Part shown: in pieces, positions 1-46,037 of the stretch
Layout: every line of letters starts with the position of its first letter
How positions within the stretch are numbered: position 1 is the first letter of the stretch
Source of the DNA: Escherichia phage ClaudiaMuster_Bas77
DNA length: 46,037 bases
Sequence record: PQ850598.1
Direction: 5' to 3' (one strand)
Made by a program: the position numbers and the translations under genes
Notes under the pieces: model-generated
Told to the model about the DNA's origin: nothing
What the model saw: the letters and a program-made list of their open reading frames with translations, nothing else
Databases searched by the model: none

Positions 1-489
1 ATGTGCAGACGCGAAATGAAAATGCATGGTGCTACACAAAAAATCATACAAATGGTAGATGAAATGAAGCTAACAAAAAAACAACGCGAAGAGCTACGCA
101 TGAAGTTCGGTGGTCGCTGTGCTTATTGTGGGTGTGAGCTACCCGAGAAAGGTTGGCATGCAGACCATGTTGAACCAGTGCTACGTAAATCTGAACAGTG
201 CATGAAGGCAGCGGCGAAAGGGATTTTCAAGCTGAAGGCAACCGGTGAGCTATATCGACCAGAAGCCGAGCGACTGGAAAACCTTTACCCTGCGTGCGCC
301 CCCTGCAATCTGATGAAAACTTCCTATTCCCTGGAAATGTTCAGGAAGCAGGTATCTCTTCAGGTTGCTCGTGGGCGCAAAAGCAGCATGAATTTCCGCA
401 CTGCAGAGCGTTTCGGTCTTATCGCCGTGGTGGAGAAACCAGTTGTTTTCTGGTTTGAGAAATACCAGGAAGAGAACGAAAAAAAATAA
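1..489 (+). CDS. HNH endonuclease (terminase-associated)
   Basis: Track ORF 162 aa; HNH motif elements GGRCAYCGCEL ... WHADHVEP ... ACAPCNLMK (CxxC, H-x-D-H, CxxCN); lies immediately upstream of terminase genes. True start uncertain (window edge; internal ATGs at 16 and 51). Confidence 0.7.
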   Translation: MCRREMKMHGATQKIIQMVDEMKLTKKQREELRMKFGGRCAYCGCELPEKGWHADHVEPVLRKSEQCMKAAAKGIFKLKATGELYRPEAERLENLYPACAPCNLMKTSYSLEMFRKQVSLQVARGRKSSMNFRTAERFGLIAVVEKPVVFWFEKYQEENEKK

Positions 490-669
490 ATGTGTTTATG
501 ATGCTCTGTTGGCAAGCGCGATAATGATGGTGTACAATAAACGCATAACCACCATTGCTTTCACTCATATCATCACCCAACCTTTAATCCGCCTTGTGCG
601 GGTTCTTTTTTATCTACGTCTATGTGTTAAAATTAGCGTATGTGAGTTACTCAAAGAACACAAAAAGAC

Positions 670-1113
670 ATGGCGAATCCAAATCCAAAACACAAGTTTT
701 CCTCTACAAATCAACCGCCTCCGCGCGGTAAGAGTTATCGCACAGTGCTGCTTGAGGCGCTTCGTGCTGCAAATACACCGATGAATGAGATTGAATTCGT
801 CACGTATTACATCAATAGGGCCATGACATGCGAAGACGCTCAGGCAACTGGTATGCTTCGAGAGATATTCCTGCGGCTCAACCCAATTCCTAAGCCTGTA
901 GCTCCTCCTGTGGAGTTTGACTTCCCTGCTGACGGAACTCCGGTTCAGAAAATGGATGCAATCATCAAGGGTGTATCCACTGGCGTTGTGCCTGCTGACA
1001 TAGGCAAGATGATGGCTGACATTATCAAGTCTGGCCTTGATATTCAGGAAATCACCGAACTCGCCGCGCGACTTGAGCGACTGGAGAAATTACTGGAGCA
1101 GCAGAATGCGTGA
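670..1113 (+). CDS. putative terminase small subunit
   Basis: 147-aa ORF directly upstream of the large terminase, C-terminal coiled-coil (ELAARLERLEKLLEQQ); assignment by position and size only. Confidence 0.45.
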   Translation: MANPNPKHKFSSTNQPPPRGKSYRTVLLEALRAANTPMNEIEFVTYYINRAMTCEDAQATGMLREIFLRLNPIPKPVAPPVEFDFPADGTPVQKMDAIIKGVSTGVVPADIGKMMADIIKSGLDIQEITELAARLERLEKLLEQQNA

Positions 1114-1253
1114 TGTTGTTACGTGGTGCTTTGTGGCATCTATCGCTATGAGCATGATCAGCGTCATTACGCCATCGGGAGATTTTGCTGGAAGCATATT
1201 CGGTTTTATGTTCCGGATATCAGGATTGGTTATCGCTTGGGGGCGGATTCGAT

Positions 1254-2678
1254 ATGGCTCGTAAACGACTCTCCGCGCTGGCAATCGAAAAACTTGAACA
1301 GGTAGTTGGCAACTCAACTGCAAAGCCTGAATCAGCAGTTTTTGGGCTTGTAGATAAGTTACTTCAGGATGGTTCTCCCAATGTCGTAAAGCGACTTAAG
1401 ATGACAGTCACTGGGGTATCTGAAACTGATGAAGAGCCAACAATATTAATTCCTGAGCGGATGGAGCTTATCCTTTACCCACGGCGCTTTAAGGTGTTTT
1501 ATGGTGGTAGGGGCAGTTCCAAGAGCCGAACGTGTATATCCTACCTTATCGAAAAGGCAAGGTTCCGCAACAGTCGCGTTGGTTGTTTTCGTGAGATACA
1601 GAACTCAATCAAAGAATCAAGCTATGCAGAGCTGGTCGATGAGATAAACAGGAAGGGGCACGCTCAGGAATATCGTTGCGTTGATGGTGAGATAACGCAC
1701 CACTCAACGAGATCAAAGTTTGTTTTCCGTGGACTGTGGCGAAATATAACCGCCATCAAGGGTATGGCTGGTCTGACTGATGTATTCTGCGAAGAGTCTG
1801 AAAACATCAGTCAGGTGTCATGGGATACGCTGATTCCAACAGTTCGCGCCGCTGGCTCTGAAATTATTATTGTTTTTAACCCAAATAAAGAGACAGACCC
1901 GACGTGGACTAACTTTGTTGAGCCTTACATCGACAAGATGGTTGATGGCATATATCAGGATGATGACATAGTTGTTGTTAATGTTAACTACGTCCACAAC
2001 CCGTGGTTCACGGAAGAACTTAAACAGCATATGAACCAGATGAAGGCGGTGGATTATGACCGCTATCTGTGGGTGTATGAAGGATTATTCAACAAGCGGT
2101 CTGAGGAAGCTGTGCTTGGCGGGAAATGGCAAACGCTGGACTTCGAGCCATCTCCCGAATGGGGAGGGCCATATTATGGCATTGACTTTGGTTTTTCTCA
2201 GGATGCAACCGCAGCAACAGAATCATATGTAGAAGATTTGGGAGATGGGCGCAGAAATCTATATATCTATCGTGACTTTGCAAAGGTTGGCCTTGAGATA
2301 ACTGACACGCCGGAAGCGATGCGCTCAGCATTCCCAAATTCAGAGAAGTACAGGTGGTATGGGGATTGCGCAAGGCCTGAAACAATAAGCCATATACGAC
2401 GATCTGGATTCGATATTCATCCGTGCGCAAAATGGCCGGGTAGCATTGAGGACGGGATTACGTGGCTGCGTGGGTGTGACAGAATTTACGTACACTCAAG
2501 ATGTAAGCACGTCATTGAAGAGATGACAATGTACAGCTACAAGGTGGATAAATTAACAGGAAACATACTCCCTGACATAGTTGATAAGTACAATCACGCG
2601 ATTGATAGCCTACGCTATGGCCTTGGTGACCACATCGTTCAGCGCGGTAGCGGAATGCTAATCCGGCGCAGGCGATAA
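1254..2678 (+). CDS. terminase large subunit
   Basis: Track ORF 1185..2678; ATG at 1254 (MARKRLSALAIEKLEQ) preferred; P-loop YGGRGSSKS near N-terminus, ~475 aa, followed by portal module. Confidence 0.85.
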   Translation: MARKRLSALAIEKLEQVVGNSTAKPESAVFGLVDKLLQDGSPNVVKRLKMTVTGVSETDEEPTILIPERMELILYPRRFKVFYGGRGSSKSRTCISYLIEKARFRNSRVGCFREIQNSIKESSYAELVDEINRKGHAQEYRCVDGEITHHSTRSKFVFRGLWRNITAIKGMAGLTDVFCEESENISQVSWDTLIPTVRAAGSEIIIVFNPNKETDPTWTNFVEPYIDKMVDGIYQDDDIVVVNVNYVHNPWFTEELKQHMNQMKAVDYDRYLWVYEGLFNKRSEEAVLGGKWQTLDFEPSPEWGGPYYGIDFGFSQDATAATESYVEDLGDGRRNLYIYRDFAKVGLEITDTPEAMRSAFPNSEKYRWYGDCARPETISHIRRSGFDIHPCAKWPGSIEDGITWLRGCDRIYVHSRCKHVIEEMTMYSYKVDKLTGNILPDIVDKYNHAIDSLRYGLGDHIVQRGSGMLIRRRR

Positions 2679-2694
2679 ATCCGCATAACCACAC

Positions 2695-2723
2695 TTGACC
2701 AATCTACACCGAGCGCATAGTAT
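2695..2723 (+). promoter_or_regulatory. sigma70-like promoter (TTGACC-17-TAGTAT) carrying two AATCTACA motif copies
   Basis: TTGACC at 2695-2700, 17-nt spacer, TAGTAT at 2718-2723; directly after terminase stop and ahead of a block of small genes. Confidence 0.55.
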
Positions 2724-2754
2724 AATCTACATCATGCTTACCGGAGATATCACT

Positions 2755-2961
2755 ATGCGCAGCTATGCAGGATTCACACAGGAGGAAAAAGAGCAGGTTT
2801 ATTCACTGGCTCGGGCTGGTGTGCCTGATGATGTGATTTGCCGTCGGTATGACATCGACGAGGATTTCCTGCTGCGCGTTTTGGATGACGTTTTCGTTAA
2901 CCTGCAGGAGAAGCGCGGGTACAAGGGTATCTGCTGCAAGAATGATTTTTTGAGAGGGTGA
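2755..2961 (+). CDS. hypothetical protein (68 aa)
   Basis: Track ORF 2695..2961 begins inside the promoter; ATG at 2755 with GGAG 9 nt upstream (MRSYAGFTQEEKEQ...). Confidence 0.5.
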   Translation: MRSYAGFTQEEKEQVYSLARAGVPDDVICRRYDIDEDFLLRVLDDVFVNLQEKRGYKGICCKNDFLRG

Positions 2962-3167
2962 TTATGAGGGGTTTTGTAAGAGATTTCCTGTTTATTGGCA
3001 TTAAGTACACCATTGCACTGGTGATTGCTGTTCCGCTTATCTGGTTGATTAGATGGGAGGAGCCAAGTATTGATGACATTATAAACTGGCAGGTTTTCAG
3101 ACTTGTTATCGGCTTGTGGATTATTTCAGCTATTGCCGCATGGTGGATTAATCATGTTCAGAAATAA
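2958..3167 (+). CDS. small membrane protein (2 predicted TM helices)
   Basis: 69-aa ORF, hydrophobic stretches FLFIGIKYTIALVIAVPLIWLI and LVIGLWIISAIAAWWI; start overlaps upstream stop (ATGA). Confidence 0.5.
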   Translation: MIMRGFVRDFLFIGIKYTIALVIAVPLIWLIRWEEPSIDDIINWQVFRLVIGLWIISAIAAWWINHVQK

Positions 3168-3561
3168 ATTAAAGAAAATAATCCGCGATGCTGCGGATAA
3201 GAAGTACACCAAAAAGATTGACATATCATTTATCGACTGCACTGGACTGTACAATCACGCATGCCACCTGAATGCAGTGAACCGTGCACGGGATGGTAGT
3301 TCGTGCGCAGTGGTTGAGGTGGTTATGATTAATGATGATGGCGCAACAGCGCATTACATCAATATGCAGTCAGACGGCGCATACATCGACTACACGCTTG
3401 GATGGCACTGGTCTGGTGCTGATTACCGGTTTGTGCGGTTTGTTCCGTTTACTGAGTGGCCCGATATCACAGGATCGTTAAGCAAACTGAAAGCTGAACT
3501 GTGTAAGCCAGTGGCTAAATGGCAGAGGTTATTGATGGTAACTGATGGTGAACTTTGTTGA
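3154..3561 (+). CDS. hypothetical protein (135 aa)
   Basis: Track ORF 3103..3561; ATG at 3154 (MFRNKLKK) chosen. Confidence 0.5.
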   Translation: MFRNKLKKIIRDAADKKYTKKIDISFIDCTGLYNHACHLNAVNRARDGSSCAVVEVVMINDDGATAHYINMQSDGAYIDYTLGWHWSGADYRFVRFVPFTEWPDITGSLSKLKAELCKPVAKWQRLLMVTDGELC

Positions 3562-3569
3562 GGTGAGTG

Positions 3570-3743
3570 ATGAAAATCGAAGGTGATTACGGGCAGCATA
3601 TTATGGTTGATAAGGATTTCAAGTATGGTAACGACCTATTAGTAGTTAGGCAAACTGGTGATGTAATCGTCGTTGCAATTGAGCAAGCAGAGCAGCTTAT
3701 CGAAGTCCTGCAACGCTGGGTTAATGGTGAGGAGATTGAGTGA
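3570..3743 (+). CDS. hypothetical protein (57 aa)
   Basis: Hand-translated ORF below track cutoff: MKIEGDYGQHIMVDKDFKYGNDLLVVRQTGDVIVVAIEQAEQLIEVLQRWVNGEEIE; GGTGAG upstream; stop overlaps next start. Confidence 0.4.
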   Translation: MKIEGDYGQHIMVDKDFKYGNDLLVVRQTGDVIVVAIEQAEQLIEVLQRWVNGEEIE

Positions 3744-3928
3744 TGAGCGTTTATTTTATTCATGCTGAAGTGCTTAATGGTGGTGCTATTGTCGCAAAAA
3801 TATGTGCTGTTTCTACTGCATCTGACCCAGAAAGAGCATTTGATATGTTTTTTAATTGCGACAGGGTGAAAGGCCACGAAAGCAAAGGTCGTGATGTTGT
3901 AATTGATAAACTGGAAAAGGTGGAGTGA
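3743..3928 (+). CDS. hypothetical protein (61 aa)
   Basis: Track ORF 3740..3928; translationally coupled to neighbours. Confidence 0.4.
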   Translation: MSVYFIHAEVLNGGAIVAKICAVSTASDPERAFDMFFNCDRVKGHESKGRDVVIDKLEKVE

Positions 3929-4089
3929 TGGCACTATTCTGGTCGTTCTGGATTCCACTTAATTTTATGTTCTGGTGGGCTATGGCTGCCGGAGTGAATG
4001 AACCAAGCAGGATACATTTCATGGTTGGCTCATTTTTCGCTGTGGTAACTGGTATTGTGCCATGCTTGTTGTATCAATATTTCAAATAG
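3928..4089 (+). CDS. small hydrophobic protein (53 aa)
   Basis: Hand-translated: MALFWSFWIPLNFMFWWAMAAGVNEPSRIHFMVGSFFAVVTGIVPCLLYQYFK; ATG overlaps upstream stop. Confidence 0.4.
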   Translation: MALFWSFWIPLNFMFWWAMAAGVNEPSRIHFMVGSFFAVVTGIVPCLLYQYFK

Positions 4090-4099
4090 AGGTGGAGTG

Positions 4100-4348
4100 A
4101 TGATAGGGATAATTCTTACTCTTATCGTTACGGCGTTCTTTGTTTATATCCTGATAAGACATCAGCTTGTTTATATTGCCAGAGGAAGATTCATAAACTA
4201 CTTCTATACAGAAGACCATAATGGATATGCAGCCGGCAAGATATTCCATGAGTCGCTACCAAGCTACGATGAGATGCTGTGGAAATTCTGGGTGTGGCCT
4301 CTGTCAAAATTCTATCCGGCGTACAGAAATCGAAATCGCAATAAGTGA
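4100..4348 (+). CDS. small membrane protein (82 aa)
   Basis: Track ORF 4055..4348; ATG at 4100 (MIGIILTLIVTAFFVYILI) preceded by GGTGGAG; one clear TM helix. Confidence 0.5.
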   Translation: MIGIILTLIVTAFFVYILIRHQLVYIARGRFINYFYTEDHNGYAAGKIFHESLPSYDEMLWKFWVWPLSKFYPAYRNRNRNK

Positions 4349-4357
4349 CCATGCTAT

Positions 4358-4388
4358 AATCCCATCCAACGTGATGGGATTTTTTATT
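4358..4388 (+). terminator. rho-independent terminator-like hairpin
   Basis: AATCCCAT ... ATGGGATT stem followed by TTTTTTATT, just upstream of portal start. Confidence 0.5.
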
Positions 4389-4396
4389 GGTGACAT

Positions 4397-5809
4397 ATGT
4401 CAAAAATTGATGCATTAAACGCCTATATACGCGACCGCGTGGCGAACAATAACCGGGCGCTTCAGCAGCAGCGGCTTTGTGCTGGCGGGAAGAATCTGGA
4501 CCAGAAACGTGAGTTCATGTGGAAGGAACTGGGCTACCCGCAGGAAATAACCGCCGAGATGTTCCGCTATGCATACGAGCGACATCCAGCCGCCGCCGCT
4601 GGCATTAACCGCATTATTAATAAATGCTGGCAGAAATACCCAGAAGTGGTTGAGGATGGCGAGGATGACAAGAACTCAACGTCGTGGGAGCTGTCCATCA
4701 ACGACATGATGAAGCGCGCCTACCCGTTCATCAAGGAGGCTGACAAGCGCAACGCCATCAACCGCTATTCCGCTGTTATCCTGCAAATCCGTGACGGCAA
4801 ACAGTGGAGTGAACCGGTAGACATCACCAAAACACGCCGCATTAAAGATAAATCCATTGTTCGCTTTATCCCAGTATGGGAAGAGCAACTCCGCGTCAGC
4901 GCATGGAATAACGATGAAACAAGTGAAGACTACGGCATGCCTGAGATGTACGAATATCAGGAAAGCGCCGTAGAGGATTTCGATAGCGACGGCAAGCCTG
5001 AGCGTTCCGTGCAGATTCATCCTGATCGCATTATCATTCTGGCAGAGGGTAGCTTCGATGGCAGTATGTTCAGTGGCATCCCGATGCTACGTGCTGGCTA
5101 CAACAGCCTTATCGACATGGCTAAGGTTTCCGGTAGTTCAGCAGAAGGCTTCCTGAAGAATGCCAGCCGTCAACTGGCTGTTAACTACACGAAGGACAAC
5201 GTAACGCCAGCAAGCCTTGCACAGTCAATGGGTGTATCTCAGGATGAGCTTATTGACATCATGAATGACAATATCGAGATGCTGAATTCTGGCATTGACG
5301 CTGCACTATTTAGCATGGGCGCCGAGACTCAGGTGTTATCCGTAACGCCAGCTGACCCGAAACCAACATGGGAAGTGGCTGCCAACCAGTTCGCTGCATC
5401 AATGGCGCTTCCGTTCACCGTCATTTTCGGGCAGCAAACCGGACGCCTTGCGAGTGATGAAGACAAGATGCAGGAGGCGATGACTGCCAAGCAGCGCCGA
5501 GAAACATGGGTGGATTATGTTATCTCAATGTTCGTTGAGCGCATGATTCAGTTCGGCATCGTCGATAAAGCACCGGCAAATGGCTACAAGGTTAAGTGGG
5601 ACGACCTGCTTGCTCCATCAGAGCTGGATAAGGCGGAGTTGCTGTCTAAGCTCGCCACTGCGAACAAGTCGTTCTTTGATGCTGGTCAATCTGCGTTGCT
5701 TACCGTCGATGAGGCTCGCGGCATGGTTGGTATGGAGCCGATTGAACTTGATGAAAGTTATCGCGAAGACACGCCACCGGAAGATGAAAATGAAGATACT
5801 CCGGTTTAA
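4397..5809 (+). CDS. portal protein
   Basis: 470-aa ORF following terminase, acidic C-terminus ([14 protein letters not shown]), overlaps start of Mu F-like head morphogenesis gene; size and position typical for a portal. Confidence 0.8.
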
Positions 5810-6740
5810 CGCAAGACTTCCGCAGCCGCGCATATCGCAGAGCCTGACCGACCCGTTAGGCGCTGCAACCCGCATGTCGAAGATGGACAAGGTGATAACG
5901 CGCAAATATAAGCAACTCAGGACTCGTGCGCTTGAGTTGTTTCGCACCATTCCGCATAGTCAGACTAACGCAGAATCAAGCGGTCTGTATTTCTATGATT
6001 TCAGTAGTGCGCGCGCCGCTACTTTCATGGATGAGTTGCAGGCGCTGATTGACGAGATTCTGCTGGAAGGTGACGACTTCAGTCACGGCAGGATGTGGGC
6101 CAATGTGTTCATCGGTGATGCGTATCAGGCAGGAACGCAGAAGGCCAACTCTGAACTATCAAGCCTGTCTCCGGTTTATGCCGAGCAGAGGCCTATTGCC
6201 GCGATACTCTACAGTGAGCCATATCTGAATCGGCTGCGGCTTGCGTATACAGCTGGTTACTCGGACTGGCGAGGATTGAGTGATTACTCACGCCAACAAC
6301 TGGCATCCGTCATTATGGAAGGCATTGCCCGTGGTGCCAATCCTCGAGATGTTGAAGCTGATATCGTCAAGCGTGTTGATGTATCTCATAGCTACGCGAA
6401 ACAGATAGCACAGACTGAAATCACCGGAACGCTGCGTCAGGCTAACAGAAGAGAAGTCATTGAGGCGCGCGAGGAATTAGGAATTGAAACGGTGATGCTG
6501 TGGCAATCGGCATTAATGCGCACGACACGCCAGACTCACGCGGCGAGACATGGAAGGTTTTACACGCCAGAAGAAATTGATACGTTTTATAGTGAAGTTG
6601 CTAACCGCAGGAATTGTCACTGTGCGCAAACTCCGGCGTTATTAATGGATGGGAAACCAGTCATTCTTGAGTCATCACAGGAAAGGCTTGATAAGCAGCG
6701 CGAGGCATGGCAATCAGCAAACAAAAAGCCCTCTAAGTGA
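5784..6740 (+). CDS. head morphogenesis protein (Mu F / SPP1 gp7-like)
   Basis: Track ORF 5580..6740 (out-of-frame overlap with portal); ATG at 5784 (MKMKILRF); ~318 aa directly after portal, characteristic position. Confidence 0.7.
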
Positions 6741-6753
6741 GGGCTTGGTTTTA
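6728..6753 (+). terminator. hairpin terminator (GCCCTC...GAGGGC + T-tract)
   Basis: Inverted repeat spanning the head-morphogenesis stop codon, followed by TTGGTTTTA; separates the plus-strand head genes from a minus-strand cassette. Confidence 0.45.
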
Positions 6754-6824
6754 TCTTATGAGCATACACAGAACGAATATTATTATCGCATAGCACAATA
6801 TCTCTACGACGCTGAATATTGTCT

Positions 6825-7433
6825 TTAATCATCAAGTTTCACGCCGGGAATTTTGCCTGCTGCGATGGCTTCATAAATTAGCTTAGCCTCATCCTCGCGC
6901 TTGTAATCTTGCGCTACCATTTCTAATACCGCGCAGATAGATTCAAGTACAGCCTCATGCTTCCTTTCTGCTTCTGTGCGAAATGGGATGAAAACATCCT
7001 TATTGGATGGGGTTATTGCGTAGTAAATCTCACCAGATGGTCTGATAACTATTTTTTCGCCATCAAGACCAATAACCTTGACTTTTCCCCATGACGTTCC
7101 GTTGCTGATATACTCACATTCACACCCAACTGGCGGCAGTCCTTCTCCGTTCCATGCTGAATTTTTCGATGCTGCGAGCGCTGCTTTGTATTGCCAATAG
7201 GTTACTATCGACTCCTTATGGTCGGAAGATAATGGCGTAGCCCATTCTTCTCCATACCAGAAATGCACAAGGCTATTGCCAGTGTGGTGTTTCCATGAGA
7301 ACCCTTCGTAGTGTGGGTCATTCGTGTCCCATACGCACAGTGAACCGTCATTATCTTGAGTAATTGACAGCGCGTTTTGAGGCCACCCACCACGCTTAGG
7401 CAATTCTTGAACTAACAGGTCGATAAGTTTCAT
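6825..7433 (-). CDS. hypothetical protein (202 aa)
   Basis: Track ORF; last gene of minus-strand cassette 6825-8112. Confidence 0.5.
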   Translation of the reverse strand: MKLIDLLVQELPKRGGWPQNALSITQDNDGSLCVWDTNDPHYEGFSWKHHTGNSLVHFWYGEEWATPLSSDHKESIVTYWQYKAALAASKNSAWNGEGLPPVGCECEYISNGTSWGKVKVIGLDGEKIVIRPSGEIYYAITPSNKDVFIPFRTEAERKHEAVLESICAVLEMVAQDYKREDEAKLIYEAIAAGKIPGVKLDD

Positions 7434-7445
7434 TTTTGTTCTCCG

Positions 7446-7661
7446 TTAATAATTTGGCTTTACGTCTTTCATTGTTAGTGGCTTCCATCCACTTGCGATT
7501 GCAATATCAATACAATCCTCAAGCGTTTCAGCTTTTATTGGCTCACCAACTTCACTATCATCAAATTTTCTCTGTATTTGATAGCCATCTACGACATAAA
7601 GAATCTCTACAGAACCATGTAGTGTGTGCATCGACTCAAGCCATTGCAGGTGGTAGCTCAT
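7446..7661 (-). CDS. hypothetical protein (71 aa)
   Basis: Track ORF; tightly packed with neighbours on minus strand. Confidence 0.45.
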   Translation of the reverse strand: MSYHLQWLESMHTLHGSVEILYVVDGYQIQRKFDDSEVGEPIKAETLEDCIDIAIASGWKPLTMKDVKPNY

Positions 7662-7978
7662 TTTGTTCCCCCTAATGCCTTATTAACCGCAGCACGCGCA
7701 TTATCTAGAGCGCGGCGCTTACTTGATGTTGTCCAGACTTTGCCGTCTGCAGAATCGTAGCATTCAATCATTTGCTGCGTAGCAATAATCAATTCGGAAA
7801 TAAGCATGTCGCGATATGCTAACTCAGCAGCAATAGCTGATTTTGAGTGCAATGATTCAGAGCTCATGGCGCCAACATGCTGTGAATAAAAGCCACCAAT
7901 TTCATCAAGGATATCTATATCCCGCTCTGCATACAGATTATTGCTGTCAGTCATTTGATATACTCCATAATCTCGCAT
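7658..7978 (-). CDS. hypothetical protein (106 aa)
   Basis: Track ORF; start overlaps upstream small ORF. Confidence 0.5.
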   Translation of the reverse strand: MRDYGVYQMTDSNNLYAERDIDILDEIGGFYSQHVGAMSSESLHSKSAIAAELAYRDMLISELIIATQQMIECYDSADGKVWTTSSKRRALDNARAAVNKALGGTK

Positions 7979-8112
7979 TCACGCATCTGCACCAGACTAA
8001 ATGGCGCAACCACTTTGCCGCATGGGCGGATTTTGATTTGCTCAAGGCCGAACATTCCGCAGCGTCCGTTTTCTTTGAATTTGACCATTACCATAATTTC
8101 TTCCTCACTCAT
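7951..8112 (-). CDS. hypothetical protein (53 aa)
   Basis: Hand-translated from reverse complement: MSEEEIMVMVKFKENGRCGMFGLEQIKIRPCGKVVAPFSLVQMRECEIMEYIK; first gene after minus-strand promoter. Confidence 0.4.
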   Translation of the reverse strand: MSEEEIMVMVKFKENGRCGMFGLEQIKIRPCGKVVAPFSLVQMRECEIMEYIK

Positions 8113-8126
8113 CGTTTGATGTAGAT

Positions 8127-8173
8127 ACTATGCACCACCACTCAATCTACGTCAATAGCCATTGTGATAGAAT
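8127..8173. promoter_or_regulatory. divergent promoter region with TCTAC-core motifs
   Basis: Minus strand: TTGACG (rc of 8150-8155), 17-nt spacer, CATAGT (rc of 8127-8132). Plus strand: extended -10 TGaTAGAAT at 8165-8173, ahead of the lysis cassette. Confidence 0.5.
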
Positions 8174-8199
8174 TAATCATTATTTGAACAGGAGGCAGA

Positions 8200-8478
8200 A
8201 TGAAACTATCGCAACGCGGCATGGAGGTGTTTGGAATTACCGATGCCGTAGATATATCGCCTTACATCACCACTGAGACAACACAGAATCAGTTTGATGC
8301 GCTGACAAGCCTTGCCACCGACATCGGCATTGACTCGTTCCGCAAATCAACGCTTCTGAAGAAACACAATCTCCGCTGCTTCTCATGTGTCGTCGCGCAT
8401 TTCATCGTGTGGGGTGAGAAGACTGGCGACAAAGCAAAACGCAAGGCTGAAAAAGAGGTTTACTGGTATGGCTATTAG
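8200..8478 (+). CDS. hypothetical protein (92 aa), first gene of lysis operon
   Basis: Track ORF with AGGAGG-like RBS; no TM helix, so not an obvious holin. Confidence 0.5.
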   Translation: MKLSQRGMEVFGITDAVDISPYITTETTQNQFDALTSLATDIGIDSFRKSTLLKKHNLRCFSCVVAHFIVWGEKTGDKAKRKAEKEVYWYGY

Positions 8479-8932
8479 CAAAAACATGAAGGCGTTTCTG
8501 GATATGCTGGCGTACAGCGAGGGCACTGATAACGGGCGGCAGAAAACCAATAATCATGGTTATGATGTGATTGTTGGCGGCTCACTGTTTACCGACTATT
8601 CCGATCACCCGCGCAAGCTGATTAGCCTGCCTAAGCTGGGCATCAAATCCACTGCCGCCGGGCGCTATCAGGTGCTGGCTAAATTTTATGATGCGTACAA
8701 AAAGCAACTGCGCCTGCCTGACTTCTCCCCCGCGTCACAGGACGCTATCGCAATGCAACTAATCCGTGAATGCAAAGCCACCGCCGATATTGAGACTGGT
8801 CGCATTGCTGATGCTATCCATAAATGCCGCTCCCGCTGGGCTTCATTACCGGGCGCTGGCTATGGTCAGCATGAGCAGAAGCTGGATAAGTTGATTCAGG
8901 TATACAAAGAGGCTGGCGGAGCTGTGGCATGA
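8468..8932 (+). CDS. endolysin, lambda R-like lytic transglycosylase
   Basis: Track ORF 8387..8932; ATG at 8468. KAFLDMLAYSEGTDNGRQKTNNHGYDVIVGG...FTDYSDHPRK...WASLPGAGYGQ matches lambda R as recalled from memory. Confidence 0.85.
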   Translation: MAISKNMKAFLDMLAYSEGTDNGRQKTNNHGYDVIVGGSLFTDYSDHPRKLISLPKLGIKSTAAGRYQVLAKFYDAYKKQLRLPDFSPASQDAIAMQLIRECKATADIETGRIADAIHKCRSRWASLPGAGYGQHEQKLDKLIQVYKEAGGAVA

Positions 8933-9168
8933 AAAAGCTAAGCAACTGGCTGCTCGGCGCGTGGATTTCATTCTGCTCACTATTGCAGCTATGGCCTGAT
9001 GCAATGATGCACGTGTGGGTAATGATGCCGGACGACCTGAAAGCGGCGCTACCGCCAATCGTGGTCAAAGGTGTAAGCTACTCCATCATGCTGGTTGGTA
9101 TTCTCGGAAAAATGCACGGCATGAGGAAGGAGAACCGGAGGCTGCGCAATGATGTCAATTCTCGCTAA
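8929..9168 (+). CDS. putative holin (two TM helices)
   Basis: 79-aa ORF between endolysin and spanins; TM segments LLGAWISFCSLL and SYSIMLVGILG, basic C-terminus. Confidence 0.5.
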   Translation: MKKLSNWLLGAWISFCSLLQLWPDAMMHVWVMMPDDLKAALPPIVVKGVSYSIMLVGILGKMHGMRKENRRLRNDVNSR

Positions 9169-9640
9169 ATACTGGCGACCACTGGCAATTATTATAATTG
9201 TTGTCTCTGGCGCGTTGTGGGCGCGTAGCGAAATCATCAGCTACGGCGACCAACGATACGCAGAAGGCAAATCCCAAGCAATCGCCGAACAGAAGGCCGC
9301 AGACGAACAAGAGGAGCAACGACGCAATGCAGAACTGCAAAAGATTCAGGCTGACGCACAGCAAAGGATTGACGCTGCGCGCAATGATGCTGTCAATGCT
9401 GCTGCTAAGTCTGGCAGGTTGCAGCAACAGCTCGCAAATATCCGCAAGCAGCTCGTCGGATATTCCACCGCTGAGTCCATTGGCAATCCAGCCGCAGAAA
9501 CCGGAGTTTTGCTTGGAGACGTGCTCGGCAAATCTGTCGAAAGAAATCGACAACTGGCAGATTATGCTGACAGGGCAAGAGAGGCAGGATTAGCGTGTGA
9601 GGCGCAGTATAATTCGCTGCGTAATAAAAAAGCCCCGTGA
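9149..9640 (+). CDS. i-spanin (Rz-like)
   Basis: N-terminal TM helix (PLAIIIIVVSGALWA) followed by Q/A/E/R-rich coiled-coil; last gene of lysis cassette. Confidence 0.7.
   Translation: MMSILAKYWRPLAIIIIVVSGALWARSEIISYGDQRYAEGKSQAIAEQKAADEQEEQRRNAELQKIQADAQQRIDAARNDAVNAAAKSGRLQQQLANIRKQLVGYSTAESIGNPAAETGVLLGDVLGKSVERNRQLADYADRAREAGLACEAQYNSLRNKKAP
9384..9593 (+). CDS. o-spanin (Rz1-like), embedded in +1 frame of Rz
   Basis: Internal ATG in track ORF 9198..9593; lipoprotein signal MMLSMLLLSLAGC (lipobox LAGC) then Pro-rich periplasmic segment; wholly inside the Rz gene. Confidence 0.65.
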   Translation: MMLSMLLLSLAGCSNSSQISASSSSDIPPLSPLAIQPQKPEFCLETCSANLSKEIDNWQIMLTGQERQD

Positions 9641-9658
9641 TGGGGCTTGTGTTTAATT
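9629..9658 (+). terminator. rho-independent terminator
   Basis: AGCCCC gtgat GGGGCT hairpin followed by TGTGTTTAATT at the end of the lysis cassette. Confidence 0.6.
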
Positions 9659-9779
9659 GGTTTGTTAAGATTCTTCCCGCTGCTTCCACATCTGTTTCAG
9701 CTGGAAATAAGCATACGCTTCATCACCATCTTTCGCATTGCGCTCCATTTGCTCACACCATGCCGATGGTTTTGGCGGC

Positions 9780-10085
9780 TCACTCTGCTGGCAATGTTGT
9801 TGGCTCATTAACAGATTCCTCAACCGCAGATTCAACGATGCGCACCAGTGAGCACTCAAGATTCGGTGCATTGTAATTACCAGCCAGAAACAGAACACTG
9901 CCGGTGCTGATTAATACCTGCTTTGCGTTCGCCTGTGACAGATTCTGCACGATGAATTGCGCTGTTTCCGTGCCGATTTTTAGCACTGCGCTGCCGTCGC
10001 TGTTCAGTGATACCGGTTGTGCTGAAGTGTCGGTAATATTGGTGTAGCTCGCGTTTCGTTGCGCGATTGTTATGTCTGTGAACAT
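9780..10085 (-). CDS. hypothetical protein (101 aa)
   Basis: Track ORF; start coupled to upstream stop. Confidence 0.4.
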   Translation of the reverse strand: MFTDITIAQRNASYTNITDTSAQPVSLNSDGSAVLKIGTETAQFIVQNLSQANAKQVLISTGSVLFLAGNYNAPNLECSLVRIVESAVEESVNEPTTLPAE

Positions 10086-10086
10086 A

Positions 10087-10308
10087 TTAGCCTCTTACGT
10101 TTAATTTGATTTTTCCATCCACGTCGCGTGATGCACACTCAACAGTGATTGTTAACTTGGTGATCTCTTCGACGTCTGCATCAAGAATCAAGCGGACGCA
10201 ACCACCAACTATTCTACCATCCTGATCAACAACGCGAATTTTATCATCGACTCTTTCAACGTGGAGCCAAACCTTTTCTTCATCACAGCCATTATTGAGA
10301 ATTGACAT
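10087..10308 (-). CDS. hypothetical protein (73 aa)
   Basis: Track ORF; ATG overlaps upstream stop. Confidence 0.5.
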   Translation of the reverse strand: MSILNNGCDEEKVWLHVERVDDKIRVVDQDGRIVGGCVRLILDADVEEITKLTITVECASRDVDGKIKLNVRG

Positions 10309-10739
10309 TATTTAATCTCCAGTTCTTTTGCGCGAATTGCGCTGTCAATGATGTCTTGCAAATCCTGTTCGCGCGATTTATGTCCGCGCTCGCCAGCCTG
10401 TAATGCCTTCTTGATTAAGTGCTGCAATGCAGGGTTGGTGACATTCCACGCCATGAGCACATCGTATACGTCAACAAATATACCCGGCTTAATCTCGTGC
10501 AGGTATTTGTTATCAGCCTCAGGAGCGCCAATGCAATCATTGAGGTCTTGTTCGTCGGTAATTGGCTCGCGGTATGCAATAACAACATCCCCGCGACCCT
10601 CAATCACTTCAATGCGATCAGCATAATATTTGCTTAGATAGAAAATCTCACCAGTCCTTTCTGACTTAACTACAAGATAAGCCGCGTTATGGCCAGCAAA
10701 ATCATCCTCATAACCTTTCAGATATTTCCACTTTTTCAT
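10308..10739 (-). CDS. hypothetical protein with DUF3310-like C-terminal segment
   Basis: 143-aa track ORF; C-terminal DVLMAWNVTNPALQHLIKKALQAGERGHKSREQDLQDIIDSAIRAKE resembles the DUF3310 phage family signature as I recall it. Confidence 0.45.
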   Translation of the reverse strand: MKKWKYLKGYEDDFAGHNAAYLVVKSERTGEIFYLSKYYADRIEVIEGRGDVVIAYREPITDEQDLNDCIGAPEADNKYLHEIKPGIFVDVYDVLMAWNVTNPALQHLIKKALQAGERGHKSREQDLQDIIDSAIRAKELEIK

Positions 10740-10930
10740 TTCATCGTCACCCGATTATTTTCATCAACATTAAAATTCGCACGAATCAAATCATACATGT
10801 CATTTTTAGGCATATCAGCCAGCGCCACATAGCAACGGGCAAAGTAGCGAACATCACGGAGTGTCAGCGGCTGCCGCTTCTCCACAATGCTGGTGATAAT
10901 GTCCATCGGCTCGCGTCGTGGTCTTGGCAT
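10736..10930 (-). CDS. hypothetical protein (64 aa)
   Basis: Track ORF with AAGGAG RBS; first gene of the minus-strand cassette. Confidence 0.5.
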   Translation of the reverse strand: MPRPRREPMDIITSIVEKRQPLTLRDVRYFARCYVALADMPKNDMYDLIRANFNVDENNRVTMK

Positions 10931-10954
10931 ATTTACTACTCCTTCTCGAAAAAC

Positions 10955-11020
10955 ATCTTGACGTTTCTACATCACTTAGTCAATACTTATTGACGTAGAT
11001 TGTACCACAACGGAAAAGGT
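10955..11020. promoter_or_regulatory. divergent regulatory region with GTTTCTACATCA and TTGACGTAGATTG motif copies
   Basis: Lies between divergently oriented gene starts (10930 minus, 11029 plus); contains two TTGACG hexamers and both motif variants; exact -10 elements ambiguous. Confidence 0.4.
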
Positions 11021-11028
11021 GATGTGGA

Positions 11029-11227
11029 AATGCGATACAAAGAAATAGCAGCGAGATACCAGAAAGAAGTGCGCGAGGTTATGGAAATCCTTAACGTTCG
11101 CGAAGATACCATTAAGTATGTGGAAACTGCCATGTGTTCACTTGCTCTTGAAGCGGAGGTTGCAGGTCGTGAAAAGGCTGACGAACTTATATCTGCGTTG
11201 GTTTATAGTTCAACCAGTAACGGTTGA
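11029..11227 (+). CDS. hypothetical protein (66 aa)
   Basis: Track ORF 11000..11227 (TTG); ATG at 11029 with AAGGTGA RBS. Confidence 0.5.
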
Positions 11228-11287
11228 ATATGAAGGTTATCTGTGCGTTGAGCACGTTGTTATCAAGTTCTACGGGAGAAATTATAA

Positions 11288-11482
11288 ATGGCGCATGACG
11301 AACTGTACGAAGAATCGTTAATCCAGCGACTGAATGAAGTTGAGCGCACACGCGAATGGCTGGAGTGCGAATTGCGAGAGGTGCGCAATCGACTGCAACG
11401 CAAACGCAGTCAACAGAAAGATGTTATCGACTGGTCTGGCAATGCACCTAAATTTAACAACATTGGAGAATGGTTGAAATGA
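11288..11482 (+). CDS. hypothetical protein (64 aa), coiled-coil
   Basis: Track ORF; GGGAG RBS. Confidence 0.5.
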   Translation: MAHDELYEESLIQRLNEVERTREWLECELREVRNRLQRKRSQQKDVIDWSGNAPKFNNIGEWLK

Positions 11483-11700
11483 GAAAGTTCAGTACGTTAG
11501 TTGATTTAATTTTTGCTGACATAAGTGAGGATAACGCCAGAAGCGAGAAGTCAAAAAATCAGCGTCAGGATATTACGTTTCGCACACTGCTTAAGCAATC
11601 AATGCGCAATAAGAAGGAGTGGAGATACAGGCGCGACAGAGTTCTGATAAGACTGTGCAAATTGAATATGAATAAGATACTTAAGGATATGACCAAATGA
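11470..11700 (+). CDS. hypothetical basic protein
   Basis: Track ORF; alternative ATG at 11479 has better RBS spacing. Confidence 0.45.
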   Translation: MVEMRKFSTLVDLIFADISEDNARSEKSKNQRQDITFRTLLKQSMRNKKEWRYRRDRVLIRLCKLNMNKILKDMTK

Positions 11701-11945
11701 CAGCACCACATATGCCAATGATGAATGATAGCGGGTTGCTGTGCTGCCCATTCTGTGGCGGGAATGAAGTTTACTTGAATATTGATTTAGTGCTTGTATC
11801 TGTCGAATGCGGAGATTGCTGTGCAAGTTCAGGTGAATGGGGTTCACCGGAAACCGCTGTCAGGCACTGGAACACCCGCAACGGACACCTATACACCGCA
11901 GACGACTTCAATCAGGCAGCAGAGGAGCGTGATTATGGACTATAA
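11697..11945 (+). CDS. Lar-like restriction alleviation zinc-ribbon protein
   Basis: 82 aa; CCPFCGG ... VECGDCC ... AVRHWNTRN matches the Lar family pattern (CPFCG ... C..C ... WN.R) as recalled. Confidence 0.55.
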   Translation: MTAPHMPMMNDSGLLCCPFCGGNEVYLNIDLVLVSVECGDCCASSGEWGSPETAVRHWNTRNGHLYTADDFNQAAEERDYGL

Positions 11946-12423
11946 ATCACAAATCATGCGCGTGATTATGAATCACCCCGGTTCAACGCGCGCATATATT
12001 GAGAAGCATTGCGGAGGAAAGCATTCAAGCACCACAACGCATCGTTTGCATGAGATGCTTGCGCTTGGATTCATTCGCCGTGAGAAGTCCGTGATTCGCG
12101 GTGGGAAGTGGCAGTATAAATATTTCATCTCTGATGATGCAGCTGGTATTGATGATGCTATTAAGTGCCATTTGCTTGATAACGCTGGCGCAGAGGTGAA
12201 AGAAATCAGCGTAGCCACTGGCATTGATTACCGAATCGTGAAAAGCCGCATCCGCATTATGTTTCATAACGGTGATGTAACGCGAAGATATGACCACCAC
12301 AAGAAGCTGTGGCGTTATTCTTGGCATGAGAAGGAAGTTAACGTCAGCAACCTGTTTAATTCACTTCTTCGCAATGTAAGAGGTCGTCATGGGGAAAGCC
12401 AAACGCAAGAAGCAAGAGTATGA
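11935..12423 (+). CDS. hypothetical protein, possible winged-helix DNA-binding protein
   Basis: Track ORF 11794..12423; ATG at 11935 (MDYKSQIMRVIMNHPGSTRAYIEK); helix-turn-helix-like segments; weak call. Confidence 0.4.
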   Translation: MDYKSQIMRVIMNHPGSTRAYIEKHCGGKHSSTTTHRLHEMLALGFIRREKSVIRGGKWQYKYFISDDAAGIDDAIKCHLLDNAGAEVKEISVATGIDYRIVKSRIRIMFHNGDVTRRYDHHKKLWRYSWHEKEVNVSNLFNSLLRNVRGRHGESQTQEARV

Positions 12424-12565
12424 GCCATTACCGCCATGCGAAATGTCAGGAATGCCGCAGCAGGAGGATGTGATTCTCACCGAGGCTGAGTGGCGCAAGG
12501 TGGCAAGAGTGCAAATCATGTTCCGCAAACTTGCTGAGGACGTACTAAATGAGATGGGCTATTAA
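12389..12565 (+). CDS. hypothetical protein (58 aa)
   Basis: Hand-translated: MGKAKRKKQEYEPLPPCEMSGMPQQEDVILTEAEWRKVARVQIMFRKLAEDVLNEMGY. Confidence 0.35.
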   Translation: MGKAKRKKQEYEPLPPCEMSGMPQQEDVILTEAEWRKVARVQIMFRKLAEDVLNEMGY

Positions 12566-12896
12566 GCATAAATCTGGCAGAACTCTGTTTATTACATCGG
12601 ATGAGTTTATTGCCAATAACCGTAGAAAGATGGGCTGGATAGTGGAGGAAGTGAAGATGACGAGTAGAGAGCAGTTTGAGGAGTGGGCCAAGGAGAACGG
12701 AATGAGTCTTGTTTATGGTGACTGTGATTATGTGTATTCGCCAACCGTATGGGCGTGGAAAGCATGGCGAGCATCGCGCTCAGCAATTGAGATTGAATTG
12801 CCAGCGGTAGAGATTGGTTATGAAATGATGGAATACTACGAGCCTCAACAGGTTATTGAGGCAATCAAACAAGCAGGCTTAAAGGTGAAAAAATGA
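12549..12896 (+). CDS. hypothetical protein (115 aa)
   Basis: Track ORF. Confidence 0.5.
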   Translation: MRWAIKHKSGRTLFITSDEFIANNRRKMGWIVEEVKMTSREQFEEWAKENGMSLVYGDCDYVYSPTVWAWKAWRASRSAIEIELPAVEIGYEMMEYYEPQQVIEAIKQAGLKVKK

Positions 12897-13219
12897 TTAT
12901 CCCATTAAACGACATTATGAAAGCAGACATCATTCAGCTTGAAGATTATGACATGCAACTGGCGTTTGAAATAGAAACTGTTGAGCGTCAACTGCAATAT
13001 GCTGATAAGAAGAATGATCGCATCTGGCATGAGAAAGCGCTTAAAGCACGGGACCACATGAAGCGCACGCGCGCACTTATTAAAACTCGTCTGGATAAGC
13101 TGTATTTTGGCGAGGAAAGATATTTGCATGGCGCAATTCTGGCGCAAATCCGCAAGGAAATGCCTATTGGTAAGTTCATGTCATACGTGCACCGGGCAAA
13201 GCAGGAGGCTGGGTTATGA
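12893..13219 (+). CDS. hypothetical protein (108 aa)
   Basis: Track ORF; ATGA overlap with upstream gene. Confidence 0.5.
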   Translation: MIIPLNDIMKADIIQLEDYDMQLAFEIETVERQLQYADKKNDRIWHEKALKARDHMKRTRALIKTRLDKLYFGEERYLHGAILAQIRKEMPIGKFMSYVHRAKQEAGL

Positions 13220-13404
13220 GCGGCCCAAAATTTCCAGAGCTGCCTGTTGAGGTTCAGGTTGCATTGATTAATGCAGCAAGTGCAATGGCGACAAAGAAGA
13301 TTGAGGCAATAGGAAGCGATTACAACAGGAGCATAGACTGGTTTCAGAGGGAGTATCAAAAAATCTGCGACGCACTCTACAAAGAAAACAGGGGTAGACC
13401 ATGA
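13216..13404 (+). CDS. hypothetical protein (62 aa)
   Basis: Track ORF; coupled to neighbours. Confidence 0.45.
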   Translation: MSGPKFPELPVEVQVALINAASAMATKKIEAIGSDYNRSIDWFQREYQKICDALYKENRGRP

Positions 13405-13547
13405 TCCAATTACTGTGGATATTATCAGCATACGCATTCGCGAGAGTATTTGAGGCTGATACTCTGTACCAGATGATTTGCTATGGCGCTCTGTTCTGTC
13501 TCTCTGGTGCCGCGCTTGCATTTATGGATGATGTGATTTCAGACTAA
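13401..13547 (+). CDS. small membrane protein (48 aa)
   Basis: Hand-translated: MIQLLWILSAYAFARVFEADTLYQMICYGALFCLSGAALAFMDDVISD; ATGA overlap with upstream stop. Confidence 0.4.
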   Translation: MIQLLWILSAYAFARVFEADTLYQMICYGALFCLSGAALAFMDDVISD

Positions 13548-13741
13548 CTCCGTATATCTTTTGTTCATTATGGGCTGCTATCATTTAATCAGGAGGTAGC
13601 CCATGAATATAATCCCCATCACTTACTTTCTTACGCTATACGCACTTACCAATTCTCCATTGTTTGCACTGGCTACCGCCTCATGGTGCTATATCTCCCT
13701 GTGTTATAATTCGACCACAAACTAACCGTGGAGAGTTAACC

Positions 13742-15621
<1,880 letters not shown>

Positions 15622-15623
15622 TA

Positions 15624-16694
15624 ATGGAAAAGATTATTTTTACCAAAGACCTGGTAGCCAACTCCGCAGTGGTGGCTGACCAGTGGAAACATCTGACCAT
15701 CGACCGCAAGGTGTTCTGCAATGCAGAAGCTGAACTGGCGAAAACATACGGTGTTAACGCCACCGCACTGGTAACGAAAGATTACTGGCGCGACGTGGAT
15801 AACGTCACCACCCGCGTTTTCCGCAACGAAGCTGGTCAGGACATGATGGCTGACCTGATGGGCATCGCGGCAAACATCAACATCGGAAAGACTGTGGCAA
15901 TCAGCCGCATTGCTTCCGATGCTGGAAAGGTAGTCCGCACTCTGTCTGGTCAGGAGCCGGAAGATTTGGATAAAACTCGCTACGATTACACTGGCGATGT
16001 GATCCCAATCTTCAAAACTGGCTACAGCCGAGAATGGCGCGAGCTGCTGGGTATGCAGTCTGAAGGCTTCGACCCACTGCTGGACGATCAGGCCAACGTC
16101 ACCTTTAACCTGCGTTCCGACATGGCGCAGTATCTGCTGACCGGCGACCAGACTCTGAACGTGAACGGCGTTTACACTGGCTATGGTATCACCAACCACC
16201 CGAACACTGTTCAGGTTAACCTGAATGCTCCCGGCGGCCTTAATATCGACCTGCAAACTGCAACGCCAGACGAAATCGTGACCTTCTTCAATCAGGATTT
16301 CCAGGCTATTCTGGATGCGCAGAACGTATTTGAGCAGGTGACTCTGTGGGTTTCTCCGGCAGTGCGTCGTAGCTTCATGCGTCCGTATTCTGATGCGGCA
16401 GGCTTCAAAGGCGGCACTGTTGAGCAGTACATCACGCAGTTTGGCAATGGTCGCATCGGTAAGATTGGCACCAACTTCCTGCTGACTGGTAACCATTTCG
16501 TTGGCTACGTTCGCAACGACATGTACATCCGTCCGCGTGTTGCTCAGCCAGTTTCCACCTACGCGGCAGCTCGTGCCAACCCGCACGATAACTTTAACTT
16601 CCTCGTGTGGTCTGCTTTTGGTTTGCAGATTCGCAAGGACGCCACTGGCAAGTCCAGAGTGTTCAACGGCTACGGTACGCAAACTCCGGTGTAA
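15624..16694 (+). CDS. major capsid protein
   Basis: 356-aa ORF after scaffold and decoration genes, followed by strong terminators; a 390-aa antisense ORF here is a mirror artefact. Confidence 0.75.
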   Translation: MEKIIFTKDLVANSAVVADQWKHLTIDRKVFCNAEAELAKTYGVNATALVTKDYWRDVDNVTTRVFRNEAGQDMMADLMGIAANINIGKTVAISRIASDAGKVVRTLSGQEPEDLDKTRYDYTGDVIPIFKTGYSREWRELLGMQSEGFDPLLDDQANVTFNLRSDMAQYLLTGDQTLNVNGVYTGYGITNHPNTVQVNLNAPGGLNIDLQTATPDEIVTFFNQDFQAILDAQNVFEQVTLWVSPAVRRSFMRPYSDAAGFKGGTVEQYITQFGNGRIGKIGTNFLLTGNHFVGYVRNDMYIRPRVAQPVSTYAAARANPHDNFNFLVWSAFGLQIRKDATGKSRVFNGYGTQTPV

Positions 16695-16698
16695 TAAA

Positions 16699-16722
16699 AA
16701 AAGGGGCGAAAGCCCCTTTATG
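16699..16722. terminator. bidirectional rho-independent terminator
   Basis: AAGGGGC gaaa GCCCCTT hairpin flanked by an A-run upstream and T-rich sequence downstream. Confidence 0.6.
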
Positions 16723-16737
16723 AATTTGAGGTGAATA

Positions 16738-16935
16738 ATGGCTAAATACGAAGTGATCGCTCGCGGAATCTTTGTTAAAGAGAAGGGCAAGATTCGTGAA
16801 TTGCAGCTTGGCGAGGTGATTACCGAGCCAGACGAGCATCTGCTACCAAAACTGCGCGTTATGCCAGAACTGGAAAAGACTTTCGAAGTCGCAACCCCGC
16901 AACAAAAGACGACAAAGAAAAAGAAAGCAGAGTAA
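16738..16935 (+). CDS. hypothetical protein (65 aa)
   Basis: Track ORF with GAGGTGA RBS, bracketed by two terminators. Confidence 0.5.
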   Translation: MAKYEVIARGIFVKEKGKIRELQLGEVITEPDEHLLPKLRVMPELEKTFEVATPQQKTTKKKKAE

Positions 16936-16938
16936 ACA

Positions 16939-16964
16939 AAACCCGCATCATGCGGGTTTTTTAT
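16939..16964. terminator. bidirectional rho-independent terminator
   Basis: ACCCGCAT c ATGCGGGT hairpin followed by TTTTTTATT; separates the plus-strand capsid operon from the converging minus-strand cassette. Confidence 0.65.
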
Positions 16965-16966
16965 TG

Positions 16967-17506
16967 CTACAGACGCATCGGCATAACAACAATCTTAGCA
17001 GTCTCGCCAGATGGCGCATTAAGACAGCAAACTGCGGCATTTGTGTTTCCATTAAGTTCAAATTTGATACAACTGAATTTAGGATTAAACAGCTTCGCCA
17101 CTTTCTCAACGTCAACCAGATATCCAGCATTGAAGCCAATTTCCTCTGCTGGCAAGGTCTGCTTCGGAATGACGCGATCAATATCAGGGAATCGCCCGTC
17201 AATCTCTTCACAGATACCAGCACCAACCATAACGCCAGCTTCATCATGATACGTTGCAATTTTCGACTTTGTATCAATGATGGCGTAGTCATAGCGTTTT
17301 GTTGGTGACTTGCCAATCTTGATAATCACATTTTCTGTAAGATTATTATCATGGTTTCCACCAATAAATGCGCGATGACCGTCAGTTGATGCAATACGAC
17401 CATCAGGCATAAAGCAAATGCCATTCAGGTAATATCGCACATCGTTGCGCGCCTGAAATATTAATGCTGATTCAAGTAATAGTTTGCCGATTTTTAGTTT
17501 CATCAC
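16967..17506 (-). CDS. truncated beta sliding clamp (DnaN)-like protein
   Basis: 179 aa; [54 protein letters not shown] and C-terminal IVVMPMRL match E. coli DnaN ([67 protein letters not shown]; recalled from memory). It lacks domain I and part of domain III. Confidence 0.65.
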   Translation of the reverse strand: [179 protein letters not shown]

Positions 17507-17676
17507 TTCACCTTAATCATATGCTGTTTTGCAACCTTCAGGCACTCCTCAAAAATGCCACCCTTCTTTGCGCTCTGATTGCGCTTGTAATACTGAACTG
17601 CCGCATCAATTGCCATCTGGTCGATTTCAGGCAGTTTGGTGCGTAGTTGTTTTTCAATGAATTGTTCTGGTGTCAT
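17503..17676 (-). CDS. hypothetical protein (57 aa)
   Basis: Hand-translated: MTPEQFIEKQLRTKLPEIDQMAIDAAVQYYKRNQSAKKGGIFEECLKVAKQHMIKVK; start overlaps the methyltransferase stop (TAATG), stop overlaps the clamp-like gene start. Confidence 0.4.
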   Translation of the reverse strand: MTPEQFIEKQLRTKLPEIDQMAIDAAVQYYKRNQSAKKGGIFEECLKVAKQHMIKVK

Positions 17677-18473
17677 TAAACGGACCTCATGAATGCTTTA
17701 ATGAATTCTGCTGCGACTTGTGGAACTATGGCATTGCCATAACCGCGCAATCGTCCCACTCTTGCGGATACCCCATGAGTTGCCTCGCAAAATCCGCCTG
17801 GTATGACTCTAGTTTCCTTATCTGCTCCATGGTTGGGTTTCCATGAATCCCATAAACATGAAGCCACATCTGGCGATAAAGAGTATCGTTCCTGAATTTT
17901 CCGTCCTTTCTGTAAAATGTCTTGCTGAGATCCCCGTAATCCTTCCATCCTCGCGCCGTTGGTGTCGCCCATCCTCGCGCCAAAGATGATTCTTTTCCTT
18001 TCCTGTGGAGAGCCGACGCTGCAAGCTGGCAATACTGACGCCCCGCAGGCGTAGCCTTTGTCTTCCAGGTTAAGGAATACAAAATCGAGCCAGTGCTTCC
18101 CAATTGCTGCTGCAACCTGCTCTCCAAACAGCAATTCAGGCTTGCACTCTCTGATGAGCCTGAGAAATGCTGGGGCAAGGTGTCGATCGTCGTCAAATCC
18201 GAGAGACTTACCGGCAACGCTAAACGGCTGGCAAGGTGGTGATCCTGTCCAGAGTCGAGTGCTTTCTGGTATTCCTGCCAGCTGGAGTGCAAGGGGCCAC
18301 CCTCCGATTCCGGCAAAGAAGTGACACTGTGTAAATCCTTCCAGGTCTGAAGGGGTGACTTCGGTGATTGATCGTTCATCGACATATCCGTAAGGAATTA
18401 GTTTATTGTTAATTAATTCACGCAGCCATGCCGCTGCGCCCTTGTCCCACTCATTGTAATAGTGGACCATCAT
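17676..18473 (-). CDS. DNA (cytosine-5)-methyltransferase, minimal
   Basis: C5-MTase motifs in canonical order: I FFAGIGG, IV SPPCQPFS, VI-like LFGEQV (ENV variant), VIII QERKR, X GNAIVPQV. Only ~265 aa with a short target-recognition region. Confidence 0.75.
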   Translation of the reverse strand: MMVHYYNEWDKGAAAWLRELINNKLIPYGYVDERSITEVTPSDLEGFTQCHFFAGIGGWPLALQLAGIPESTRLWTGSPPCQPFSVAGKSLGFDDDRHLAPAFLRLIRECKPELLFGEQVAAAIGKHWLDFVFLNLEDKGYACGASVLPACSVGSPQERKRIIFGARMGDTNGARMEGLRGSQQDILQKGRKIQERYSLSPDVASCLWDSWKPNHGADKETRVIPGGFCEATHGVSARVGRLRGYGNAIVPQVAAEFIKAFMRSV

Positions 18474-19282
18474 CACATCTTCTCCAGAATTGCCATCACC
18501 TCGTGAATATCAGCAACAGGAATCTGGATAAACTCCTCATTCTCTGCCACTACATGACCAGCAGGAAGAATAACGTGGTCAGCTGGCTTCAGTAACTCAA
18601 TCAGTCGGTCTACTGGCTTAATCTTTTTCGACTTAAGCACCTTCGCCGTTACCTTATCCTTGCCTTGCGCCTTCGCTTCTTCGACTGCCTCGTCGATAAC
18701 TTTAACCGCATCATCGCCATGTTCGCGAGTTACTGCTACGGCATTTGCATAGCTGATTTGCCCTGCACTGATTCGCGCTTTTACTTCGGCTGGCACATCA
18801 CCCAGTGACAGGTGCATCTGCACGTCAGAAACTGAGCGCCCTACCTTCTTGGCGATTTCCTCGTTGGTCCAGCCAAAACCCTTCAGTCGCGTGTAAGCCT
18901 TTGCGCGTTCAAACGGGTCAAGCTGCTTACCCTGACTGGACGACACCATGAAGGCGATTTTATCTGCTTCGCCTCCTGTGAAATCCTTGCACTCAATACG
19001 AACAATTGGTGCGCCACGCTCAATGGCACGCAACGCTCCGAGATAGCGATGCTGACCATCAAGAATGCGGATTCCCTTCTCGTCTGGAATAACTGTTAAT
19101 GCTGGCAATGGCTGACCTGACTCCCAGCACTGCGCGAAATACTCCACATGCTGCTCATCTGCCTCACGGATGTTGTATCCCGGCTCAAGATAGATTTGCT
19201 CAACTGGAACGAGATATGTTTTGTTAACAGCGATGCCGTTACGCGTTTCTTTGTCTGAATAGATTTTGCTGAGTGTTTTCAT
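18473..19282 (-). CDS. ParB-like nuclease-domain protein (DGQHR motif)
   Basis: Track ORF 18473..19294 (GTG); ATG at 19282. IRILDGQHRYLGALRAIERG carries the DGQHR signature of the DndB/ParB-like family; helix-turn-helix-like segment TNEEIAKKVGRSVSDV. Confidence 0.6.
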   Translation of the reverse strand: MKTLSKIYSDKETRNGIAVNKTYLVPVEQIYLEPGYNIREADEQHVEYFAQCWESGQPLPALTVIPDEKGIRILDGQHRYLGALRAIERGAPIVRIECKDFTGGEADKIAFMVSSSQGKQLDPFERAKAYTRLKGFGWTNEEIAKKVGRSVSDVQMHLSLGDVPAEVKARISAGQISYANAVAVTREHGDDAVKVIDEAVEEAKAQGKDKVTAKVLKSKKIKPVDRLIELLKPADHVILPAGHVVAENEEFIQIPVADIHEVMAILEKM

Positions 19283-19283
19283 A

Positions 19284-19481
19284 TCATTCACCACTTTCTT
19301 CTAACAATTGCTCATAATATGCGACGTATTCATTAGCCAGATGGTACAGGCGATCAGCAGACTTGCGTTCTGCATTGCTTAAGTCATCAATAGACTCAAT
19401 GTTGCCAATTGCATCAACACAATCATTGAAGTCTTGCTCCGTGTTACGGAATCTACAGTAGGACATGTTTGCCATAATCAC
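19284..19481 (-). CDS. hypothetical acidic protein (65 aa)
   Basis: Track ORF. Confidence 0.5.
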   Translation of the reverse strand: MIMANMSYCRFRNTEQDFNDCVDAIGNIESIDDLSNAERKSADRLYHLANEYVAYYEQLLEESGE

Positions 19482-19738
19482 TCCTCGTCACCCTGAAAAA
19501 TACCGCCAAACTCTTCAACCAGTTCATCAATGCATTCGTCCGCCTCAGCGCAATTGCCAGCGGCACTCAGCAGAATATCAACAGCCTCATCGTCAGGAAT
19601 GTTGATTGCCGAGAAGAACTCAACAATGCACATTTTCACAACCTGATATTCACCTTCTGTCTGGCAAGATGCGAAACTGCAAGCGACCGCATCAATCAGC
19701 TTGGCTTTGTCATCACTTGGGTTATCAATATCAAACAT
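19478..19738 (-). CDS. hypothetical acidic protein (86 aa)
   Basis: Track ORF; first gene downstream of the minus-strand promoter; GAGGTGA RBS. Confidence 0.5.
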   Translation of the reverse strand: MFDIDNPSDDKAKLIDAVACSFASCQTEGEYQVVKMCIVEFFSAINIPDDEAVDILLSAAGNCAEADECIDELVEEFGGIFQGDEE

Positions 19739-19778
19739 TTCATCACCTCTAACATTTATTGTTGTTTCTACGTCACTA

Positions 19779-19830
19779 ACTATAAACGCACCATCAATCT
19801 ACGTCAACAGGAATATGCTAAAATCATGCT
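19779..19830. promoter_or_regulatory. divergent promoter region (minus: TTGACG-17-TATAGT) with motif copies
   Basis: On the minus strand, TTGACG (rc of 19802-19807), 17-nt spacer, TATAGT (rc of 19779-19784). GTTTCTACGTCA and CAATCTACGTCAA motif copies present; plus-strand TAAAAT near 19819 precedes the 19855 gene. Confidence 0.55.
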
Positions 19831-19854
19831 AATCAAAAAACAGGAGATTTGAGC

Positions 19855-19974
19855 ATGGGTTCAACAAACGGTCCTTCTCGTTCGCGCGCTACTGGAAATA
19901 CCAAAACTGGCGGAAAAACTGGCGCAGTTAAGCCGAACGGTTCCACCCGTTCACCATCGCGCGGGAAGAAATAA
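19855..19974 (+). CDS. small highly basic protein (39 aa)
   Basis: Hand-translated: MGSTNGPSRSRATGNTKTGGKTGAVKPNGSTRSPSRGKK; AGGAG RBS; stop overlaps next ATG (TAATG). Confidence 0.45.
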   Translation: MGSTNGPSRSRATGNTKTGGKTGAVKPNGSTRSPSRGKK

Positions 19975-20414
19975 TGTTCGGCGCAGACATTGCCATCATG
20001 ATCATGTATGTGCTGGGTTTTGCCTGCACGGGCATGGTTGCGTTTCTGGTGTTCATTCCGGCAATGGCGATGTCTGTGTATCTTGGATGGGTGCTTGCTG
20101 ATTCATTTCCCGCCGAATATCTGTATTACCTTGCGCAGTCTATGGTCTGGCTATTCCCGGCTATTGCACTGCGCAAAAGTACAAAAATGGCGCTCTGCGT
20201 GCTGACGATGAGCCTTTACGAAAGGCTGGTAGCGATAGAGTCATTCGTATGGGAATTTATCACGCCTGTAGAAACGCCGCTTCATGCGCAGTACGCATTT
20301 ATTATTATCGGCATCCATCTGTTCATCCTTTCCATCACTTTTAAATGGGGCGGCGAAATTGGACATTATTCTTGGCGTGGTCGCCATTGTTTTTTCGCTG
20401 ATTCAAGTCTATAA
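19974..20414 (+). CDS. integral membrane protein (about 4 TM helices)
   Basis: 146-aa track ORF with four hydrophobic segments. Confidence 0.5.
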   Translation: MFGADIAIMIMYVLGFACTGMVAFLVFIPAMAMSVYLGWVLADSFPAEYLYYLAQSMVWLFPAIALRKSTKMALCVLTMSLYERLVAIESFVWEFITPVETPLHAQYAFIIIGIHLFILSITFKWGGEIGHYSWRGRHCFFADSSL

Positions 20415-20446
20415 GTGCTGGAAACATATCATCAGCGAGACACGCA

Positions 20447-20731
20447 ATGAACGAAACACTAAGGCAGGCAGCAGAGCAAGTTATAAGCGGGACGACAGGA
20501 CAGGTGATTGACAAGGCTGGATATGCCTCCATTGGTACTGGTATTGGACTGAAAGTTGCAGAGCAAACGCCTGTCACGCAGTCTTATTTTGAGGCTATGA
20601 TTCCACACAGTCTGACGGAGTGGGCGGCAGTAGCGTCAATCCTTGGCGCTCTGTCTCTGGTAATAAAGAACCTGTTTGAAATGTGGTGGAAAGTCCGGGA
20701 GTCAAAGAGAAATGACAGCACCAACACCTGA
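20447..20731 (+). CDS. hypothetical protein with C-terminal TM helix
   Basis: 94-aa track ORF; TEWAAVASILGALSLVIKNLF helix then charged tail. Confidence 0.45.
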   Translation: MNETLRQAAEQVISGTTGQVIDKAGYASIGTGIGLKVAEQTPVTQSYFEAMIPHSLTEWAAVASILGALSLVIKNLFEMWWKVRESKRNDSTNT

Positions 20732-21104
20732 AGAACTGGTCAGCCAAATGGCGAATCGCGGAATGACCATCACCACAACAGATGCGTCTGGCATTCTGTG
20801 TCTTGTGGCGTCAATCAGTGAATGCCTTGAGCTGAACTATCCCAATGATGAATGCCGGCAAAATGCGATCATGCTGTGGGCTTCCATCCTGATTAGCGCA
20901 AATACCGCAGGGCGCTACGTCACCAGTCAGAGCGCACCATCTGGCGCATCGCAATCATTCGCTTATGGCAGCAAGCCGTGGGTGGCGCTGTACAATCAGA
21001 TGAAGCTACTGGATACGGCAGGATGCACTGGCGATTTGGTGGAAGACCCTGACGGAAGCGGTAAGCCGTGGTTTGCGGTTGTGCGTGGGAGTAAGTGTAA
21101 ATGA
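20712..21104 (+). CDS. putative head-tail connector / adaptor protein
   Basis: Track ORF 20676..21104; ATG at 20712 with GGGAG RBS; call by position between capsid and tail genes. Confidence 0.35.
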   Translation: MTAPTPEELVSQMANRGMTITTTDASGILCLVASISECLELNYPNDECRQNAIMLWASILISANTAGRYVTSQSAPSGASQSFAYGSKPWVALYNQMKLLDTAGCTGDLVEDPDGSGKPWFAVVRGSKCK

Positions 21105-21442
21105 CTTCACTGGCTAACTGGAGCTACACGCAACCATGCACCATCTGGCACAAAAGCGGCACTGACAAGTACGGAAAGCCGACTTTTGATGCACCAGTAA
21201 GCATCATGTGCGATTATGGCTTTAACGATGATGTATCGACCGATGCGAAAGGCAATGAGATTGTGCAGAAGAATACCTTCTGGACAGAATACACTGGCGC
21301 TAAGGTTGGTGATTACATCATGACTGGCACAGTGACAGAAGCTGACCCGCTGGCGGCTGGCGCAAACCAGATTCTGAATGTGATTAATTATGGCAACACG
21401 TTCAATCGTGCTGAGCCGCCTGACTTTGCACTGGTGACATAA
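21101..21442 (+). CDS. putative head-closure protein
   Basis: 113-aa ORF translationally coupled (ATGA) within the head-tail joining gene run; call by position and size. Confidence 0.4.
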   Translation: MTSLANWSYTQPCTIWHKSGTDKYGKPTFDAPVSIMCDYGFNDDVSTDAKGNEIVQKNTFWTEYTGAKVGDYIMTGTVTEADPLAAGANQILNVINYGNTFNRAEPPDFALVT

Positions 21443-21906
21443 TGCCAGCGAAATTAAGAGGCATTCAGGAGGCAATTCGCAAAACTGAGCAGATAGCTGG
21501 CACTATCACGGCAGAAAAAGCGGTGAGAGCAATCAAAAGTGCCAACTATATTATTCGCACAGAAGCGGCAACAATAACGCCAATTGATACATCAAACCTT
21601 ATCAATAGCCAATATGATACGGTGGAAGTGTCAGGGACGAGGATAACAGGAAAAATAGGATATTCTGCTGATTATGCTCTATATGTTCACCGCGCACCGG
21701 GGACACTAAAAGGAAAGCCACGCGCTCATTTTGGCAAGACCAATAACCTTTCAGATTTTGGCCCGAAACAGGTTAAGGAATTTGGTGGCGGCTCGCTGAC
21801 AGGTAACTACTGGGACCCAAATGCCGAGCCACAATTCCTGACCAAGGCGGCGCAGCGCACAAAAGACCTGGTTGATAGTGTGATTAAGAAGGAGATGAAA
21901 CTGTGA
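21442..21906 (+). CDS. putative neck / tail-completion protein (HK97 gp10-like)
   Basis: 154-aa ORF; call by position and loose resemblance to the gp10 family. Confidence 0.4.
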   Translation: MPAKLRGIQEAIRKTEQIAGTITAEKAVRAIKSANYIIRTEAATITPIDTSNLINSQYDTVEVSGTRITGKIGYSADYALYVHRAPGTLKGKPRAHFGKTNNLSDFGPKQVKEFGGGSLTGNYWDPNAEPQFLTKAAQRTKDLVDSVIKKEMKL

Positions 21907-22277
21907 ACATGCTTGAGCTGGTTGATGCATATCTTCAGGATGCAGGATTGTATGATGGCTGGACTTCGCAGTTGCAGTTCTGGAACGACACCGGAGATGG
22001 CAACGAGCAATTTATTGTTCTGCAATCCAATGGTGGCACGCAGGTGATGGACGGCCTCGGCGGTGACTTCTATTTCTCGCTGTACGTTGTTGGGAAACAA
22101 GGCCAGTACAATGTTGCTGATGTCGACGCTAAAGCCAATGAGATTATCGAATACATCAAGACACATCCGATTGATTCATGCGTGAACTACATCCAGTTGC
22201 AGGCTCCTCTCGGACGACCAATGTTGACGGAGGAGAAGCGCCCTGTGCATGAGTTGCTTTTGCGGGTTGTGAAATAA
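21903..22277 (+). CDS. putative tail terminator protein
   Basis: 124-aa ORF, last of the coupled head-tail joining genes. Confidence 0.4.
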   Translation: MNMLELVDAYLQDAGLYDGWTSQLQFWNDTGDGNEQFIVLQSNGGTQVMDGLGGDFYFSLYVVGKQGQYNVADVDAKANEIIEYIKTHPIDSCVNYIQLQAPLGRPMLTEEKRPVHELLLRVVK

Positions 22278-22282
22278 ATAAA

Positions 22283-22305
22283 GCCGCACGAAGCGGCCTT
22301 ATTGC
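22283..22305 (+). terminator. weak hairpin (GCCGC acgaa GCGGC)
   Basis: Short GC stem immediately after the 21903..22277 stop; poor T-tract. Confidence 0.3.
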
Positions 22306-22309
22306 TGGT

Positions 22310-22940
22310 TTAAGCATTGCCAGCATGCTTTCTTAATATCCAGCCCCGTAACCCATACATACCCCTACATATGATTGCGATAATGCTGGATATTAAGTGT
22401 TGTGGTGGCCGGTGCTGATATCCGGCATAAGGCGCTTATTCGGCGGCGTCGAGCTTGCTTATTCGCTTGAGCCATCCTCGTGAGTCAGCCACGTCCCACT
22501 GCGCATCAGCCTGCGCATTCACCACAACGGAAATAGCACTGGATAACCAAGCGCGCAGACTCTTCACGATTATCTGCTCAATGCTCTTACCTGTTGTGTG
22601 CCACGTTTCGTGTGGCTTACGGCAACGACATTACCTGGTTATTCGCTGCACCCTTGAGGGATTTACTAAGGCGACATGCCCGTTGTTACCCACGAATGAG
22701 AGTACTGTCTTCGAGCAGACTTTGCGCGCAAGAACGACGATCAATCACAATACCCTCATTTGTGGGTGCCCATTATTAATCACAGCGGGCCACTGCGCCG
22801 AATTTGCTTACAAGGAATCGGAAGACCTTGCTGACTTACAGGCTATTACGCCGCCATCAGAACAACATCATCGTTTGCATTTATCTTTGTGGTCAGTTTC
22901 TAAAAAGTCCGCAAAGTCGCTTACGAAAACCATCTGAAAT
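22310..22940. other. ORF-poor ~630-bp region with 13-bp inverted repeat
   Basis: No convincing ORF on either strand (track ORF 22455..22937 starts at TTG and has non-protein-like composition). CTTAATATCCAGC (22332-22344) pairs with GCTGGATATTAAG (22385-22397); GCCGG tgctgatat CCGGC hairpin near 22409-22427. Confidence 0.4.
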
Positions 22941-22942
22941 AC

Positions 22943-22986
22943 AATCTACACCACAAAATAATCACTGTCAACACCTGTGATATAAT
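22943..22986. promoter_or_regulatory. divergent promoter region
   Basis: Plus strand: extended -10 TGaTATAAT (22978-22986) ahead of the major tail gene. Minus strand: TTGACA (rc of 22967-22972), 18-nt spacer, TAGATT (rc of 22943-22948), pointing into the ORF-poor region. Confidence 0.5.
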
Positions 22987-23022
22987 CACCACGTTAGCAG
23001 CTAACACAATTCGGAGATCGAA

Positions 23023-23739
23023 ATGGCTATTTGTGCAAATGATAAAGGCGTTCTGGTCGGTCGCATGACCAGACTGTTCCTTGCTGAAGGGTGCGGAGAC
23101 GCAGTTCCGGAGGCGGGAGACTGGAAGTATTTAGGCTCAACCACCAGTAAGGGTGTTGACTACTCGCCGCAGACTACCACGTCGGAGGCAGATACCACTG
23201 GCGGTTTTGTTTCCACTCTCGTTACCAGCTCTGATATGACCATCAGCGCAGAGGTGGAAATCCGCAAGAATGACCCGAGCGATGAGTTTGGCTTCCATCG
23301 TCTGGTTGAGATTTACGCCACCGAACTGAAAGCTCGTCGCCAGCCTTCCTTGTGGGTGCGTCAGGTGACTGGTGCGACTATCGTTACGGCGTATTGCAAC
23401 ATCACCAGCATCAGCTACGAAGGTGGTACGAACGATATCGTTACTGGCAGCCTTGAGTTCAAGGTTTACGATTCTGATAGCGTTACCGTCGAAAGCCTTG
23501 AGCCTCTGGCATTCACTACAGACCTGCCATCAACTGGCACGGCTGGCAGCCCGTTAACTGTTGCTGTTGAAGGTGGTGTCGCTCCTTACACTTATGTATG
23601 GCGCAAAGATGGCGTGGTTGTCGGCAGCGAATCAGGCGCGTCTCTGGCAAGCCCTGCCGCTGGCGTGTATACCGTCACGGTGACTGATTCGTCTACTGAC
23701 CCTGAAATTATTATCAGCACGGCTTGCACTGTGTCCTGA
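23023..23739 (+). CDS. major tail protein with C-terminal Ig-like domain
   Basis: 238 aa; located just before chaperone and tape measure genes; C-terminal Ig-like segment (TAGSPLTVAVEGGVAPYTYVWRKDGVVVGSESGASLASPAAGVYTVTVTD). Confidence 0.65.
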   Translation: MAICANDKGVLVGRMTRLFLAEGCGDAVPEAGDWKYLGSTTSKGVDYSPQTTTSEADTTGGFVSTLVTSSDMTISAEVEIRKNDPSDEFGFHRLVEIYATELKARRQPSLWVRQVTGATIVTAYCNITSISYEGGTNDIVTGSLEFKVYDSDSVTVESLEPLAFTTDLPSTGTAGSPLTVAVEGGVAPYTYVWRKDGVVVGSESGASLASPAAGVYTVTVTDSSTDPEIIISTACTVS

Positions 23740-23744
23740 TAAAT

Positions 23745-23778
23745 AAAAAAGCCCCGGAAGGGGCTTTGTTTTATTCTT
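23745..23778. terminator. bidirectional rho-independent terminator
   Basis: AAAAAA GCCCC ggaa GGGGC TTTGTTTTATT. Confidence 0.65.
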
Positions 23779-24037
23779 GCGGTGGCTCTGGTAGTGGCAT
23801 CCAGTGGGTGGCATCACTAATCAAGCCATATTCATTAGTTTGAGGGTGATTACCGCGCCCATCTCCGTATTTAAAACTCTCCATAAAGCCATAATGTTTA
23901 TCACCATTAATGTTCACAAAACCGTAATAAGCAGGAATAACGCCGATCTCACACGTAACCAGTAAGGGAAAACTAGTTCTCCAGTTTAGCTCGCCAATTA
24001 CAGGCATCCTCTCACTGCACTTAATCCACTGGATCAT
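23771..24037 (-). CDS. DUF551-like protein
   Basis: 88 aa; C-terminal ...ATHWMPLPEPP resembles the DUF551 signature as recalled. Confidence 0.45.
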   Translation of the reverse strand: MIQWIKCSERMPVIGELNWRTSFPLLVTCEIGVIPAYYGFVNINGDKHYGFMESFKYGDGRGNHPQTNEYGLISDATHWMPLPEPPQE

Positions 24038-24177
24038 ATCACCTTATCCTCATCAAAAATCACACCAATCACACGAAGCAAGTCTTTCGCCATGCGTTCA
24101 GCTTCTTCATAGTCGTAACCCGCATCGACATACAAATCGGTGTAGAAAATCAGGTCGGATTTTGTTTGTTCGTTCAT
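24034..24177 (-). CDS. hypothetical acidic protein (47 aa)
   Basis: Hand-translated: MNEQTKSDLIFYTDLYVDAGYDYEEAERMAKDLLRVIGVIFDEDKVI; ATGA coupling on both sides. Confidence 0.4.
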   Translation of the reverse strand: MNEQTKSDLIFYTDLYVDAGYDYEEAERMAKDLLRVIGVIFDEDKVI

Positions 24178-24380
24178 TTTTTATCGCCGCTCTTAACTAA
24201 TGCCCAAACAAGCGCGGCGACCCAGCCAATAAAACTCCATCCAACGAGAATATTCAGTACGCAGATTGCAGTCGTGTTTACGTGCTTGCGTTGCAGAGCC
24301 ACAAAAGATGGCAGGAGGTACGCAAATATCACCAACCCAACAAAAAACAACAAAATAACGACGTCCATAGCTAACCTCAA
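24174..24380 (-). CDS. superinfection-immunity-like small membrane protein
   Basis: 68 aa; LLPSFVALQRKHVNTTAICVLNILVGWSFIGWVAALVWA fits the Imm_superinfect family pattern (..R.H.N......N...GWT..GW..ALIWA) as recalled. Confidence 0.5.
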   Translation of the reverse strand: MRLAMDVVILLFFVGLVIFAYLLPSFVALQRKHVNTTAICVLNILVGWSFIGWVAALVWALVKSGDKK

Positions 24381-24400
24381 CTGTTAATAACTTGTTTATA

Positions 24401-24694
24401 TTACATGCCATTCTTTTCACACAAAGCAACAGCCACATCACGCAATTGCTCTTTAGTCATATCCTTGCGTGCATAAACCATTTCTACGATAGCAAGGCCG
24501 ATTATTTCTGCTGATTCGTTGTTTTTTGCAGAACCTTTTACCACCACTTCCGCAAGATTCTTGCTGATACCGTTATCGCGAACATCAGCAGTGTTCATGG
24601 CGATTTCTCCAATGTTTTTGCACATATCGGAAGTCGCACTGGCGGCAAAAGAAGAAGCCAATAGTACAGATGCAATCAACATTTTAATTTTCAT
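24401..24694 (-). CDS. secreted / periplasmic protein with signal peptide
   Basis: 97 aa; N-terminal MKIKMLIASVLLASSFAASA with AxA-type cleavage site; no lipobox. Confidence 0.5.
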   Translation of the reverse strand: MKIKMLIASVLLASSFAASATSDMCKNIGEIAMNTADVRDNGISKNLAEVVVKGSAKNNESAEIIGLAIVEMVYARKDMTKEQLRDVAVALCEKNGM

Positions 24695-24733
24695 AACTCA
24701 CCTCATTTATTCATCACTCGTTTCGATGACTTG

Positions 24734-24782
24734 AATCTACATCACCACCTCGCAGGTGTCAACACCACTGAGATGATATAAT
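24734..24782. promoter_or_regulatory. divergent promoter region
   Basis: Minus strand: TTGACA (rc of 24757-24762), 17-nt spacer, TAGATT (rc of 24734-24739). Plus strand: extended -10 TGaTATAAT (24774-24782) ahead of 24803. Confidence 0.55.
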
Positions 24783-24802
24783 CAACATCAGTCAAATTCA
24801 GG

Positions 24803-25519
24803 ATGCAAAACATGAGCAATCGCACGCCACTAACAGAAATCGGGGAGATGCGCATCTCTCTTTCTGACAGGAGTTTTTTCTTTAAGCCATCATTCCGCGC
24901 CATGAATGAAATTGGCACACCAAAAGAAATCGTCGAGGTGTACGCTAAGCTCAATGGCATTGATTATGTTGCGCCATTGCAGCACGTAGAATACCTACCA
25001 TTTGGCGCGCAGATGCAGGTTATGAAGACTATCAATAAGCCTGTGTATGGTCGCCATGTGCTGAGCGCAGCCTATATTGTCATGCAGTCATGCTGTGAAG
25101 ATGATGTTTCTGTGTTGATTGGTGGCTGGAAGCCAACACCGCGCGGCGTGCGATATGTTCCAGGCATCATGCCAGTGAGCGACATTATTATTATTGCGCG
25201 TAACCTTATGCAGCATGGCATCATCGGAAAATCTCCACTCAAAGTGCCTGAGCGTCTGGAAGAGCAGGGAAAGAAAACCACAAACGAGTTTCATGCATCG
25301 CAATACATCATCTCAGCACGCACGCATTTCGACATGACGCGCGATGAGGCAGAAAACCTGTCTATGACAGAGTTTCAGATGATGATTAAGAATAAATATC
25401 CAGAGCCGAAAGGGTTAACGAAAGAAGAACGCGCAGCAGAGTACGATCAGGCTAAAGCAGACCGTGAGCGCATGAAGGCACTGGCTGAACGCAAAGCGAA
25501 AAAAGCGAGGAATACATAA
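24803..25519 (+). CDS. putative tail assembly chaperone
   Basis: 238-aa ORF between major tail and tape measure genes, stop overlaps tape measure ATG (TAATG); no slippery site verified. Confidence 0.4.
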   Translation: MQNMSNRTPLTEIGEMRISLSDRSFFFKPSFRAMNEIGTPKEIVEVYAKLNGIDYVAPLQHVEYLPFGAQMQVMKTINKPVYGRHVLSAAYIVMQSCCEDDVSVLIGGWKPTPRGVRYVPGIMPVSDIIIIARNLMQHGIIGKSPLKVPERLEEQGKKTTNEFHASQYIISARTHFDMTRDEAENLSMTEFQMMIKNKYPEPKGLTKEERAAEYDQAKADRERMKALAERKAKKARNT

Positions 25520-28001
25520 TGGCTGAAGAAGTCGGCGGAATTGTCTATGAAGTCGGGATGGATGTATCCGGGCTGACGACTGGCGGGCAAAAGGTAAACA
25601 AGGTTCTTCAGGAGATTGAGAAGTCAATTGATGAGTCAATTGCCGGGATAAATAAACTTGATACCGGATTAAAAAACACCGCATCGACAGCTGAGAAATC
25701 TGGCAGGAGTTTCTCCAGTTTAAATAACGCCATGAGACAGGGCGGCTACCAGATTCAGGACTTTGTAGTTCAGGTGCAGAGCGGACAATCGGCACTCGTT
25801 GCTTTAAGTCAACAAGGTAGTCAGTTATTAAGCGTCTTTGGTTCTGGAGGCGCAGTTGCCGGTGCATTGCTAACCATCGGTACGGTAATCGTTGGCTCAT
25901 TAATTGCTGGCATGGATAACGCAGCCGTTTCCACAAAGGCGCTCACCGCAGCACAGCAGCGACTTGCTGACATATTCCAGCTTTCTGCTAATGGAGTTGT
26001 AGTTCTCTCTGACAAATTCGCAACACTGGCTAAACAGTCAGAAAACGCCGCCAGAGCACAGTTAACAATGGCTCTGATTGATGCAAACAATATCATCAAG
26101 GCTTCAGTGCAGGGCGTCAATGAGCTTGGCGACGCACTTGGCTCATGGAAAGCGCCACTATCAGCCGCCATCAGCCAGCTTGACACACTGAAAGCAAGAG
26201 GCATTGATGTAAACACAGCACTCAAGAATCTTGGCGGGACATATGAGGGTAATATCCTCGGACTAAACCAGCTTAATCAGGTGGTAAAAAGTCTGGCAGA
26301 TGAGTTTGGCATAAGCGCCGAGGATGCTTTGAAGCTGGTTGAAGCTCTGGCGGCGGTGAGAAAAAACGCCAATCCTGAAACAATAGCAGAATTACGTGAC
26401 CTGACTGTTGACCTTAGTCAGAAATATGGATATGCAAACAAGTCGCTATCTGAACTGACTGGCAAGGTTGGCGAATATTCCATTTCAGCAGATCAGGCAG
26501 CAGAATCTACAAAAATGGCTACCGACATGCTTAACGGTCACAAGGTAGCTTCAGAAGAGGATGCGAGAGCAACTGAAGAAAACACGAAAAGGCTTCAGGC
26601 TTACATCCAGTCGATCAAGGAAGAAGGTGAAACCATCGCCTTTACCGCCAGACAAAAGGCTCTGTACAGAGCAGAGCAGCTTGGAGCAAGTGACGCAGAT
26701 AAGCAAACAATCAACTCGTCGTTCGACAAGATAGAGGCTTACAAAGCTGAACTTGCCGCAAAGAAAGAGCAGGAAAGGCAAGATAAAAAACGCATAACTG
26801 CATCAACAAAACAGGCCAATCTTGAAGAGTCGGTAGCTCAGAAGCTGGAAAAATTACGCCAGCAAACCATGCTCAATGCCACGTCTACCAGCGAACTATC
26901 ACGCGAGCAAGCAATTCTCAACGCGCAGCAATCGCTTGGCAAGGCCGCCACTCAGGAGCAAATAAAACTGGCTGGTGAGTACGCTGCGAAGATTTGGGAC
27001 CAGAAGAATGCATTGAAGGAGCAAGCAGAAGCGGAAAAAGAAAAGCAACGCGTAGAAAAATCATATCAAGGGTTGCGCGCTATTGCATCGCCAACCACTG
27101 GCATTGACAGTGAATACCAGCAACGTATGGCTGACCTTGACGCCTACGCCGCAGCATATCCGCAGAAAATCACGGAGATTGAGCAGACTCGCGCAGCAAT
27201 TGAAGCACAATACCGCCAACAGCGAATGGACGCTATGTGGGCTGAATGGCAGCAACAAAGCCTCGGTGCGCAACTGTTCGGTACCGCTCTTGATTCAGCA
27301 ATGAGTACGGCATCAAACAGCATCACCGGATTGCTTACCGGAACGATGAGCGTTCAGGATGCCATGCGCAGCCTCGGCTCTACGGTGCTGAACTCTCTGG
27401 TAAACAGCTTCATTGAAATGGGTGTGCAGTGGGTTAAATCTGCTGTTATGGGGCAGACTGCACAGGTTGCGGCTACGGCAACCACAACGGCGGCGCAAAC
27501 GGCAGGATTGGCAACCACAACAGCAGCATCTACGGCGGCGGCAGCAACCACTACGGCGGCATGGACTCCGGCAGCAATCGTCGCATCAATCGGCTCATTC
27601 GGCGGGGCGGCTGCAATTGGGGTAGGTGCCGTTCTCGGAGCGCTGGCGATGGGCATTGCTGGCAAGCGTAAAAATGGTGGCCCTGTTAGTGCCGGAAGTA
27701 TGTACGAAGTTGGCGAAAATGGCTTGCCTGAAATATTCCAGGCGTCCAACGGCCGCCAGTATATGATTCCCGGTAACGATGGATCAGTTATCAGCAACAA
27801 AGACCTGACAGGCGGCAGCAGTGGCGTTGTAGTTTATAATAGCATTATCAATAACAGCTCAGCGCAGGTTAGCAGCAGCGCCAGAGATAATGGTGACGGC
27901 AGCGTGACGATTGAGACGATTGTGAGTGATATAGAAAACAACGGCCCCATTGGGCAAAGCATTAGCCGCAACTACTCAGCAAACCGGAGAGCAACCGAAT
28001 A

Positions 28002-28002
<1 letters not shown>
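25519..28002 (+). CDS. tail tape measure protein
   Basis: 827 aa, largest gene in the tail module; long helical A/Q/E/K-rich regions, Ala/Thr-rich low-complexity stretch, hydrophobic segment (GALAMGIAG). Confidence 0.85.
27470..27585 (+). repeat. low-complexity GCN/ACN codon repeat inside tape measure gene
   Basis: Encodes AATATTTAAQTAGLATTTAASTAAAATTTAAWTPAA; degenerate tandem repetition visible in the DNA. Confidence 0.5.
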
Positions 28003-32724
<4,722 letters not shown>

Positions 32725-32763
32725 TACAATATACATCAAATTCACAAAGGAGCATTTATTATA

Positions 32764-34671
32764 ATGGCTACCACACCAACTAATAAACCAATTCCGTCAG
32801 AAGATCCTCGCGACCTTAAATTTAATGCAGGGAAAATCGACGAGGTGGTAACATCTAACGCGCATTACTACACCGACCGCTTCGGAGTTCGCCGGTTTAC
32901 TATCGCCGGTTTCCAATATACAGCAGAAGAAGCTATCCGTAATTATGGCTATATCACGATGGACAGTTTTGAGGATGGGGCGACACTGACGTTGCCTAAT
33001 CAGGTTCTGCGCTATGAGGCTACTGGCGAATATTACCGCTGGGACGGTGAATTTCCTAAAACTGTTTCTTCCGGCTCAACACCTGAAGCATCTGGCGGTG
33101 TTGGTATTGGTGCATGGGTTAGTGTTGGTGATGCTTCATTGCGCAGTGATTTGGCCCTAAGCACTGGCGCAGGGTTAGTTGGGACAACATCCGGCAGGAC
33201 CGTACAGGCAGAGTTTGACCATTTCAAAATAGGGTATATGACACCCGATGATTTCGGCGCGGTAGGTGATGGTGCCACCGACGACACCACGCCTTTGCAA
33301 CAGGCTATTGACTATTGTTCAAGCAACGGTATCGCGTTAAGAATCCCCGCAAAATCTTATGTTTGGAATGGCGGTATTATAACTTCACCCATAACAATAA
33401 TCGGTGACAGACGTCCAGATTACAATTTTAGCTCCAATTCTATGTCTAACGGGTCTGTCATAATTGGCAATTTAAGATTTTCCGCAAGCCAGGTGATTAT
33501 TAAGTCACTTGGTGTGCGTAGGCCTACAGGCTCCCCCGGAGATTGTCTGGTGTTATCGACCGATAACTATGCTGGTGGGTCTTGTATTGTTCAAGATGTA
33601 GTTGCCGCGGGCCTTTCCGGTTCGGACAAGTACCACAGCGTTCTTGTTGAAGGCTACGATTCCGCGCATGTATCTCAAATAACTGGCGGTTATAATCTTT
33701 TTGGCCTCGCGATTAAGTCAAGAAACGTTGTTGCCAGAGGCGTAATAACCGTAAGCTGTGATACTGGCGTTATCATTAAATCTGATAGTGAGTTCAGCAC
33801 GGCAAAAAATGTGGTGCTGGACGGGCACATTAATGTCGGTAATGGTGTTTCTAGTCAAGGTGTTTGGATTTACAGCACAACCGCACAACTTGAGCGTATT
33901 ACCTGCGCAAACTTACAAAGCATCGATTCCGCTATACATATGCGGATTAAGTCCGAAAACGTAGCTAATGACGTGCAAATTGTTGGGGCAAATTATTCAG
34001 GATCTACTTATGCGGATGTGCTCGTCGAAGGCACTTCGGCTGGCACGTTGTACAATGTTAGTTTAGATAGTATAACCGCAGTAAATAGCCAGAAATTTAT
34101 GGCTGCAGGTTTCTGTGAACAACTGATGGTAACAGGATTCTATGGGTCCCTGAAACCTGGCGCTCCCGCCGATACTGCGTTTGAGGTTAGCACCGCCGTA
34201 GGGCTTTTTAGCGGGTCAAATATCCAACTAGTCCGTCAATACAGCAGTGACCTAATGACAATTAATCTCGGTAACAGTTATCTTAATAATAGATTATCAT
34301 CTGTTAAGGCGAAAGTAATAGGAAACGGCAAACCTAGGCCGGGGTATAAAGAACAGAATCTTAGCGGCGCTGCGGCTACAATGATTGTTGGCGACAGTTT
34401 GGGGCCCTCTGGGGTTGTGTCTGTCACCGCGATATCCGCCGGCAGTTCATTCAGCAGTATTGCTATTAATGACGACTATGGTCAGCCGGTTAAGCCAGGT
34501 TTTCTTCTAATAATCCGAAACGCATCCGCTATCTCGTTCGTTATGAACCATAATCCAGGGTCTGGTGGAATCGCAAATAACGGGGCGGTTGGTAAGACCA
34601 TTGCGGGCGGAGACACTATAATGTACGTTTTTGACGGGGCGAATTGGCGTCAAACTCCATCTATAGCTTAA
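32764..34671 (+). CDS. tailspike with pectate-lyase-like beta-helix (polysaccharide depolymerase)
   Basis: 635 aa; DFGAVGDGATDDTTPLQQAIDY is the classic Pectate_lyase_3 N-cap motif; Gly/Asn/Ser/Val-rich body; AAGGAG RBS. Confidence 0.65.
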   Translation: MATTPTNKPIPSEDPRDLKFNAGKIDEVVTSNAHYYTDRFGVRRFTIAGFQYTAEEAIRNYGYITMDSFEDGATLTLPNQVLRYEATGEYYRWDGEFPKTVSSGSTPEASGGVGIGAWVSVGDASLRSDLALSTGAGLVGTTSGRTVQAEFDHFKIGYMTPDDFGAVGDGATDDTTPLQQAIDYCSSNGIALRIPAKSYVWNGGIITSPITIIGDRRPDYNFSSNSMSNGSVIIGNLRFSASQVIIKSLGVRRPTGSPGDCLVLSTDNYAGGSCIVQDVVAAGLSGSDKYHSVLVEGYDSAHVSQITGGYNLFGLAIKSRNVVARGVITVSCDTGVIIKSDSEFSTAKNVVLDGHINVGNGVSSQGVWIYSTTAQLERITCANLQSIDSAIHMRIKSENVANDVQIVGANYSGSTYADVLVEGTSAGTLYNVSLDSITAVNSQKFMAAGFCEQLMVTGFYGSLKPGAPADTAFEVSTAVGLFSGSNIQLVRQYSSDLMTINLGNSYLNNRLSSVKAKVIGNGKPRPGYKEQNLSGAAATMIVGDSLGPSGVVSVTAISAGSSFSSIAINDDYGQPVKPGFLLIIRNASAISFVMNHNPGSGGIANNGAVGKTIAGGDTIMYVFDGANWRQTPSIA

Positions 34672-34695
34672 AACTAAGGCCCCGAAAGGGGCCTT
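34666..34695. terminator. bidirectional rho-independent terminator
   Basis: AGGCCCC gaaa GGGGCCT hairpin then TTTTATCTTT; between the converging tailspike and SSB genes. Confidence 0.65.
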
Positions 34696-34712
34696 TTATC
34701 TTTGGTCACCAT

Positions 34713-35198
34713 TTAGAAGGGTATTGAATCATCGAAGTCTATCGGATGCTCATTGCCTCCTTGTATGCTTTGTTGTTTTTGCTGTTGTTGTTGCTGTTGC
34801 GATTGTTGGCCTGATTGCTGTCGTGGTTGCTGCTGACTGGAATCATCACGTTTACCACCAAGCATCTGCATAACGCCGCCCACCTGTGGAATAACAATCT
34901 CAGTGGTGTATCGGTCTACGCCATTGCTGTCAGTCCACTTACGAGTGCGTAGCTGACCTTCGATATAAACCTGCGATCCTTTGCGAAGGTATTCTCCTGC
35001 AACTTCTGCAAGTTTCCCGAAGATGACAACGCGATGCCATTCAGTTTGCTCTTTCTTTTCTCCTGTTTGCTTGTCCTTCCACTGTCCAGATGTTGCAACA
35101 GAAAGATTGGCAATTGCAGAGCCTGATGCTGAATATTTAACTTCAGGGTCGTTGCCGAGAGTGCCGACAATAATTACTTTATTTACGCCGCGTGCCAT
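34713..35198 (-). CDS. ssb: single-stranded DNA-binding protein
   Basis: 161 aa; OB-fold core ([22 protein letters not shown] ... [39 protein letters not shown]), Gln-rich linker and acidic tip DFDDSIPF. Confidence 0.9.
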
Positions 35199-35201
35199 TT
35201 A

Positions 35202-36245
35202 TTAAAATCCTTCAATTGGAGTTGGTTTGTGTTCTGTTTTTTCTTCCTGCGGTTCTGGCTGCTGTGGTTGCGGTTTAGCCAGTTTTGCAGGATTGAAATT
35301 ATCCTGCGGAGTTATTACCACAGGAGATAATTGCTCATCATTGATAAAAGACTCAATGCGATCATATTCAGCGGCAGAAGCAGCCAGAGAAGGCCAGATT
35401 GCGCGAATTTTATCTTTCAGGTTATCAGGTATTGATTTTGCTTCTTCCTTCAGGCCTTCCATGCCTTTTGCTGCAGAAAGCTGAAGTCTTGAGCGCCATG
35501 ACTCAAACTCTTCGTCAACTTTAACTCCAGAGTCCACCCATTTGATGAGTCCGCGACCATGCGCCTCGCCAATGTATCCATGACGAACACTTTCACGACC
35601 AGACTCAAAGAAGATTGGGCGTAGTTCTTCTGGTAATTTGGTGAACTCCTGGATTTTTCCTCCATCGTGCATCATCATGCTCACGGTCATCTCGAACATG
35701 AAATCTTTCTCGCACACTGGCTGCAAACCAAGAGACACAGGTTCCTTCGGGTTTGCGAAATCAGTTTTCTGACGGGCGCGAAGGCATACAATGATATGCA
35801 TATTGCTTTGCAGCATGGCGTTCATGAACTTCTTGTGTTCAGCTTTGGCGCGCTTCCAGTCAGCCATCTTTTTACCGTTAAGCAGCGGCTTTTCAGCAAT
35901 CTCCGTGCAACTGCCTTCACCTTCCCATTCATGCGAACCTGAATCAATAACAAGAACCTTAACGCCGGCAGCCTGAAACTCTTCAATGGCCTGACGGTAA
36001 CGGGCCGGGCTGAATGGAGCATACATATCAGCGTGCAGGAATTTGCCATCAAGGATGTTTGAGTACAGGCGACCGCGACCGTTTTCAGTATCAAGGAATC
36101 CGATTTCTTCTGGTGAATCAACCATCCCGCGAGCCAGCTTAAGTGCGCTATATGTTTTGCCGCTACCTGACTGGCCTGAAATGCCGATGACCACGCGAGA
36201 ACCTGAACGCTCTGCTGGTTTAATATTGAGAATACCCATTTGCAT
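35202..36245 (-). CDS. Sak4-like RecA-fold ATPase (recombination)
   Basis: Track ORF 35202..36257 (TTG); Walker A GISGQSGSGKTYS near N-terminus; adjacent to SSB and exonuclease. Confidence 0.6.
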   Translation of the reverse strand: MQMGILNIKPAERSGSRVVIGISGQSGSGKTYSALKLARGMVDSPEEIGFLDTENGRGRLYSNILDGKFLHADMYAPFSPARYRQAIEEFQAAGVKVLVIDSGSHEWEGEGSCTEIAEKPLLNGKKMADWKRAKAEHKKFMNAMLQSNMHIIVCLRARQKTDFANPKEPVSLGLQPVCEKDFMFEMTVSMMMHDGGKIQEFTKLPEELRPIFFESGRESVRHGYIGEAHGRGLIKWVDSGVKVDEEFESWRSRLQLSAAKGMEGLKEEAKSIPDNLKDKIRAIWPSLAASAAEYDRIESFINDEQLSPVVITPQDNFNPAKLAKPQPQQPEPQEEKTEHKPTPIEGF

Positions 36246-36249
36246 TACC

Positions 36250-36447
36250 TCACTCAAATTCTACAAAATCACCACCAACCATTTCGACGATAATGAATCC
36301 AGATTCATCATCATATGTTGCCTGCCATATAGCTCCAGTTTCGTCGCTTATGTTAAAGGTACCACCAAAAAAGTCAGCGCTATACCACTCATCTTCTTTA
36401 AATCTTTTGCTTGTTGAGCTTGCACAAAATAATTTCATTTGCATCAC
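36250..36447 (-). CDS. hypothetical acidic protein (65 aa)
   Basis: Track ORF. Confidence 0.45.
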   Translation of the reverse strand: MMQMKLFCASSTSKRFKEDEWYSADFFGGTFNISDETGAIWQATYDDESGFIIVEMVGGDFVEFE

Positions 36448-36455
36448 CTCACTAA

Positions 36456-37400
36456 TTATAAATTAAACTGTTTTTTGAACCATTCAGGCGTTTCCATTTC
36501 TATGACAGGATTACCCATTGAATAACCGGGCCACGAATTGGCTTTTTTGCACGCCTTGTAAATTTCCATAGCGCCATGCAACTGAATTCGACCGATGCGT
36601 AATTGCTCTTCAGTCAAGCGAATTAACGCAGGAATAAATGGTGCTTTCTTTTCCTGAACGAGAAGATTAACAGAGCGTGGCGCATGACCATATGCCGCAA
36701 CAAACATGTCGTGCTGCATCGCCATTTTCATAAAGTACCCAAGTCTCGCAGCATGACGGAAAAACTCTTCTGGCTTGGCGCTCACCGCTGTTTTGTAGTC
36801 GATGATGTCGCCACCTTTGGTAAGGCAGTCAAAGCGAACTTTTGCCTTCTCTCCGTTAATTTCACCTAGAATTGACACTTCAGCATAAGCACCAGCGAGA
36901 AGACTGCTGTAATAGCTGTTTGCGTGGATTACAGCACGCATTTGCTGAATAGCGTCATAATCACCACCTTCCAGCATTTGCTTTCCTACAGCAGCTTTTT
37001 CAGCCTCTTCACGGATGACATCGTAAATTTTCACTGGCTCGCCAGTCGCCTGGATGATTTTGATCACCTCAGCTTTCGACTTTCCTGAAAGTCCTTTGAT
37101 GCCTCGTTCTTTTGCCCATGAGTTCATATCACTTACAGTAACAAGCAGGTCATCACCAAAATCTTCTTTGGTTGGCATTCGTGCATATTCAGCATCAAAA
37201 CGCTCTGGTTCAAGCAACGCAGTATGGCTACCTGTACCGAATATAAGAGCTTTTGATTGCTCATCCTCTTCGTCTTTGTATCGCCATGCTGCTGGGCATC
37301 TGTCAAGTATATTCCATAATCCAGAGCCATTAATATGCTCTGTGTCTGCGTGGTAATCTTCATTACTGAGTTCATTATTGAAATAGACTTTCATCATCAC
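36456..37400 (-). CDS. PD-(D/E)XK family exonuclease
   Basis: 314 aa; D ... IIDYK core motif (RFDCLTKGGDIIDYKT); position in the recombination module. Confidence 0.55.
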   Translation of the reverse strand: MMMKVYFNNELSNEDYHADTEHINGSGLWNILDRCPAAWRYKDEEDEQSKALIFGTGSHTALLEPERFDAEYARMPTKEDFGDDLLVTVSDMNSWAKERGIKGLSGKSKAEVIKIIQATGEPVKIYDVIREEAEKAAVGKQMLEGGDYDAIQQMRAVIHANSYYSSLLAGAYAEVSILGEINGEKAKVRFDCLTKGGDIIDYKTAVSAKPEEFFRHAARLGYFMKMAMQHDMFVAAYGHAPRSVNLLVQEKKAPFIPALIRLTEEQLRIGRIQLHGAMEIYKACKKANSWPGYSMGNPVIEMETPEWFKKQFNL

Positions 37401-38023
37401 TCTCCGTGGTTACAGAATTCTTTATGCATCTTTTCTCTGAATTTCATCACAGACAACCTCGCTCTCTCAATATCATTGAATAACCCAAGATGGTATCTTT
37501 TCCCGTTAACATCACAGTAAGCCTGCCACTTTTTAACCTGTTTTTGCCAATACACACCTTTAACTCCTGATGTGTTATTTTTTGGTTTTTTAGCGTTATA
37601 CTGGTTCTGCATATTTGTTGCGATTCTTAAGTTGCAAATCCTGTTATCGTCACGCACGCCGTTAATGTGATCAATTTGACCTTCAGGCCAGAAACCATAA
37701 TAAATCAACCATGCCAAGCGATGCGCGTAGTATCTTTTATTATTTATGCTTATCTCTATGTATCCGTTATGTTTTTTCCTGCCAGCGACACTACCCTTTC
37801 TTATACCTCCACCCGTCTTATTTCTAATGAAAACCCCCGTTTCAGGGTTGTAATTTAAGCTATCCAAAACAACATCACGTGGTATTCTTTTTCTTCCTCC
37901 TATGGTGTTTGACTCTGCACTTCCCTGAGCAAAATCTTGCTTTTGCAGTTCCGATAAACTCATTTCCACAAACCTCGCACTTCTTAACGGTGATAGCCAT
38001 TTCTTATCCTCTATTGTAATCAT
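37397..38023 (-). CDS. HNH homing endonuclease with AP2 DNA-binding domain
   Basis: HNH segment YAHRLAWLIYYGFWPEGQIDHINGVRDDNRICNLRIATNMQN; AP2-like segment SGVKGVYWQKQVKKWQAYCDVNGKRYHLGLFNDIERARLSVMKF. Confidence 0.7.
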   Translation of the reverse strand: MITIEDKKWLSPLRSARFVEMSLSELQKQDFAQGSAESNTIGGRKRIPRDVVLDSLNYNPETGVFIRNKTGGGIRKGSVAGRKKHNGYIEISINNKRYYAHRLAWLIYYGFWPEGQIDHINGVRDDNRICNLRIATNMQNQYNAKKPKNNTSGVKGVYWQKQVKKWQAYCDVNGKRYHLGLFNDIERARLSVMKFREKMHKEFCNHGE

Positions 38024-38054
38024 TTACCGTTACATTGCAAGTAACTTTTATTTG

Positions 38055-38082
38055 TTACTAACGATACATTAATCTACGTCAT
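38055..38082 (-). promoter_or_regulatory. promoter-like element upstream of the HNH-AP2 gene
   Basis: aTGACG-16-TAGTAA on the minus strand, embedded in a TAATCTACGTCA motif copy; overlaps the VRR-NUC stop. Confidence 0.35.
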
Positions 38083-38509
38083 CCAGCAAGCCAAAATAGA
38101 AAAGTGTGGCTTTTTTTAGTTCATCAAGACCGTAAGCGATGGCTGCATAATGACCAAGCCTGCACATCTCTGTTAGAACTGCTGATTGATCCTTGCTCAC
38201 TCTGCTCTTACTTTTGTCACGGCGCTTTGCCTCAATCATTCCGCAGCAGTGGTTCGCACCCGGAGTCATTATTACGTTATCGCCTATTCCAGGCTTAACC
38301 CCCATCTTCTGGCGCTTCAGTACGAACTGGACGCGGCTGGATGTTCCTGTTTCATTCGGGACGTGAAACCATAGCACATCAGGGAAACAGTGTTGCATCC
38401 ATGTACCGTAACCCATCTGGTCAGTCTCCTCTTTTGGGCATTCGCCGCGATAACCGCTATCAAATACCCATATACCGCTATCAAGCTGCTTCACTTTGTT
38501 CTCCTGCAA
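38069..38509 (-). CDS. VRR-NUC domain nuclease
   Basis: 146 aa; PGIGDNVIMTPGANHCCGMIEAKR fits the VRR-NUC catalytic pattern (D ... ExK). Confidence 0.55.
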   Translation of the reverse strand: MQENKVKQLDSGIWVFDSGYRGECPKEETDQMGYGTWMQHCFPDVLWFHVPNETGTSSRVQFVLKRQKMGVKPGIGDNVIMTPGANHCCGMIEAKRRDKSKSRVSKDQSAVLTEMCRLGHYAAIAYGLDELKKATLFYFGLLDDVD

Positions 38510-40418
38510 AATCTTTTCTATGGATTATGTCGCGACCTTTATCATTAATGCGATGAGTGATGCGTTTTGGCGCTTTAATCAATCCAGCATACATCATGAA
38601 CTGCTTAGCATTCTGGCATTTCAGGATTTTCCCCGCCATTGACTTATCATCAAGGTGAGGAAAAATAGCCTTTGCCTTGAACATGTTTTTCATGTGAGTC
38701 GCACCGCCATATGGGTAGAAAACTTCGTTAGCCCAGCCTTCTTTGCCATCACAACGATTAATCCAGTAGCGATACAAAATACCTTCTCCATCCTTTGTTA
38801 GCTGGACTTTGAAATCAATAACATCAGCCCACTCATTATCGGTATACGCACGCTCATTCAGTGCCGCATTCGGGTCGCGCAACACGTGATCGCAATGCCG
38901 GCAATAGCGCGCCGTTGGGTCGTTTTTAGTGCCGCATCCATCATCAAAAATCCGTATTCCGTGCTTATCAAAACCGCAACGAATATAACTGAAAAACTCC
39001 TCGCAGCGACCATCTGGCGACAATGCATCTTTGCCAATGCATCGACGCGCATATGGGCTGTTCATTGTTCCACATGTATGACACGGAACTTGTTCGCCAC
39101 TGCGTTTTGAACGTTGCGCTTCAGCTTCTTCCAGAATTGGGTCTTCATATAGCTGACCAAGCTCAAACATCGTGCCTGAGAAATCAAGAACCAGATGGTT
39201 TTCTTTATGATACCCGGCGTCAATTTGGTCTTTCTTCAGCAGTCGCATTCCGCGACCAAGCAACTGAACAAGAAGGGTGAGCGACATTATTTTTCGCAAT
39301 ATAACGCTTGTATCCCATAGCGGGATGTTTACGCCGGTCGTCAAGCAACCAATTTGGAAAACATATTTAATCTTGCCAGTGTATGCATCCTTTAATGCCT
39401 TGCGTCTGGCTTTCTGTCCCATATCTTCGGTGACGATCGCATAACTTCCTTCAGGTAGGTATTTTGCCGCCTCCTGACAGTGCTTCTTGCCAGCGCATGT
39501 AATCAATACGCCGTTTCTGTTTTTTGTCAGCTCCATAACCTTGAGCATGATTTTCTGCGTGAGTGTTCCTTGCTCAAGGATTTCTTTCTGCATCTGCTTG
39601 AGTTGCTCGGTGGTAAATTCCTGAACTCCATCACTTCCTGACGCCTCAAATGCTGACAGGTCGTAATGCAGATCATCAATATCATGAAGACCAAAAATTG
39701 TAGGGACAAGAAAGCCATTATCAACAAGGTATTTGGTATCAATATTTATTATTTCATGCTTCCAGTAAGAACCCTTAATTGACTCAGTTCCACGAAATGG
39801 GCTGCCAGTGTAGCCAATAACAATGACATCGTGTCCGTATTTAGCTTTGCACCTACGGTTAAATTCGGTCATTATTACGCCGTACTGTGTGTCTGAATCT
39901 TCTCCAACAATATCCTCCCAGTTCACTTGATGGCACTCATCAACCAAAATATATCGTGGGCAAAAGTCTGAAAGTGCACACTTTGAGATAACATTGCCTG
40001 ATTCATCCTTTATGTCGAAAAGTGAGTTTTTTATTGTTCTCTCCGTCCCAGCAATAAGCGGGTATGCCGTTGACTTTCTGCCAAGAGACGCGCTGAAAAG
40101 TGAGTTTTTAACACTCAGATTCCATAGCTCTTCCGCATCCTGCTCAATAATTTCCCCCTGTCTGGCAATAACAAGGCCTTCCCACCCCATATCCTGAAAG
40201 CGTCGCGCAATCATGGCAATCATAATGGTCTTTCCAGCACCTACAGATGCCGTCACAAAACTTGGCTTAGGGTCTTTGCCAAACTTGCGGATAACTTCAG
40301 CCGTCTTTTCATAAACCAGCCACTGATATGGTCGCGGCTCAATCTCACCCGTATGAACAACTGACCGCAATTTGTCTATATCCAATTCAGCAATCATTGC
40401 GTCTATTTTATGCGTCAT
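38481..40418 (-). CDS. SF2 helicase with C-terminal zinc ribbons
   Basis: 645 aa; Walker A SVGAGKT, DEAH-like ILVDECHQ, helicase C-terminal motifs (QLLGRGMR), then Cys clusters (CHTCGT...C, CRHCDH). Confidence 0.8.
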   Translation of the reverse strand: MTHKIDAMIAELDIDKLRSVVHTGEIEPRPYQWLVYEKTAEVIRKFGKDPKPSFVTASVGAGKTIMIAMIARRFQDMGWEGLVIARQGEIIEQDAEELWNLSVKNSLFSASLGRKSTAYPLIAGTERTIKNSLFDIKDESGNVISKCALSDFCPRYILVDECHQVNWEDIVGEDSDTQYGVIMTEFNRRCKAKYGHDVIVIGYTGSPFRGTESIKGSYWKHEIINIDTKYLVDNGFLVPTIFGLHDIDDLHYDLSAFEASGSDGVQEFTTEQLKQMQKEILEQGTLTQKIMLKVMELTKNRNGVLITCAGKKHCQEAAKYLPEGSYAIVTEDMGQKARRKALKDAYTGKIKYVFQIGCLTTGVNIPLWDTSVILRKIMSLTLLVQLLGRGMRLLKKDQIDAGYHKENHLVLDFSGTMFELGQLYEDPILEEAEAQRSKRSGEQVPCHTCGTMNSPYARRCIGKDALSPDGRCEEFFSYIRCGFDKHGIRIFDDGCGTKNDPTARYCRHCDHVLRDPNAALNERAYTDNEWADVIDFKVQLTKDGEGILYRYWINRCDGKEGWANEVFYPYGGATHMKNMFKAKAIFPHLDDKSMAGKILKCQNAKQFMMYAGLIKAPKRITHRINDKGRDIIHRKDFAGEQSEAA

Positions 40419-40433
40419 AGCTACTAACCTTTG

Positions 40434-40483
40434 TTGATGTTTCTACGTCAGTTAGCTTATACTCAATCTACACCAACAATCAA
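40434..40483. promoter_or_regulatory. divergent promoter region between helicase and primase-like genes
   Basis: Plus strand: TTGATG-18-TATACT (40434-40463). Minus strand: TTGATT-16-TATAAG (rc of 40456-40483). GTTTCTACGTCA and CAATCTACACCAA motif copies present. Confidence 0.45.
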
Positions 40484-40493
40484 GGGTCAATTT

Positions 40494-41447
40494 ATGAGAT
40501 ATGACTGGAAGGAAATCGAGCCAAAAATGATCGGCAACTGGCAGGCTGCCATCATGTCTATCGTCAATGTGGATAGCAGAGTTTTCAATGGCAAGCACCA
40601 GCCATGCCCTCATTGCATGGGGGTTGACCGGTTCCGTTGGGATAATCACTTCGAAACAAAAGGCGATGGCGGCGCAATCTGCAATCAGTGCGGTTCCGGC
40701 AGCGGCATGAATTGGCTGATGAAACTCTCCGGAATGAGCTTTCCTGAAGCGCTGGAGGCGCTTGGTGGATTCCTGAACATGCACCCGCGCGAAAAGCTGG
40801 AGGCAATCAGGAAGGAGCTACCGAAGATAAATTATAGCGATGACTTCATCACTGAGCAGGAAGTCGCCGCAATAATGGCTAAAACGACTCGTGTCGCGAT
40901 GAATGAGTGGACTTTGATAAATGGTATTGGTTGCGACGTTAACGTCACCAGAGGCAAATCTGGAGAACTTATTGCGGTTGAGATGATGCGAGCTGACACA
41001 ATGAAACTGTGCAACGTGGCATTCATTGGCATGGATGGTGATTCAATCAGAACGTTTTTCCGCGCAGGATACAACAAGGACTCAGCCATCAACGGCAAAC
41101 TCACGCGCGGCGCGATAAGCCCAATCGGAGAAGACAACGGGAAGTTCATTTACCTGGTATCTGATTATGCCGATGCGTGGAAGTGCCATTACTTCACTGG
41201 CGCGCATGTCTGGTGCTGCTGGTCGCCGGAAAACATGTGGGAAGTGGTGCGCTCTGTTAGCAATGAGATGAAGTCACGGTTACGCTGCATAGTTAATTAT
41301 AAATTTGACGAACTTTGCGCTGCGGAAAACGCAGGGATTCCGGTGATGCTTCCTGATGATGCCGACACTATCAGGATGGCAAAGAGAATCAGGAGAAAGA
41401 TTTATGACGCTGGCGAGTTGATAGAAAAAATGTCAGTCAACAGATAA
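40494..41447 (+). CDS. primase-like protein with N-terminal zinc ribbon
   Basis: Track ORF 40431..41447; ATG at 40494 (MRYDWKEIEPK); CPHC ... CNQCGSGSG zinc-binding motif; divergent from helicase; primase assignment is contextual. Confidence 0.45.
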   Translation: MRYDWKEIEPKMIGNWQAAIMSIVNVDSRVFNGKHQPCPHCMGVDRFRWDNHFETKGDGGAICNQCGSGSGMNWLMKLSGMSFPEALEALGGFLNMHPREKLEAIRKELPKINYSDDFITEQEVAAIMAKTTRVAMNEWTLINGIGCDVNVTRGKSGELIAVEMMRADTMKLCNVAFIGMDGDSIRTFFRAGYNKDSAINGKLTRGAISPIGEDNGKFIYLVSDYADAWKCHYFTGAHVWCCWSPENMWEVVRSVSNEMKSRLRCIVNYKFDELCAAENAGIPVMLPDDADTIRMAKRIRRKIYDAGELIEKMSVNR

Positions 41448-41478
41448 AAGAAACCCTCCATATGGAGGGTTTTTTGTT
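41448..41478. terminator. bidirectional rho-independent terminator
   Basis: CCCTCCA ta TGGAGGG hairpin followed by TTTTTT. Confidence 0.65.
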
Positions 41479-41893
41479 ATTTCTTGAACTCTGGTGCTTC
41501 AGTCCAGAAGGCTACATTTCGCAGAGACTTACTCGTGTGATTGCACCAGTATATTCCTGAGTCATCATACTTGGCAGTAACCTTGACGCGATCAGTATCA
41601 ATAATAACAACCTCCTGCCCATCTTTAGGGTCGAAAAGACGCGCATCCTTCCAGTTAGCAATCTCATTAAGGGAAAGAAGAACATAGCCTGGAAGATAAG
41701 CGCCGACATCAGCAATGTGAACTATTGTTCGCTCCGTTCTCTCTCCTGTGTAGTCGCCATTCCACTCATAAAGAATAACCGTGTCTCCAACCTTAAAATC
41801 ACGATCGTTCTTCCTTAGTTCCGCCTTCTTGTGTCCGGTAACAACAGGCCAGAAGTGCTCAGGTAAGATTTTTAGTTCGTGTGTTTTGCTCAT
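41477..41893 (-). CDS. DUF3850 / ASCH-like domain protein
   Basis: 138 aa; N-terminal HELKILPEHFWPVVTGHKKAELRKNDRDFKVGDTVILYEW fits the DUF3850 (ASCH-fold) signature as recalled. Confidence 0.5.
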   Translation of the reverse strand: MSKTHELKILPEHFWPVVTGHKKAELRKNDRDFKVGDTVILYEWNGDYTGERTERTIVHIADVGAYLPGYVLLSLNEIANWKDARLFDPKDGQEVVIIDTDRVKVTAKYDDSGIYWCNHTSKSLRNVAFWTEAPEFKK

Positions 41894-43470
41894 TTCAACC
41901 CCCTCATAAATCTCATGCGCTTAACAGCAGCAGAAAGATAATTTCTAACCGTTGAGTTCATTCGCAGTCCATCCCATGAACCATCGCTGCACATCTTAAT
42001 CGCTCTTGGGTTATCTCTGTCCAGCATTAGTGGTGAATGCTTATTCTCCTCAATCGCAAGAAGAACCTCATAAACAAATTTATCAGGTGTTAGTGTGATG
42101 TTATTAGAGTCAGCAGAATTAATTATCTTTTTAATTCTATCACGACACAGCTTGTTCTTTATAACAGACAAGTAAGGCGTTTTAATGAATGCCTGTGACT
42201 CACAAATTCGCTTAATTTTTTCTACAATGTTCTCCCATTCAGTATTTTCAAGTCCATCAAACTCCTGTTCGCCCTCAAGGAATCTTTGCAGACCAGCGAG
42301 ATGCTCAAGAACCACGATATATCCCCATTCGACATGCTCCATCGTAACTGCTGGCGTCATTCCACGGCGACTTGACAGATCTGCGTAAGCCGCAAGAGTT
42401 GCAAGGTCTACAATCATCAGCCCCATGCGCGGGATAACGTCACCAACAACACCATCGCGATCGCCAAGCTCACTTTCCAGTTTCATAGACAGAGATCTGT
42501 GCAGCTTTTTCACTTCATCATCAGCCCATACAGCGTTAGTTTTCGCGGTAAGAATCCTACCTTTCCACTCATTGATTATTTTTCTTGAAATTGTGCCGCT
42601 AACTTCCACATCCTTCATCGCTGGCATTTCCTCACCAGCAAGATGTCCAAGCTGGAACAGCACTCGCCCCATACCGCCATCTTTCTGCCATGAACGCGCA
42701 GCATCTATTCCCTGCTCTGGAGTGACAGTAATCAGCGGAACAAATTTTGCGTTTTCAATTCCACCGTCTTTTGTTGCAATTTCGTATTCATTCATTGCCG
42801 ACTTGAGCGCGCGACCAACGCTGTGGTCCATCATCGCAAGGCGCTTATAATCTATGACGCCTTTACCATCATCACCACCAGTGAGTGGAACTATCCATCC
42901 CTCAGCGCTTGCTGCCGCCATAATGCGTTTTGGGTTTTGTTCCCAAGTAAGGTTTTCAAGCAACTCCTTTATTATTGGCCTGTTAGGAACCCACACTCCG
43001 CCGTCAGTAAGACCTCTATACCACGCCATAGTGCCGCCAAGATATGCATTACGCGGGTTGTTCCAGTCTTCAAGATGTTGCTTATCATCGTTCACAACGT
43101 AGAGCAAAGACCCACCTCCAGCAATAAGGTCTAACTGCATCTGTTTTGTCGAGGTTGATTTAGATGCGCAAACTCTGGACCCTATTCCCAGCGCGTTGGC
43201 ATATGCCCTGACGAAACTCACCGGCGCACCCTTACCTGCACCAGAGCGAGCTACCAGAAATATGCCGGTATTGCAGATACTACCTGTTGGACCAATCAAA
43301 TATCGGCCAGCCATCGCCTGAGTAAGGCCCAATGCACCAGTTAAACGATACCTCTCACCATCATTACGGCGCTCAAAGTTTTTCGCAATCTCATCCATAA
43401 ACTCACCAAGTGCACCAGGAGCATCCCTATTCATACCCATAGCCATGGACTCAAAATCAATAGCGCCCAT
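41890..43470 (-). CDS. large hypothetical protein with P-loop-like motif
   Basis: Track ORF 41890..43485; ATG at 43470 overlaps upstream stop; ARSGAGKGA glycine-rich loop; no confident family. Confidence 0.45.
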   Translation of the reverse strand: MGAIDFESMAMGMNRDAPGALGEFMDEIAKNFERRNDGERYRLTGALGLTQAMAGRYLIGPTGSICNTGIFLVARSGAGKGAPVSFVRAYANALGIGSRVCASKSTSTKQMQLDLIAGGGSLLYVVNDDKQHLEDWNNPRNAYLGGTMAWYRGLTDGGVWVPNRPIIKELLENLTWEQNPKRIMAAASAEGWIVPLTGGDDGKGVIDYKRLAMMDHSVGRALKSAMNEYEIATKDGGIENAKFVPLITVTPEQGIDAARSWQKDGGMGRVLFQLGHLAGEEMPAMKDVEVSGTISRKIINEWKGRILTAKTNAVWADDEVKKLHRSLSMKLESELGDRDGVVGDVIPRMGLMIVDLATLAAYADLSSRRGMTPAVTMEHVEWGYIVVLEHLAGLQRFLEGEQEFDGLENTEWENIVEKIKRICESQAFIKTPYLSVIKNKLCRDRIKKIINSADSNNITLTPDKFVYEVLLAIEENKHSPLMLDRDNPRAIKMCSDGSWDGLRMNSTVRNYLSAAVKRMRFMRGLK

Positions 43471-43760
43471 CAATATACCCTCCATACTCGCAAGAATTTG
43501 CCAGGGATAATACCTTGTTTCACAGTTACCACCGCACCAGCCCTGTCAGCCTCAATTTTTATCGCCTTCTGAAGTGACGTCATTGTCATCTGAAAACCTC
43601 GCTCTATATCGTATGCGTAGCACCCATCTCTTCCACCAATCAAAATTGAAGTTGAATACCCGTTCTCAAAGTAAAACTGACACCCATCAGGAGCTGTAAG
43701 ATTATTTATCACGTCGTGAGCAAGAGATGTCGTGACAGGGAATATCTGAGCGCAACTCAT
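43470..43760 (-). CDS. hypothetical protein (96 aa)
   Basis: Track ORF 43470..43772; ATG at 43760 with GGAGGTAGGT RBS. Confidence 0.45.
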   Translation of the reverse strand: MSCAQIFPVTTSLAHDVINNLTAPDGCQFYFENGYSTSILIGGRDGCYAYDIERGFQMTMTSLQKAIKIEADRAGAVVTVKQGIIPGKFLRVWRVY

Positions 43761-43762
43761 AC

Positions 43763-44002
43763 CTACCTCCACCCCATGTGTAACAATAAAATTTCGTCTT
43801 TATCAACATTCACCAACACCTTGATACCCATATCCATTGAAACAATACTGACATTTGTTCGAAAACTCGGTAACCCCATCGCGCGCGCACGTTCCCAATC
43901 TTCACCACAAACAAACCACCCATCATGCGTTCTCCTCAGGCGCTTAAGTAACCCGTACACCCACTCAAGATTTGACCCTTTACGGTAATTTAGTTCTTTC
44001 AT
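43763..44002 (-). CDS. hypothetical protein (79 aa)
   Basis: Track ORF 43763..44056; ATG at 44002 with GGAGATGGAGG RBS (MKELNYRKGSNLEW...). Confidence 0.45.
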   Translation of the reverse strand: MKELNYRKGSNLEWVYGLLKRLRRTHDGWFVCGEDWERARAMGLPSFRTNVSIVSMDMGIKVLVNVDKDEILLLHMGWR

Positions 44003-44099
44003 ACTTACCTCCATCTCCAGTGACTCTAATTTTATATAAATAAAAAAGATATGCAATTCTAATATGTGCTGGCTGTACAGTTTGGCTAATTTTTGCTCG

Positions 44100-44510
44100 A
44101 TTTATACCGTCTTTACCTGGTTTTTACCGTGCTATTTTTGATGCAACTAATTGATTAATAAGATTTTACCGGTTTTACCGGATTTCTTAAGTGGTATTTT
44201 AATTATTAAGATTGGCAGTGTATTAATTTGATCTAATTTTAATAAACTTAAATAAAATCAATATATTAATATGAATGAATAACTTACTTACCTCTATAGA
44301 ATTTACCGGGTAAAACCGGTAACTCCTCCGCAAGCCGCGCCATTGCTGGCTTCATTTTTACCACCTGTAGGTAAATACAGTAGTTTTTAAGTGATAATTG
44401 TTTTGGTAAGCTGTTGATTACCGGTGCTTTATTTAAAAAACCGGCATTTACCGGTATTTTGTGGAGTGATTAATAAGTGCGCAATTAGTCCTTGTTTACC
44501 AGAATCAACA
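44100..44510. repeat. iteron array (TTTACCGG core, at least 9 copies) flanking an AT-rich core
   Basis: Copies near 44112, 44122, 44163-44186 (tandem pair), 44301-44328 (palindromic pair), 44354, 44416, 44436-44459 (pair) and 44493; AT-rich stretch 44200-44290; no ORF. Confidence 0.6.
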
Positions 44511-44530
44511 AGTGCGAAACCTAAATAATG

Positions 44531-44559
44531 TTGACGTAGAAACATCATTGATGTAGATT
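44531..44559 (+). promoter_or_regulatory. sigma70-like promoter (TTGACG-17-TAGATT)
   Basis: TTGACG, 17-nt spacer, TAGATT about 30 nt upstream of the 44590 ATG; contains GACGTAGAAAC and GATGTAGATTG motif copies. Confidence 0.55.
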
Positions 44560-44589
44560 GAACTCATCGGAACAAACGAGGGTGAAGAG

Positions 44590-44775
44590 ATGAACAAAGA
44601 AAGCACGTACAGCATCGACCAGATGAAGTTGTTCAGCGATATATGCATGGCATTGTCACAACAGGTTCCAAGTCTACCTGCTGATATGCGCTCAAATGCC
44701 ATCATTGATGCGGCAAACATGATTTGTGAGGCATATGCTATGACTGAAGATGAATATAAGGCATCGAAGAAATGA
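44590..44775 (+). CDS. hypothetical protein (61 aa)
   Basis: Track ORF with GAGGGTGAAGAG RBS. Confidence 0.5.
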   Translation: MNKESTYSIDQMKLFSDICMALSQQVPSLPADMRSNAIIDAANMICEAYAMTEDEYKASKK

Positions 44776-44867
44776 CAGGCGCAGCATTCGAGCTTATCTC
44801 CAGTCTGGTTATCGTGGCATTCATCATTATCGCAGTGGCGGTTTCTAAATCAGGGTATAAGGAGTAA
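44772..44867 (+). CDS. small membrane peptide (31 aa)
   Basis: Hand-translated: MTGAAFELISSLVIVAFIIIAVAVSKSGYKE; ATGA overlap with upstream stop. Confidence 0.35.
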   Translation: MTGAAFELISSLVIVAFIIIAVAVSKSGYKE

Positions 44868-44870
44868 CAA

Positions 44871-45053
44871 ATGGCAAAGACTATCTATCGTCGCGAGAAA
44901 CTGGAGCCTGAACTCGGTCACGTTGGCGCGCAAAACTTTATGAGCAAGCAGGCACGCAATGCAATGGAATCTATACGCGTGAATCGCGTTGTGCGCGTGT
45001 TTAACGGTGAAGGTAAGCGAAGAGTAATGGATGAACTGATTATCGTATTTTGA
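44871..45053 (+). CDS. hypothetical protein (60 aa)
   Basis: Track ORF with strong AAGGAG RBS. Confidence 0.55.
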   Translation: MAKTIYRREKLEPELGHVGAQNFMSKQARNAMESIRVNRVVRVFNGEGKRRVMDELIIVF

Positions 45054-45089
45054 CATCGATTCAGCAGGCTTATTTCTAATGGTGATGAT

Positions 45090-45317
45090 ATGGAAAAAGT
45101 AAAAACATACGAGTTCTGGTTTGTGCAGAACAAAATGTATGCAAGCAGGACAATCAAGAGAGTCAGCTGGTGGAATAAGTGGTTAATCCTCTCCGGCTGC
45201 ATCGTGCTGGCAAAGTGCAAATTCAAAGCGATTGACATCACTGATGAAAACGCACTCAAAATCGCAAAGATTGTGTTTGAAGAGGATGGCTATTACGAAG
45301 AAATTATGGGGGGTTAG
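45090..45317 (+). CDS. hypothetical protein (75 aa)
   Basis: Track ORF. Confidence 0.5.
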   Translation: MEKVKTYEFWFVQNKMYASRTIKRVSWWNKWLILSGCIVLAKCKFKAIDITDENALKIAKIVFEEDGYYEEIMGG

Positions 45318-45320
45318 GGT

Positions 45321-45602
45321 ATGAGTGAAGTTAAAACGTATGCAGTAAACTGCAACGACGCGTGGCTTAATACAGATGGTGATGACATCTCTGGCTCATA
45401 TGTTAAGTATGCTGATTACGCAGCTCTTCAAGCTAAATGCGATGAGCTACTTAAAGAAATTAAAAACATGCAGGACCAAGCCCTTGATGATGGATGCCGA
45501 ATTACAGAGCTTGAAGAAGCCTTGCAAGATAAGCAGGCACTAATTCCTGATGAGCACGACACCACCGCTCTGCAATTCGAAAGCCTGGCTAAAAGTGAAT
45601 AG
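45321..45602 (+). CDS. hypothetical acidic coiled-coil protein (93 aa)
   Basis: Track ORF with GGGGGTTAGGGT RBS. Confidence 0.5.
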   Translation: MSEVKTYAVNCNDAWLNTDGDDISGSYVKYADYAALQAKCDELLKEIKNMQDQALDDGCRITELEEALQDKQALIPDEHDTTALQFESLAKSE

Positions 45603-45665
45603 CCACCCATTCATATTAATTATCAGTGCGCTCTATGTGGCGCACGCTTTAGTGGAGGAATACAT

Positions 45666-45773
45666 ATGACCAGACACCAACGACGAAAGCACACCACTGG
45701 CGCTAAAATATTTCTTGCTGTTTATGTGCTGGCATTGGTAGCAGCTATCGCAGGAGTAGTGCATTATGTTTAA
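45666..45773 (+). CDS. small membrane peptide (35 aa)
   Basis: Hand-translated: MTRHQRRKHTTGAKIFLAVYVLALVAAIAGVVHYV; GGAGG RBS. Confidence 0.4.
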   Translation: MTRHQRRKHTTGAKIFLAVYVLALVAAIAGVVHYV

Positions 45774-45945
45774 CGATATCAGTGACGCAATGCAAAACAT
45801 GTGGGAACGATACTGGAACAGCATGAAGACGTGTCACTACATGATGGTACAGATAGGTAATTACATTGAGGTTGTGCCTGATACTGGTGTTCACAACATT
45901 AAGTGCATGTGTTCTACGAGGGCTTTTGCGAATGCAAACAACTAA
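45766..45945 (+). CDS. hypothetical protein (59 aa)
   Basis: Hand-translated: MFNDISDAMQNMWERYWNSMKTCHYMMVQIGNYIEVVPDTGVHNIKCMCSTRAFANANN. Confidence 0.4.
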   Translation: MFNDISDAMQNMWERYWNSMKTCHYMMVQIGNYIEVVPDTGVHNIKCMCSTRAFANANN

Positions 45946-46037
45946 GCATAAAGTCTGGCAACTCGCCAAACAACACGAATTAGACGATTTCATCGCGAAG
46001 GTTGCAAAGACATTCCCTGACGCGCTTGAAGTCGTTC
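45932..46037 (+). CDS. hypothetical protein, 3'-truncated at window edge
   Basis: ATG at 45932 (MQTTKHKVWQLAKQHELDDFIAKVAKTFPDALEVV...) runs off the end of the window. Confidence 0.3.
   Translation, partial: MQTTKHKVWQLAKQHELDDFIAKVAKTFPDALEVV

What the first reader, a model, noticed from the sequence alone, without database searches (positions are those of the whole stretch)
6825..8112. Minus-strand cassette of four unknown genes between head-morphogenesis and lysis genes
Genes of 53, 106, 71 and 202 aa, tightly coupled, have their own promoter (TTGACG-17-CATAGT at ~8127-8155) and end near the 6728-6753 hairpin. None matches a family I can recognise. This is the same insertion pattern as the other minus-strand cassettes, indicating modular acquisition.
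Basis: seen in the sequence. Interest (0 to 1): 0.4.

Follow-up and report, generated by a model that had tools for sequence, protein, structure and literature searches.

The report
Non-essential mosaic accessory operon, Skatevirus phage
Four small leftward genes between the head and lysis genes of this Skatevirus-type phage are real, conserved and co-transcribed, but three of them can be deleted from a close relative without killing it, so they are ordinary accessory genes of unknown function built from swappable protein modules.

Summary
Window 6825-8112 carries four translationally coupled minus-strand genes, headed by a conserved sigma-70-like promoter and ended by a bidirectional terminator (6726-6746). 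Two starts need correcting: orfA is probably 47 aa (7951-8094) and orfB 98 aa (7658-7954).

All four are under purifying selection (dN/dS 0.02-0.49). None matches Pfam, NCBIfam, PADLOC or PDB significantly. Three match PHROGs of unknown function.

The window is a complete phage genome, 98.5% identical to Escherichia phage Bas79 (Skatevirus group). The cassette is not an insertion: all nine phages inspected (this one included) fill the same slot with orfA-, orfB- and orfD-type genes. Exchange happens below cassette level:
- orfC (71 aa) is sporadic and is replaced by an HNH endonuclease in Bas80.
- orfB and orfD are mosaics with constant ends and swapped internal modules.

Viable genome-reduced mutants of Salmonella phage seszw lack the orfB, orfC and orfD orthologues, so these are dispensable. 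An independent survey drew two "accessory genes" for its screen from the same slot in phage Akira. The promoter carries a motif (TGAYGTAGA, 13 copies against 0.6 expected) also found ahead of the helicase and recombination genes, which suggests early or middle expression.

Best reading: a non-essential host-interaction operon. Its biochemical function is unresolved.

The parts
8127..8155 (-). Sigma-70-like promoter TTGACG-17-CATAGT for the cassette. Its -35 lies inside one copy of the phage-specific motif TGAYGTAGA (8146-8154).
   Evidence: invariant in 7 of 8 aligned phages; pattern found twice, 0.04 expected.
8117..8125 (+). Second, inverted copy of the TGAYGTAGA motif. With 8146-8154(-) it forms an imperfect 11-bp inverted repeat (TTGACGTAGAT / ATCTACATCAA) bracketing the promoter spacer and -10. 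Possibly a regulator site.
   Evidence: conserved in alignment A4. The regulator-site function is inferred.
8103..8106 (-). Conserved GAGG ribosome-binding site of the first cassette gene. It is conserved even where a different gene follows it in relatives.
7951..8094 (-). orfA, 47 aa (the longest ORF reaches 8112, 53 aa). phrog_21280, unknown function. Confined to Skatevirus-type phages and highly conserved.
   Evidence: E 9e-33; dN/dS 0.07-0.30; 145 phage records.
7658..7954 (-). orfB, 98 aa (the longest ORF reaches 7978, 106 aa). Predicted all-helical. It is a chimera: the N-terminal ~55-aa module (phrog_34533) is shared with unrelated phage lineages, and the C-terminal ~45 aa is constant in the Skatevirus slot (close homologues are tagged PF27050).
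   Evidence: (pLDDT 75.9).
7446..7661 (-). orfC, 71 aa, with no PHROG or Pfam match. A sporadic accessory gene (39 phage records; 9NA gp19 is a homologue). Replaced by an HNH endonuclease in Bas80.
   Evidence: dN/dS 0.024 against Seszw_1.
6825..7433 (-). orfD, 202 aa, phrog_7798. A three-part mosaic protein: an alpha/beta N-domain, a small SH3/Tudor-like beta-barrel (about residues 105-149) and a helical hairpin. The constant parts are the first 20 residues, the AWNGEGLPPVGCECE linker and the AIAAGKIPGVKLDD tail.
   Evidence: pLDDT 71.5; 2422 clusters.
6726..6746 (.). Bidirectional intrinsic terminator hairpin. It is shared with the convergent head-morphogenesis gene, whose stop codon ends at 6740.

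Best explanation
This is a non-essential accessory operon that occupies a fixed slot in Skatevirus-type siphophages, between the Mu-F-like head-morphogenesis gene and the lysis genes.

Host RNA polymerase is proposed to start at a conserved sigma-70-like promoter in the 88-bp divergent region shared with the lysis genes. It would read leftward through four translationally coupled genes and stop at a bidirectional terminator.

The products are small soluble proteins with no catalytic signatures. orfB (a helical hairpin) and orfD (N-domain, small beta-barrel and helical hairpin) have constant ends and freely exchanged internal modules. I read them as binding or adaptor proteins acting on host or competitor targets (host takeover, counter-defence or inter-phage competition). 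They are probably made early or in the middle of infection, together with the replication genes.

Shown: gene structure, coding constraint, conserved slot and promoter, mosaicism, and dispensability of the orfB, orfC and orfD orthologues. Inferred: the timing of expression, action by binding, and the target class.
For: Gene structure and coupling.

Purifying selection on all four genes.

The same slot, leader and three gene types occur in all nine phages inspected.

Dispensability:
- Viable CRISPR-reduced mutants of Salmonella phage seszw (Yuan et al. 2022, PMC9825161) lack the region.
- In MZ375349 the stretch L005:1305-2628 is gone apart from a 32-bp junction remnant. It carried the orfD-, orfC- and orfB-type genes plus a 64-aa membrane gene.

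Independent choice of genes from the slot: Silas et al. 2023 (bioRxiv 10.1101/2023.04.06.535777) took two genes from this same slot in phage Akira into their accessory-gene screen. One of them is an orfB-family protein.

Mosaicism and horizontal spread:
- Per-segment nucleotide identity in orfD is bimodal (84-97% or 36-55%), with different partner phages for each segment.
- Among 115 close homologues there are 9, 14 and 11 allele classes for the three modules, in 33 combinations.
- The orfB N-module occurs in 138 phage records of unrelated lineages.
- orfC lies in other opposite-strand gene islands in 9NA and Carvaje.

Composition: the cassette is 41-47% G+C against 50-54% in the flanking structural genes.

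Promoter class: TGAYGTAGA occurs 13 times against 0.62 expected. It sits at the heads of this cassette, cassettes 2 and 3, the helicase gene and the HNH-exonuclease-SSB operon.

No enzyme, transmembrane or structural-protein signal was found.
Against: - There are no expression data. The promoter hexamers alone are no better than chance, and Seszw_1 carries an 18-bp deletion in the spacer.
- The shared motif could be an operator for a late regulator rather than a mark of early promoters.
- Three of the four genes are present in every relative and are under purifying selection, which is more conserved than typical accessory genes.
- The orfA orthologue is retained in every reduced seszw genome I saw, down to 36.0 kb, so orfA may not be dispensable.
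- The orfB-family protein screened by Silas et al. is not mentioned in their main text, so no phenotype is reported there for it.
- Dispensability was shown on one laboratory Salmonella host, for orthologues whose alleles partly differ from those in the window.
Confidence: 0.55

Rival explanations
1. The proteins regulate phage or host gene expression by binding nucleic acid or RNA polymerase. For example, the small beta-barrel of orfD could act like the Tudor-type domains of UvrD or CarD, or like Hfq or the ProQ C-terminal domain, and orfA could be a mini DNA-binding protein. They might control the switch between the divergent cassette and lysis promoters.
For: - One family member matches Pfam Phage_ProQ_C_like at E 0.004.
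- The orfA profile weakly resembles Sso7d/Sac7d (E 0.3).
- The cassette promoter is bracketed by an inverted repeat of a motif that marks many promoters.
Against: - The barrel is the most freely swapped module (14 allele classes), which is odd for a domain that would bind a conserved polymerase or RNA.
- The orfB, orfC and orfD orthologues are dispensable, so they are not the essential temporal regulator.
Confidence: 0.15
2. The genes are largely selfish or neutral cargo. They would persist because they sit in a recombination hot spot next to a homing-endonuclease target, with little benefit to the phage.
For: - An HNH endonuclease occupies the orfC position in Bas80, and one lies next to the orfD-type gene in Sf11.
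- orfC is sporadic and appears in unrelated phages.
- The genes are deletable, and the paper reports that its optimal reduced seszw mutant outcompeted wild type in the laboratory. I did not check that mutant's deletions.
Against: - Purifying selection is strong. orfC has dN/dS 0.024 and keeps about 69% amino-acid identity where synonymous sites are saturated; orfA has dN/dS 0.07-0.17.
- orfA-, orfB- and orfD-type genes are kept in all nine phages inspected.
- The orfD family comprises 2422 clusters at 50% identity.
- Constant motifs are maintained at the protein level.
Confidence: 0.15
3. The genes are auxiliary head-assembly or lysis-timing factors, as their position between the head-morphogenesis and lysis genes might suggest.
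For: - Position only.
- The promoter region is shared with the lysis genes.
- NX263 and Seszw_1 add a 64-aa membrane protein at the end of the cassette.
Against: - They lie on the opposite strand from both neighbouring modules.
- None of the four window proteins matched a family of membrane, lysis or virion proteins, and their sequences show no obvious hydrophobic stretch; no transmembrane predictor was run.
- Deleting the orfB-D orthologues leaves plaque-forming phage.
- orfC homologues lie elsewhere (between terminase and portal) in 9NA.
- All relatives annotate them as hypothetical, never as virion proteins.
Confidence: 0.08
4. Some or all of the ORFs are chance reading frames, not genes.
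For: They are short ORFs without a known family. The raw promoter scan is not above chance.
Against: - dN/dS is well below 1 for all four.
- Hundreds to thousands of homologues of conserved length exist.
- The junctions are coupled by ATGA overlaps and ribosome-binding sites.
- GC skew flips to match the minus strand across the cassette.
Confidence: 0.01

Closest known systems
Phage accessory regions and accessory genes, as defined by Silas et al. 2023 (bioRxiv 10.1101/2023.04.06.535777)
   Same: - A cluster of small, variable, horizontally exchanged genes of unknown function sits between conserved core genes of related enterobacteriophages.
- The study took genes from the very same slot in Salmonella phage Akira into its screen: UDP0020 and UDP0110, the latter an orfB-family protein.
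- The orfB-D orthologues are non-essential.
   Different: - Three of the four gene types are present in every relative examined, so this is a semi-conserved operon with variable inserts and variable modules, not a fully variable hot spot.
- No counter-defence phenotype is known for any member.
Morons of lambdoid phages (Juhala, Hendrix and colleagues; from my own knowledge)
   Same: An autonomous transcription unit with its own promoter and terminator, placed between genes of the late region, with lower G+C than its neighbours.
   Different: - Morons are defined by presence or absence between otherwise adjacent genes and are typically expressed from prophages.
- Here the slot is filled in all nine phages inspected. 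At DNA level the cassette has no match on the chromosomes of 5,426 complete E. coli genomes; the only hits are a 58-nt stretch on five ~95-kb plasmids.
Mosaic early-region proteins of lambdoid and P1-like phages (DUF551 proteins, ead/Ea22-like proteins)
   Same: - Small proteins assembled from short shuffled modules.
- The orfB N-module is fused to DUF551 in P0165.
- The orfD N-domain is homologous (E 1e-11) to part of a 310-aa protein in a P1-like IncY plasmid-prophage, in a region that also encodes DUF551 and Ea22-like proteins.
   Different: None of the four window proteins matches DUF551 or any other Pfam model, and orfB showed no similarity to the one Ea22-like protein I compared it with. 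The functions of those families are themselves unknown.
T4 internal proteins (constant N-terminal capsid-targeting sequence with a hypervariable body; from my own knowledge and the Silas et al. supplement)
   Same: The architecture is a short, nearly invariant N-terminus followed by variable cargo. In orfD the first 20 codons are almost codon-identical in all phages compared.
   Different: There is no evidence that orfD is packaged. It lies on the opposite strand from the head genes, it also has a constant C-terminal tail, and I looked for no prohead-protease cleavage motif.

Membership tests
Phage accessory region (Silas et al. 2023) | Variable gene content between conserved flanking core genes in related genomes | tested here: met
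   All nine phages inspected (the window and eight relatives) share the head-morphogenesis and lysis flanks but carry 4-6 different gene sets in the slot.
Phage accessory region (Silas et al. 2023) | Genes are non-essential for lytic growth | tested here: met
   Met for the orfB, orfC and orfD orthologues: they are deleted in viable seszw mutants. Not shown for orfA, which is retained in all reduced genomes seen.
Phage accessory region (Silas et al. 2023) | Frequent horizontal transfer and rapid diversification | tested here: met
   orfC is sporadic across lineages. The orfB N-module occurs in unrelated phages. orfD modules assort independently.
Phage accessory region (Silas et al. 2023) | Products antagonise host defences or competitors | not testable with these tools
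   There is no anti-defence library here. PADLOC gave no significant match. This needs genetics.
Moron | Own promoter and terminator | tested here: met
   Consensus-level sites that are conserved across phages. No transcript data.
Moron | Whole unit present or absent between genes that are adjacent in related phages | tested here: not met
   All nine phages inspected (the window and eight relatives) have the unit.
PHROG families 21280 (orfA), 34533 (orfB N-module) and 7798 (orfD) | Significant match to the family HMM | tested here: met
   E-values 9.4e-33, 3.7e-16 and 1.1e-50. All three are 'unknown function'. orfC matches none.
Pfam PF27050 (orfB C-terminal part) | Match to the Pfam HMM above its gathering score | tested here: inconclusive
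   The model is absent from the local Pfam copy: P0044 is tagged with it, yet one search returns nothing. Homologues 76-92% identical to orfB carry the precomputed tag. I do not know the family's name.
SH3/Tudor-like small beta-barrel (orfD residues ~105-149) | Fold match to solved small beta-barrels | tested here: inconclusive
SUKH / SMI1-KNR4 (orfD N-domain) | Match to a SUKH Pfam model | tested here: not met
   SUKH_5 gives E 0.11 and 12.8 bits against a cut-off of 27. The model confidence is low for residues 38-73.
DUF551 | Match to PF04448 | tested here: not met
   No hit for any of the four proteins at E <= 1, nor for 150 orfD-family members at E <= 0.01. Only a distant orfB N-module relative (P0165) carries it.
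Sso7d/Sac7d or ribosomal protein uS8 (orfA) | Significant sequence similarity | tested here: not met
   uS8 gives E 0.015 with the single sequence but 0.54 with the family profile; Sso7d gives E 0.3. The cysteines and the IRPC motif are not conserved in Bas81.
Known anti-phage defence system components (PADLOC) | Match to a PADLOC model | tested here: not met
   The only hit is orfC against PDC-M05B at E 0.038 and 12 bits.

The most novel reading that the evidence does not exclude
orfD represents a very large, entirely uncharacterised family of 'polymorphic' phage proteins. The family has at least 2,400 clusters at 50% identity and occurs in virulent phages of Enterobacteria, Klebsiella, Pseudomonas, Vibrio and Aeromonas, and in P1-like plasmid-prophages. 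A constant N-terminal segment and a constant C-terminal tail (AIAAGKIPGVKL) would dock to a conserved partner, while freely recombining internal modules (N-domains, small beta-barrels, helical hairpins, sometimes in two or three copies) each recognise a different host target. This would be a modular counter-defence or host-targeting platform, working together with the similarly built orfB.
Probability: 0.2. Interest if true: 0.65.

Novelty: new member of a known kind. Interest (0 to 1): 0.3.

Why it matters
As it stands the result is ordinary. The genes are already annotated as hypothetical proteins in near-identical phages, and genes from the same slot in a related phage have already been taken into an accessory-gene screen.

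The useful outcomes are these:
- Corrected gene starts for orfA and orfB.
- Dispensability: three of the four gene types are experimentally dispensable in a relative, so morphogenesis and lysis roles are unlikely.
- Mosaic map: a clear module map of orfB and orfD with constant docking-like ends.
- Promoter motif: a phage-specific motif links the cassette to the replication-gene promoters.

Because the closest phages belong to the BASEL collection and can be grown on E. coli K-12 with restored O-antigen, the operon is a convenient entry point. It could be used to study a very large family of unknown phage proteins.

Tried and rejected
- Pfam, NCBIfam and PADLOC scans of all four proteins found nothing significant.
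- Sequence searches of PDB with single proteins and with family profiles found nothing significant.
- The weak orfA hits to uS8 and Sso7d were rejected. The uS8 score fell when a family profile was used, and the motif residues are not conserved.
- The afdb50 library was unavailable.
- Pfam scans of 150 diverse orfD-family representatives, and separately of ten long ones, found no recurring domain.
- Rfam on 6500-8400 returned only a sub-threshold Trp-leader hit over the terminator. There are no tRNAs.
- Literature: Zeng et al. 2019 on 9NA-like phages is not held. The supplementary tables of Yuan et al. 2022 are not held, so I used the deposited mutant genomes instead. There are no papers on PF27050, and no transcriptome of a Skatevirus was found.
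- A search of complete E. coli genomes found only a 58-nt match to the constant start of orfD, on P1-like plasmids.
Full report
**What the window is.** The 46,037-bp window is a complete siphophage genome. Its first 25 kb is 98.5% identical, over 94% of its length, to Escherichia phage SusanneMuster_Bas79. It is also close to Bas78 and Bas80. Humolli et al. 2025 (PMC11990801) place Bas77-81 in a cluster formed mainly by the genus Skatevirus. These are small siphoviruses that depend on O16 O-antigen. Upstream of the finding lie the portal gene (4397-5809) and a Mu-F-like head-morphogenesis gene ending at 6740. Downstream lie the lysis genes from 8200.

**Checking the observation.**
- The ORF list shows the four minus-strand ORFs exactly as described.
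- Read on the minus strand, orfA's stop overlaps orfB's start in ATGA (7951-7954).
- orfB's stop overlaps orfC's start in ATGA (7658-7661).
- orfC and orfD are 12 nt apart, with GGAG in the gap.
- orfB homologues are 98 aa, so the start is 7954, not 7978.
- For orfA, four results favour the ATG at 8094 (47 aa):
  - The 47-position PHROG profile aligns to residues 7-53.
  - Relatives annotate 144-nt genes.
  - The conserved GAGG lies between the two candidate ATGs.
  - Only the 47-aa sequence exists in the public protein collection.
- The terminator hairpin is at 6726-6746 and is scored on both strands. The stop codon of the head-morphogenesis gene lies inside it.

**The promoter.**
- The hexamer scan finds TTGACG-17-CATAGT at 8155..8127, but it finds no more such sites in the region than in shuffled sequence.
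- The case for a real promoter rests on conservation. The divergent intergenic region is almost invariant in eight phages. This covers both hexamers, the following ATCTACATCAA and the GAGG, even where the first downstream gene differs. That gene is a 127-aa ORF in NX263, a 92-aa gene in swi2 and a 100-aa gene in Seszw_1.
- Seszw_1 has an 18-bp deletion in the spacer, which is an exception.
- The pattern TTGACG-N16-18-YATAGT occurs twice in the genome, against 0.04 expected. Both copies lie on the minus strand at the head of a minus-strand cassette: this one and 19779-19807.

**Are they genes?** Pairwise Nei-Gojobori estimates against relatives give:

| Gene | dN/dS |
|---|---|
| orfA | 0.07-0.30 |
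| orfB | 0.10-0.28 (0.75 for a 44-codon C-terminal comparison with Bas79) |
| orfC | 0.024 against Seszw_1; about 69% amino-acid identity to 9NA and Carvaje where synonymous sites are saturated |
| orfD | 0.15-0.49 |

GC skew switches sign over the cassette, as expected for minus-strand coding. G+C falls to 41-47% against 50-54% in the flanks.

**Synteny.** I fetched the slot from Bas79, Bas80, NX263, swi2, Seszw_1, Bas81, SB28 and Akira and compared the proteins for seven of them; for Akira only gene order, lengths and pairwise codon comparisons were used.
- Every phage has a leftward cassette here. Each contains an orfD-type gene (189-218 aa) next to the terminator, an orfB-type gene (91-118 aa) and an orfA-type gene (45-47 aa).
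- orfC is present only in the window, Bas78, Bas79 and seszw within this group.
- At the orfC position Bas80 has an HNH endonuclease, NX263 and Bas81 a 74-aa cysteine-containing protein, and SB28 nothing.
- Several phages add a gene between the leader and orfA. NX263 and Seszw_1 add a 64-aa membrane protein after orfD.
- The window is itself a recombinant of circulating types. Its orfB is the Bas80 allele (97% identity) and not the Bas79 one. Its orfC is the Bas79 allele (100% identity).
- orfC homologues occur in 39 phage records. In 9NA (gp19), Carvaje and SCNJ1-C they lie in other opposite-strand islands of small genes.

**Mosaic proteins: orfD.**
- The alignment shows a constant first 20 residues, a constant AWNGEGLPPVGCECE linker and a constant C-terminal IYxAIAAGKIPGVKLDD. 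Three variable stretches lie between them.
- Segment by segment, nucleotide identity to other phages is bimodal, with different partners for each segment:

| Segment | Close partners (identity) | Other phages compared |
|---|---|---|
| N-domain | NX263, Bas81, swi2 (84-93%) | 39-44% |
| Barrel | NX263 only (97%) | 36-43% |
| Helical part | Seszw_1 only (92%) | 42-55% |

- The first 20 codons are almost codon-identical in all phages. This suggests a recombination linker or a constraint at the nucleotide level, in addition to protein function.
- Among 115 close homologues the three modules fall into 9, 14 and 11 classes in 33 combinations. All four combinations of barrel classes 0 and 2 with helix classes 0 and 2 occur, which indicates recombination between these modules.
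- The family is very large. There are 2,992 clusters at 90% identity and 2,422 representatives at 50% identity with E <= 0.001. It appears in 220 phage records from Klebsiella, Salmonella, Escherichia, Pseudomonas, Erwinia, Vibrio and Aeromonas phages.
- Longer members repeat the N-domain up to three times or add 'WIEWGGGECPV...IIAYRL' modules.

**Mosaic proteins: orfB.**
- orfB is built in a similar way. Its last ~45 residues are constant in the slot, and close homologues carry the precomputed tag PF27050. The N-terminal half is swapped.
- The window's N-module (LYAERD...LHSKSAIAAELAYRDMLI, phrog_34533) occurs in 138 phage records. These include large (~110-kb) Klebsiella phages, Escherichia phage Seurat, ~70-kb E. 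coli myophages such as vB_EcoM_WFC, and a 258-kb phage.
- Elsewhere the module is fused to DUF551 (P0165).

**Structure and remote homology.**
- AlphaFold2 models orfD with mean pLDDT 71.5 and pTM 0.39. It has an alpha/beta N-domain (low confidence for residues 38-73), a five-strand barrel (105-149, pLDDT 82-88) and a helical hairpin.
- orfB is all-helical (pLDDT 75.9) and has only generic helical matches.
- Pfam, NCBIfam, PADLOC and PDB sequence or profile searches are negative.
- orfA shows weak resemblances to uS8 and to Sso7d. Neither survives a profile search or the check on residue conservation.

**Dispensability.**
- Yuan et al. 2022 (PMC9825161) generated genome-reduced mutants of the Skatevirus seszw and deposited the genomes. 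They also report spontaneous loss of a large fragment covering genes 69-71.
- With the Seszw_1 cassette as query, many mutants retain only its promoter-proximal 30%.
- In seszw_280L (MZ375349) the stretch L005:1305-2628 is deleted, apart from a 32-bp junction remnant. It carried the 64-aa membrane gene and the orfD-, orfC- and orfB-type genes.
- In seszw_290L the gene between the leader and orfA is also gone. That leaves the promoter and the orfA-type gene as the only remnant of the cassette.
- The orfB-D orthologues are therefore not needed for plaque formation on the laboratory host. orfA was retained in every reduced genome listed, including one of 35,993 bp.

**Independent choice of genes from the slot.** Supplementary File 3 of Silas et al. 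2023 lists the accessory genes taken into their screen. It includes QBZ71463 and QBZ71465 of Salmonella phage Akira. These are the first and third genes of this same slot, and QBZ71465 is an orfB-family protein. Neither is discussed in the main text, so no phenotype is reported there.

**Promoter class.**
- The -35 region belongs to a longer motif. TGAYGTAGA occurs 13 times against 0.62 expected, and the largest count in 100 shuffles was 4.
- Copies lie at these places:
  - this cassette, as an inverted pair at 8117-8125(+) and 8146-8154(-);
  - the divergent region of cassette 2 (10966-, 10991+);
  - cassette 3 (19767-, 19798-);
  - upstream of the HNH-exonuclease-annealing-SSB operon (38073-);
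  - upstream of the helicase gene (40442-);
  - at 44532+ and 44549+.
- Three further copies (2726-, 24736-, 28695-) lie elsewhere and were not examined.
- I infer, but have not shown, that the cassette is expressed with the replication genes. I also infer that the inverted pair could be a site for a regulator of the two divergent promoters.

**Conclusion.**
- The finding is a real operon with ordinary biology. It is a semi-conserved accessory region whose content is exchanged by the gene and by the module.
- Its products are most plausibly binding proteins used in host or competitor interactions.
- No tool result identifies a target, so the function stays inferred.
- Novelty is low for the locus: it is annotated as hypothetical in Bas79, and genes from the same slot in Akira were already taken into an accessory-gene screen.
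- The size and modular build of the orfD family are the one aspect that could repay experiments.

Noticed in passing
window 2726-2734(-), 8117-8125(+), 8146-8154(-), 10966-10974(-), 10991-10999(+), 19767-19775(-), 19798-19806(-), 24736-24744(-), 28695-28703(-), 38073-38081(-), 40442-40450(-), 44532-44540(+), 44549-44557(+): The 9-mer TGAYGTAGA occurs 13 times against 0.62 expected. Most copies lie in intergenic promoter regions and often come in pairs 17-31 bp apart. A related form, GACGTAGAAACA, recurs at 19767, 40442 and 44532. This looks like a phage-specific promoter or operator element.
   Followed up: partly
window 6726-6746, 9630-9648, 16938-16960: Strong bidirectional terminator hairpins sit at each convergent junction between a plus-strand late module and a minus-strand cassette. 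Terminator-like sites are enriched overall: 33 found against 18.4 expected in the first 20 kb.
   Followed up: partly
window 7446-7954 compared with L001 (Bas79) and L002 (Bas80): Within the cassette the window is a recombinant of two co-isolated BASEL phages. Its orfB is the Bas80 allele (97% amino-acid identity) and its orfC is the Bas79 allele (100%). Bas80 has an HNH endonuclease where orfC lies.
   Followed up: yes
L003 (Salmonella phage NX263) 4615-4998, minus strand: A 127-aa ORF lies directly behind the conserved leader and GAGG site, in a 500-bp stretch that the GenBank record leaves unannotated.
   Followed up: no
L013 (seszw_290L, MZ375351) and MZ375352 (35,993 bp): In the most reduced viable seszw genomes the only cassette gene left is the 47-aa orfA orthologue, now directly behind the promoter as in the window. 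This hints that orfA may be required, or was never successfully targeted.
   Followed up: partly
window 7951-8094 (orfA): The N-terminal 29 residues (MVMVKFKENGRCG.F.LEQIKIRPCGKVV) and the APF.LVQMRE stretch resemble the two ends of Sso7d/Sac7d (E 0.3). Residues 14-44 resemble eukaryotic uS8 (E 0.015 for the single sequence, 0.54 for the profile). Neither is significant.
   Followed up: partly
L014 (E. coli plasmid pMTY1586_IncY, P1-like) 3275-4207: A 310-aa hypothetical protein contains a homologue of the orfD N-domain (E 1e-11). It lies in a region that also encodes a DUF551 protein and an ead/Ea22-like protein. The only DNA matches to the cassette in 5,426 complete E. coli genomes are 58-nt hits to the constant start of orfD on five such plasmids.
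   Followed up: partly
window 8200-8478: The 92-aa first gene of the lysis module is annotated 'endolysin' or 'lysozyme' in relatives. It is much shorter than the 154-aa gene that follows it (annotated as a glycoside hydrolase family 104 protein in NX263) and overlaps it by 11 nt. Its real role was not examined.
   Followed up: no
window 8160-8174, plus strand: By eye, an extended -10-like sequence TGATAGAAT lies upstream of the lysis genes inside the conserved divergent region. It was not picked up by the scan because there is no -35 match.
   Followed up: no

Follow-up and report, generated by a model that had tools for sequence, protein, structure and literature searches.

What does a block of very short genes do between the lysis and head modules of a lytic phage, and does the Lar-like protein that it encodes act against restriction? 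We addressed this question in Escherichia phage ClaudiaMuster_Bas77 (Bas77), a lytic Skatevirus-like siphovirus, using a stretch of 46,037 nucleotides that is almost certainly its complete genome (record PQ850598.1; the whole stretch is referred to as the window) and a comparison of 76 related loci, 72 of which were informative for the Lar-like gene, g04. The block comprises the following genes:

11030..11227, plus strand: g01, 65 aa, PHROG 37091 (E 5e-47), the variable first slot
11288..11482, plus strand: g02, 64 aa, PHROG 15697, in 72 of 76 loci and both lineages
11479..11700, plus strand: g03, 73 aa, basic, DUF7301 (Pfam PF23975; 83.5 bits, gathering score 27)
11697..11945, plus strand: g04, 82 aa, Lar-family zinc-ribbon protein (Pfam PF14354), in 72 of 72 informative loci
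11935..12423, plus strand: g05, 162 aa, putative winged-helix protein (PHROG 1687 'MarR', E 5e-57)
12389..12565, plus strand: g06, 58 aa, PHROG 17117, in 32 of 76 loci
12549..12896, plus strand: g07, 115 aa, two-module mosaic, PHROG 343
12893..13219, plus strand: g08, 108 aa, helical, PHROG 14549, in 74 of 76 loci and both lineages
13216..13404, plus strand: g09, 62 aa, variable slot, PHROG 16865, in 9 of 76 loci
13401..13547, plus strand: g10, 48 aa, hydrophobic, PHROG 18423, in 35 of 76 loci
13603..13725, plus strand: g11, 40 aa, hydrophobic and without a charged residue, annotated in Bas79, in 75 of 76 loci

A first-pass annotation, made from the letters alone, had described ten genes of 48-163 aa beginning at 11029 and had proposed conservation in related phages as a check. 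All ten exist: they are present in the list of open reading frames and as CDS in the 97.8%-identical phage Bas79, and their order and overlaps are kept in about 70 genomes. The details required amendment. The first ATG is at 11030, the largest protein (g05) has 162 aa, and a conserved eleventh gene, g11, belongs to the block. Overlaps of 4-35 nt at eight of the nine junctions fit translational coupling; the exception is g01/g02, which lie 60 nt apart and are uncoupled. The block was also placed between the lysis cassette and the scaffold gene; between that cassette and the block are five small genes on the other strand, which make up the second arm of the divergent unit and all come from PHROG families without an assigned function:

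9630..9648, both strands: bidirectional terminator-like hairpin (terminator scan; 7-8 bp stem plus T run)
9665..10930, minus strand: five small genes, m5 to m1

The hairpin closes the lysis cassette on the plus strand and the small-gene arm on the minus strand; a similar copy is found at 23742-23772. Within the arm, m1 (10736-10930; 72 of 76 loci) is the sole gene spanning both lineages, and m2 and m3 are hypervariable across the 76 loci. The idea that the small open reading frames are chance or misannotated, and the block mostly non-coding spacer, deserves practically no credence: the block proteins are very short, and g11 has no PHROG or Pfam match besides lacking charged residues, but each of g01-g10 matches a PHROG family (E 2e-22 to 2e-68, except g04 at 5e-14), gene order and overlaps are conserved as described above, and the flanks of g04 as well as its individual cassette types give dN/dS values of 0.13-0.17, so that for g01-g10 this explanation is already refuted.

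Apart from g04 and g05, the genes had been held to lack a recognisable family. This is correct except for g03, whose DUF7301 match is full-length (K+R 20 versus D+E 9; 37 of 76 loci); the others belong only to unnamed phage families. Searches of Pfam, NCBIfam and PADLOC gave no significant match to known anti-defence or defence families among the block proteins other than g04. Genes kept in both phage lineages (g02, g04, the g05 family, g08 and g11) are interspersed with slots whose occupant varies from phage to phage. The first slot is never empty, g01 filling it in 22 of 76 loci and another gene elsewhere; the g09 slot likewise carries alternative genes in other loci, and g06, which is without a known family, is confined to the Salmonella/E. 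coli lineage. The product of g02 is probably a coiled coil, with weak coiled-coil noise as the only Pfam result, and g10 reaches a maximum Kyte-Doolittle score of 1.64. No Pfam match was obtained for g08, whose homologs are unnamed proteins confined to the same phage group. In g07, N-terminal residues 1-36 are joined to a domain of about 78 aa that is usually a stand-alone small protein; many of its 168 relatives (E<=1e-3) are 75-90 aa long and align to residues 37-114. No Pfam family was found for g07 and the homolog search returned only unnamed phage proteins, in which the core domain is sometimes fused to a dATP/dGTP pyrophosphohydrolase domain or to DUF551, a domain common in lambdoid phages. 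Among near-identical phages g07 is just 49-66% identical.

The signals that may control the block lie at its two ends:

10958..10987, plus strand: candidate rightward sigma-70-like promoter of the block (TTGACG, 18 nt spacer, AATACT; promoter scan)
10999..11028, minus strand: leftward promoter-like site for m1 (TCCACA, 18 nt spacer, TG-n-TACAAT, an extended -10)
13562..13609, plus strand: hairpin between g10 and g11 (RNA fold -18.4 kcal/mol, z -1.7)
13700..13710, plus strand: perfect, invariant extended -10, TGTGTTATAAT, inside the 3' end of g11

The block had been credited with its own divergent promoter, and a promoter-like divergent region is indeed conserved in 72 loci; these assignments are consensus matches, and the scan found promoter-like sites to be no commoner than in shuffled sequence. 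In the rightward site, TTGAC and AGTCAATAC are invariant or nearly so (72 loci, both lineages), and the spacer contains the 9-mer TCTACATCA (10966-10974). The architecture TTGnnG-TT-TCTACRTCA-N7 followed by a -10-like hexamer recurs at 19767 and 40442, and a motif copy at 44532 on the minus strand has upstream context in common with it. The presence of TCTACRTCA in the spacer is shared by the block promoter and a site upstream of the primase operon. The leftward site overlaps the 5' leader of g01; directly after its extended -10 comes CTACGTCA, the motif copy at 10991-10999 on the minus strand, and the -10 in relatives is TGTTATAAT, TGGTAGAAT or TGATACAAT. From these promoter-like motifs we infer that the block may be expressed early. 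At the other end, the hairpin between g10 and g11, whose stem bases and AGGAGGTAGC are conserved in both lineages, covers the strong and invariant ribosome-binding site of g11 (AGGAGG-N7-ATG) and would sequester it. It lacks a U tract and does not qualify as a canonical terminator; the record of phage ASO78B labels it a terminator. The extended -10 TGTGTTATAAT is identical in 63 of 63 loci from both lineages, has no other exact copy in the genome and lies 32 nt upstream of the head-operon gene at 13742-15154, for which it may provide a separate promoter.

The first-pass annotation had seen here the composition of an early host-takeover or anti-defence region. The block is both mosaic and dispensable, as an accessory region for host interaction should be. 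Loss of genes was reconstructed from the deposited genomes of viable, genome-reduced mutants of the related phage seszw. Orthologs of g02, g03, g04, g05 and g07 are absent from seszw_300L.2, those of g05 and g08 from seszw_140S, and the slot-1 gene and the g05 ortholog from seszw 200L; g06 is kept in all four reduced genomes examined. Spontaneous loss of genes 3-10 has been described in seszw (PMC9825161). These mutant genomes show that lytic growth under laboratory conditions does not require the block genes. Early or accessory regions of other coliphages, such as the T7 class I genes, Ocr among them, and the lambdoid nin/ea regions, are similarly built of short non-essential genes that overlap, form mosaics and follow host-type promoters, and some of those genes serve counter-defence. 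Unlike these, the Bas77 block lies between the lysis and head modules and not at the first-entering genome end, and searches matched none of its members to Ocr, to ArdA or to another anti-defence family of Pfam or PADLOC.

The block itself is already annotated in sister phages. Bas79 (PQ850629), Bas80, Bas81, Seszw_1 (NC_054642), IME207, KFS-SE2 and others have the same gene order, and their records call the g04 counterpart a 'Lar-like restriction alleviation protein' (the Bas79 protein is 100% identical to g04) and the g05 counterpart 'MarR', winged-helix or 'transcription factor'. Public records and the BASEL paper (PMC11990801) contain no discussion of the block, of the cassette polymorphism presented below, of the promoters or of the promoter-like element embedded in g11.

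We then considered whether g05 has the DNA-binding look that had been ascribed to it. This is plausible: in addition to the PHROG 1687 match, which establishes family identity while the name 'MarR family' is itself annotation, sub-threshold winged-helix matches were obtained on both halves in three diverged orthologs. In Pfam, MarR_2 scored 18.5 against a cut-off of 27, and in the orthologs HTH_24 scored 21.3-21.8, again below its gathering score (21.9). One ortholog also matches MarR, IclR and AsnC-type HTH families below threshold, and residues 63-135 of g05 match PHROG 142 (Ren-like; E 6e-6). The AF2 model, from a shallow alignment, has a mean pLDDT of 51 and an unreliable second half, but residues 1-65 are predicted as helix-helix-helix-strand-strand (pLDDT 65-72); the PDB sequence search returned the winged-helix protein 1sfx at an E-value of only 0.9. 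Taken together, g05 is probably a tandem winged-helix (MarR-like) DNA-binding regulator.

For g04, the name 'Lar-like anti-restriction protein' had been proposed, together with a profile search to check it. The search confirmed the family. PF14354 scored 34.2 bits against a gathering score of 28.6, with residues 14-62 of g04 covering profile positions 3-58 of 58; PHROG 599 matched at E 5e-14, and PF14354 is present in 50 of 57 g04 homolog clusters. The zinc-ribbon pattern (CPFCG...C..C...WN.R) was also correctly recognised, its four cysteines and WN.R aligning with E. coli RalR/Lar. In an alignment that includes RalR, C20, C38, C41, W58, N59 and R61 are invariant and C17 nearly so. The AF2 model of g04 (pLDDT 82) predicts a beta-hairpin ribbon and a helix at residues 51-59 (pLDDT about 90), and its nearest viral structure models are Lar-family; PDB sequence and profile searches found generic zinc ribbons only, and weakly (aIF2-beta, the ClpX zinc-binding domain). 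These results place g04 firmly within the zinc-ribbon family that Pfam names Lar. It does not reach the narrower models, scoring 35.2 bits on NCBIfam TIGR03655 (the anti_R_Lar subfamily; cut-off 39.6) and 18.3 bits on the RalR equivalog NF007260 (cut-off 113). With Lar/RalR of the E. coli K-12 Rac prophage, g04 has in common the PF14354 domain, the ribbon followed by the WN.R helix, a small size, a phage-derived carrier and 33% identity over 45 aa. The two differ in length (RalR has 64 aa and lacks the conserved N-terminal MTAPHMPMMNDEGLL and C-terminal NGHLYTADDFNQAAEERDYGL extensions of g04) and in charge, RalR being basic (+5) and g04 acidic (-9; mean -6.7 across 65 variants). They also differ in that the core of g04, unlike that of the Rac protein, is highly polymorphic:

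11757..11867, plus strand: hypervariable zinc-ribbon cassette in g04, residues 21-57 (flanked by the CPFC knuckle and WNTR)

This centre averages 34% pairwise identity, as opposed to 82-88% in the flanks, and 26 cassette types occur among 73 genomes. Three types are common to both lineages. One cassette is identical in two lineages (100% aa, 95.5% nt) between flanks that are 76-80% identical at the nucleotide level, and the genes adjoining g04 stay 90-100% identical while cassettes move independently. Within a cassette type dN/dS is 0.17 (0.13-0.17 with the flanks included); across types the centre gives 0.35, with synonymous sites saturated. On this comparison, at least 26 diverged cassettes, each under purifying selection, are exchanged between phage lineages. 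The novelty here is a Lar-like zinc-ribbon core that takes the form of swappable cassettes between conserved flanks. Two other sources of the variability were considered and rejected. A diversity-generating retroelement is contradicted by the lack of a template-like cassette repeat in the genome and by the nature of the alleles, which are old, diverged and under purifying selection and do not reflect adenine-directed mutagenesis. Positive selection by point mutation as the main driver is contradicted by the within-type dN/dS and the between-type synonymous saturation.

What, then, might g04 do? RalR has been reported to be the toxin half of a type I toxin-antitoxin pair and to act as a non-specific DNase (PMC4041452; RefSeq annotation), and g04 could be a similar small nuclease that degrades host DNA during takeover. 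We find this very improbable, as the negative charge of g04 and its variants is unfavourable for DNA binding, the score on the RalR equivalog model is only 18 bits, and a hypervariable core would be unexpected in a non-specific nuclease. Moreover, RalR is partnered with the antitoxin sRNA RalA, whereas Rfam and tRNA scans of the whole window gave no matches, hence no RalA-like or other known antitoxin RNA; this last argument is weak since Rfam may hold no RalA model.

Alternatively, g04 could be a zinc ribbon that associates with nucleic acids or a polymerase and serves regulation or replication, with no part in defence. This would agree with the generic zinc ribbons found in the PDB, with the neighbouring putative DNA-binding protein g05 and with the 'zinc-binding domain of primase-helicase' feature that the LPST10 and LPSTLL records carry somewhere in the block. 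The variability would then represent co-variation with another variable phage gene. However, the structural matches are weak and generic, g04 is acidic and is dispensable together with g05, and its cassettes move independently of the adjacent, nearly invariant genes. We consider such a role improbable.

The reading suggested by the name is that g04 is a classical alleviation protein of the Lar/Ral type, acting on type IA HsdM (e.g. of EcoKI) such that faster methylation of unmodified phage DNA results in less restriction and more modified progeny. Membership of the Pfam Lar family and the motif in common with RalR/Lar speak for it. [quoted passage not shown] Ral, which belongs to the early region, is like g04 a small accessory siphovirus protein dispensable for growth, but it has no sequence or fold relationship to g04 and is a single conserved protein where g04 is an allelic series. 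Plating data exist for Bas77-80, all four of which carry the Lar-like gene: with EcoKI, for which there is one site, the efficiency of plating was 0.02-0.2, and with EcoCFT_I, for which there are two or three, it was about 1e-4 to 1e-3; the type II and III systems tested restricted these phages strongly as well (PMC11990801). Since Ral acts on type IA only, restriction by EcoCFT_I and by the type II and III systems would not speak against alleviation, and the EcoKI test is a weak one because the Bas77 genome has one EcoKI site versus 6.5 expected. Nevertheless, four phages with a Lar-like gene and a single site are restricted 5-50-fold by EcoKI, about what an unprotected single-site genome gives. 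In addition, g04 falls short of both the RalR equivalog and the Lar subfamily models, its charge is opposite to that of RalR, and a single conserved target would leave 26 diverged cassettes unexplained. Classical alleviation is consequently unlikely. Of the proposed name, the Lar family stands; the anti-restriction part finds no support in the subfamily scores or in the plating of the carrier phages, which both type I systems tested restrict.

We cautiously favour, as the explanation of the whole, a compact divergent accessory unit in which g04 is a protein-binding inhibitor and g05 a regulator. Host RNA polymerase would read the eleven small genes from the conserved sigma-70-type promoter at about 10958-10987, and the hairpin together with the separate invariant promoter at 13700-13710 would insulate the block from the head genes. 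The g04 protein would use its variable ribbon face to recognise a polymorphic host protein; homology makes a type I restriction-modification subunit a candidate, but the partner could just as well be another defence protein. Each cassette would be effective only against certain host variants, which would account for the lack of protection against the two type I systems tested. The hypervariability could equally mean that the protein is a target of host sensing and not an inhibitor. A further idea, possible but doubtful, is that the ribbon is a swappable specificity module with each cassette matched to a variant of a polymorphic host defence protein. The conserved N- and C-terminal scaffold would present one of dozens of old functional cassettes, directed for example at the product of a type I hsd allele or at a target so far unlinked to Lar, and phages of Salmonella, E. 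coli and Klebsiella would trade these cassettes by recombination in the conserved flanks.

Lar-family proteins are labelled 'restriction alleviation' in many phage genome records. The label appears to rest largely on one genetic study of Rac prophage Lar from 1995, reportedly that of King and Murray. A conflicting report of 2014 described DNase activity of RalR (Guo et al., PMC4041452), and in the literature Lar-like proteins of phages receive annotation-level mentions, the exception being a hint that the Bas63 homolog matters under some conditions in strains that carry type IV restriction systems. Our results counsel caution in annotation: the Lar label is correct at the family level, but since the carrier phages are clearly restricted it should not be read as a phenotype. 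Bas77, a phage of the BASEL collection, can be grown on E. coli K-12 and comes with quantitative defence-sensitivity data, and its relatives naturally provide at least 26 variants of the cassette in backgrounds that are nearly identical; the target and specificity of Lar are thus directly testable by cassette swaps. If the ribbon does prove to be a specificity module, the Lar family would gain its first described natural allelic series, and with it a direct handle on what its members actually bind.

The morphogenesis genes of Escherichia phage ClaudiaMuster (Bas77; PQ850598.1) are interrupted by the small-gene block. The surrounding gene order bears this out, in agreement with the first-pass annotation, which had placed the block within the structural region:

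1185-2678, large terminase
4397-5809, portal
9149-9640, Rz-like spanin, last gene of the lysis cassette
9630-9648, both strands, bidirectional terminator found by a terminator scan
9665-10930, minus strand, five small genes (m5 to m1), then the plus-strand block
11030-13547, plus strand, ten small genes (g01 to g10)
13603-13725, plus strand, g11, 40 aa, with an invariant AGGAGG-N7-ATG, present in 75 of 76 related loci
13742-15154, 470-aa head-module protein (PHROG 760, function unnamed)
downstream of it, head decoration protein, major capsid protein, neck, tail and a replication module (minus strand)

The 470-aa protein, called the scaffold in the first-pass annotation, is labeled hypothetical, coat protein or prohead protease in relatives. 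The Bas77 group consists of Skatevirus-like small siphoviruses whose infection needs the O16 O-antigen. Among phage-collection records, the nearest match is sister phage Bas79, with which the region shares 97.8% identity; the tailspike N-terminus, MATTPTNKPIPSEDPRDLKF, agrees with the ClaudiaMuster row of the alignment in PMC11990801 and differs from the Bas79 row. Two similar AAAAAAGCCCC...GGGGCTT hairpins (9623-9653 and 23742-23772, 81% identical) are likely factor-independent terminators. The first closes the lysis and minus-strand accessory genes, and the second lies just 3' of the major tail protein gene (23023-23739).

All ten small plus-strand ORFs are present in the window and all are annotated in Bas79. 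The block begins at 11030 and not, as first given, at 11029. Translational coupling had been proposed throughout; neighboring genes do overlap, by 4 to 35 nt, at eight of the nine junctions, but g01 and g02 are separated by 60 nt. Nine of the ten genes have PHROG matches at E-values of 2e-22 to 2e-68, and the Lar-like g04 has one at 5e-14. The genes are real and syntenic, and a non-coding artefact can be dismissed for g01 to g10. The control sequences are conserved.

Every gene of both arms of the divergent unit was scored by tblastn, together with ORF clustering, across 74 related viral loci anchored on the 470-aa head protein. The loci fall into two lineages: A, with a head protein identity of at least 88%, comprises phages of Salmonella, E. 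coli and Shigella; B, at ~79% and including locus L032, suggests Klebsiella phages (cf. a vB_KpnS_ZX4 protein). The block is conserved in related phages, with m1, g02, g04, the g05 family, g08 and g11 common to both lineages; the positions of g01, g03, g06, g07, g09 and g10 are slots whose gene content differs from phage to phage. Most genes of lineage A share 90-100% identity with their counterparts in the window, the exceptions being g04 (55-63%) and g07 (49-66%). The minus-strand genes m2 (10308-10739) and m3 (10087-10308) are likewise hypervariable, and their variability among near-identical phages equals that of the Lar-like gene; in m2 the N-terminal half varies and the C-terminal module is common to seven different PHROG families.

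Apart from the Lar-like and putative DNA-binding genes, the block had been described as lacking recognisable families. This stands for g08, whose homologs are confined to this phage group, and for a domain of g07, and falls for g03, which is a DUF7301 protein. The g07 protein (12549-12896) consists of an N-terminal module of 36 residues fused to a domain of ~78 residues, without a Pfam family or named function, that mostly stands alone in proteins of 75-90 aa; this domain is sometimes fused to a DUF551 or a dATP/dGTP pyrophosphohydrolase domain. Both g10 and g11 encode small hydrophobic proteins, and the g11 peptide, with two Cys and zero charged residues, had no match among PHROG or Pfam families. 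PADLOC returned zero matches among the block proteins.

The assignment of g04 (11697-11945) to the Lar family was upheld by profile search: it passes the Pfam Lar_restr_allev cut-off (34.2 bits vs 28.6), and its PHROG match is to family 599. It falls below the cut-off of the NCBIfam Lar subfamily (35.2 vs 39.6) and far under that of the RalR equivalog model (18.3 vs 113). In alignment with RalR (Lar), the K-12 Rac prophage protein (NC_000913), g04 shows 33% identity across 45 residues, with all four cysteines and the WN.R motif in register. AlphaFold2, run on a 57-sequence alignment, gave a confident zinc ribbon plus helix (pLDDT ~90 for residues 10-65); the viral models nearest to it are of proteins annotated as Lar-family, and PDB searches found no Lar structure. 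Unlike RalR, g04 has conserved N- and C-terminal extensions, and its net charge is -9 (mean -6.7 over 65 variants), whereas that of RalR is +5.

The core of this zinc ribbon is polymorphic, exchanged between phages and under purifying selection. The variable segment is:

11757-11867, plus strand, hypervariable centre of g04 (residues 21-57), with conserved flanks

Lineage A sequences share on average 34% pairwise identity across the centre, as against 82% and 88% across the two flanks. There are 26 centre types in 73 genomes, three of them common to both lineages. The exchange is best seen between L008, a lineage A locus, and L074, of lineage B, whose centres have 100% protein and 95.5% DNA identity while their g04 flanks show 76-80% DNA identity; conversely, the window and L008 have head proteins that are 99% identical and g04 centres that are only 24% identical. 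Within a type, the dN/dS of the centre is 0.17, equal to that of the flanks, and between types synonymous sites are saturated. From this swap, the low dN/dS within types and the saturation between them, we conclude that the compared cassettes are functional alleles of long standing, which recombination within the conserved flanks has carried between phages. Fast point-mutation evolution of the centre is rejected as the main driver on the same dN/dS and saturation. A diversity-generating retroelement was also rejected, because the genome contains zero template-like repeats.

A single-site genome without protection is expected to suffer a drop of ~5-50-fold on EcoKI. Classical alleviation of type IA restriction is one alternative role for g04, and since Ral-type alleviation is restricted to type IA enzymes (PMC12707154), EcoKI is the relevant test. 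Plating efficiencies (EOP) were taken from the BASEL raw data (S1 Data of PMC11990801):

Bas77: EcoKI, 1 site, EOP 0.08 and 0.1; EcoCFT_I, 2 sites, EOP 6e-4 and 1e-3
Bas78, Bas79 and Bas80, each: EcoKI, 1 site, EOP 0.02-0.2 (range over the three); EcoCFT_I, 3 sites, EOP 1e-4 to 1.3e-3 (range over the three)

In that study the carrier phages were restricted by the tested systems of types I, II and III, those of types II and III bringing the EOP of Bas77-80 down to 1e-5 to 1e-7. The published EcoKI plating of these wild-type phages, a drop of 5-50-fold, gives no sign of protection, but with only one site it is a weak probe of anti-restriction. The single EcoKI site (AACN6GTGC) of the whole genome, at 38162-38174, compares with 6.5 +/- 2.6 expected from shuffles, which suggests avoidance of type IA sites. 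A second alternative is a RalR-like nuclease, RalR having elsewhere been reported to act as a DNase toxin (PMC4041452); a third is a zinc-ribbon factor acting outside defence. In phage Bas63, a Lar homolog was of conditional importance, in strains that carry type IV restriction systems (PMC11482910).

In the Skatevirus seszw, 53 of 81 genes could be removed, and genes 3-10 were also lost in a spontaneous deletion (PMC9825161). These correspond to the slot-1 gene and the orthologs of g02 to g08. Four deposited genome-reduced mutants (L079-L082) were aligned to the wild type (L023, MH791410); all are viable and lack the following:

seszw_300L.2: orthologs of g02, g03, g04 (Lar-like), g05 and g07
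seszw_170S: orthologs of g02, g03, g04 and g05
seszw_200L: the slot-1 gene and the g05 ortholog
seszw_140S: orthologs of g05 and g08

Growth on the laboratory host thus does not require most of the block, genes common to both lineages included. This is compatible with an accessory role without identifying it. The orthologs of g06 (12389-12565 in the window) and g11 (13603-13725) are whole in all four reduced genomes. That of g10 is complete in three of them and has lost a part in the fourth, while its neighbors are deleted; in this small sample of four genomes, g06, g10 and g11 may have an importance beyond their size. In seszw_200L (L081, MZ375333.1; 2980-4220, orthologous to 13742-15154), the loss of 38 bp breaks the head-module gene into two ORFs, of 69 and 325 aa. 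The N-terminal part of the protein may be dispensable, or an internal start may serve to express the remainder.

The block's own putative control signals lie in the 99-nt gap between m1 and g01, whose conservation exceeds that of the flanking genes across both lineages; the copies of the 9-mer are listed for the whole genome:

10958-10987, plus strand, rightward promoter-like site (TTGACG, 18 nt, AATACT)
11007 to 10999, minus strand, leftward promoter-like site (extended -10, TG-n-TACAAT)
2726, 8117 (minus), 8146, 10966, 10991 (minus), 19767, 19798, 24736, 28695, 38073, 40442, 44532 (minus) and 44549 (minus), copies of the 9-mer TCTACRTCA

The predicted start points of the two promoter-like sites almost coincide, so that RNA polymerase at one should occlude the other. 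The genome holds 13 copies of TCTACRTCA, where chance would give 0.63. One copy lies within the spacer of the rightward promoter, and a second, inverted, adjoins the -10 of the leftward one. The 9-mer recurs in two set arrangements: in one it lies inside a promoter spacer as TTGnnG-TT-motif, and in the other its first base is also the final T of a -10-like hexamer. Most copies stand at the heads of transcription units, the one at 44532 (minus) upstream of the primase operon. It probably marks a shared phage promoter class or the operator of a phage regulator. This sharing of promoter context is the sole, indirect pointer to the early timing ascribed to the block.

Downstream, a conserved hairpin (13562-13609) between g10 and g11 sequesters the strong ribosome-binding site of g11. 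A perfect extended -10, TGTGTTATAAT, lies at 13700-13710, inside the 3' end of g11 and 32 nt upstream of the first head gene, and is invariant in 63 of 63 loci of the two lineages; it is likely a head-operon promoter embedded in coding sequence. Given this hairpin and the invariant TGTGTTATAAT, the block is probably a transcription unit of its own and the head operon has a separate promoter.

The view that g05 (11935-12423) looks like a DNA-binding protein is reasonable, if short of proof. Its whole length matches PHROG 1687 ('MarR family'), and its second half weakly matches the Ren-like PHROG 142; its Pfam MarR_2 score is sub-threshold. In two diverged orthologs (50% and 37% identity) the second half matches HTH_24, at most 0.6 bits from the cut-off, and in one of them the first half also matches MarR and IclR-type families. 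The AlphaFold2 model is poor (mean pLDDT 51), with a winged-helix topology in the first 65 residues. On the strength of these matches and this topology, we regard g05 as a probable tandem winged-helix protein. Together with m1, it is a candidate binder of the TCTACGTCA sites and a candidate regulator at TCTACRTCA.

The block and its Lar-like label were already public, with the identical protein annotated in Bas79; as a reading of a phage accessory region, the first-pass annotation is therefore correct but routine, and its functional claim is unproven. In our literature searches we found no description of the cassette polymorphism of the Lar-like core, of the acidic character that sets g04 apart from RalR, or of the block's promoter and motif architecture. 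In the mechanism that we propose, host polymerase would transcribe the block from its own promoter, g05 would bind DNA, and g04 would bind a polymorphic host protein through the variable face of its ribbon, with an allele-specific effect. The finding would gain in interest should the g04 cassettes prove to be specificity determinants.

Follow-up and report, generated by a model that had tools for sequence, protein, structure and literature searches.

The window, 46,037 nucleotides in length, is a complete Skatevirus-like phage genome with 98.5% identity to Bas79, and it carries four minus-strand islets of the kind considered here. The islet under study is an operon of six tightly coupled minus-strand ORFs (16967-19738) plus one nested ORF, seven in total, and it separates, as originally predicted, the major capsid gene (15624-16694) from the head-tail genes, which start at ~20712. 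The six predicted ORFs are all present: 19478-19738 (86 aa, p86), 19284-19481 (65 aa, p65), 18473-19294 (273 aa, ParB-like), 17676-18476 (266 aa, C5-methyltransferase), 17503-17676 (57 aa, p57) and 16967-17506 (179 aa, clamp-like). The seventh, at 17726-18385 inside the methyltransferase gene, did not figure in that prediction.

We read the gene junctions directly off the sequence, using the ATG starts annotated in relatives. Three of them (ParB/methyltransferase, methyltransferase/p57 and p57/clamp) are 1-nt overlaps of the form TGATG or TAATG, whereas p86 and p65 are separated by 2 nt and p65 and the ParB-like gene by 1 nt. Stop/start overlaps had been proposed throughout; the longer ones came from the use of upstream GTG starts. 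The description of the operon as an insulated, translationally coupled single transcription unit holds, as it has a conserved promoter, a terminator and an orientation opposite to that of the late genes.

The predicted sigma-70-type promoter reads TTGACG, a 17-bp spacer and TATAGT on the minus strand (19807..19779), matching 10 of 12 consensus positions. A promoter scan by itself does no better than chance (3 sites, against 5.1 expected in shuffles), and we accept the promoter not because of the scan but because its -35 and -10 hexamers are kept in relatives: the footprint is found in 66 of 75, with TTGACG in 65 and TATAGT in all of those 66, while the 17-bp spacer varies. Two copies of the element TGACGTAGA lie here on the same strand: one overlaps the -35 hexamer (19798..19806), and the other, a candidate operator at 19767..19775, repeats it in direct orientation a short way downstream of the -10. 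The genome has 13 copies of the corresponding 9-mer, TGAYGTAGA, where 0.62 would be expected, most of them in intergenic promoter regions, and the pair, spaced 30-31 bp apart, is conserved in 66/75 relatives. At the other end, a stem-loop at 16938..16960 (10-bp stem, 3-nt loop, T-runs on both strands) scores as an intrinsic terminator on each strand, as the original prediction of a bidirectional terminator had it, and closes the operon as well as the capsid transcription unit that converges on it. The operon is a real, conserved leftward backbone feature of Skatevirus/Roufvirus-like siphophages. Judging from its orientation and promoter type, it is probably expressed early or mid-infection by the host RNA polymerase.

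Core and cargo genes of the operon

Gene content was counted in the 64 relatives with intact flanks (promoter counts refer to 75 relatives). The ParB-like gene is present in all 64, p57 in 63 and the clamp-like gene in 49, while p65 is found in 13, p86 in 9 and the C5-methyltransferase in only 8. The fixed core is a ParB/KorB-like protein, followed by p57 and, in most relatives, by a half beta-clamp. Cargo is hypervariable and occupies three slots: upstream of the ParB-like gene, between it and p57, and after the clamp. What fills the post-ParB slot differs among relatives, from a C5- or an N6-methyltransferase to an HNH endonuclease or small zinc-ribbon-like proteins; this phage carries two small acidic proteins and the C5-methyltransferase as its cargo. 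The idea that the cassette is a moron insertion fits the cargo genes p86, p65 and methyltransferase, but not the near-universal ParB-like and p57 genes.

The identities first proposed for the three recognizable proteins are borne out, with matches to PF00145 for the methyltransferase (E=1e-21), to PF17762 for the ParB-like protein (E=2.6e-11) and to E. coli DnaN for the clamp-like protein (E=1e-11). The ParB-like protein (18473..19282, minus strand; 269 aa from the ATG at 19282; phrog_1033) is 79-99% identical across the 64 relatives. It has an N-terminal ParB-type domain and a ParB HTH domain, as in the ParB/Spo0J/Noc/KorB family; PF17762 gives 44 bits where 22.6 is the cut-off, the KorB model gives E=4e-6, Thermus Spo0J matches residues 44-206 (E=6e-13), and the best PDB relatives are Spo0J, ParB, Noc and KorB. 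It departs from that family at the CTP-binding boxes, where DGQHRYLGA stands in place of GERRxRA and SSSQGKQL in place of ENxQRExL, and it scores 37.5 bits with TIGR00180, under the cut-off of 58.45. With GERR replaced by GQHR, and ENLQRE by SSSQGK, canonical CTP binding and hydrolysis are doubtful. It is also, unlike its family, encoded by a virulent phage; no ParA partner is annotated in the near-identical Bas79 genome. The DndB-like, DGQHR-domain family was considered as an alternative assignment: the DGQHR context is present, but NCBIfam returns only ParB/Noc-type models and PADLOC gives no match. The protein may be a sequence-specific DNA-binding regulator or organiser, possibly acting at TGAYGTAGA sites. 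We found no palindromic parS-like repeat in the genome, and TGAYGTAGA, its sole enriched repeat, lacks the palindromic form of parS and the KorB operators. Nothing ties the ParB-like protein to TGAYGTAGA, and we counted this and the missing symmetry against such a role.

Of the small proteins, p57 (17503..17676, minus strand; phrog_4439) is the basic, near-invariant core member, with a pI of 9.4. The two cargo proteins are acidic: p86 (19478..19738, minus strand) strongly so, with a pI of 4.05 from 22 D+E and 3 K+R and with a ribosome-binding site GAGGTGA ahead of it, and p65 (19284..19475, minus strand; phrog_8760; ~63 aa from the ATG at 19475, rather than the earlier GTG at 19481) with a pI of 4.25. 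No relative by sequence was found for p86 in PDB, Pfam or NCBIfam, nor for p65 in PDB. We considered both as DNA mimics of the Ocr/ArdA type, and searches of PDB, Pfam and NCBIfam linked neither of them by homology to any anti-restriction protein that has been characterised. Pointers toward anti-restriction are confined to the label of phrog_14587 ('anti-restriction protein'), which p86 matches, and to the acidity of the two proteins.

A truncated sliding clamp

The last gene of the operon (16967..17503, minus strand; 178 aa from its ATG) encodes a truncated beta-sliding-clamp-like protein. It corresponds to DnaN residues ~136-255 and ~315-366, that is, to domain II and the second half of domain III, and retains the stretches RYYL, TDGHR, GRFPD..RV.P, IGFN..Y and the C-terminal VVMPMRL. 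The AF2 model (pLDDT 84, pTM 0.83) has E. coli beta clamp as its best Foldseek matches (TMq 0.6-0.68). The resemblance to a three-domain dimeric ring clamp goes no further: the 179-aa product forms ~1.5 domains in the AF2 model, aligns only to residues 136-302 and 315-366, and reaches 36 bits with TIGR00663, for which the cut-off is 138. Equivalents of R152, Y153, L155, T172, G174, H175, R176, P242, R246, V247, N320, Y323 and V360-L366 are conserved, many of them invariant across the phage family; together with the RYYL- and TDGHR-type motifs, we take these to be nearly all of the residues lining the pocket for clamp-binding motifs between domains II and III. The family comprises proteins of ~170-200 aa in 271 phage records, and its PHROGs label is 'RusA-like Holliday junction resolvase'.

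Because domain I and residues ~256-314 are missing, the protein has no ring-closing interface. Such a half clamp would not encircle DNA but would present a peptide-binding pocket and, to go by the conserved residues only, may bind host or phage proteins bearing clamp-binding motifs, sequestering or recruiting them. A simple rationale in which it recruits the host Pol III is not general, since Kagunavirus carries the half clamp and also encodes its own putative DNA polymerase.

We think it unlikely that the protein is instead a true processivity factor, several copies of which (four, for example, would supply six domains), or a mixture with host beta, form a ring that tethers a polymerase. This would suit the homology to DnaN, the conservation of the putative pocket residues and the lack of a DNA polymerase gene in this phage. 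It would also suit E. coli beta*: this form, reported by Skaliter and Livneh in 1996, is said to be a shorter form starting at ~135 that is still a clamp, and the phage protein begins at the equivalent of residue ~136. The beta-clamp dimer interface, however, is made of domain I and the first half of domain III, both of which are missing here, and the AF2 model shows no helix in the second half of its domain-II part, the place of the DNA-facing helix in a clamp domain.

Dual coding in the methyltransferase gene

In frame 0 (17676..18473, minus strand; 265 aa from the ATG at 18473) this cargo gene encodes a C5-cytosine methyltransferase with database matches (PF00145, 78 bits against a cut-off of 22; M.HhaI, E=4.5e-12; phrog_363, E=3e-75). 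Catalytic motifs I (FFAGIGG), IV (PPCQPFS), VI (GEQV), VIII (PQERKR) and X (GNAIVPQ) are all present, in an unusual arrangement with the motif II-like NEWDK ahead of motif I. Between motifs VIII and X, where a target recognition domain and motif IX were expected, frame 0 has neither, and changes in the region resemble those in a frame that does not code (16% are synonymous, compared with 13% in the control frame). The substitution phase favours frame 0 in the N- and C-terminal parts of the gene and leaves the middle as an unconstrained spacer.

The nested ORF (17726..18385, minus strand; 219 aa) is read in the +1 frame and matches phrog_1008 (E=1e-19). Across 72 homologues, a median 84% of the gene is open in the +1 frame, compared with 20% in +2, and the +1 frame contains 10 stops where 111.5±6.8 are expected under synonymous shuffling; the +2 frame is normal (230 against 247). 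In the middle region the most variable codon position shifts to the +1 wobble, and a comparison of the window with L096 gives synonymous fractions there of 16% in frame 0, 39% in +1 and 13% in +2. Over its N-terminal ~110 codons, on the other hand, the +1 ORF evolves as frame-0 sequence. An ATG heads the ORF near codon 30 in most genes, and the Shine-Dalgarno sequence ahead of it is weak. The +1 product matches 245 phage records; its homologues lie in the +1 frame of annotated methyltransferases in K1G, epsilon15 and RcSalem, and the products from phages of E. coli, Rhodobacter, cyanobacteria and Salmonella are 29-48% identical over >90% of their length. The gene is dual-coding, and the +1 ORF is kept open and under selection family-wide.

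The nested ORF probably encodes the DNA-recognition subunit of the methyltransferase, to judge from the sequence motifs that it carries: a WATP module of the WxTP type and a motif-IX-like segment, FARQLMGYPQEWD. By motif inspection, the latter has the form LNPxHSRWLMGxPxxW in the +1 frame of 53 of the 72 homologues; profile confirmation of motif IX failed, and the Pfam match was no better with a frame 0/+1/0 hybrid. The AF2 model of the +1-encoded part has a pLDDT of 33-59, and its Foldseek matches to M.HhaI are weak. The methyltransferase would then consist of two polypeptides, a catalytic alpha (motifs I-VIII, a spacer and X) and a beta supplying the target-recognition modules and motif IX, which together may 5-methylate a specific site on the phage DNA. 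The protection so gained would be limited to restriction enzymes with that recognition site.

The closest known parallel to this architecture that we considered is M.EcoHK31I, a heterodimeric C5 enzyme of a type II restriction-modification system whose beta ORF lies inside the alpha gene in another frame (PMC2836561). As in the phage gene, the second ORF is nested entirely, alpha has motifs I-VIII together with X, and beta supplies motif IX (here by motif inspection). The N-terminal part of beta is dispensable in M.EcoHK31I (PMC2836561), which parallels the N-terminal ~110 codons of the phage +1 ORF that evolve as frame 0. The phage enzyme, unlike M.EcoHK31I, is an orphan with no restriction partner, and its motif I follows the motif II/III-like sequence. 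The two also differ in where recognition is placed: the target recognition domain of M.EcoHK31I was assigned to alpha, not beta (PMC2836561), while selection in the phage gene indicates that the WxTP recognition region is read in the beta frame and that the middle of alpha is a spacer.

A single polypeptide made by two programmed frameshifts (0, +1, 0), with the order I-VIII, TRD, IX, X and no beta, would also account for purifying selection that runs 0/+1/0 along the gene, and the corresponding hybrid has the canonical motif order and a plausible IX-X spacing. We nevertheless consider it improbable. The +1 frame is open for ~110-140 codons upstream of the point where the shift is needed (the 10 stops against 111.5 expected), and the middle of frame 0 has 0 stops where 134 are expected, albeit in genes chosen as intact frame-0 ORFs; a single shifted chain needs neither. 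The ATG at the head of most +1 ORFs and the experimentally studied precedent M.EcoHK31I, which is two polypeptides (PMC2836561), also argue for separate subunits. That the nested ORF arises from codon composition and has no function, with the 266-aa frame-0 protein as a complete enzyme, was already disfavoured and is scarcely credible: frame 0 alone is annotated in most GenBank records, Pfam and PHROG profiles match it along its length, and the +1 part has a low pLDDT and brings no Pfam gain, but shuffling predicts ~11 times more +1 stops than are seen with +2 normal, the wobble periodicity of the middle region is that of +1, the +1 products can be aligned across distant phages, and frame 0 is without any motif IX.

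Linkage of the genes and reading of the operon

The original prediction joined the methyltransferase, the ParB-like protein and the clamp mimic into one coordinated machine for anti-restriction, DNA marking or host takeover, in which, for example, ParB might load the methyltransferase onto phage DNA and the clamp mimic tether it. Co-transcription and translational coupling of the genes speak for this, as does the recurrence of two methyltransferase classes directly after ParB; fusions of a ParB N-terminal domain to a methyltransferase also exist elsewhere. The proposal nonetheless fails on linkage. The methyltransferase is present in just those 8 of 64 relatives and the full set of six genes in none. 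In Dhillonvirus, Kagunavirus-like and Gorganvirus phages the clamp-like gene stands by itself, and the methyltransferase family, with no link to ParB or clamp, has other neighbours: a helicase gene (K1G), genes for integrase and terminase (RcSalem) and a replication gene (epsilon15). As the three genes are unlinked in other phage genera, they do not form a co-dependent triad. Nor is a broad anti-restriction effect evident: Bas78-80 have the same ParB, methyltransferase, p57 and clamp genes, and the BASEL paper describes Skatevirus isolates as markedly sensitive to the restriction-modification systems tested (PMC11990801). All told, we hold a coordinated machine to be very improbable; the genes of the operon would share a promoter and timing, not a single biochemical pathway.

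T1-like phages offer a comparison for accessory gene islets within a structural module. Like the leftward islets of small siphophages, the operon is a small cluster between late genes, opposite to them in orientation, with its own promoter and terminator and variable content. It differs from them in its invariant core (the ParB-like protein and p57) and its conserved promoter/operator, and for this reason it is not a simple insertion. On balance, we lean toward reading it as a seven-ORF early/middle operon of fixed core and swappable cargo, with a two-polypeptide methyltransferase, a half clamp that binds through its pocket and a ParB-like DNA-binding protein, the functions of all its products being ones that we infer from sequence.

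Beyond this phage, we put forward, tentatively and with less assurance, that an orphan C5-methyltransferase family of phages is obligately two-subunit and, separately, that the half clamp is a widespread decoy or adaptor for host clamp-binding proteins. If so, the two-subunit methyltransferase family would number at least 245 phage records and reach from coliphages to the phages of Rhodobacter and of cyanobacteria, with a specificity subunit (WxTP repeats and motif IX) whose coding sequence takes up ~85% of the catalytic gene in the +1 frame. The spacer of alpha would be the functional region of beta and vice versa, an overprinted two-subunit architecture that would be essentially unannotated, and recognition modules may be swapped in such phages without touching the catalytic core.

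A conserved operon core with exchangeable cargo

The window is a complete 46-kb siphophage genome, with 98.5% identity to Escherichia phage SusanneMuster_Bas79 across 94% of its first 25 kb and about 90% identity to the Skatevirus cluster of Salmonella, Escherichia and Klebsiella phages (PMC11990801). Going by the Bas79 annotation, it encodes an SSB, an exonuclease VIII-type protein, a primase and a helicase and lacks a DNA polymerase, and four minus-strand gene islets (6825-7978, 9780-10739, 16967-19738 and about 24000-24700) are scattered among the plus-strand structural and lysis genes. Rfam and tRNA scans of the window found no Rfam families and no tRNAs.

The third islet contains all six of the minus-strand open reading frames originally predicted, in the order p86, p65, ParB-like gene, C5-methyltransferase (MTase), p57 and clamp-like gene. 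The junctions were said to be stop/start overlaps throughout; with start codons placed at the ATGs chosen in related records, ParB/MTase, MTase/p57 and p57/clamp do overlap by 1 nt (TGATG or TAATG), but at the other two the genes stand 2 nt and 1 nt apart, and the Shine-Dalgarno sequences fall inside the end of the upstream gene. The promoter, TTGACG-17-TATAGT at 19807..19779, is as described. A consensus scan alone is not above chance (3 promoter-like sites, 5.1 expected), so the support is comparative: the promoter is found in 66 of 75 related loci, with the -35 TTGACG in 65 of these 66, the -10 TATAGT in all 66 and a variable 17-bp spacer, and the leader and ribosome-binding site are conserved irrespective of which first gene comes next. 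The bidirectional terminator also holds up, as a stem-loop at 16938-16960 that scores as a terminator on both strands. It is common to the operon and to a plus-strand gene for a 65-aa basic protein (phrog_2138, 16738-16935), which follows the major capsid gene, precedes the terminator and is kept in 62 of 64 relatives. On the other side, three small plus-strand genes (19849-20731) separate the operon from the head-tail adaptor gene; the 94-aa membrane protein among them is present in 64/64 relatives, while the 41-aa ORF and a 146-aa multi-pass membrane protein labelled "lipoprotein" are present in only 26/64.

To follow the genes through relatives, we took 79 loci around ParB-like homologues from IMG/VR, mapped the window proteins onto them, and restricted gene counts to the 64 loci having both flanks. 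The ParB-like gene is in all 64, p57 in 63 and the clamp-like gene in 49, while p65 is in 13, p86 in 9 and the C5-MTase in 8. ParB-p57-clamp is the most frequent arrangement (29 loci), and none of the 64 has the full six-gene set. When the islet ORFs were clustered, the position immediately following ParB proved hypervariable: its occupant is a C5-MTase, a DPPY-type N6-MTase, an HNH endonuclease or one of several small Cys-rich and unknown proteins; the slot upstream alternates among p86 and/or p65, a 207-aa phrog_2260 protein (Bas79, ZCEC08) and a phrog_1273 protein. The alternative MTase cargo after ParB is of the N6/N4 type and carries a DLPYGT motif; it is split into two ORFs in one relative (L052:6813-7520) and has its C-terminal part fused in frame to p57 in another (L075:7166-7690).

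Beyond this clade the linkage disappears. In a Dhillonvirus, a Kagunavirus-like phage and a Gorganvirus the clamp-like gene stands alone, antisense within the structural module, and in a Vibrio phage it belongs to a replication module. ParB-like homologues occur in many other phages, and the MTase family has a helicase gene as its neighbor in K1G, genes for integrase and terminase in RcSalem, and a replication gene in epsilon15. Given this scatter, the rarity of the MTase and the lack of any six-gene locus, the idea that MTase, ParB and clamp form a coordinated module does not stand when judged by the refuting condition that the original prediction set for itself. The original prediction is confirmed as an observation and partly supported as an interpretation: the conserved unit is the promoter, the ParB-like gene, p57, usually the clamp, and the terminator, with cargo slots, and the operon is an ordinary, already sequenced backbone feature of a known phage group.

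A reading frame nested in the methyltransferase gene

The annotated MTase (frame 0, 266 aa) has motifs I, IV, VI, VIII and X. Inside its gene, on the same minus strand, is a +1 ORF of 219 aa (17726-18385). Its product matches phrog_1008 (E=1e-19), frame 0 matches phrog_363, and tblastn found 245 phage records matched by a +1 product. In the K1G, epsilon15 and RcSalem records, which we inspected, the match is to the +1 frame of an annotated cytosine methylase, and in K1G the authors annotated this ORF as an "Mte8-like protein." Among 72 MTase homologues (40-75% identity), the longest stop-free run spans a median 84% of the gene in +1 and 20% in the +2 control frame; W.TP is present in the +1 frame of 68 and WLMG.P..W in 53. 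The +1 region encodes shuffled WxTP modules and a motif-IX-like LNPxxSRWLMGxPxxW, which reads FARQLMGYPQEWD in the window.

Synonymous-codon shuffling from codon 30 to motif VIII gave 111.5±6.8 expected stops in +1 against 10 observed, compared with 247 expected and 230 observed in +2. In the middle region, shuffling frame 0 as coding predicts 46.7 stops in +1, where one is seen; shuffling +1 as coding predicts 134 in frame 0, where none is seen, a count conditioned on the selection of intact frame-0 ORFs. In whole-gene pairwise scores the +2 frame scored too, the N-terminal half being conserved at the nucleotide level, and we therefore relied on region-wise and phase-wise tests instead. Substitutions peak at the frame-0 wobble position in the N-terminal (0.339) and C-terminal (0.264) parts and at the +1 wobble position in the middle (0.254). 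For the window's own TRD type, synonymous fractions between the window and locus L096 follow the same division: for frame 0, +1 and +2 they are 45%, 20% and 18% in the N-terminal part and 16%, 39% and 13% in the middle, and in the C-terminal part 86%, low (3/21 changes) and none. From these sequence comparisons, the frame 0/+1 split would be the large/small domain division of a C5-MTase.

A single MTase chain made by a double frameshift would also draw on both frames. We favor two polypeptides, alpha from frame 0 and beta from +1, because both frames are open far past any frameshift need and an ATG near codon 30 heads the +1 ORF in most of the genes. Frame 0/+1/0 hybrids gained nothing in Pfam score or coverage over the annotated products. 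An AF2 model of the window hybrid (24-sequence alignment) is confident in the large domain, with pLDDT 33-59 in the +1-encoded part, and its Foldseek matches to M.HhaI are weak only. The +1 product has no family in Pfam or NCBIfam; in a large protein database such products are unnamed or "hypothetical," apart from one stray "restriction enzyme" label. A literature search on the +1 ORF ("Mte8") and dual-frame phage MTases yielded only an M.EcoHK31I engineering paper as relevant. The nested ORF, a predicted M.EcoHK31I-like subunit, is an under-described, family-wide feature.

The gene has two further peculiarities. At the MTase N-terminus (18300-18476), NEWDK, which resembles motif II of M.HhaI, comes before motif I (FFAGIGG) in this family, and the TIGR00675 alignment places residue 6 at profile position 25, an apparent non-circular permutation of the AdoMet-binding motif order. 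In some Klebsiella-phage relatives (L042:3665-5105; also L060, L071 and L083), the +1 ORF continues into an endonuclease VII/HNH domain (phrog_2633, E=1e-39), and the coding end for the C-terminal ...AAEFIKAFMRSV is duplicated downstream, as though the MTase gene had received an insertion of the homing-endonuclease type.

The half clamp and the question of anti-restriction

By phmmer, residues 8-170 of the clamp-like protein align to E. coli beta 136-302 and residues 121-179 to beta 315-366, ending in an identical VVMPMRL. The AF2 model (pLDDT 84, pTM 0.83) has E. coli beta clamps as its top Foldseek matches. The label "RusA-like Holliday junction resolvase" (phrog_3007), found in PHROGs, RefSeq and pharokka-style annotations, is rejected, as sequence and fold are those of a DnaN fragment; the PHROG label looks like an annotation error. 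Invariant columns in the phage family include DVRYYL, T.GH, P107, R111, I123, Y129-L130 and M175-P176-R178, with G124 and F125 near-invariant; the equivalent positions in clamp-peptide structures line the pocket for clamp-binding motifs.

Neither domain I of E. coli beta nor the first half of its domain III has a counterpart in the phage protein, which prevents closure of the usual ring. A ring-forming processivity factor is a live rival to the role we infer, that of a decoy or adaptor presenting the pocket. Nor can the role be simply compensation for a missing polymerase, because K1G encodes a putative DNA polymerase and its genus carries the half clamp. Our literature search on truncated phage clamps found no relevant paper, and the half clamp, predicted to be pocket-only, is a second under-described feature of the operon.

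A broad anti-restriction function for the cassette is unlikely, since the Skatevirus isolates of the BASEL paper were markedly sensitive to the RM systems tested (PMC11990801) and Bas78-80 share its ParB, MTase, p57 and clamp genes. This argument does not extend to p86 and p65, which are absent from Bas79. Both proteins are strongly acidic (pI 4.05 and 4.25, respectively); Pfam, NCBIfam and PDB sequence searches detected no relatives of known function, and the PDB search gave nothing significant for a suspected Ocr-like N-terminus among them. The "anti-restriction" label comes only from a PHROG annotation, and PADLOC, run on all proteins, returned generic MTase matches only. A Lar-like restriction alleviation protein is annotated elsewhere in near-identical Bas79 (Bas79_0028; window homologue at about 11700-11950), so anti-restriction functions, if any, are not confined to the cassette.

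A repeated promoter element and the ParB-like protein

The ParB-like protein, with a ParB HTH domain and a ParB-type N-terminal domain, is the most conserved islet gene product (79-99% identity). It had been called DGQHR/ParB-like, but no DGQHR/DndB-family or PADLOC match was found; aligned with Spo0J, it has GQHR for GERR and SSSQGK for ENLQRE. We found no parS- or KorB-like repeated palindromes. Two long palindromes were seen, TCGTTGACAGCTGTCAACCA (14885-14904, one mismatch), within the 13664-15154 ORF and upstream of the head-decoration gene, and the perfect AACCCTCCATATGGAGGGTT (41452-41471), located between 41447 and 41477. The second of these resembles a further bidirectional terminator or a binding site.

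The genome does contain 13 copies of TGAYGTAGA (at 2726, 8117, 8146, 10966, 10991, 19767, 19798, 24736, 28695, 38073, 40442, 44532 and 44549), against 0.62±0.84 expected, a number reached in 0/100 shuffles. Most are paired in intergenic or divergent promoter regions (8117/8146, 10966/10991, 19767/19798, 44532/44549, and 40442 with a variant copy), with differing orientations and spacings. The pair at the cassette promoter, of which one member overlaps the -35 and the second comes after the -10, is conserved at a distance of 30-31 bp in 66/75 relatives. Copies head at least three of the four minus-strand islets, suggesting that the islets are co-regulated. TGAYGTAGA could function as an operator or belong to an extended type of early promoter; that it is the target of the ParB/KorB-like protein is speculation.

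As a conserved element, TGAYGTAGA offers a handle on early-gene regulation in potentially therapeutic siphophages. A 1.5-domain clamp reduced to its peptide-binding pocket would be a small, naturally evolved agent against the hub of the bacterial replisome and repair, itself an antibiotic target. Should the nested beta subunit exist, hundreds of phage "orphan Dcm-like" methylases have been wrongly annotated as one-protein enzymes; the annotated ORF would then not suffice for predicting or engineering their specificity, and, among overlapping genes on one strand in phages, the alpha and beta frames would be one of the longest and most widely conserved pairs.

What the first reader, a model, noticed from the sequence alone, without database searches (positions are those of the whole stretch)
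16967..17506. Phage-encoded truncated beta sliding clamp (DnaN) homolog
The 179-aa product aligns by eye to E. coli DnaN from about residue 135 to the C-terminus. Shared segments are DVRYYLNG...ATDGHR, the domain II-III linker [16 protein letters not shown]..DV and the final VVMPMRL that forms part of the clamp's protein-binding cleft. Domain I and roughly 50 residues of domain III are missing, so it cannot form a normal ring by itself. A fragment that keeps the dimer-interface and cleft residues could heterodimerise with or titrate host beta clamp (host replication shut-off or redirection), or act as a decoy for clamp-binding proteins. I am not aware of a described phage system of this kind.
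Basis: partly seen in the sequence, partly recalled or inferred. Interest (0 to 1): 0.85.

Follow-up and report, generated by a model that had tools for sequence, protein, structure and literature searches.

The report
Phage half-size beta-clamp keeping the docking pocket
This phage gene encodes a conserved, half-length relative of the bacterial DNA sliding clamp. It has lost the parts needed to form the normal ring but kept almost every residue of the pocket where polymerases and repair proteins dock, so it probably captures host clamp-binding proteins; its function has never been tested.

Summary
ORF 16967-17503(-) encodes 178 aa (start probably ATG 17503) and is homologous to E. coli DnaN (BLASTP 1e-11; family profile 8e-29). 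It covers domain II, the II-III linker and only the C-terminal half of domain III.

Domain I and DnaN 251-315 are absent. That stretch contains I272/L273, whose mutation makes beta monomeric.

Sixteen of the 17 mapped pocket residues are identical to E. coli. Pocket positions are 9 of the 13 best-conserved columns in a 134-member family of 165-215 aa proteins. dN/dS is 0.10-0.19, and the gene has an SD, start/stop overlap with the upstream ORF and a terminator, so it is a working gene, not a remnant.

The window is a Skatevirus-cluster siphophage with no DNA polymerase or clamp loader. The gene is the only protein detectably shared with phage EP23.

The family is not new: short phage polIII-beta homologues were noted in 2011, and Bcep781 gp15 is annotated as a beta fragment. 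It is untested and often mislabelled "RusA-like".

Best reading: a loader-independent module that binds clamp-binding motifs, acting as tether or decoy. Heterodimerisation through a retained dimer interface is not supported.

The parts
16967..17503 (-). CDS for the 178-aa mini-beta clamp (stop codon 16967-16969). The ORF listing extends it to GTG 17506, but ATG 17503 is the likely start.
   Evidence: Bas79_0040 is annotated with the same 178-aa extent.
17509..17514 (-). Shine-Dalgarno-like AAGGTG, 5 nt upstream of ATG 17503.
   Evidence: Read directly from the sequence.
17503..17676 (-). Upstream 57-aa ORF. Its TGA stop (17505-17503) overlaps the ATG of the mini-clamp, an arrangement typical of translational coupling.
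   Evidence: It has no Pfam match.
17676..18476 (-). C-5 cytosine DNA methyltransferase in the same leftward gene string.
   Evidence: Pfam PF00145, 1e-21.
18473..19294 (-). ParB-like HTH protein in the same leftward gene string.
   Evidence: Pfam HTH_ParB, 2.6e-11.
19779..19807 (-). Sigma-70-like promoter candidate (TTGACG-17-TATAGT, 10 of 12 matches) at the head of the leftward gene string.
   Evidence: This is a consensus match only and has not been tested.
16938..16960 (.). Bidirectional intrinsic-terminator-like hairpin immediately after the mini-clamp stop codon. It separates the gene from the convergent capsid-side genes.
   Evidence: Kagunavirus XY2 has the same arrangement after its homologue.

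Best explanation
The gene encodes a 'mini-beta': a conserved, phage-borne derivative of the DnaN sliding clamp. It consists of domain II, the II-III linker and the C-terminal half of domain III.

Shown:
- Homology to DnaN and a clamp fold.
- Loss of domain I, of the first half of domain III (which carries the dimer interface) and, in this subfamily, of one channel-lining helix.
- Near-complete retention and strong family-wide conservation of the two-subsite pocket that binds clamp-binding motifs (CBMs, QL[SD]LF-like).
- Purifying selection.
- Horizontal spread as a single gene among otherwise unrelated phages.

Inferred:
- It does not encircle DNA as a loader-dependent ring.
- It binds host-type CBMs through the preserved pocket.
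- It probably works as a homodimeric open arc. My reading is that two half-domains pair to rebuild a central domain, giving a three-domain arc with one pocket per protomer.

Most likely role: a clamp-loader-independent docking platform that contacts DNA directly and holds CBM-bearing polymerases at phage DNA. Because this phage has no polymerase of its own, those would be host Pol III core or Pol I. In relatives that have a polymerase gene next to the mini-clamp, it could be the phage PolA and/or host enzymes.
For: Homology and fold.

Missing parts: DnaN 251-315 and domain I are absent, and no other DnaN fragment is encoded in the window.

Pocket: the residue list comes from review PMC11139829. 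Sixteen of the 17 mapped residues are identical. Nine of the 13 most conserved family columns are pocket residues, and mean conservation is 0.76 for pocket columns against 0.37 for the rest.

Stable family: members are 165-215 aa; 1794 hits at E<1e-3 (a count that includes full-length DnaN proteins), 181 at E<1e-10; 271 phage records. dN/dS is 0.10-0.19.

No polymerase or clamp loader in this phage.

Link to polymerases: the gene lies directly downstream of a DNA polymerase gene in Acinetobacter phage 4316 and Edwardsiella phage PEi21, and beside a primase-polymerase in Pseudoalteromonas phage C7.

Charge: family pI is raised (median 8.3; this protein 7.6) against 5.25 for E. coli DnaN. K/R are conserved at positions 19, 134, 137 and 142. 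This meets the criterion Kazlauskas & Venclovas used to predict non-ring, directly DNA-binding clamps without loaders.

Against: - No binding, oligomer or DNA-binding data exist.
- The dimer evidence is indirect. It rests on a linker-fused monomer model with a 20-sequence alignment, and no coordinates or PAE were available. Foldseek gave TM of only 0.32-0.34 for the tandem model.
- This protein's own pI (7.6) is only mildly raised.
- A regular-expression scan found no canonical CBM in three phage PolAs (EP23, Bcep781, phage 4316). PEi21's polymerase has only two weak internal motif-like matches.
- In 6 of 11 lineages examined the gene is a lone, opposite-strand insert inside virion gene clusters, not in a replication operon.
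- It is the only protein detectably shared with EP23. That pattern fits a host-directed accessory or takeover gene at least as well as a replisome part.
Confidence: 0.4

Rival explanations
1. Decoy or sponge. The mini-clamp is a soluble copy of the beta pocket that titrates CBM-bearing host proteins away from the host clamp. Candidates are clamp-loader delta, Hda, MutS/MutL, Pol II/IV/V and Pol III alpha. The effect would be to shut off or derail host replication or repair, or to deregulate initiation, without any tethering to phage DNA.
For: - The pocket is conserved and host-identical while the ring-forming parts are lost.
- The gene is mobile as a single unit across phages with entirely different replication modules. 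It is the only protein detectably shared with EP23 and one of two shared with Bcep781.
- It often sits as a lone, separately terminated insert.
- Delta binds monomeric beta about 50-fold more tightly than the dimer.
- Titrating the clamp interactome has strong physiological effects: MuC overexpression causes over-initiation through its CBMs.
Against: - This phage has no polymerase and so should depend on the same host machinery a decoy would starve.
- Takeover genes are usually fast-evolving and lineage-restricted. This family is deeply conserved across phages of Enterobacteria, Burkholderia, Acinetobacter, Vibrio, Shewanella and Pseudomonas.
- The raised pI and conserved lysines are not needed for a decoy.
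- The gene is adjacent to polymerase genes in some phages.
Confidence: 0.3
2. Coupling factor outside replication. The mini-clamp links CBM-bearing regulators or modification enzymes to DNA, as T4 gp45 and the host clamp with MuC do for late transcription. An alternative version is that it protects phage processes from a clamp-dependent host factor or defence.
For: - The gene lies inside or beside late virion gene clusters in six lineages.
- It recurs near DNA methyltransferase and ParB-like genes.
- There is precedent for clamp-activated late transcription in Mu and T4.
Against: - No conserved partner gene was found, and no convincing CBM in phage proteins. QMKLF occurs in two small ORFs, but the Q is not conserved in ORF A's homologues and ORF B's motif degenerates in N15 gp42.
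- There is no PADLOC match.
- The gene is on the opposite strand to the late genes.
Confidence: 0.1
3. Clamp poison. The fragment heterodimerises with a host beta protomer through a retained dimer interface and blocks ring closure.
For: The free edge of domain II is homologous to the domain I edge used in the beta dimer. From memory, E. coli beta* (domains II+III) was reported to self-assemble, so a II-III' contact is conceivable.
Against: Both native interface halves are missing: domain I, and DnaN 251-315 including I272/L273. The edge strand 92-101 is not among the conserved positions. The tandem model prefers self-association.
Confidence: 0.05
4. It is a decaying remnant of a full-length phage dnaN, or it is the 'RusA-like Holliday junction resolvase' that many records call it.
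For: PHROG 3007 carries the RusA-like label, and GenBank records copy it. One homologue, in PEi21, has an in-frame stop.
Against: - dN/dS is 0.10-0.19.
- The N-terminus and length are conserved across hundreds of clusters.
- The gene has an SD and start/stop overlap with the upstream ORF.
- The AF2 model has pLDDT 96.9.
- The only Pfam, TIGR and PDB matches are DnaN, and the fold is a clamp.
Confidence: 0.02

Closest known systems
Bacterial beta sliding clamp DnaN (E. coli, PDB 2POL/1MMI)
   Same: Homologous sequence and fold for domain II, the II-III linker and the last beta-alpha-beta-beta-beta motif of domain III. Sixteen of 17 mapped CBM-pocket residues are identical, including the C-terminal VVMPMRL.
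   Different: It is 178 aa rather than 366 aa. It has no domain I and lacks DnaN 251-315, which carries dimer-interface residues I272/L273. In this subfamily the second helix of domain II is a short loop. Its pI is neutral to basic rather than acidic. It scores far below the DnaN family cut-offs.
Short phage polIII-beta homologues (Kazlauskas & Venclovas 2011; Bcep781 gp15 'DNA Pol III b subunit fragment'; PHROG 3007)
   Same: This is the same family. The protein matches PHROG 3007 over its full length at 2e-61 and Bcep781 gp15 at 32% identity. The length class is 165-215 aa.
   Different: [quoted passage not shown] Here the third domain is shown to be only half present, the pocket is shown to be the conserved feature, and a dimer model is proposed. 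No function was assigned in the earlier work.
E. coli beta* (UV-inducible internal-start product of dnaN, domains II+III; Skaliter, Paz-Elizur, Livneh 1996). Recalled from memory; not found in the searchable library.
   Same: An N-terminally shortened clamp that begins near the domain I/II boundary (about residue 135) and keeps the pocket.
   Different: From memory, beta* keeps the whole of domain III, was reported to behave as a trimer and needs the gamma complex. The phage protein lacks half of domain III and is a separately evolved gene family.
Herpesvirus UL42 / UL44 / BMRF1 non-ring processivity factors
   Different: They are PCNA-type proteins with two complete domains and no sequence relationship to this protein. 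Their partners are virus-encoded PolB. Here the pocket is host-beta-like and the phage has no polymerase.
Phage proteins that target the host clamp through CBM-like peptides (Twort gp168-beta complex, PDB 7EVP; Mu MuC)
   Same: They belong to the same interaction network of the clamp pocket and CBMs, exploited by phages.
   Different: The logic is opposite. Those proteins carry the motif and occupy the host pocket; this protein carries the pocket and would occupy host or phage motifs.

Membership tests
Beta sliding clamp DnaN (TIGR00663; Pfam DNA_pol3_beta/_2/_3) | Significant sequence homology to DnaN | tested here: met
   BLASTP 1e-11; phmmer against PDB 6e-11; family profile 8e-29.
Beta sliding clamp DnaN (TIGR00663; Pfam DNA_pol3_beta/_2/_3) | Score above the curated family cut-offs | tested here: not met
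   TIGR00663 36.2 bits against a cut-off of 137.65. Pfam beta_3 17.2 bits and beta_2 15.2 bits against a cut-off of 27.
Beta sliding clamp DnaN (TIGR00663; Pfam DNA_pol3_beta/_2/_3) | Three complete clamp domains in one chain of about 366 aa | tested here: not met
   The protein is 178 aa: domain II plus the C-terminal half of domain III. DnaN 1-124 and 251-315 have no counterpart, and no other DnaN piece is encoded in the window.
Beta sliding clamp DnaN (TIGR00663; Pfam DNA_pol3_beta/_2/_3) | Head-to-tail dimer interface (domain I edge with the domain III I272/L273 region) giving a closed ring | tested here: not met
   Both interface regions are deleted. The tandem model does not superpose in DnaN order.
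Beta sliding clamp DnaN (TIGR00663; Pfam DNA_pol3_beta/_2/_3) | Two-subsite CBM-binding pocket between domains II and III | tested here: met
   Sixteen of 17 mapped residues are identical (L177 becomes A). Pocket columns are the most conserved in the family. Actual peptide binding was not tested.
Beta sliding clamp DnaN (TIGR00663; Pfam DNA_pol3_beta/_2/_3) | Loaded on DNA by a clamp loader and confers processivity | not testable with these tools
   This requires biochemistry.
Short phage polIII-beta homologues (PHROG 3007) | Full-length match to the family profile | tested here: met
   phrog_3007 at 2e-61; residues 2-179 match profile positions 1-186 of 190.
Short phage polIII-beta homologues (PHROG 3007) | Length of about 165-215 aa with a conserved native N-terminus, encoded in a phage | tested here: met
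   The window is a Skatevirus-cluster phage.
RusA Holliday junction resolvase (the label attached to PHROG 3007) | RusA sequence family or fold | tested here: not met
   No RusA family appears among Pfam hits up to E=10. All PDB sequence and structure matches are clamps.
Non-ring, loader-independent clamp-fold processivity factors (UL42/UL44-like, functional class) | Clamp fold with no cognate clamp loader in the genome | tested here: met
   The fold is a clamp. No clamp loader appears in the Bas79 annotation or in the Pfam scan of replication genes.
Non-ring, loader-independent clamp-fold processivity factors (UL42/UL44-like, functional class) | Raised positive charge or basic DNA-binding face | tested here: inconclusive
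   pI is 7.6 here and 8.3 for the family median, against 5.25 for DnaN. K/R are conserved at 19, 134, 137 and 142. No surface map could be computed.
Non-ring, loader-independent clamp-fold processivity factors (UL42/UL44-like, functional class) | Binds a DNA polymerase and DNA and raises processivity | not testable with these tools
   The only evidence is gene adjacency to polymerase genes in two or three other phages.

The most novel reading that the evidence does not exclude
A new sliding-clamp architecture. Protomers of one and a half domains pair their orphan half-domains head-to-head to rebuild a whole central domain. The result is an open three-domain arc (or a four-protomer ring) with CBM pockets on opposite faces. 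It would need no clamp loader and would let a polymerase-less phage commandeer host polymerases directly onto its DNA.
Probability: 0.2. Interest if true: 0.8.

Novelty: new variant of a known kind. Interest (0 to 1): 0.58.

Why it matters
The beta-clamp pocket is the hub through which bacterial polymerases, the clamp loader, Hda, mismatch repair and several phage factors communicate. A widespread phage protein that carries only this pocket, without the ring, would be a natural pocket-only tool.

The family occurs in at least 271 sequenced phages, including tractable BASEL Skatevirus, Kagunavirus and Dhillonvirus isolates.

It directly addresses a question left open by Kazlauskas et al. (2016): what do stand-alone polIII-beta homologues do in viruses that have no polymerase or clamp loader?

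Any of three outcomes would add a new mode of phage-host interaction at the replisome: a loader-free tether, a decoy for host CBM proteins, or a new oligomeric clamp form.

The work also corrects a spreading misannotation ("RusA-like Holliday junction resolvase").

Tried and rejected
1. CBM-bearing phage partners. A motif scan of all window ORFs found QMKLF in two small ORFs (36250-36447-, 44590-44775+). In ORF A's homologues the Q is lost and only an N-terminal MKLF is kept. ORF B's motif is kept in sortregn (DQMALF) but degenerates in N15 gp42 (NQIALV). Both ORFs occur in only 13-23 phage records. I dropped them as partners.

2. Canonical CBMs in the PolA genes of mini-clamp phages. None was found in EP23, Bcep781 or phage 4316; PEi21's polymerase has two weak internal matches.

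3. The search for related loci with family alignments A1 and A3. Contexts were sampled from GenBank phage records instead.

5. DSSP differences between the monomer and tandem models. Strands 121-125 and 145-151 lengthen in the tandem model. This is ambiguous because they could pair within one chain, so I did not use it as evidence.

6. Helical-wheel analysis of helix 126-139. It shows a 180-degree hydrophobic arc and a lysine face, which is compatible with the dimer model but not diagnostic.

7. Promoter scans upstream of lone homologues. Nothing convincing was found.

8. Domain fusions in longer relatives (P0235 and others). They contain only DnaN domains and give no functional hint.

9. PADLOC: no match.

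10. Literature. Nothing was found on function. Bas79 is not discussed at the gene level. The beta* papers are not in the library.

Full report
WHAT IS THERE

The ORF reported at 16967-17506 on the minus strand is real. Reading the sequence, GTG 17506 is followed directly by ATG 17503. The TGA stop of the upstream 57-aa ORF (17505-17503) overlaps that ATG, and AAGGTG lies 5 nt upstream. The product is therefore most likely 178 aa starting MKLKIG. This agrees with the Bas79_0040 annotation and with a Met conserved at alignment position 1 in 90% of relatives.

The gene is the last in a leftward string: an 86-aa ORF, a 65-aa ORF, a ParB-like HTH protein, a C5 cytosine methyltransferase, a 57-aa ORF and then the mini-clamp. 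The string follows a sigma-70-like site at 19807-19779 and ends at a bidirectional terminator-like hairpin at 16938-16960.

The window is essentially a whole siphophage genome. It is about 99% identical to Escherichia phage SusanneMuster_Bas79, a member of the Skatevirus cluster of the BASEL collection (PMC11990801).

IS IT A DnaN RELATIVE?

Yes.
- phmmer against PDB sequences gives E. coli beta at 6e-11.
- BLASTP against MG1655 DnaN gives 1e-11 for q7-113 against DnaN 136-250, and 1e-5 for q121-178 against DnaN 316-366.
- A profile of 134 family members hits E. coli beta at 8e-29.
- An AF2 model built on that alignment is very confident (pLDDT 96.9, pTM 0.91).
- The model's best PDB matches are beta-clamp chains (Foldseek E about 1e-7, TMq 0.63-0.66).
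- Curated family thresholds are not reached: Pfam 15-17 bits against 27, and TIGR00663 36 bits against 138. It is a derivative, not a DnaN.

ANATOMY

The protein starts at the domain I/II boundary and has domain II, the [10 protein letters not shown] linker and then only the last beta-alpha-beta-beta-beta motif of domain III (EIGFN..Y helix through VVMPMRL).
- DnaN 1-124 (domain I) has no counterpart.
- DnaN 251-315 (first half of domain III) has no counterpart.
- No other DnaN fragment is encoded anywhere in the window.
- In this subfamily the second helix of domain II is replaced by a short conserved GKxPxK loop. Some relatives, such as Bcep781 gp15 and the phage 4316 protein, appear from their sequences to keep that helix.
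- The deleted domain III segment contains I272/L273, whose mutation makes beta monomeric (review PMC11139829).

Both halves of the native dimer interface are therefore gone.

WHAT SELECTION KEEPS

The review lists the pocket residues as follows.
- Subsite I: R152, L155, T172, G174, H175, R176, L177, P242, R246, V247, V360, M362.
- Subsite II: H175, N320, Y323, V344, M362, P363, M364, R365.

Seventeen of these map onto the phage protein and 16 are identical; L177 becomes A45.

In the 134-sequence family alignment (members 27-92% identical to the query), nine of the 13 most conserved columns are pocket residues: G42, P106, R23, M174, H43, Y128, T40, P175 and L26. The mean frequency of the commonest residue is 0.76 at pocket columns against 0.37 elsewhere.

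Against close relatives HC6 and ZCKP8, dN/dS is 0.10-0.19.

The family is large and stable in length.
- The all-against-all representative search gave 1794 hits at E<1e-3 and 181 at E<1e-10. The first count includes full-length DnaN proteins.
- Nearly all of the top 150 are 165-215 aa.
- tblastn finds it in 271 phage records.

This is a working gene family whose conserved feature is the clamp's protein-docking pocket.

GENOMIC BEHAVIOUR

The window phage has SSB, a RecE-like exonuclease, an AAA_24 protein, two helicases and a primase. It has no DNA polymerase and no clamp loader.

By tblastn at E<=1e-4, the mini-clamp is the only window protein detectably shared with Dhillonvirus EP23 (39% identity). 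It is one of two shared with the Burkholderia myovirus Bcep781. Both of those phages have their own PolA.

Across 11 lineages sampled:
- It is a lone, opposite-strand gene inside or beside the virion gene cluster in six: the window, EP23, Bcep781, Kagunavirus XY2, Shewanella phage 1/41 and Morganella phage Henu15.
- It is directly downstream of a DNA polymerase gene in Acinetobacter phage 4316 and Edwardsiella phage PEi21.
- It is next to a primase-polymerase in Pseudoalteromonas phage C7.
- It lies among methyltransferase or ParB-like genes in Skarpretter, Riah and the window.

It therefore travels as a self-sufficient single gene with no constant phage partner. That argues its ligand is something common to all hosts: host-type CBMs and/or DNA.

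OLIGOMER STATE (INDIRECT)

I fused two copies with a 30-residue Gly/Ser linker, did the same for 19 homologues, and ran AF2 on that alignment.
- The result was pLDDT 81.6 and pTM 0.74, with only the linker disordered.
- By my estimate, two 178-residue bodies with undefined relative placement would give a pTM near 0.45. AF2 is therefore committing to an interface.
- Foldseek, which aligns in sequence order, did not superpose the pair on a DnaN chain (TM 0.32-0.34). The copies are thus not arranged head-to-tail like successive DnaN domains.
- More than 178 aligned residues means parts of both copies lie on one beta protomer at once. That indicates a clamp-like arc.

My reading follows from the internal pseudo-twofold symmetry of each clamp domain. 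The two orphan half-domains pair head-to-head to rebuild a central domain, giving II - C:C' - II'. Under that geometry the two pockets would sit on opposite faces.

This reading is an inference. I had no coordinates or PAE, the alignment was shallow, and the linker trick can mislead.

CHARGE

The family pI is shifted upwards: median 8.3, and 7.6 for this protein, against 5.25 for E. coli DnaN. K/R are conserved at positions 19 (the H148 position in the loop preceding R152), 134, 137 and 142, on the polar face of the surviving domain III helix.

MECHANISM

The step I hold with fair confidence, about 0.7, is that the protein presents a host-like CBM pocket without forming the loader-dependent ring, and therefore binds CBM-bearing proteins. 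What follows from that is uncertain.

I favour a loader-independent docking or tethering factor (0.4). In this model an open, probably dimeric arc sits on DNA and holds CBM-bearing polymerases. For this polymerase-less phage those would be host Pol III core or Pol I. The supporting points are polymerase-gene adjacency in some phages, the pI shift, the dimer model and the herpesvirus precedent.

The main rival is a soluble decoy that titrates host CBM proteins (0.3). Candidates are delta, which binds monomeric beta about 50-fold more tightly than the dimer, Hda, MutS/L and the translesion polymerases. This rival fits the single-gene mobility and the moron-like placement. It sits awkwardly with a phage that must itself use host Pol III.

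Three further readings are less likely. A non-replicative coupling role, as with MuC or gp45 in late transcription (PMC12867686), is possible (0.1). Poisoning host beta through a retained dimer interface is unlikely (0.05). Pseudogene or RusA readings are excluded.

WHAT IS KNOWN

The family is not new as an observation.
- Bcep781 gp15 is annotated 'DNA Pol III b subunit fragment'.
- Kazlauskas et al. 2016 (PMC4889955) explicitly asked what stand-alone polIII-beta homologues do in viruses without polymerases.
- Many GenBank records say 'DNA polymerase III beta subunit'.
- I found no functional or structural study.
- Pharokka/PHROG-derived records label it 'RusA-like Holliday junction resolvase', which the data contradict.

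As far as I could find, the following are new here:
- the precise anatomy (only half of domain III);
- the demonstration that the CBM pocket is the selected feature;
- the gene's status as a mobile single-gene module;
- the half-domain-pairing dimer hypothesis.

VERDICT

The protein is a new variant of a known kind: a sliding-clamp derivative belonging to a previously noticed but uncharacterised phage family. Interest is moderate to high because it is widespread, sits in tractable phages and bears on an open question.

Noticed in passing
window 16967-17503(-); L001 16603-17139 (Bas79_0040); many records: PHROG 3007 is labelled 'RusA-like Holliday junction resolvase', and this label is being copied into new GenBank phage records for a protein that is clearly a DnaN derivative. 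It is a propagating misannotation.
   Followed up: yes
L011 (Edwardsiella phage PEi21) 28500-29027(-): The PEi21 homologue, directly downstream of the DNA polymerase gene, has an in-frame stop at the GKxPxK-loop position and is annotated as two ORFs. It could be a pseudogene, a sequencing error or read-through.
   Followed up: no
window 36250-36447(-) and 44590-44775(+): Two small ORFs both contain QMKLF, which resembles a clamp-binding motif. One is N-terminal (MQMKLF); the other is at residues 11-15. In ORF A's homologues the Q is lost. ORF B's motif is kept in sortregn (DQMALF) but degenerates in N15 gp42.
   Followed up: yes
whole window versus L003 (EP23) and L004 (Bcep781): By tblastn (E<=1e-4) the mini-clamp is the only window protein shared with EP23. 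For Bcep781 it is one of two, the other being the 645-aa SF2 helicase at 38481-40418. The gene appears to move between otherwise unrelated phages.
   Followed up: partly
L018 (Escherichia phage HC6) homologue: HC6 has R in place of the near-invariant pocket histidine (H43, equivalent to DnaN H175): TDGRRAF instead of TDGHRAF. This is a natural pocket variant.
   Followed up: no
window 16938-16960; L013 (Kagunavirus XY2) 3988-4007: In both phages the mini-clamp gene ends at a bidirectional terminator-like hairpin shared with convergent virion genes. This is consistent with an independent transcription unit embedded in the late region.
   Followed up: partly
window 16738-16935(+): A 65-aa ORF lies between the major capsid gene and the terminator. 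It has a lysine-rich tail (QQKTTKKKKAE) and its function is unknown.
   Followed up: no
whole window: The phage encodes two helicases, a primase, SSB, a RecE-like exonuclease and an AAA_24 protein, but no DNA polymerase. It must rely on host polymerases.
   Followed up: partly

Follow-up and report, generated by a model that had tools for sequence, protein, structure and literature searches.

A putative orphan anti-restriction C5-cytosine methyltransferase with rearranged motifs, carried as a one-gene cassette beside a ParB-like gene in Escherichia phage ClaudiaMuster_Bas77

In this study we focused on two adjacent genes of Escherichia phage ClaudiaMuster_Bas77 (sequence record PQ850598.1), encoding a putative DNA methyltransferase (MTase) and a ParB-like protein. 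The phage is a Skatevirus-like virulent siphovirus with 96-99% identity to Escherichia phages Bas78-80. The window, that is, the whole stretch of DNA analysed, is 46,037 nucleotides long, and Bas79, which is 96-99% identical across 87% of it, was used as a stand-in. Both genes lie in a leftward operon that runs from a promoter at 19807 to a terminator at 16938 and contains, in this order, an anti-restriction-like gene, a 65-aa ORF, the ParB-like gene, the MTase gene, a 57-aa ORF, and a clamp-like gene. The main elements of this operon are:

19779..19807, minus strand: sigma-70-type promoter (TTGACG, 17-nt spacer, TATAGT; 10 of 12 consensus positions)
19478..19738, minus strand: first gene of the operon, 86 aa, PHROG 'anti-restriction protein' family (phrog_14587, 1.2e-46)
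18473..19294, minus strand: ParB/Noc/KorB-like DNA-binding protein (HTH_ParB, 2.6e-11; KorB, 4.4e-6; phrog_1033, 2.6e-90)
17676..18476, minus strand: orphan C5-cytosine DNA MTase gene (PF00145, 1e-21; phrog_363, 3e-75; AF2 model)
16967..17506, minus strand: last gene of the operon, beta-sliding-clamp-like, 179 aa (TIGR00663 dnaN, 3.3e-9; phrog_3007, 2e-61)
16938..16960, no strand assigned: bidirectional terminator-like hairpin at the operon end (10-bp stem, T runs on both strands)

That both ORFs are on the minus strand was absent from an earlier, sequence-only reading of this DNA, and GenBank relatives already label the two genes "DNA methyltransferase" and "ParB-like partition protein." The MTase ORF (17676-18476) opens with a GTG and encodes 266 aa, but an ATG at 18473 (265 aa) is more likely to be the start; a GGAG motif lies 8 nt before it. 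The ParB-like gene (18473-19282, ATG start) encodes 269 aa and was extended by the ORF finder to a GTG at 19294 (273 aa). Its TGA stop (18475-18473) overlaps the MTase start, just as had been described, but stop/start overlaps of 1 or 4 nt occur at every junction of the operon, and overlaps of the same kind are found in relatives without the MTase, so this arrangement is no sign of a special pair. The MTase is flanked by the ParB-like gene and the 57-aa ORF, and no nuclease family was matched in the operon when we looked for a cognate restriction endonuclease beside it, which sets this locus apart from type II restriction-modification systems; the HNH genes of Bas79 are elsewhere in that genome. 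In the clamp-like gene, matches to DNA_pol3_beta_3 and DNA_pol3_beta_2 are weak.

The MTase gene encodes the following elements, given with their residue numbers:

18342..18467, minus strand: N-terminal segment, residues 4-45, with motif II YYNEWD (E9) and motif III VDERSI (D33)
18297..18323, minus strand: motif I HFFAGIGGW, the SAM-binding loop, residues 52-60 (aligns with M.HhaI 3-32)
18219..18245, minus strand: motif IV GSPPCQPFS with the catalytic Cys82, residues 78-86 (aligns with the M.HhaI PCQ motif)
18114..18128, minus strand: motif VI FGEQV, residues 117-121 (Glu119 kept, Gln where Asn is usual)
17991..18005, minus strand: motif VIII QERKR, residues 158-162 (aligns with M.HhaI QKRER)
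17772..17975, minus strand: variable region, putative target-recognition domain (TRD), residues 168-235, 68 aa (shortest class in the family)
17721..17738, minus strand: motif X GNAIVP, residues 247-252, with Asn248 at the cofactor-discriminating position

The first point to emerge is that this small protein looks catalytically competent, as judged from its residues and their conservation. The PF00145 profile matches at 78.2 bits (E=1e-21; cutoff 22), so that the sequence-only description of an enzyme of about 265 aa with motifs I, IV, VIII, and X intact passed its profile check. M.HhaI and M.HaeIII are the best matches in both sequence and structure, M.HhaI being the best structural match of the AF2 model (pLDDT 82.5). 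With these two PF00145 enzymes, the MTase shares FxGxG, the motif II Glu, the motif III Asp, the PCQ Cys, the motif VI Glu, RxR, and GN. It differs from them by a II-III-I-IV motif order, EQV in place of ENV, a poorly ordered variable region of 68 aa, the fusion of motifs IX and X into RVGRLRGYGNAIVP, and the lack of a partner restriction enzyme. All the catalytic and cofactor residues are present (F54/G56/G58, E9, D33, C82, E119, R160/R162, and N248), and in 90 homologues conservation reaches at least 90% for E9, G58, and N248 and is complete for the others. In the same 90 family members, H52, F54, G56, and W60 of motif I—which is modeled as a strand (48-53) followed by a helix (59-66)—are invariant, as are S79, P81, C82, Q83, and S86 of motif IV and R160 and R162 of motif VIII, and each residue of motif X (G247, N248, A249, I250, V251, P252) is at least 90% conserved. 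The EQV variant of motif VI, correctly spotted in the sequence-only reading, is invariant (E119-Q120-V121) both in the 90 sequences, which are at ~50% identity, and in 18 close homologues, and is thus a hallmark of the family rather than a defect. In M.HhaI, the Asn of ENV merely positions motif IV, and the Dnmt3a N167A mutant keeps about one-tenth of wild-type activity (PMC4802922). This phage and prophage family is very large, with 3063 clusters (at 50% identity) matching at E<=1e-30, nearly all of which begin at motif II. One member is gp58 of phage N15, which belongs to PHROG 363, a family of orphan phage genes. It is 37% identical to the MTase and has in common with it the N terminus (FYNEF), the position of motif I, FGEQV, and YGNAIV. 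It differs in having a variable region 130 aa longer and in adjoining a DUF4406 gene and lysis genes instead of a ParB gene.

The second finding, which like the hypervariability of the recognition region described below was missed in the sequence-only reading, is the order of the motifs. Along the chain they run II-III-I-IV-VI-VIII-X, which departs from the canonical order from I to X. The native protein aligns to M.HhaI in two non-colinear pieces, and its N-terminal segment matches M.HhaI 33-68 only once it is placed behind motif I, whereupon the rearranged sequence aligns to M.HhaI 15-175 as one colinear stretch and the E value improves from 4.5e-12 to 6.9e-18. The same rearrangement raises the PF00145 score from 78.2 to 101.8 bits and widens profile coverage from positions 59-165 (residues 70-172 of the native MTase) to positions 5-165, compared with 80.8 bits for a shuffled control, 84.5 for a reversed one, and 79.1 when residues 1-45 are deleted. 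TIGR00675 (dcm) likewise goes from 63.8 to 88.9 bits, the native score being under the cutoff of 100.65, and de-permutation also improves the scores of N15 gp58 (58.3 to 63.9) and of a distant family member on viral contig L061 (38.2 to 53.4). The rearranged order therefore explains why matches to standard profiles extend over only half of these proteins or stay under the cutoffs. In the AF2 model, the core has seven strands and a pLDDT above 90, and Foldseek searches against the PDB confirm a C5-MTase fold (TM-score ~0.42), although the alignment is sequential and hence blind to the spatial equivalence of transposed strands. Taken together, these alignments show a non-circular permutation in which the predicted beta1/alphaA segment now sits between motifs III and IV. 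C5-MTases with conserved blocks out of canonical order are known (M.BssHII, M.Alw26I, M2.Eco31I, M.Esp3I, and M2.BsaI), and the sole natural type found consists of circular permutants that are cut in the variable region and have motifs IX-X before I-VIII (PMC5944983). In contrast, the MTase has a single internal segment—motif I plus helix A—transposed. We found no description of a II-III-I-IV permutation in the literature searched, and a prior description is possible. Thousands of phage and prophage C5-MTases, including N15 gp58, have this rewired II-III-I-IV order in the half of the fold that binds SAM.

The third finding concerns the region of about 70 aa between motif VIII and the C-terminal conserved block. 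At 68 aa it is indeed very short, as had been claimed, and it is R/Q/G/S-rich and modeled with low confidence (pLDDT 45-72), the 265-aa form being among the smallest versions of this MTase. Of the 120 closest homologues, 109 combine a core identity of at least 85% with less than 35% identity (median 14%) in the variable region, which measures 68 to 168 aa. For example, Klebsiella phages have only nt 1-518 of the MTase gene in common with Bas77. These comparisons show that the variable region is a cassette which related phages swap while the core stays nearly constant. Homologues as distant as 59% overall identity retain the short type, which indicates a selected module and says only that. With cores ~90% identical and recognition regions unrelated, the family would offer a naturally occurring set of specificities built on a common scaffold.

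The gene as a whole is mobile as well. In Salmonella phage LPST10, homology ends exactly at the borders of the MTase ORF (17676 and 18470), and a 72-aa ORF occupies the MTase slot next to a retained ParB-like gene. Conversely, the unrelated Kagunavirus Bas75 has nt 17685-18463 alone in common with Bas77, at 97.8% identity, and there the MTase gene is flanked by a small ORF and by a helicase gene, with no ParB gene. This allele is found at 97.8-100% nucleotide identity in 12 phage records from two phage groups, and the MTase has no counterpart in most of the ~190 phages related via the ParB-like gene. Judged by these borders, the MTase gene is shown to be a precise one-gene mobile cassette in an accessory-gene slot. 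Elsewhere, the neighbours of the MTase family are heterogeneous both upstream and downstream, the commonest theme being other DNA methyltransferases (~10 of 145 neighbours).

The ParB-like protein is conserved very differently. Some 190 phage records have it at 80% identity or more, phages that lack the MTase have it at 98%, and by this distribution the gene is core to the Skatevirus/Roufvirus cluster. The ParB fold proposed for it in the sequence-only reading was borne out: besides the HTH_ParB match (2.6e-11), Spo0J/ParB structures match both the N-terminal domain and the HTH (E=6e-13, Spo0J residues 42-199), and the AF2 model (pLDDT 86) has ParB, Noc, and KorB as top Foldseek hits, with target-normalised TM-scores up to 0.71 (6t1f) and 0.68 (KorB-KorA complex 8qa9). 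It thus has in common with these chromosomal and plasmid CTP-dependent DNA clamps the N-terminal ParB/Srx and HTH domains. The differences are concentrated at two sites:

19046..19060, minus strand: DGQHR, residues 79-83, in place of the ParB GERRxR arginine patch
18929..18940, minus strand: SSQG, residues 119-122, in place of ParB box III ENLQ(RE)

DGQHR aligns with GERRY of Thermus thermophilus Spo0J, and SSQG aligns with ENLQRE. In 38 homologues, D79, G80, H82, and R83 (consensus DGHHR) and S119, S120, Q121, and G122 are invariant. The phage family therefore has DGQHRYL and SSSQGK where ParB, Noc, and KorB have the CTP-binding motifs GERRxR and ENLQRE, and its nucleotide pocket, characterized by DG[Q/H]HR and SSQG, appears to have diverged. 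Further differences are the lack of a ParA partner or of a repeated palindrome, and a host that is a virulent phage. No ParA-type Walker A motif was found within the window, and the Bas79 genome has no annotated integrase, ParA, CmoA, or ligase. A search of the window for perfect palindromes with arms of 7 nt or longer gave 16 (14-16 bp; shuffled sequence gives a mean of 7.7 and a maximum of 14), and every one is unique, which led us to reject the idea that the ParB-like protein has a parS or operator palindrome present in several copies. A repeated 12-mer, AATCTACGTCAA, which is included in the promoter at 19779..19807, was rejected as a ParB site too, being the reverse complement of the extended -35 element TTGACGTAGATT of sigma-70-type promoters. 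As for the DndB-type signature that had been attributed to this protein, the DGQHR pentapeptide (D79-R83) is there and the ParB/Srx superfamily is shared, but family membership did not stand. The TIGR03187 DGQHR profile reaches 15.6 bits against a cutoff of 58.85 (E=0.01), over residues 65-96 only (32 residues), no PADLOC model was matched, and unlike DndB the protein has a ParB-type HTH and no accompanying dnd genes, its fold and HTH being those of ParB/Noc/KorB. In the phage it probably binds DNA as a regulator or organiser.

What, then, do these genes do? We favor, with a probability of roughly three in four, the view that the MTase is a stand-alone SAM-dependent DNA cytosine-C5 methyltransferase cassette with an anti-restriction role and that the ParB-like gene is independent of it. 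A putative early-expressed orphan anti-restriction methylase is the most likely identity of the MTase because its catalytic residues are all present and conserved and its gene lies in an early sigma-70 operon together with a gene of the PHROG 'anti-restriction' family. Host RNA polymerase would transcribe the operon early. The MTase would then bind SAM through motifs I-III and X and flip out a cytosine, which would be positioned by Arg160 and Arg162, attacked at C6 by Cys82, and protonated at N3 by Glu119 before receiving the methyl group of SAM. With the target site set by the 68-aa variable region, newly replicated phage DNA would be shielded from those restriction enzymes that are blocked by the modified site. 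We found no measured activity or target site for a member of this MTase family in the literature searched, including papers on the Guernseyvirinae and the BASEL collection, and the BASEL 2025 paper makes no mention of a methyltransferase. In the BASEL study, Skatevirus isolates Bas77-81 were markedly sensitive to the restriction systems tested (PMC11990801), so any protection must be site-specific and unseen in that panel.

This sensitivity would also fit methylation that serves the phage's own biology, by timing transcription, replication, or packaging or by acting on host DNA, as would the lack of a cognate nuclease for this orphan enzyme and its place in an early operon among genes for DNA binding and replication-related functions. 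We consider this unlikely. The MTase gene can be dispensed with and is scattered unevenly among close relatives, which argues against a core life-cycle role, and the fast exchange of its recognition region and the frequent Dam or N4/N6 methylases next to the family in other phages suit a restriction arms race.

A joint action of the two proteins, in which the ParB-like protein binds DNA and thereafter loads, targets, or regulates the short-TRD MTase, is distinctly unlikely, even though the variable region is unusually short and the genes are adjacent, with overlapping stop and start, in one operon. Adjacency is also seen in related Klebsiella phages, and ParB-domain proteins are often fused or adjacent to phage DNA methyltransferases for reasons not understood (PMC12783734). 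We searched for the pair in 80 diverse viral loci from IMG/VR using an HMM of the ParB-like family at normal and --max sensitivity, arginine-patch regular expressions, and Pfam scans of the genes next to the MTase-family member (73 upstream, 72 downstream). A single locus had a ParB-like gene alongside (1/73 upstream, none in the Pfam families listed for the 72 downstream), namely the unrelated contig L061, where a 30%-identical ParB-like gene is directly upstream of the distant MTase-family member. For a weak candidate with DGVHR (L020:7119-8006), the Pfam families listed include none of ParB type. With L061 alone found in the 80 loci, we rejected a conserved ParB-MTase gene pair. Moreover, most relatives without the MTase keep the ParB gene at 98% identity, Kagunavirus carries a near-identical MTase allele in another context, where no ParB gene adjoins it, overlapping junctions are generic to the operon, and the short-TRD type is kept in homologues at 59% identity. 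The coupled pair of the sequence-only reading is thus contradicted by the LPST10 borders, by Bas75, and by the 1/80 count; the two genes are, by their genomic context, independent neighbours and not a two-part system. An anti-restriction role, which that reading had linked to a specificity or regulatory partner, survives as the best inference, but the partner does not, since the ParB-like gene is kept without the MTase. It is a long shot that the ParB-like protein may recruit or license the short-TRD MTase in the Skatevirus/Roufvirus lineage, and independently in L061, with ParB and its site doing the share of the targeting of which the 68-aa variable region would be incapable. If true, this would be a two-protein, ParB-guided cytosine methylation module, and would offer one reason for the frequent company of ParB-domain proteins and phage DNA methyltransferases.

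It is very unlikely that the enzyme installs a non-methyl group, such as 5-carboxymethylcytosine made from host carboxy-SAM, in the manner of CmoX (PDB 8yf3). This C5-MTase homologue is among the structural and sequence matches and SpCmoX has the SPPC of motif IV (S79-P80-P81-C82 in the MTase), carboxy-SAM is made by E. coli, and a ParB-domain gene is found on many CmoX contigs (PMC12783734). However, sequence similarity to CmoX is weak (E=1e-3, far below that to M.HhaI, 4.5e-12), and the carboxymethyl-binding Arg of CmoX is replaced by Asn248, which occupies the N304 position of M.HhaI, where at least 90% of the family likewise have Asn. An SpCmoX R350N mutant is inactive with either cofactor (PMC12783734). 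There is also no CmoY, and neither CmoA nor an amide ligase is present in the Bas79 annotation or in the scanned window-specific segment 41477-44056. Carboxymethyl chemistry was rejected on these grounds, above all because the discriminating residue is Asn and not Arg, and with it the non-canonical modification module that had been offered as an alternative. Finally, that EQV, a rearranged N terminus, and a minimal TRD denote an inactive or decaying remnant is scarcely credible, since partial Pfam coverage (residues 70-172) is accounted for by the permutation that accompanies the sub-cutoff TIGR00675 score, the Asn of ENV is non-catalytic (PMC4802922), and against a poorly modeled variable region stand catalytic and cofactor residues conserved across 90 homologues and an allele 97.8-100% identical in 12 phage records from two groups.

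For the stand-alone anti-restriction methylase that we favor, a near-identical allele exists in two phage backgrounds, one with the ParB-like gene adjoining and one with none. The public collection includes Bas78-80 as well as the Kagunavirus isolates Bas71, Bas75, and Bas76.

The best-supported reading of the C5-cytosine methyltransferase (MTase) gene of ClaudiaMuster_Bas77, a Skatevirus-like virulent siphovirus, is that it encodes an early-expressed orphan anti-restriction methylase, with a predicted activity and target site. The gene lies in an operon with the following elements, from promoter to end:

19807-19779, minus strand: operon promoter, near-consensus sigma-70 (TTGACG, 17-nt spacer, TATAGT)
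Gene 1: 86-aa protein, PHROG "anti-restriction" (phrog_14587)
Gene 2: 65-aa ORF
Gene 3, 18473-19282, minus strand: ParB-like gene (to 19294 from an upstream GTG)
Gene 4, 17676-18476, minus strand: MTase, GTG start, 266 aa
17772-17975, minus strand: variable region of the MTase (residues 168-235, 68 aa), after motif VIII and ahead of the conserved C-terminal block
Gene 5: 57-aa ORF
Gene 6, 16967-17506, minus strand: 179-aa beta-clamp-like protein
16938-16960: bidirectional hairpin at the operon end

The ATG at 18473, 8 nt after GGAG, is the likelier MTase start, which would give 265 aa and agrees with the Bas79 annotation (residue numbers below follow the 266-aa count). The 2.9-kb stretch around the MTase and ParB-like genes is 96-99% identical in Escherichia phages Bas78, Bas79, Bas80, ZCEC08 and HC6, and of the window as a whole, 87% aligns with Bas79, again at 96-99% identity. 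Public genomes already carry annotations for both genes.

The identity of the MTase is clear. As the sequence-only reading anticipated, the protein matches PF00145 in a profile search (E=1e-21) and contains every motif listed for it: HFFAGIGGW (I), GSPPCQPFS (IV), FGEQV (VI), QERKR (VIII) and GNAIVP (X). It also matches phrog_363 (3e-75), its closest solved relative is M.HhaI, and its AF2 model (mean pLDDT 82.5, core >90) has M.HhaI, M.HaeIII, DNMT1 and similar enzymes as top structural matches in Foldseek. In an alignment of 90 family representatives at about 50% identity, N8, D33, H52, F54, G56, W60, S79, P81, C82, Q83, E119, Q120, V121, R160 and R162 are invariant, and N248 is kept in at least 90%. 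The EQV found in place of ENV is therefore the normal motif VI of this family—since E119-Q120-V121 is invariant in all 90 representatives—and not an oddity or a defect. In M.HhaI, the sole contact of the ENV Asn is a hydrogen bond to the Pro80 carbonyl, and the N167A mutant of Dnmt3a has a tenfold lower rate but keeps cofactor and DNA binding (PMC4802922); the Gln in EQV preserves the amide group. Nothing in these residues or in motif VI suggests a dead enzyme.

A feature that the earlier reading missed is a permuted motif order, II-III-I-IV instead of the canonical I-II-III-IV, at the level of the family. Pfam coverage of the native MTase is limited to residues 70-172. In phmmer, HhaI 3-32 (motif I) aligns with residues 39-68 and HhaI 69-174 with residues 69-171, while HhaI 33-68 (motifs II-III) has no counterpart at the expected place; the MTase N terminus, VHYYNEWDKGAA...YVDERSITEV, is similar to HhaI VYSNEWDKYAQ...EGDITQV. 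We therefore placed residues 46-68 ahead of residues 1-45 and rescored the protein.

PF00145 scores of native and rearranged MTase (sequence scored: bits; profile positions covered)
Native: 78.2; 59-165
Rearranged: 101.8; 5-165
Without residues 1-45: 79.1; 59-165
Rearranged, segment 1-45 shuffled (control): 80.8; 5-165
Rearranged, segment 1-45 reversed (control): 84.5; 5-165

Rearrangement likewise raises the TIGR00675 score from 63.8 to 88.9 bits and yields a single colinear alignment with HhaI 15-175 (E from 4.5e-12 to 6.9e-18). The same operation also lifts other family members: N15 gp58 goes from 58.3 bits to 63.9, and a metagenomic member with 42% identity (L061, one of 80 diverse IMG/VR viral loci with an MTase family member) from 38.2 to 53.4. 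Among the 150 top-ranking cluster representatives, almost every alignment starts at query residue 3-6. The order of elements in the AF2 model (strand 4-8, helix 12-23, strand 30-33, strand 48-53, helix 59-66, strand 75-78) fits beta2-alphaB-beta3-beta1-alphaA-beta4. Such a rewiring looks topologically easy, with beta1 and beta4 as neighbouring parallel strands and a beta3-to-beta1 crossover that would be like the canonical beta3-to-beta4 one. A 2018 survey describes a single natural kind of C5-methyltransferase permutant, a circular one that begins with motifs IX-X (PMC5944983), and we found no description of a II-III-I-IV arrangement in the literature searched, which excluded Bujnicki 2002 and REBASE.

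The second family-level feature is a putative recognition region that is swapped between homologues as a module. Residues 168-235 have a pLDDT of 45-72 in the AF2 model. Across the 120 closest homologues, median identity is 90% in the core and 89% in the C-terminal block but 14% in the middle region, which is 68-168 aa long; in 109 of them the core is at least 85% and the middle region less than 35% identical. This sharp contrast is the pattern that exchange of specificity modules would produce. Klebsiella phages share DNA with nt 1-518 of the MTase gene only (about 91%), with a breakpoint just after motif VIII. The short variable type forms its own conserved subgroup, recognisable to 59% overall identity, and so represents a module under selection, not a shortened remnant. 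Together, the permuted order and the swappable region are of moderate specialist interest.

As to chemistry, the SPPC motif and the presence of PDB 8yf3 among the Foldseek matches led us to consider CmoX, a phage C5-carboxymethyltransferase defined by SPPC plus an Arg in the place of HhaI N304; this Arg contacts the carboxyl of carboxy-SAM, and the R350N mutant is inactive (PMC12783734). The MTase shares the SPPC motif but, unlike CmoX, has Asn248 at the N304 position, as ordinary methyltransferases do, and neither CmoA nor a ligase is annotated in Bas79 or found in the scanned window-specific segment 41477-44056. CmoX-type carboxymethylation is thus rejected, and a non-canonical modification is not supported; the supported prediction is methyl transfer from SAM.

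The proposal that the MTase and its ParB-like neighbour form a coupled pair fares little better. What had suggested it—the TGA stop codon of the ParB-like gene overlapping the MTase start—is real, but the stop codon of the MTase itself likewise shares bases with the following ATG, and Salmonella phage LPST10 has the same overlaps though its gene after ParB differs, which makes them a trait of a tightly packed operon and not evidence of specific coupling. On four counts, comparison of genomes indicates that the two genes are not a pair and that a partner protein is not supported. First, homology to LPST10 ends at 17676 and 18470, the exact MTase borders, where a 72-aa ORF fills the slot and the ParB gene is retained. 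Second, 12 phage records carry the full-length MTase allele, of which eight are Skatevirus-like and four Kagunavirus (Bas71, Bas75, Bas76 and XY2); with the latter, Bas77 shares only nt 14-792 of the gene (97.8%), and in Bas75 it is flanked by a 63-aa ORF and a helicase, without ParB. Third, ParB-like proteins at least 80% identical are present in about 190 phage records, some without the MTase (e.g., LPSTLL, 98%). Fourth, a ParB-like neighbour was found at one of the 80 IMG/VR loci, L061, where a 407-aa protein is encoded directly upstream of the MTase member in an otherwise unrelated backbone. Pfam scans of 73 immediate upstream neighbours (including Dam, D12 and N6_N4 methylases, six in all, and NinB) and 72 immediate downstream neighbours (including helicases, replication proteins and four more methylases) gave heterogeneous sets, and in N15 the MTase member adjoins a DUF4406 gene and lysis genes. 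L061 itself is a 50-kb viral contig (IMGVR_UViG_3300049203_000028), in which the ParB-like ORF (2784-4004; DGHHR, TQSGKG, 30% identical) has a stop overlapping the start of the 42%-identical MTase member (4001-4816).

The ParB-like protein does have the ParB fold and the DGQHR motif (D79-R83) ascribed to it. It matches HTH_ParB and KorB profiles, aligns with Spo0J over both domains (E=6e-13), and its model (pLDDT 86) is nearest to ParB, Noc and KorB (target-normalised TM-score up to 0.71). Its likeness to DndB-type proteins did not hold: TIGR03187 scored far under cutoff and PADLOC gave no match. Compared with the ParB nucleotide motifs, DGQHRYL replaces the GERRYRA arginine patch and SSSQGK replaces ENLQRE. 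D79, G80, H82, R83 and S119-G122 are invariant in 38 homologues (consensus DGHHR), so the ParB-like pocket is conserved, yet unlike that of CTPase ParBs; the DG[H/Q]HR and SSQG motifs of this phage family suggest a conserved ligand or function unlike canonical ParB. A partition context is missing: no ParA-type Walker A motif and no repeated palindrome occur in the window, and the Bas79 annotation likewise lists no ParA. The protein is most likely a phage DNA-binding regulator or organiser.

What survives of the sequence-only reading is thus a plausible anti-restriction methylase, stripped of its partner, its non-canonical chemistry and its DndB-type neighbour. The BASEL study, which never discusses a methyltransferase, reports marked sensitivity of the Skatevirus isolates Bas77-81 towards the restriction systems in its panel (PMC11990801), so any protection by the MTase must be site-specific.

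Several other observations concern the operon and the phage. The product of 16967-17506 (minus strand) matches TIGR00663 dnaN (DNA polymerase III beta) at 3e-9 and, weakly, Pfam beta-clamp domains. In PHROG 3007, and hence in the Bas79 and LPST10 annotations, it goes by the name "RusA-like Holliday junction resolvase"; this label has probably been passed on in error to a clamp-like protein of half size. No DNA polymerase is annotated in this phage. Segment 19283-19735 (minus strand), spanning the 65-aa ORF and the phrog_14587 gene, is present in LPST10 and absent from Bas79, which carries an unrelated 624-nt gene in its place; it is a second mosaic slot within the operon. The 12-mer AATCTACGTCAA occurs 15 times with at most two mismatches (3.8 expected; maximum of 8 in 100 shuffles); the 15 comprise 8144-8155 (plus), 10990-11001 (minus) and 19796-19807 (plus) and 12 near-copies (e.g., 8116, 38071, 44531 and 44548). 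The reverse complement, TTGACGTAGATT, corresponds to an extended -35 element and is part of the operon promoter at 19807-19779; the repeat is probably a signature that early promoters of the phage have in common. Finally, a 3-kb replication-module segment at 41481-44528, which encodes two proteins, one primase-like (531 aa, phrog_3022) and one in phrog_986 ("RNA-binding protein", 138 aa), is not in Bas79 and is a further mosaic replacement.

Follow-up and report, generated by a model that had tools for sequence, protein, structure and literature searches.

What recognises the short sequence that occurs twice in the divergent intergenic region at 19739-19830 of Escherichia phage ClaudiaMuster_Bas77 (PQ850598.1), between the leftward operon of a ParB-like protein and the rightward head-tail operon, and what does it do at the other promoters where it recurs? 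The window, by which we mean the whole 46,037-nt stretch of DNA analysed, is a near-complete Skatevirus-type siphophage genome made up of about 13 gene blocks that alternate between leftward and rightward. Small virulent enterobacterial siphophages of this kind are widely isolated and used (the BASEL collection; Salmonella and Klebsiella biocontrol phages). The initial annotation had proposed that TCTAC-core motifs are either a genome-wide promoter signature or the operator of a single regulator. Skatevirus-type phages are characterised in the BASEL paper merely as O-antigen-dependent small siphoviruses, their transcription programme is undescribed in the Skatevirus papers that we checked, and in the literature searched we found neither the motif in a phage setting nor an account of the promoters of these phages; searches on ParB-like or KorB proteins in phage, on Roufvirus and on Segzyvirus found nothing directly relevant. 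The reading that we favour, with a confidence slightly above even and judging from sequence comparisons, is that the phage's own ParB/KorB-family protein (18473-19282) binds the 12-mer as a dispersed operator at nearly every promoter.

Our gene map of the window (94% coding, about 6% non-coding) was corrected against the annotation of Escherichia phage SusanneMuster_Bas79 (PQ850629), which is 99% identical to the window in the parts that align and matches it at 96-99% across most of its length, with several mosaic replacements interrupting the alignment. The five-genome comparison comprised the window, its close relative Salmonella phage SeSz-2 (genus Skatevirus), LPSTLL, and the Klebsiella phages BUCT541 and RSU-F4K5, the last two sharing about 72% nucleotide identity with the window in conserved genes and RSU-F4K5 having a largely different replication module. 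More distant relatives, at 54-71% identity, were fetched for the comparison of recognition helix and motif. The features of the divergent region itself are as follows.

19764-19775, plus strand: motif copy A, GTTTCTACGTCA, directly past the leftward promoter's -10
19795-19806, plus strand: motif copy B, CAATCTACGTCA, the reverse complement of which is the -35 TTGACG of the leftward promoter
19779-19807, minus strand: leftward predicted sigma70-like promoter TTGACG-17-TATAGT, a 10/12 match and joint-best in 1-20000
19816-19824, plus strand: extended -10, TGCTAAAAT, of the rightward head-tail/late operon, which starts at 19855

The leftward promoter would serve an operon encoding an anti-restriction protein, a 63-aa protein, the ParB-like protein, a Dcm-like methyltransferase, a 57-aa protein and RusA. 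Copy A would span about +4 to +15 if transcription starts some 7 nt past the leftward -10, and it also lies within the spacer of a weaker rightward match, TTGTTG-16-TATAAA; it is invariant in five aligned phages with the Q-M recognition helix described below and degenerate in the lineage L212. For the rightward extended -10 promoter, copy B stands where a -35 would be. The blocks conserved here are the 5' UTR of the leftward gene together with copy A (19764-19775), the ACTATA block (19779-19784) that corresponds to the leftward TATAGT -10 and is kept in all relatives, copy B plus ACA (19795-19809), and the rightward extended -10, TATGnTAAAAT, which is conserved in six phages.

Sequence, number and placement of the motif

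The motif has the consensus t-N-A-A-T-C-T-A-C-R-Y-C-A, with nAATCTACRYCA as the 12-mer, and a GTTT variant listed separately in the initial annotation is the same motif following a -35-like TTGAYG. TCTACRYCA has 16 exact matches in the window against 1.15 expected, a count reached by none of 100 dinucleotide-preserving shuffles. Every coordinate given in the initial annotation was correct when checked by pattern search of the window, and the motif does occur in both orientations, with copies on the plus and the minus strands. There are about 16 copies in the window, mostly paired; those outside 19739-19830 are listed here.

610-621, plus strand: partial copy, TTATCTACGTCT, between a terminator, which it closely follows, and the gene at 745
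2700-2711 and 2723-2734, plus strand: two direct copies, CAATCTACACCG and TAATCTACATCA, upstream of the gene at 2755
8117-8128 (minus strand) and 8143-8154 (plus strand): divergent pair, GTATCTACATCA and CAATCTACGTCA
10963-10974 (plus strand) and 10991-11002 (minus strand): convergent pair with a 16-nt gap, conserved in relatives
22942-22953, plus strand: one copy ahead of the major tail protein gene
24733-24744, plus strand: one copy ahead of the tape-measure/tail operon, arranged as at 22942
28692-28703 and 34912-34923: two in-gene copies with weaker flanks
38070-38081, plus strand: single copy, antisense to the flanking minus-strand genes and upstream of HNH/exonuclease genes
40439-40450 and 40464-40475, plus strand: two direct copies between the helicase (leftward) and primase (rightward) genes
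44532-44543 and 44549-44560, minus strand: two direct copies at the edge of a putative replication origin

The partial copy and the two in-gene copies are absent from the initial annotation, whose statement that no copy lies in coding sequence stands for 13 of the 16 exact matches and gives way at the two in-gene copies and at 38070-38081, where the copy extends over the final codons of the minus-strand gene 38069-38494, at its 3' end. With 13 of the 16 exact matches in a non-coding fraction of about 6%, the density inside genes is far from the comparable one that would have spoken against a link to promoters, and across the five genomes 75 of 80 exact matches are non-coding. The pairs are more variable than had been described: a separation of 17-20 bp holds for just two of four, the gaps being 19, 13, 5 and 16 nt and the start-to-start distances 17-31 nt. 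Overall, direct pairs are spaced by 17, 23-25 or 30-31 nt and convergent ones by a 16-nt gap, and a common helical phase is absent.

The pentamer TCTAC alone served as a check on dependence upon the seed, and has 106 non-coding and 198 coding copies in the five genomes. Around the non-coding copies, A is found at -2 and at -1 (73/106 each), R at +5 (98/106), T at +6 (71), C at +7 (84) and A at +8 (85), whereas the 198 coding copies have no flanking pattern. Since the seed alone yields the same flanks, the motif does not depend on the seed from which it was built. Its placement follows gene orientation. Each of the window's six divergent intergenic regions has it and each of the six convergent ones lacks it; across the five genomes it is found in 34 of 40 divergent regions (62 copies) and in 14 of 79 tandem regions, against 0 of 37 convergent regions. 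The motif thus belongs to transcription-start regions and not to non-coding DNA in general.

The same signal is seen throughout the group. The 8-mer TCTACGTC ranks first or third among over-represented 8-mers in all five genomes, at 14-17-fold above an order-3 Markov expectation in each, and when orthologous regulatory regions are aligned the motif blocks are invariant while the neighbouring bases drift. Conservation of the motif extends over a clade wider than Skatevirus. A pattern scan of IMG/VR for motif pairs returned true relatives mixed with chance matches. The density of WATCTAC per helix group was tried as a discriminator and dropped, a 7-mer being too short.

A candidate DNA-binding protein

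Domain searches covered about 20 ORFs of the window, mostly small or conserved, and just two of them carry DNA-binding signatures.

18473-19282, minus strand: ParB/KorB-like HTH protein of 269 aa, the candidate binder, with recognition helix V151-D162, VSDVQMHLSLGD
11935-12423: winged-helix protein of 162 aa, with a weak MarR-type match (E 0.002, below the Pfam cut-off) and PHROG 1687, 'MarR family'

The first of these matches Pfam HTH_ParB (E 2.5e-11) and KorB (E 4.5e-6), aligns with Spo0J, ParB, Noc and KorB (phmmer to Spo0J 1VZ0, E 6e-13), and is modelled by AlphaFold2 with a pLDDT of 86.6. Foldseek with this model returned ParB, KorB and Noc at E of about 1e-9, the best by TM being KorB 8QA9 (0.56/0.70 against 8qa9_B) and Caulobacter ParB 6T1F, with 8QA8 also among the best fold matches. 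On its sequence and its predicted structure, the protein is a member of the ParB/KorB family. The N-terminal domain has the ParB/Srx fold, with DGQHRYLGA in the place of the GERRxRA CTP-binding motif and a weak match to TIGR03187 DGQHR (E 0.0099), so CTP-dependent clamping is not to be assumed.

This is the best-conserved non-structural protein (98.5% identity in SeSz-2 and LPSTLL, 81% in the Klebsiella phages), and its HTH segment, GFGWTNEEIAKKVGRSVSDVQMHLSLGDVP, is 100% identical across the five motif-bearing genomes compared in full. The promoter of its own gene or operon carries motif copies in every lineage examined (19764-19806 in the window; L163, L164, L209, L211 and L212). In L163 and L164, at 71% and 64% identity, they form a palindrome, GTAGAT-N4-ATCTAC, immediately upstream of the ParB-like gene; L209 has its copies head to head, and L211 has two in direct orientation, one past each hexamer.

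Recognition helix and motif core correlate across lineages, a co-variation that comes from one H155 lineage and one further divergent lineage, in both of which other proteins differ as well. The lineages with the helix SDVQ(M/Q/T)HLS (L163-165, L213, L209, L211 and L214) all have the ATCTAC core. In L212, the H155 lineage, the helix is SDIHTHLS, with two substitutions, Q155H and M156T, that fall midway along the modelled recognition helix (151-162); there, in the ParB/late divergent region and at the lysis promoter, ATATCTGCGTCAACA and GATATCTGCGTCAAT replace CAATCTACGTCAACA and TCAATCTACGTCAAT, and the orthologous promoter positions read TATCTGCGTCAA or TCCGC, the upstream copy at the lysis promoter being TCCGC. 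The adjacent TTGACG, TATAGT, TGATAAAAT and GTCAACA are unchanged, and with the hexamer kept while the core is altered, the operator core can be separated from the -35. In L210, with the helix SDVQSHLCL, there is one ATCTAC in 20.8 kb, and TTGCGCA(A/T) repeats, spotted by eye in the intergenic sequences, are found instead; a repeat search of L210 for an alternative operator returned terminators and origin-like repeats only. The TCTAC motif is absent from Erwinia phage 59 and Enterobacter phage Arya, which encode distant ParB-like homologues; as these phages are temperate or unrelated, its absence there is uninformative and not contrary. The two late tail promoters of L212 retain a TCTAC copy beside a TCTGC copy, and in the Klebsiella phages, whose helix is of the Q-M type, TATCTGC precedes TCTAC at the major-tail promoter, so that a second factor or relaxed specificity is conceivable.

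That the motif is instead the operator of another trans-acting factor, be it the winged-helix protein, a small phage protein or a conserved enterobacterial host factor, we consider unlikely. The gene at 11935-12423, which the initial annotation had put forward, does lie in synteny after a Lar-like gene in the window, SeSz-2, LPSTLL, BUCT541 and RSU-F4K5, and its product possibly has two winged-helix-like segments, which would suit an asymmetric site. However, its putative recognition helix varies (TTTHRLHEML, SVTHRIIELL, SVTGYLIELE, RINLCLVEME) among phages whose motif is identical, and no homologue was detected in L212 or in L213, whose loci cover the syntenic Lar operon and of which L213 keeps TCTACATCA; on both grounds it is a poor candidate. 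The identity of this protein in relatives drops to 50%, 37% and 35% (35-37% in the Klebsiella phages), and its AlphaFold2 model has a pLDDT of 49, with the N-terminal winged helix alone modelled. The product of 45321-45602, also put forward in the initial annotation, has no DNA-binding signature and weak PHROG matches only, one of them Lar-like. Several other small conserved proteins have no function assignable from domain or PHROG searches and might be considered, and a second reader is hinted at by the TCTAC copies that L212 still has at its late promoters. A host factor would leave unexplained the parallel A-to-G changes at several orthologous sites of L212, which track the phage protein, and we know of no E. 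coli factor with this consensus. The ParB/KorB-family protein is the better candidate.

Motif position relative to predicted promoters

The promoters discussed here are predictions from a sigma70 consensus scan, in which sigma70-like matches are overall no commoner than in shuffles. Besides those at 19739-19830, the following adjoin the motif.

2695-2723, plus strand: predicted promoter TTGACC-17-TAGTAT, with one motif copy directly after each hexamer (-35 and -10)
8155-8127, minus strand: leftward predicted promoter TTGACG-17-CATAGT, with the same motif layout as at 19807-19779 (minus strand)
8165-8173: extended -10, TGATAGAAT, of the rightward predicted promoter of the lysis cassette
10958-10987, plus strand: rightward predicted promoter TTGACG-18-AATACT, with the motif in its spacer
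Within 10963-11002: leftward predicted promoter with extended -10, TGGTACAAT, overlapping the minus-strand motif copy
40434-40463, plus strand: predicted promoter TTGATG-18-TATACT, with a motif copy right behind each hexamer
44531-44559, plus strand: predicted promoter TTGACG-17-TAGATT, both hexamers of which are reverse complements of the two motif copies

The copies at 8143 and 19795 are followed at 12-13 nt by an extended -10 (TGATAGAAT and TGCTAAAAT, respectively), which puts the motif at the -35 position. At 22942 and 24733 the order is motif, 12 conserved nt, TGTCAACA and then an extended -10, TGATATAAT, with TGTCAACA and the extended -10 separated by 9 or 14 nt in the window and by 3-14 nt across relatives; at the late promoters the motif is found 30-35 nt upstream of the extended -10. 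The best promoter lies downstream of the motif at 8143 and at 19795, so the motif is not always transcribed, and an Rfam search of the window gave no match, leaving a function at the RNA level unsupported.

The suggestion in the initial annotation that the motif itself supplies promoter hexamers holds for TTGACG at 19807 (minus strand), 8155 (minus strand) and 44531 (plus strand) and for TAGATT at 44554-44559 (plus strand), but elsewhere the motif lies in the spacer, past the -10 or upstream. Its reverse complement does contain TTGACG or TTGATG, and TAGATT, and at most of the other sites there is no partner hexamer or gene in that direction. In a motif-anchored matrix of 53 non-redundant sites the information is confined to positions -4 to +8, and hexamers at a fixed offset from the motif are absent; the fixed position and orientation of a sigma70 core element are not what the motif displays. 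Usually, though not always, it is co-directional with the downstream gene. A fixed rule of orientation, from motif to downstream gene, was tried and rejected: most sites fit, and it fails at 38070 and at the BUCT541 orthologue of that site, as well as at the SeSz-2 and BUCT541 orthologues of the 610 site. BUCT541 and the window also differ at the lysis-region promoter, where the second copy has opposite orientations in the two phages. A motif that changes place and direction from promoter to promoter, and is kept as two copies inside the core promoter, behaves as operators do and not as an element read by polymerase. What survives of the original proposal is hence an enriched motif tied to promoters (34/40 divergent against 0/37 convergent regions), not a uniform signature at a fixed distance or in a fixed orientation. 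The reading that fits best is an operator through which one regulator touches nearly all operons.

It is improbable, in our judgement, that the motif is an intrinsic element read by host RNA polymerase, either as an extended -35 (TTGACGTAGATT) or as a -10 plus discriminator (TAnAAT-CTACRYCA), which would make a dedicated regulator unnecessary. In favour of this, the motif keeps to start regions; TTGACG and TAGATT derived from it are plausible hexamers at 19807 (minus strand), 8155 (minus strand) and 44531 (plus strand), and in several copies its AAT completes a TAYAAT -10 (TACAATCTAC at 10999, minus strand, and at 22945; TATAATCTAC at 2726). However, there is no fixed offset to other promoter elements, and the motif is met at the -35, in the spacer, past the -10 and far upstream, in either orientation with respect to the downstream gene. 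Twelve conserved positions are also more than sigma70 reads, and at several promoters of L212 TTGACG is kept next to a core that reads CAGATA in place of TAGATT. A phage RNA polymerase or sigma factor, finally, is not annotated in the near-identical Bas79.

Proposed regulation and comparison with known systems

If the motif is the operator of the ParB/KorB-family protein, a rough proposal for its use can be made. The protein would be made early, from the promoter at 19807-19779 (minus strand), which is among the two best sigma70-type matches in the first 20 kb, and would then occupy the 12-mers. Where copies overlap the -35, spacer, -10 or start of early or middle promoters, its own included, binding would repress, in the manner of Cro or KorB; the repressed set would comprise its own operon, the small-gene operons running leftward from 8094 and from 10930, the operon running rightward from 11030, the primase promoter and the promoters at 2695 and 44531. 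At extended -10 promoters whose -35 position coincides with the site or lies downstream of it (lysis, head-tail, major tail and tape-measure), binding could instead activate or modulate. Flexible tethering of the HTH domain, as in P1 ParB, could accommodate an asymmetric site and variable spacing, which is our conjecture. Binding by the 18473-19282 protein, the direction of regulation at each promoter and its timing are all things that we infer from sequence.

The wider claim, which we hold tentatively and rate a shade below even, is that a ParB/KorB protein without the canonical CTP-binding motif may govern transcription as master regulator throughout a clade of virulent siphophages (Skatevirus, Segzyvirus, Roufvirus-like and more distant phages), reading about 16 asymmetric operators that overlap almost every promoter, with helix and core co-evolving (Q155 with TCTAC, H155 with TCTGC), and setting the early-to-late programme. 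A single 12-bp operator with a named candidate regulator amounts to a directly testable model of the transcription programme of these phages. The model would further give a role to the 'ParB-like partition protein', an annotation that hundreds of lytic phage genomes carry without explanation, and it offers a compact regulator/operator pair, possibly with a one-residue/one-base specificity switch, that would be usable in phage engineering.

Some phage ParB homologues partner DNA-modifying enzymes, and those homologues have no DNA-binding domain (PMC13229309). We find it very doubtful that the copies are parS-like, non-transcriptional sites serving DNA organisation, partition or the targeting of the Dcm-like methyltransferase, and intergenic merely because non-coding DNA is free of coding constraint: the ParB-family membership of the protein and the cytosine-5 (Dcm-like) methyltransferase gene directly downstream of it (17676-18473) would fit, but the 18473-19282 protein does have a DNA-binding domain, the motif is missing from all 37 convergent regions and common in divergent ones, copies overlap predicted core promoter elements, SeSz-2 and LPSTLL keep the motif and have no homologue of the methyltransferase, convergent ORFs and no downstream partner gene follow the ParB-like gene in L164, and no ParA-type partner is annotated in Bas79.

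Set beside the ParB-parS, Noc-NBS and P1 ParB box A systems, the favoured regulator has the same fold, and its recognition helix aligns with those of Spo0J and ParB. Family half-sites are T-rich (parS TGTTTCAC; P1 box A ATTTCAC), and the phage core, (A/T)ATCTAC or GTTTCTAC, resembles these half-sites; in L163 and L164 the core even forms a true palindrome, GTAGAT-N4-ATCTAC. The characterised sites of ParB, KorB and Noc are palindromes bound by dimers. The phage sites, unlike those of ParB-parS, are found at promoters and not in centromere clusters, the CTP-binding motif is not conserved and the apparent function is transcriptional. With a window site that is asymmetric and no ParA-like gene in the Bas79 annotation, a partition system is not what we find, and membership of the motif in the parS or OB families of sites is not supported.

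Operators of a comparable kind are known from phages. The C1 repressor of phage P1 acts through many asymmetric operators that are dispersed at promoters, single or paired and in either orientation, and read by one protein. The scattered asymmetric copies at promoters described here are alike in this respect; C1 differs in belonging to another protein family and to a temperate phage, and in its unrelated operator sequence. Switches of the lambda Cro, phi29 p4 and T4 MotA type would provide a parallel for one early phage protein acting at many promoters and, as a conjecture, for a protein that represses over the core promoter and activates by replacing the -35 (8143-8154 and 19795-19806), although their sequence and fold are unrelated to those of the 18473-19282 protein.

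A further comparison is with KorB-OB of the IncP-1 plasmid RK2. There are clear differences. OB is a 13-bp palindrome, TTTAGCSGCTAAA, whereas the phage site is the asymmetric 12-mer AATCTACRYCA, in pairs of variable spacing and orientation; KorB has GERRxRA in its N-domain where the phage protein has DGQHRYLGA; KorB works with the co-repressors KorA and TrbA (and with IncC as partner), of which our general searches identified no phage counterparts; and RK2 is a plasmid, here we have a virulent siphophage. In both, however, an HTH protein of the ParB family goes with about a dozen operators at promoters over a small replicon, and the hallmark of the KorB regulon, operators at promoters replicon-wide with the protein's own operon among them, is found for the phage motif. 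If our reading is true, ParB-family biology would come to include asymmetric sites and the control of viral transcription, and a lytic phage would have taken over a global circuit in the style of KorB.

A putative replication origin and an over-represented octamer

The following features of the window concern replication and the octamer:

44003-44589: AT-rich stretch of 587 bp, without genes
9441, 13149, 14025, 14099, 17761, 23261, 24549, 28460, 33481, 40284, 44327: octamer TCCGCAAG

The GC content drops to 24.5% within 44003-44589, where the GC skew also switches sign, and the helicase operon adjoins this stretch. It holds 6 of the 15 copies of TTACCGG found in the window, together with the related repeats ACCGGT and TTTACC, and is probably the iteron-containing replication origin. 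L210, a related phage, has similar CCGGTAAA repeats at positions 30-75.

The octamer TCCGCAAG (CTTGCGGA) occurs 11 times in the window, as compared to an expected 1.45 copies, a count reached in none of 100 shuffles. All but one of the copies (10/11) are intragenic, and in 9 of those 10 it is the coding strand that reads TCCGCAAG. The octamer may be a Chi-like or orientation-dependent signal.

A second element at the late tail promoters

The two late tail promoters, with copies of the TCTAC motif at 22942 (major tail) and 24733 (tape-measure/tail operon), also have TGTCAAC(A) in common, a second conserved element that lies exactly 12-13 nt 3' of the motif and at a variable distance, from 3 to 14 nt, from the extended -10. 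This element, to which a second, late factor may bind, is found in the following promoter regions:

22954-22990 and 24745-24790: window
23600-23666 and 21760-21818: L004, another related sequence

Mosaicism relative to Bas79

Several segments of the window are replaced relative to its near-identical relative Bas79, with 96-99% identity elsewhere; they include the stretch from the gene of the ParB-like protein to the promoter at 19738.

2960-3162, 3793-4347, 19283-19735, 25572-26892, 41481-44528: mosaic gaps
1-489, 37397-37963: HNH endonuclease genes

Directly 5' of the major-tail promoter, the window has a single ORF of 160 aa (22455-22937) where two (126 and 50 aa) are annotated in Bas79 (22263-22789), a discrepancy that could reflect a frameshift or a difference in annotation.

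Candidate DNA-binding proteins and a possible alternative operator

The 162-aa protein encoded at 11935-12423(+) has a winged helix at its N-terminal end and, in its C-terminal part, a match to 'Ren-like exclusion protein', a PHROG family (E 6e-6). The protein is fast-evolving, with 35-50% identity among relatives.

In L210, whose ParB-like helix is different, TTGCGCA(A/T)-type repeats replace TCTAC in the promoter regions and may constitute an alternative operator. They are found in these intergenic regions of L210:

1-204, 4112-4186, 9364-10000, 11681-11931, 16596-16787

In the N-domain of the ParB-like protein of the window (18473-19282(-)), residues 75-83 read DGQHRYLGA in place of the GERRxRA CTP-binding motif, and the DG(Q/H)HRY form is common to most of the homologues retrieved.
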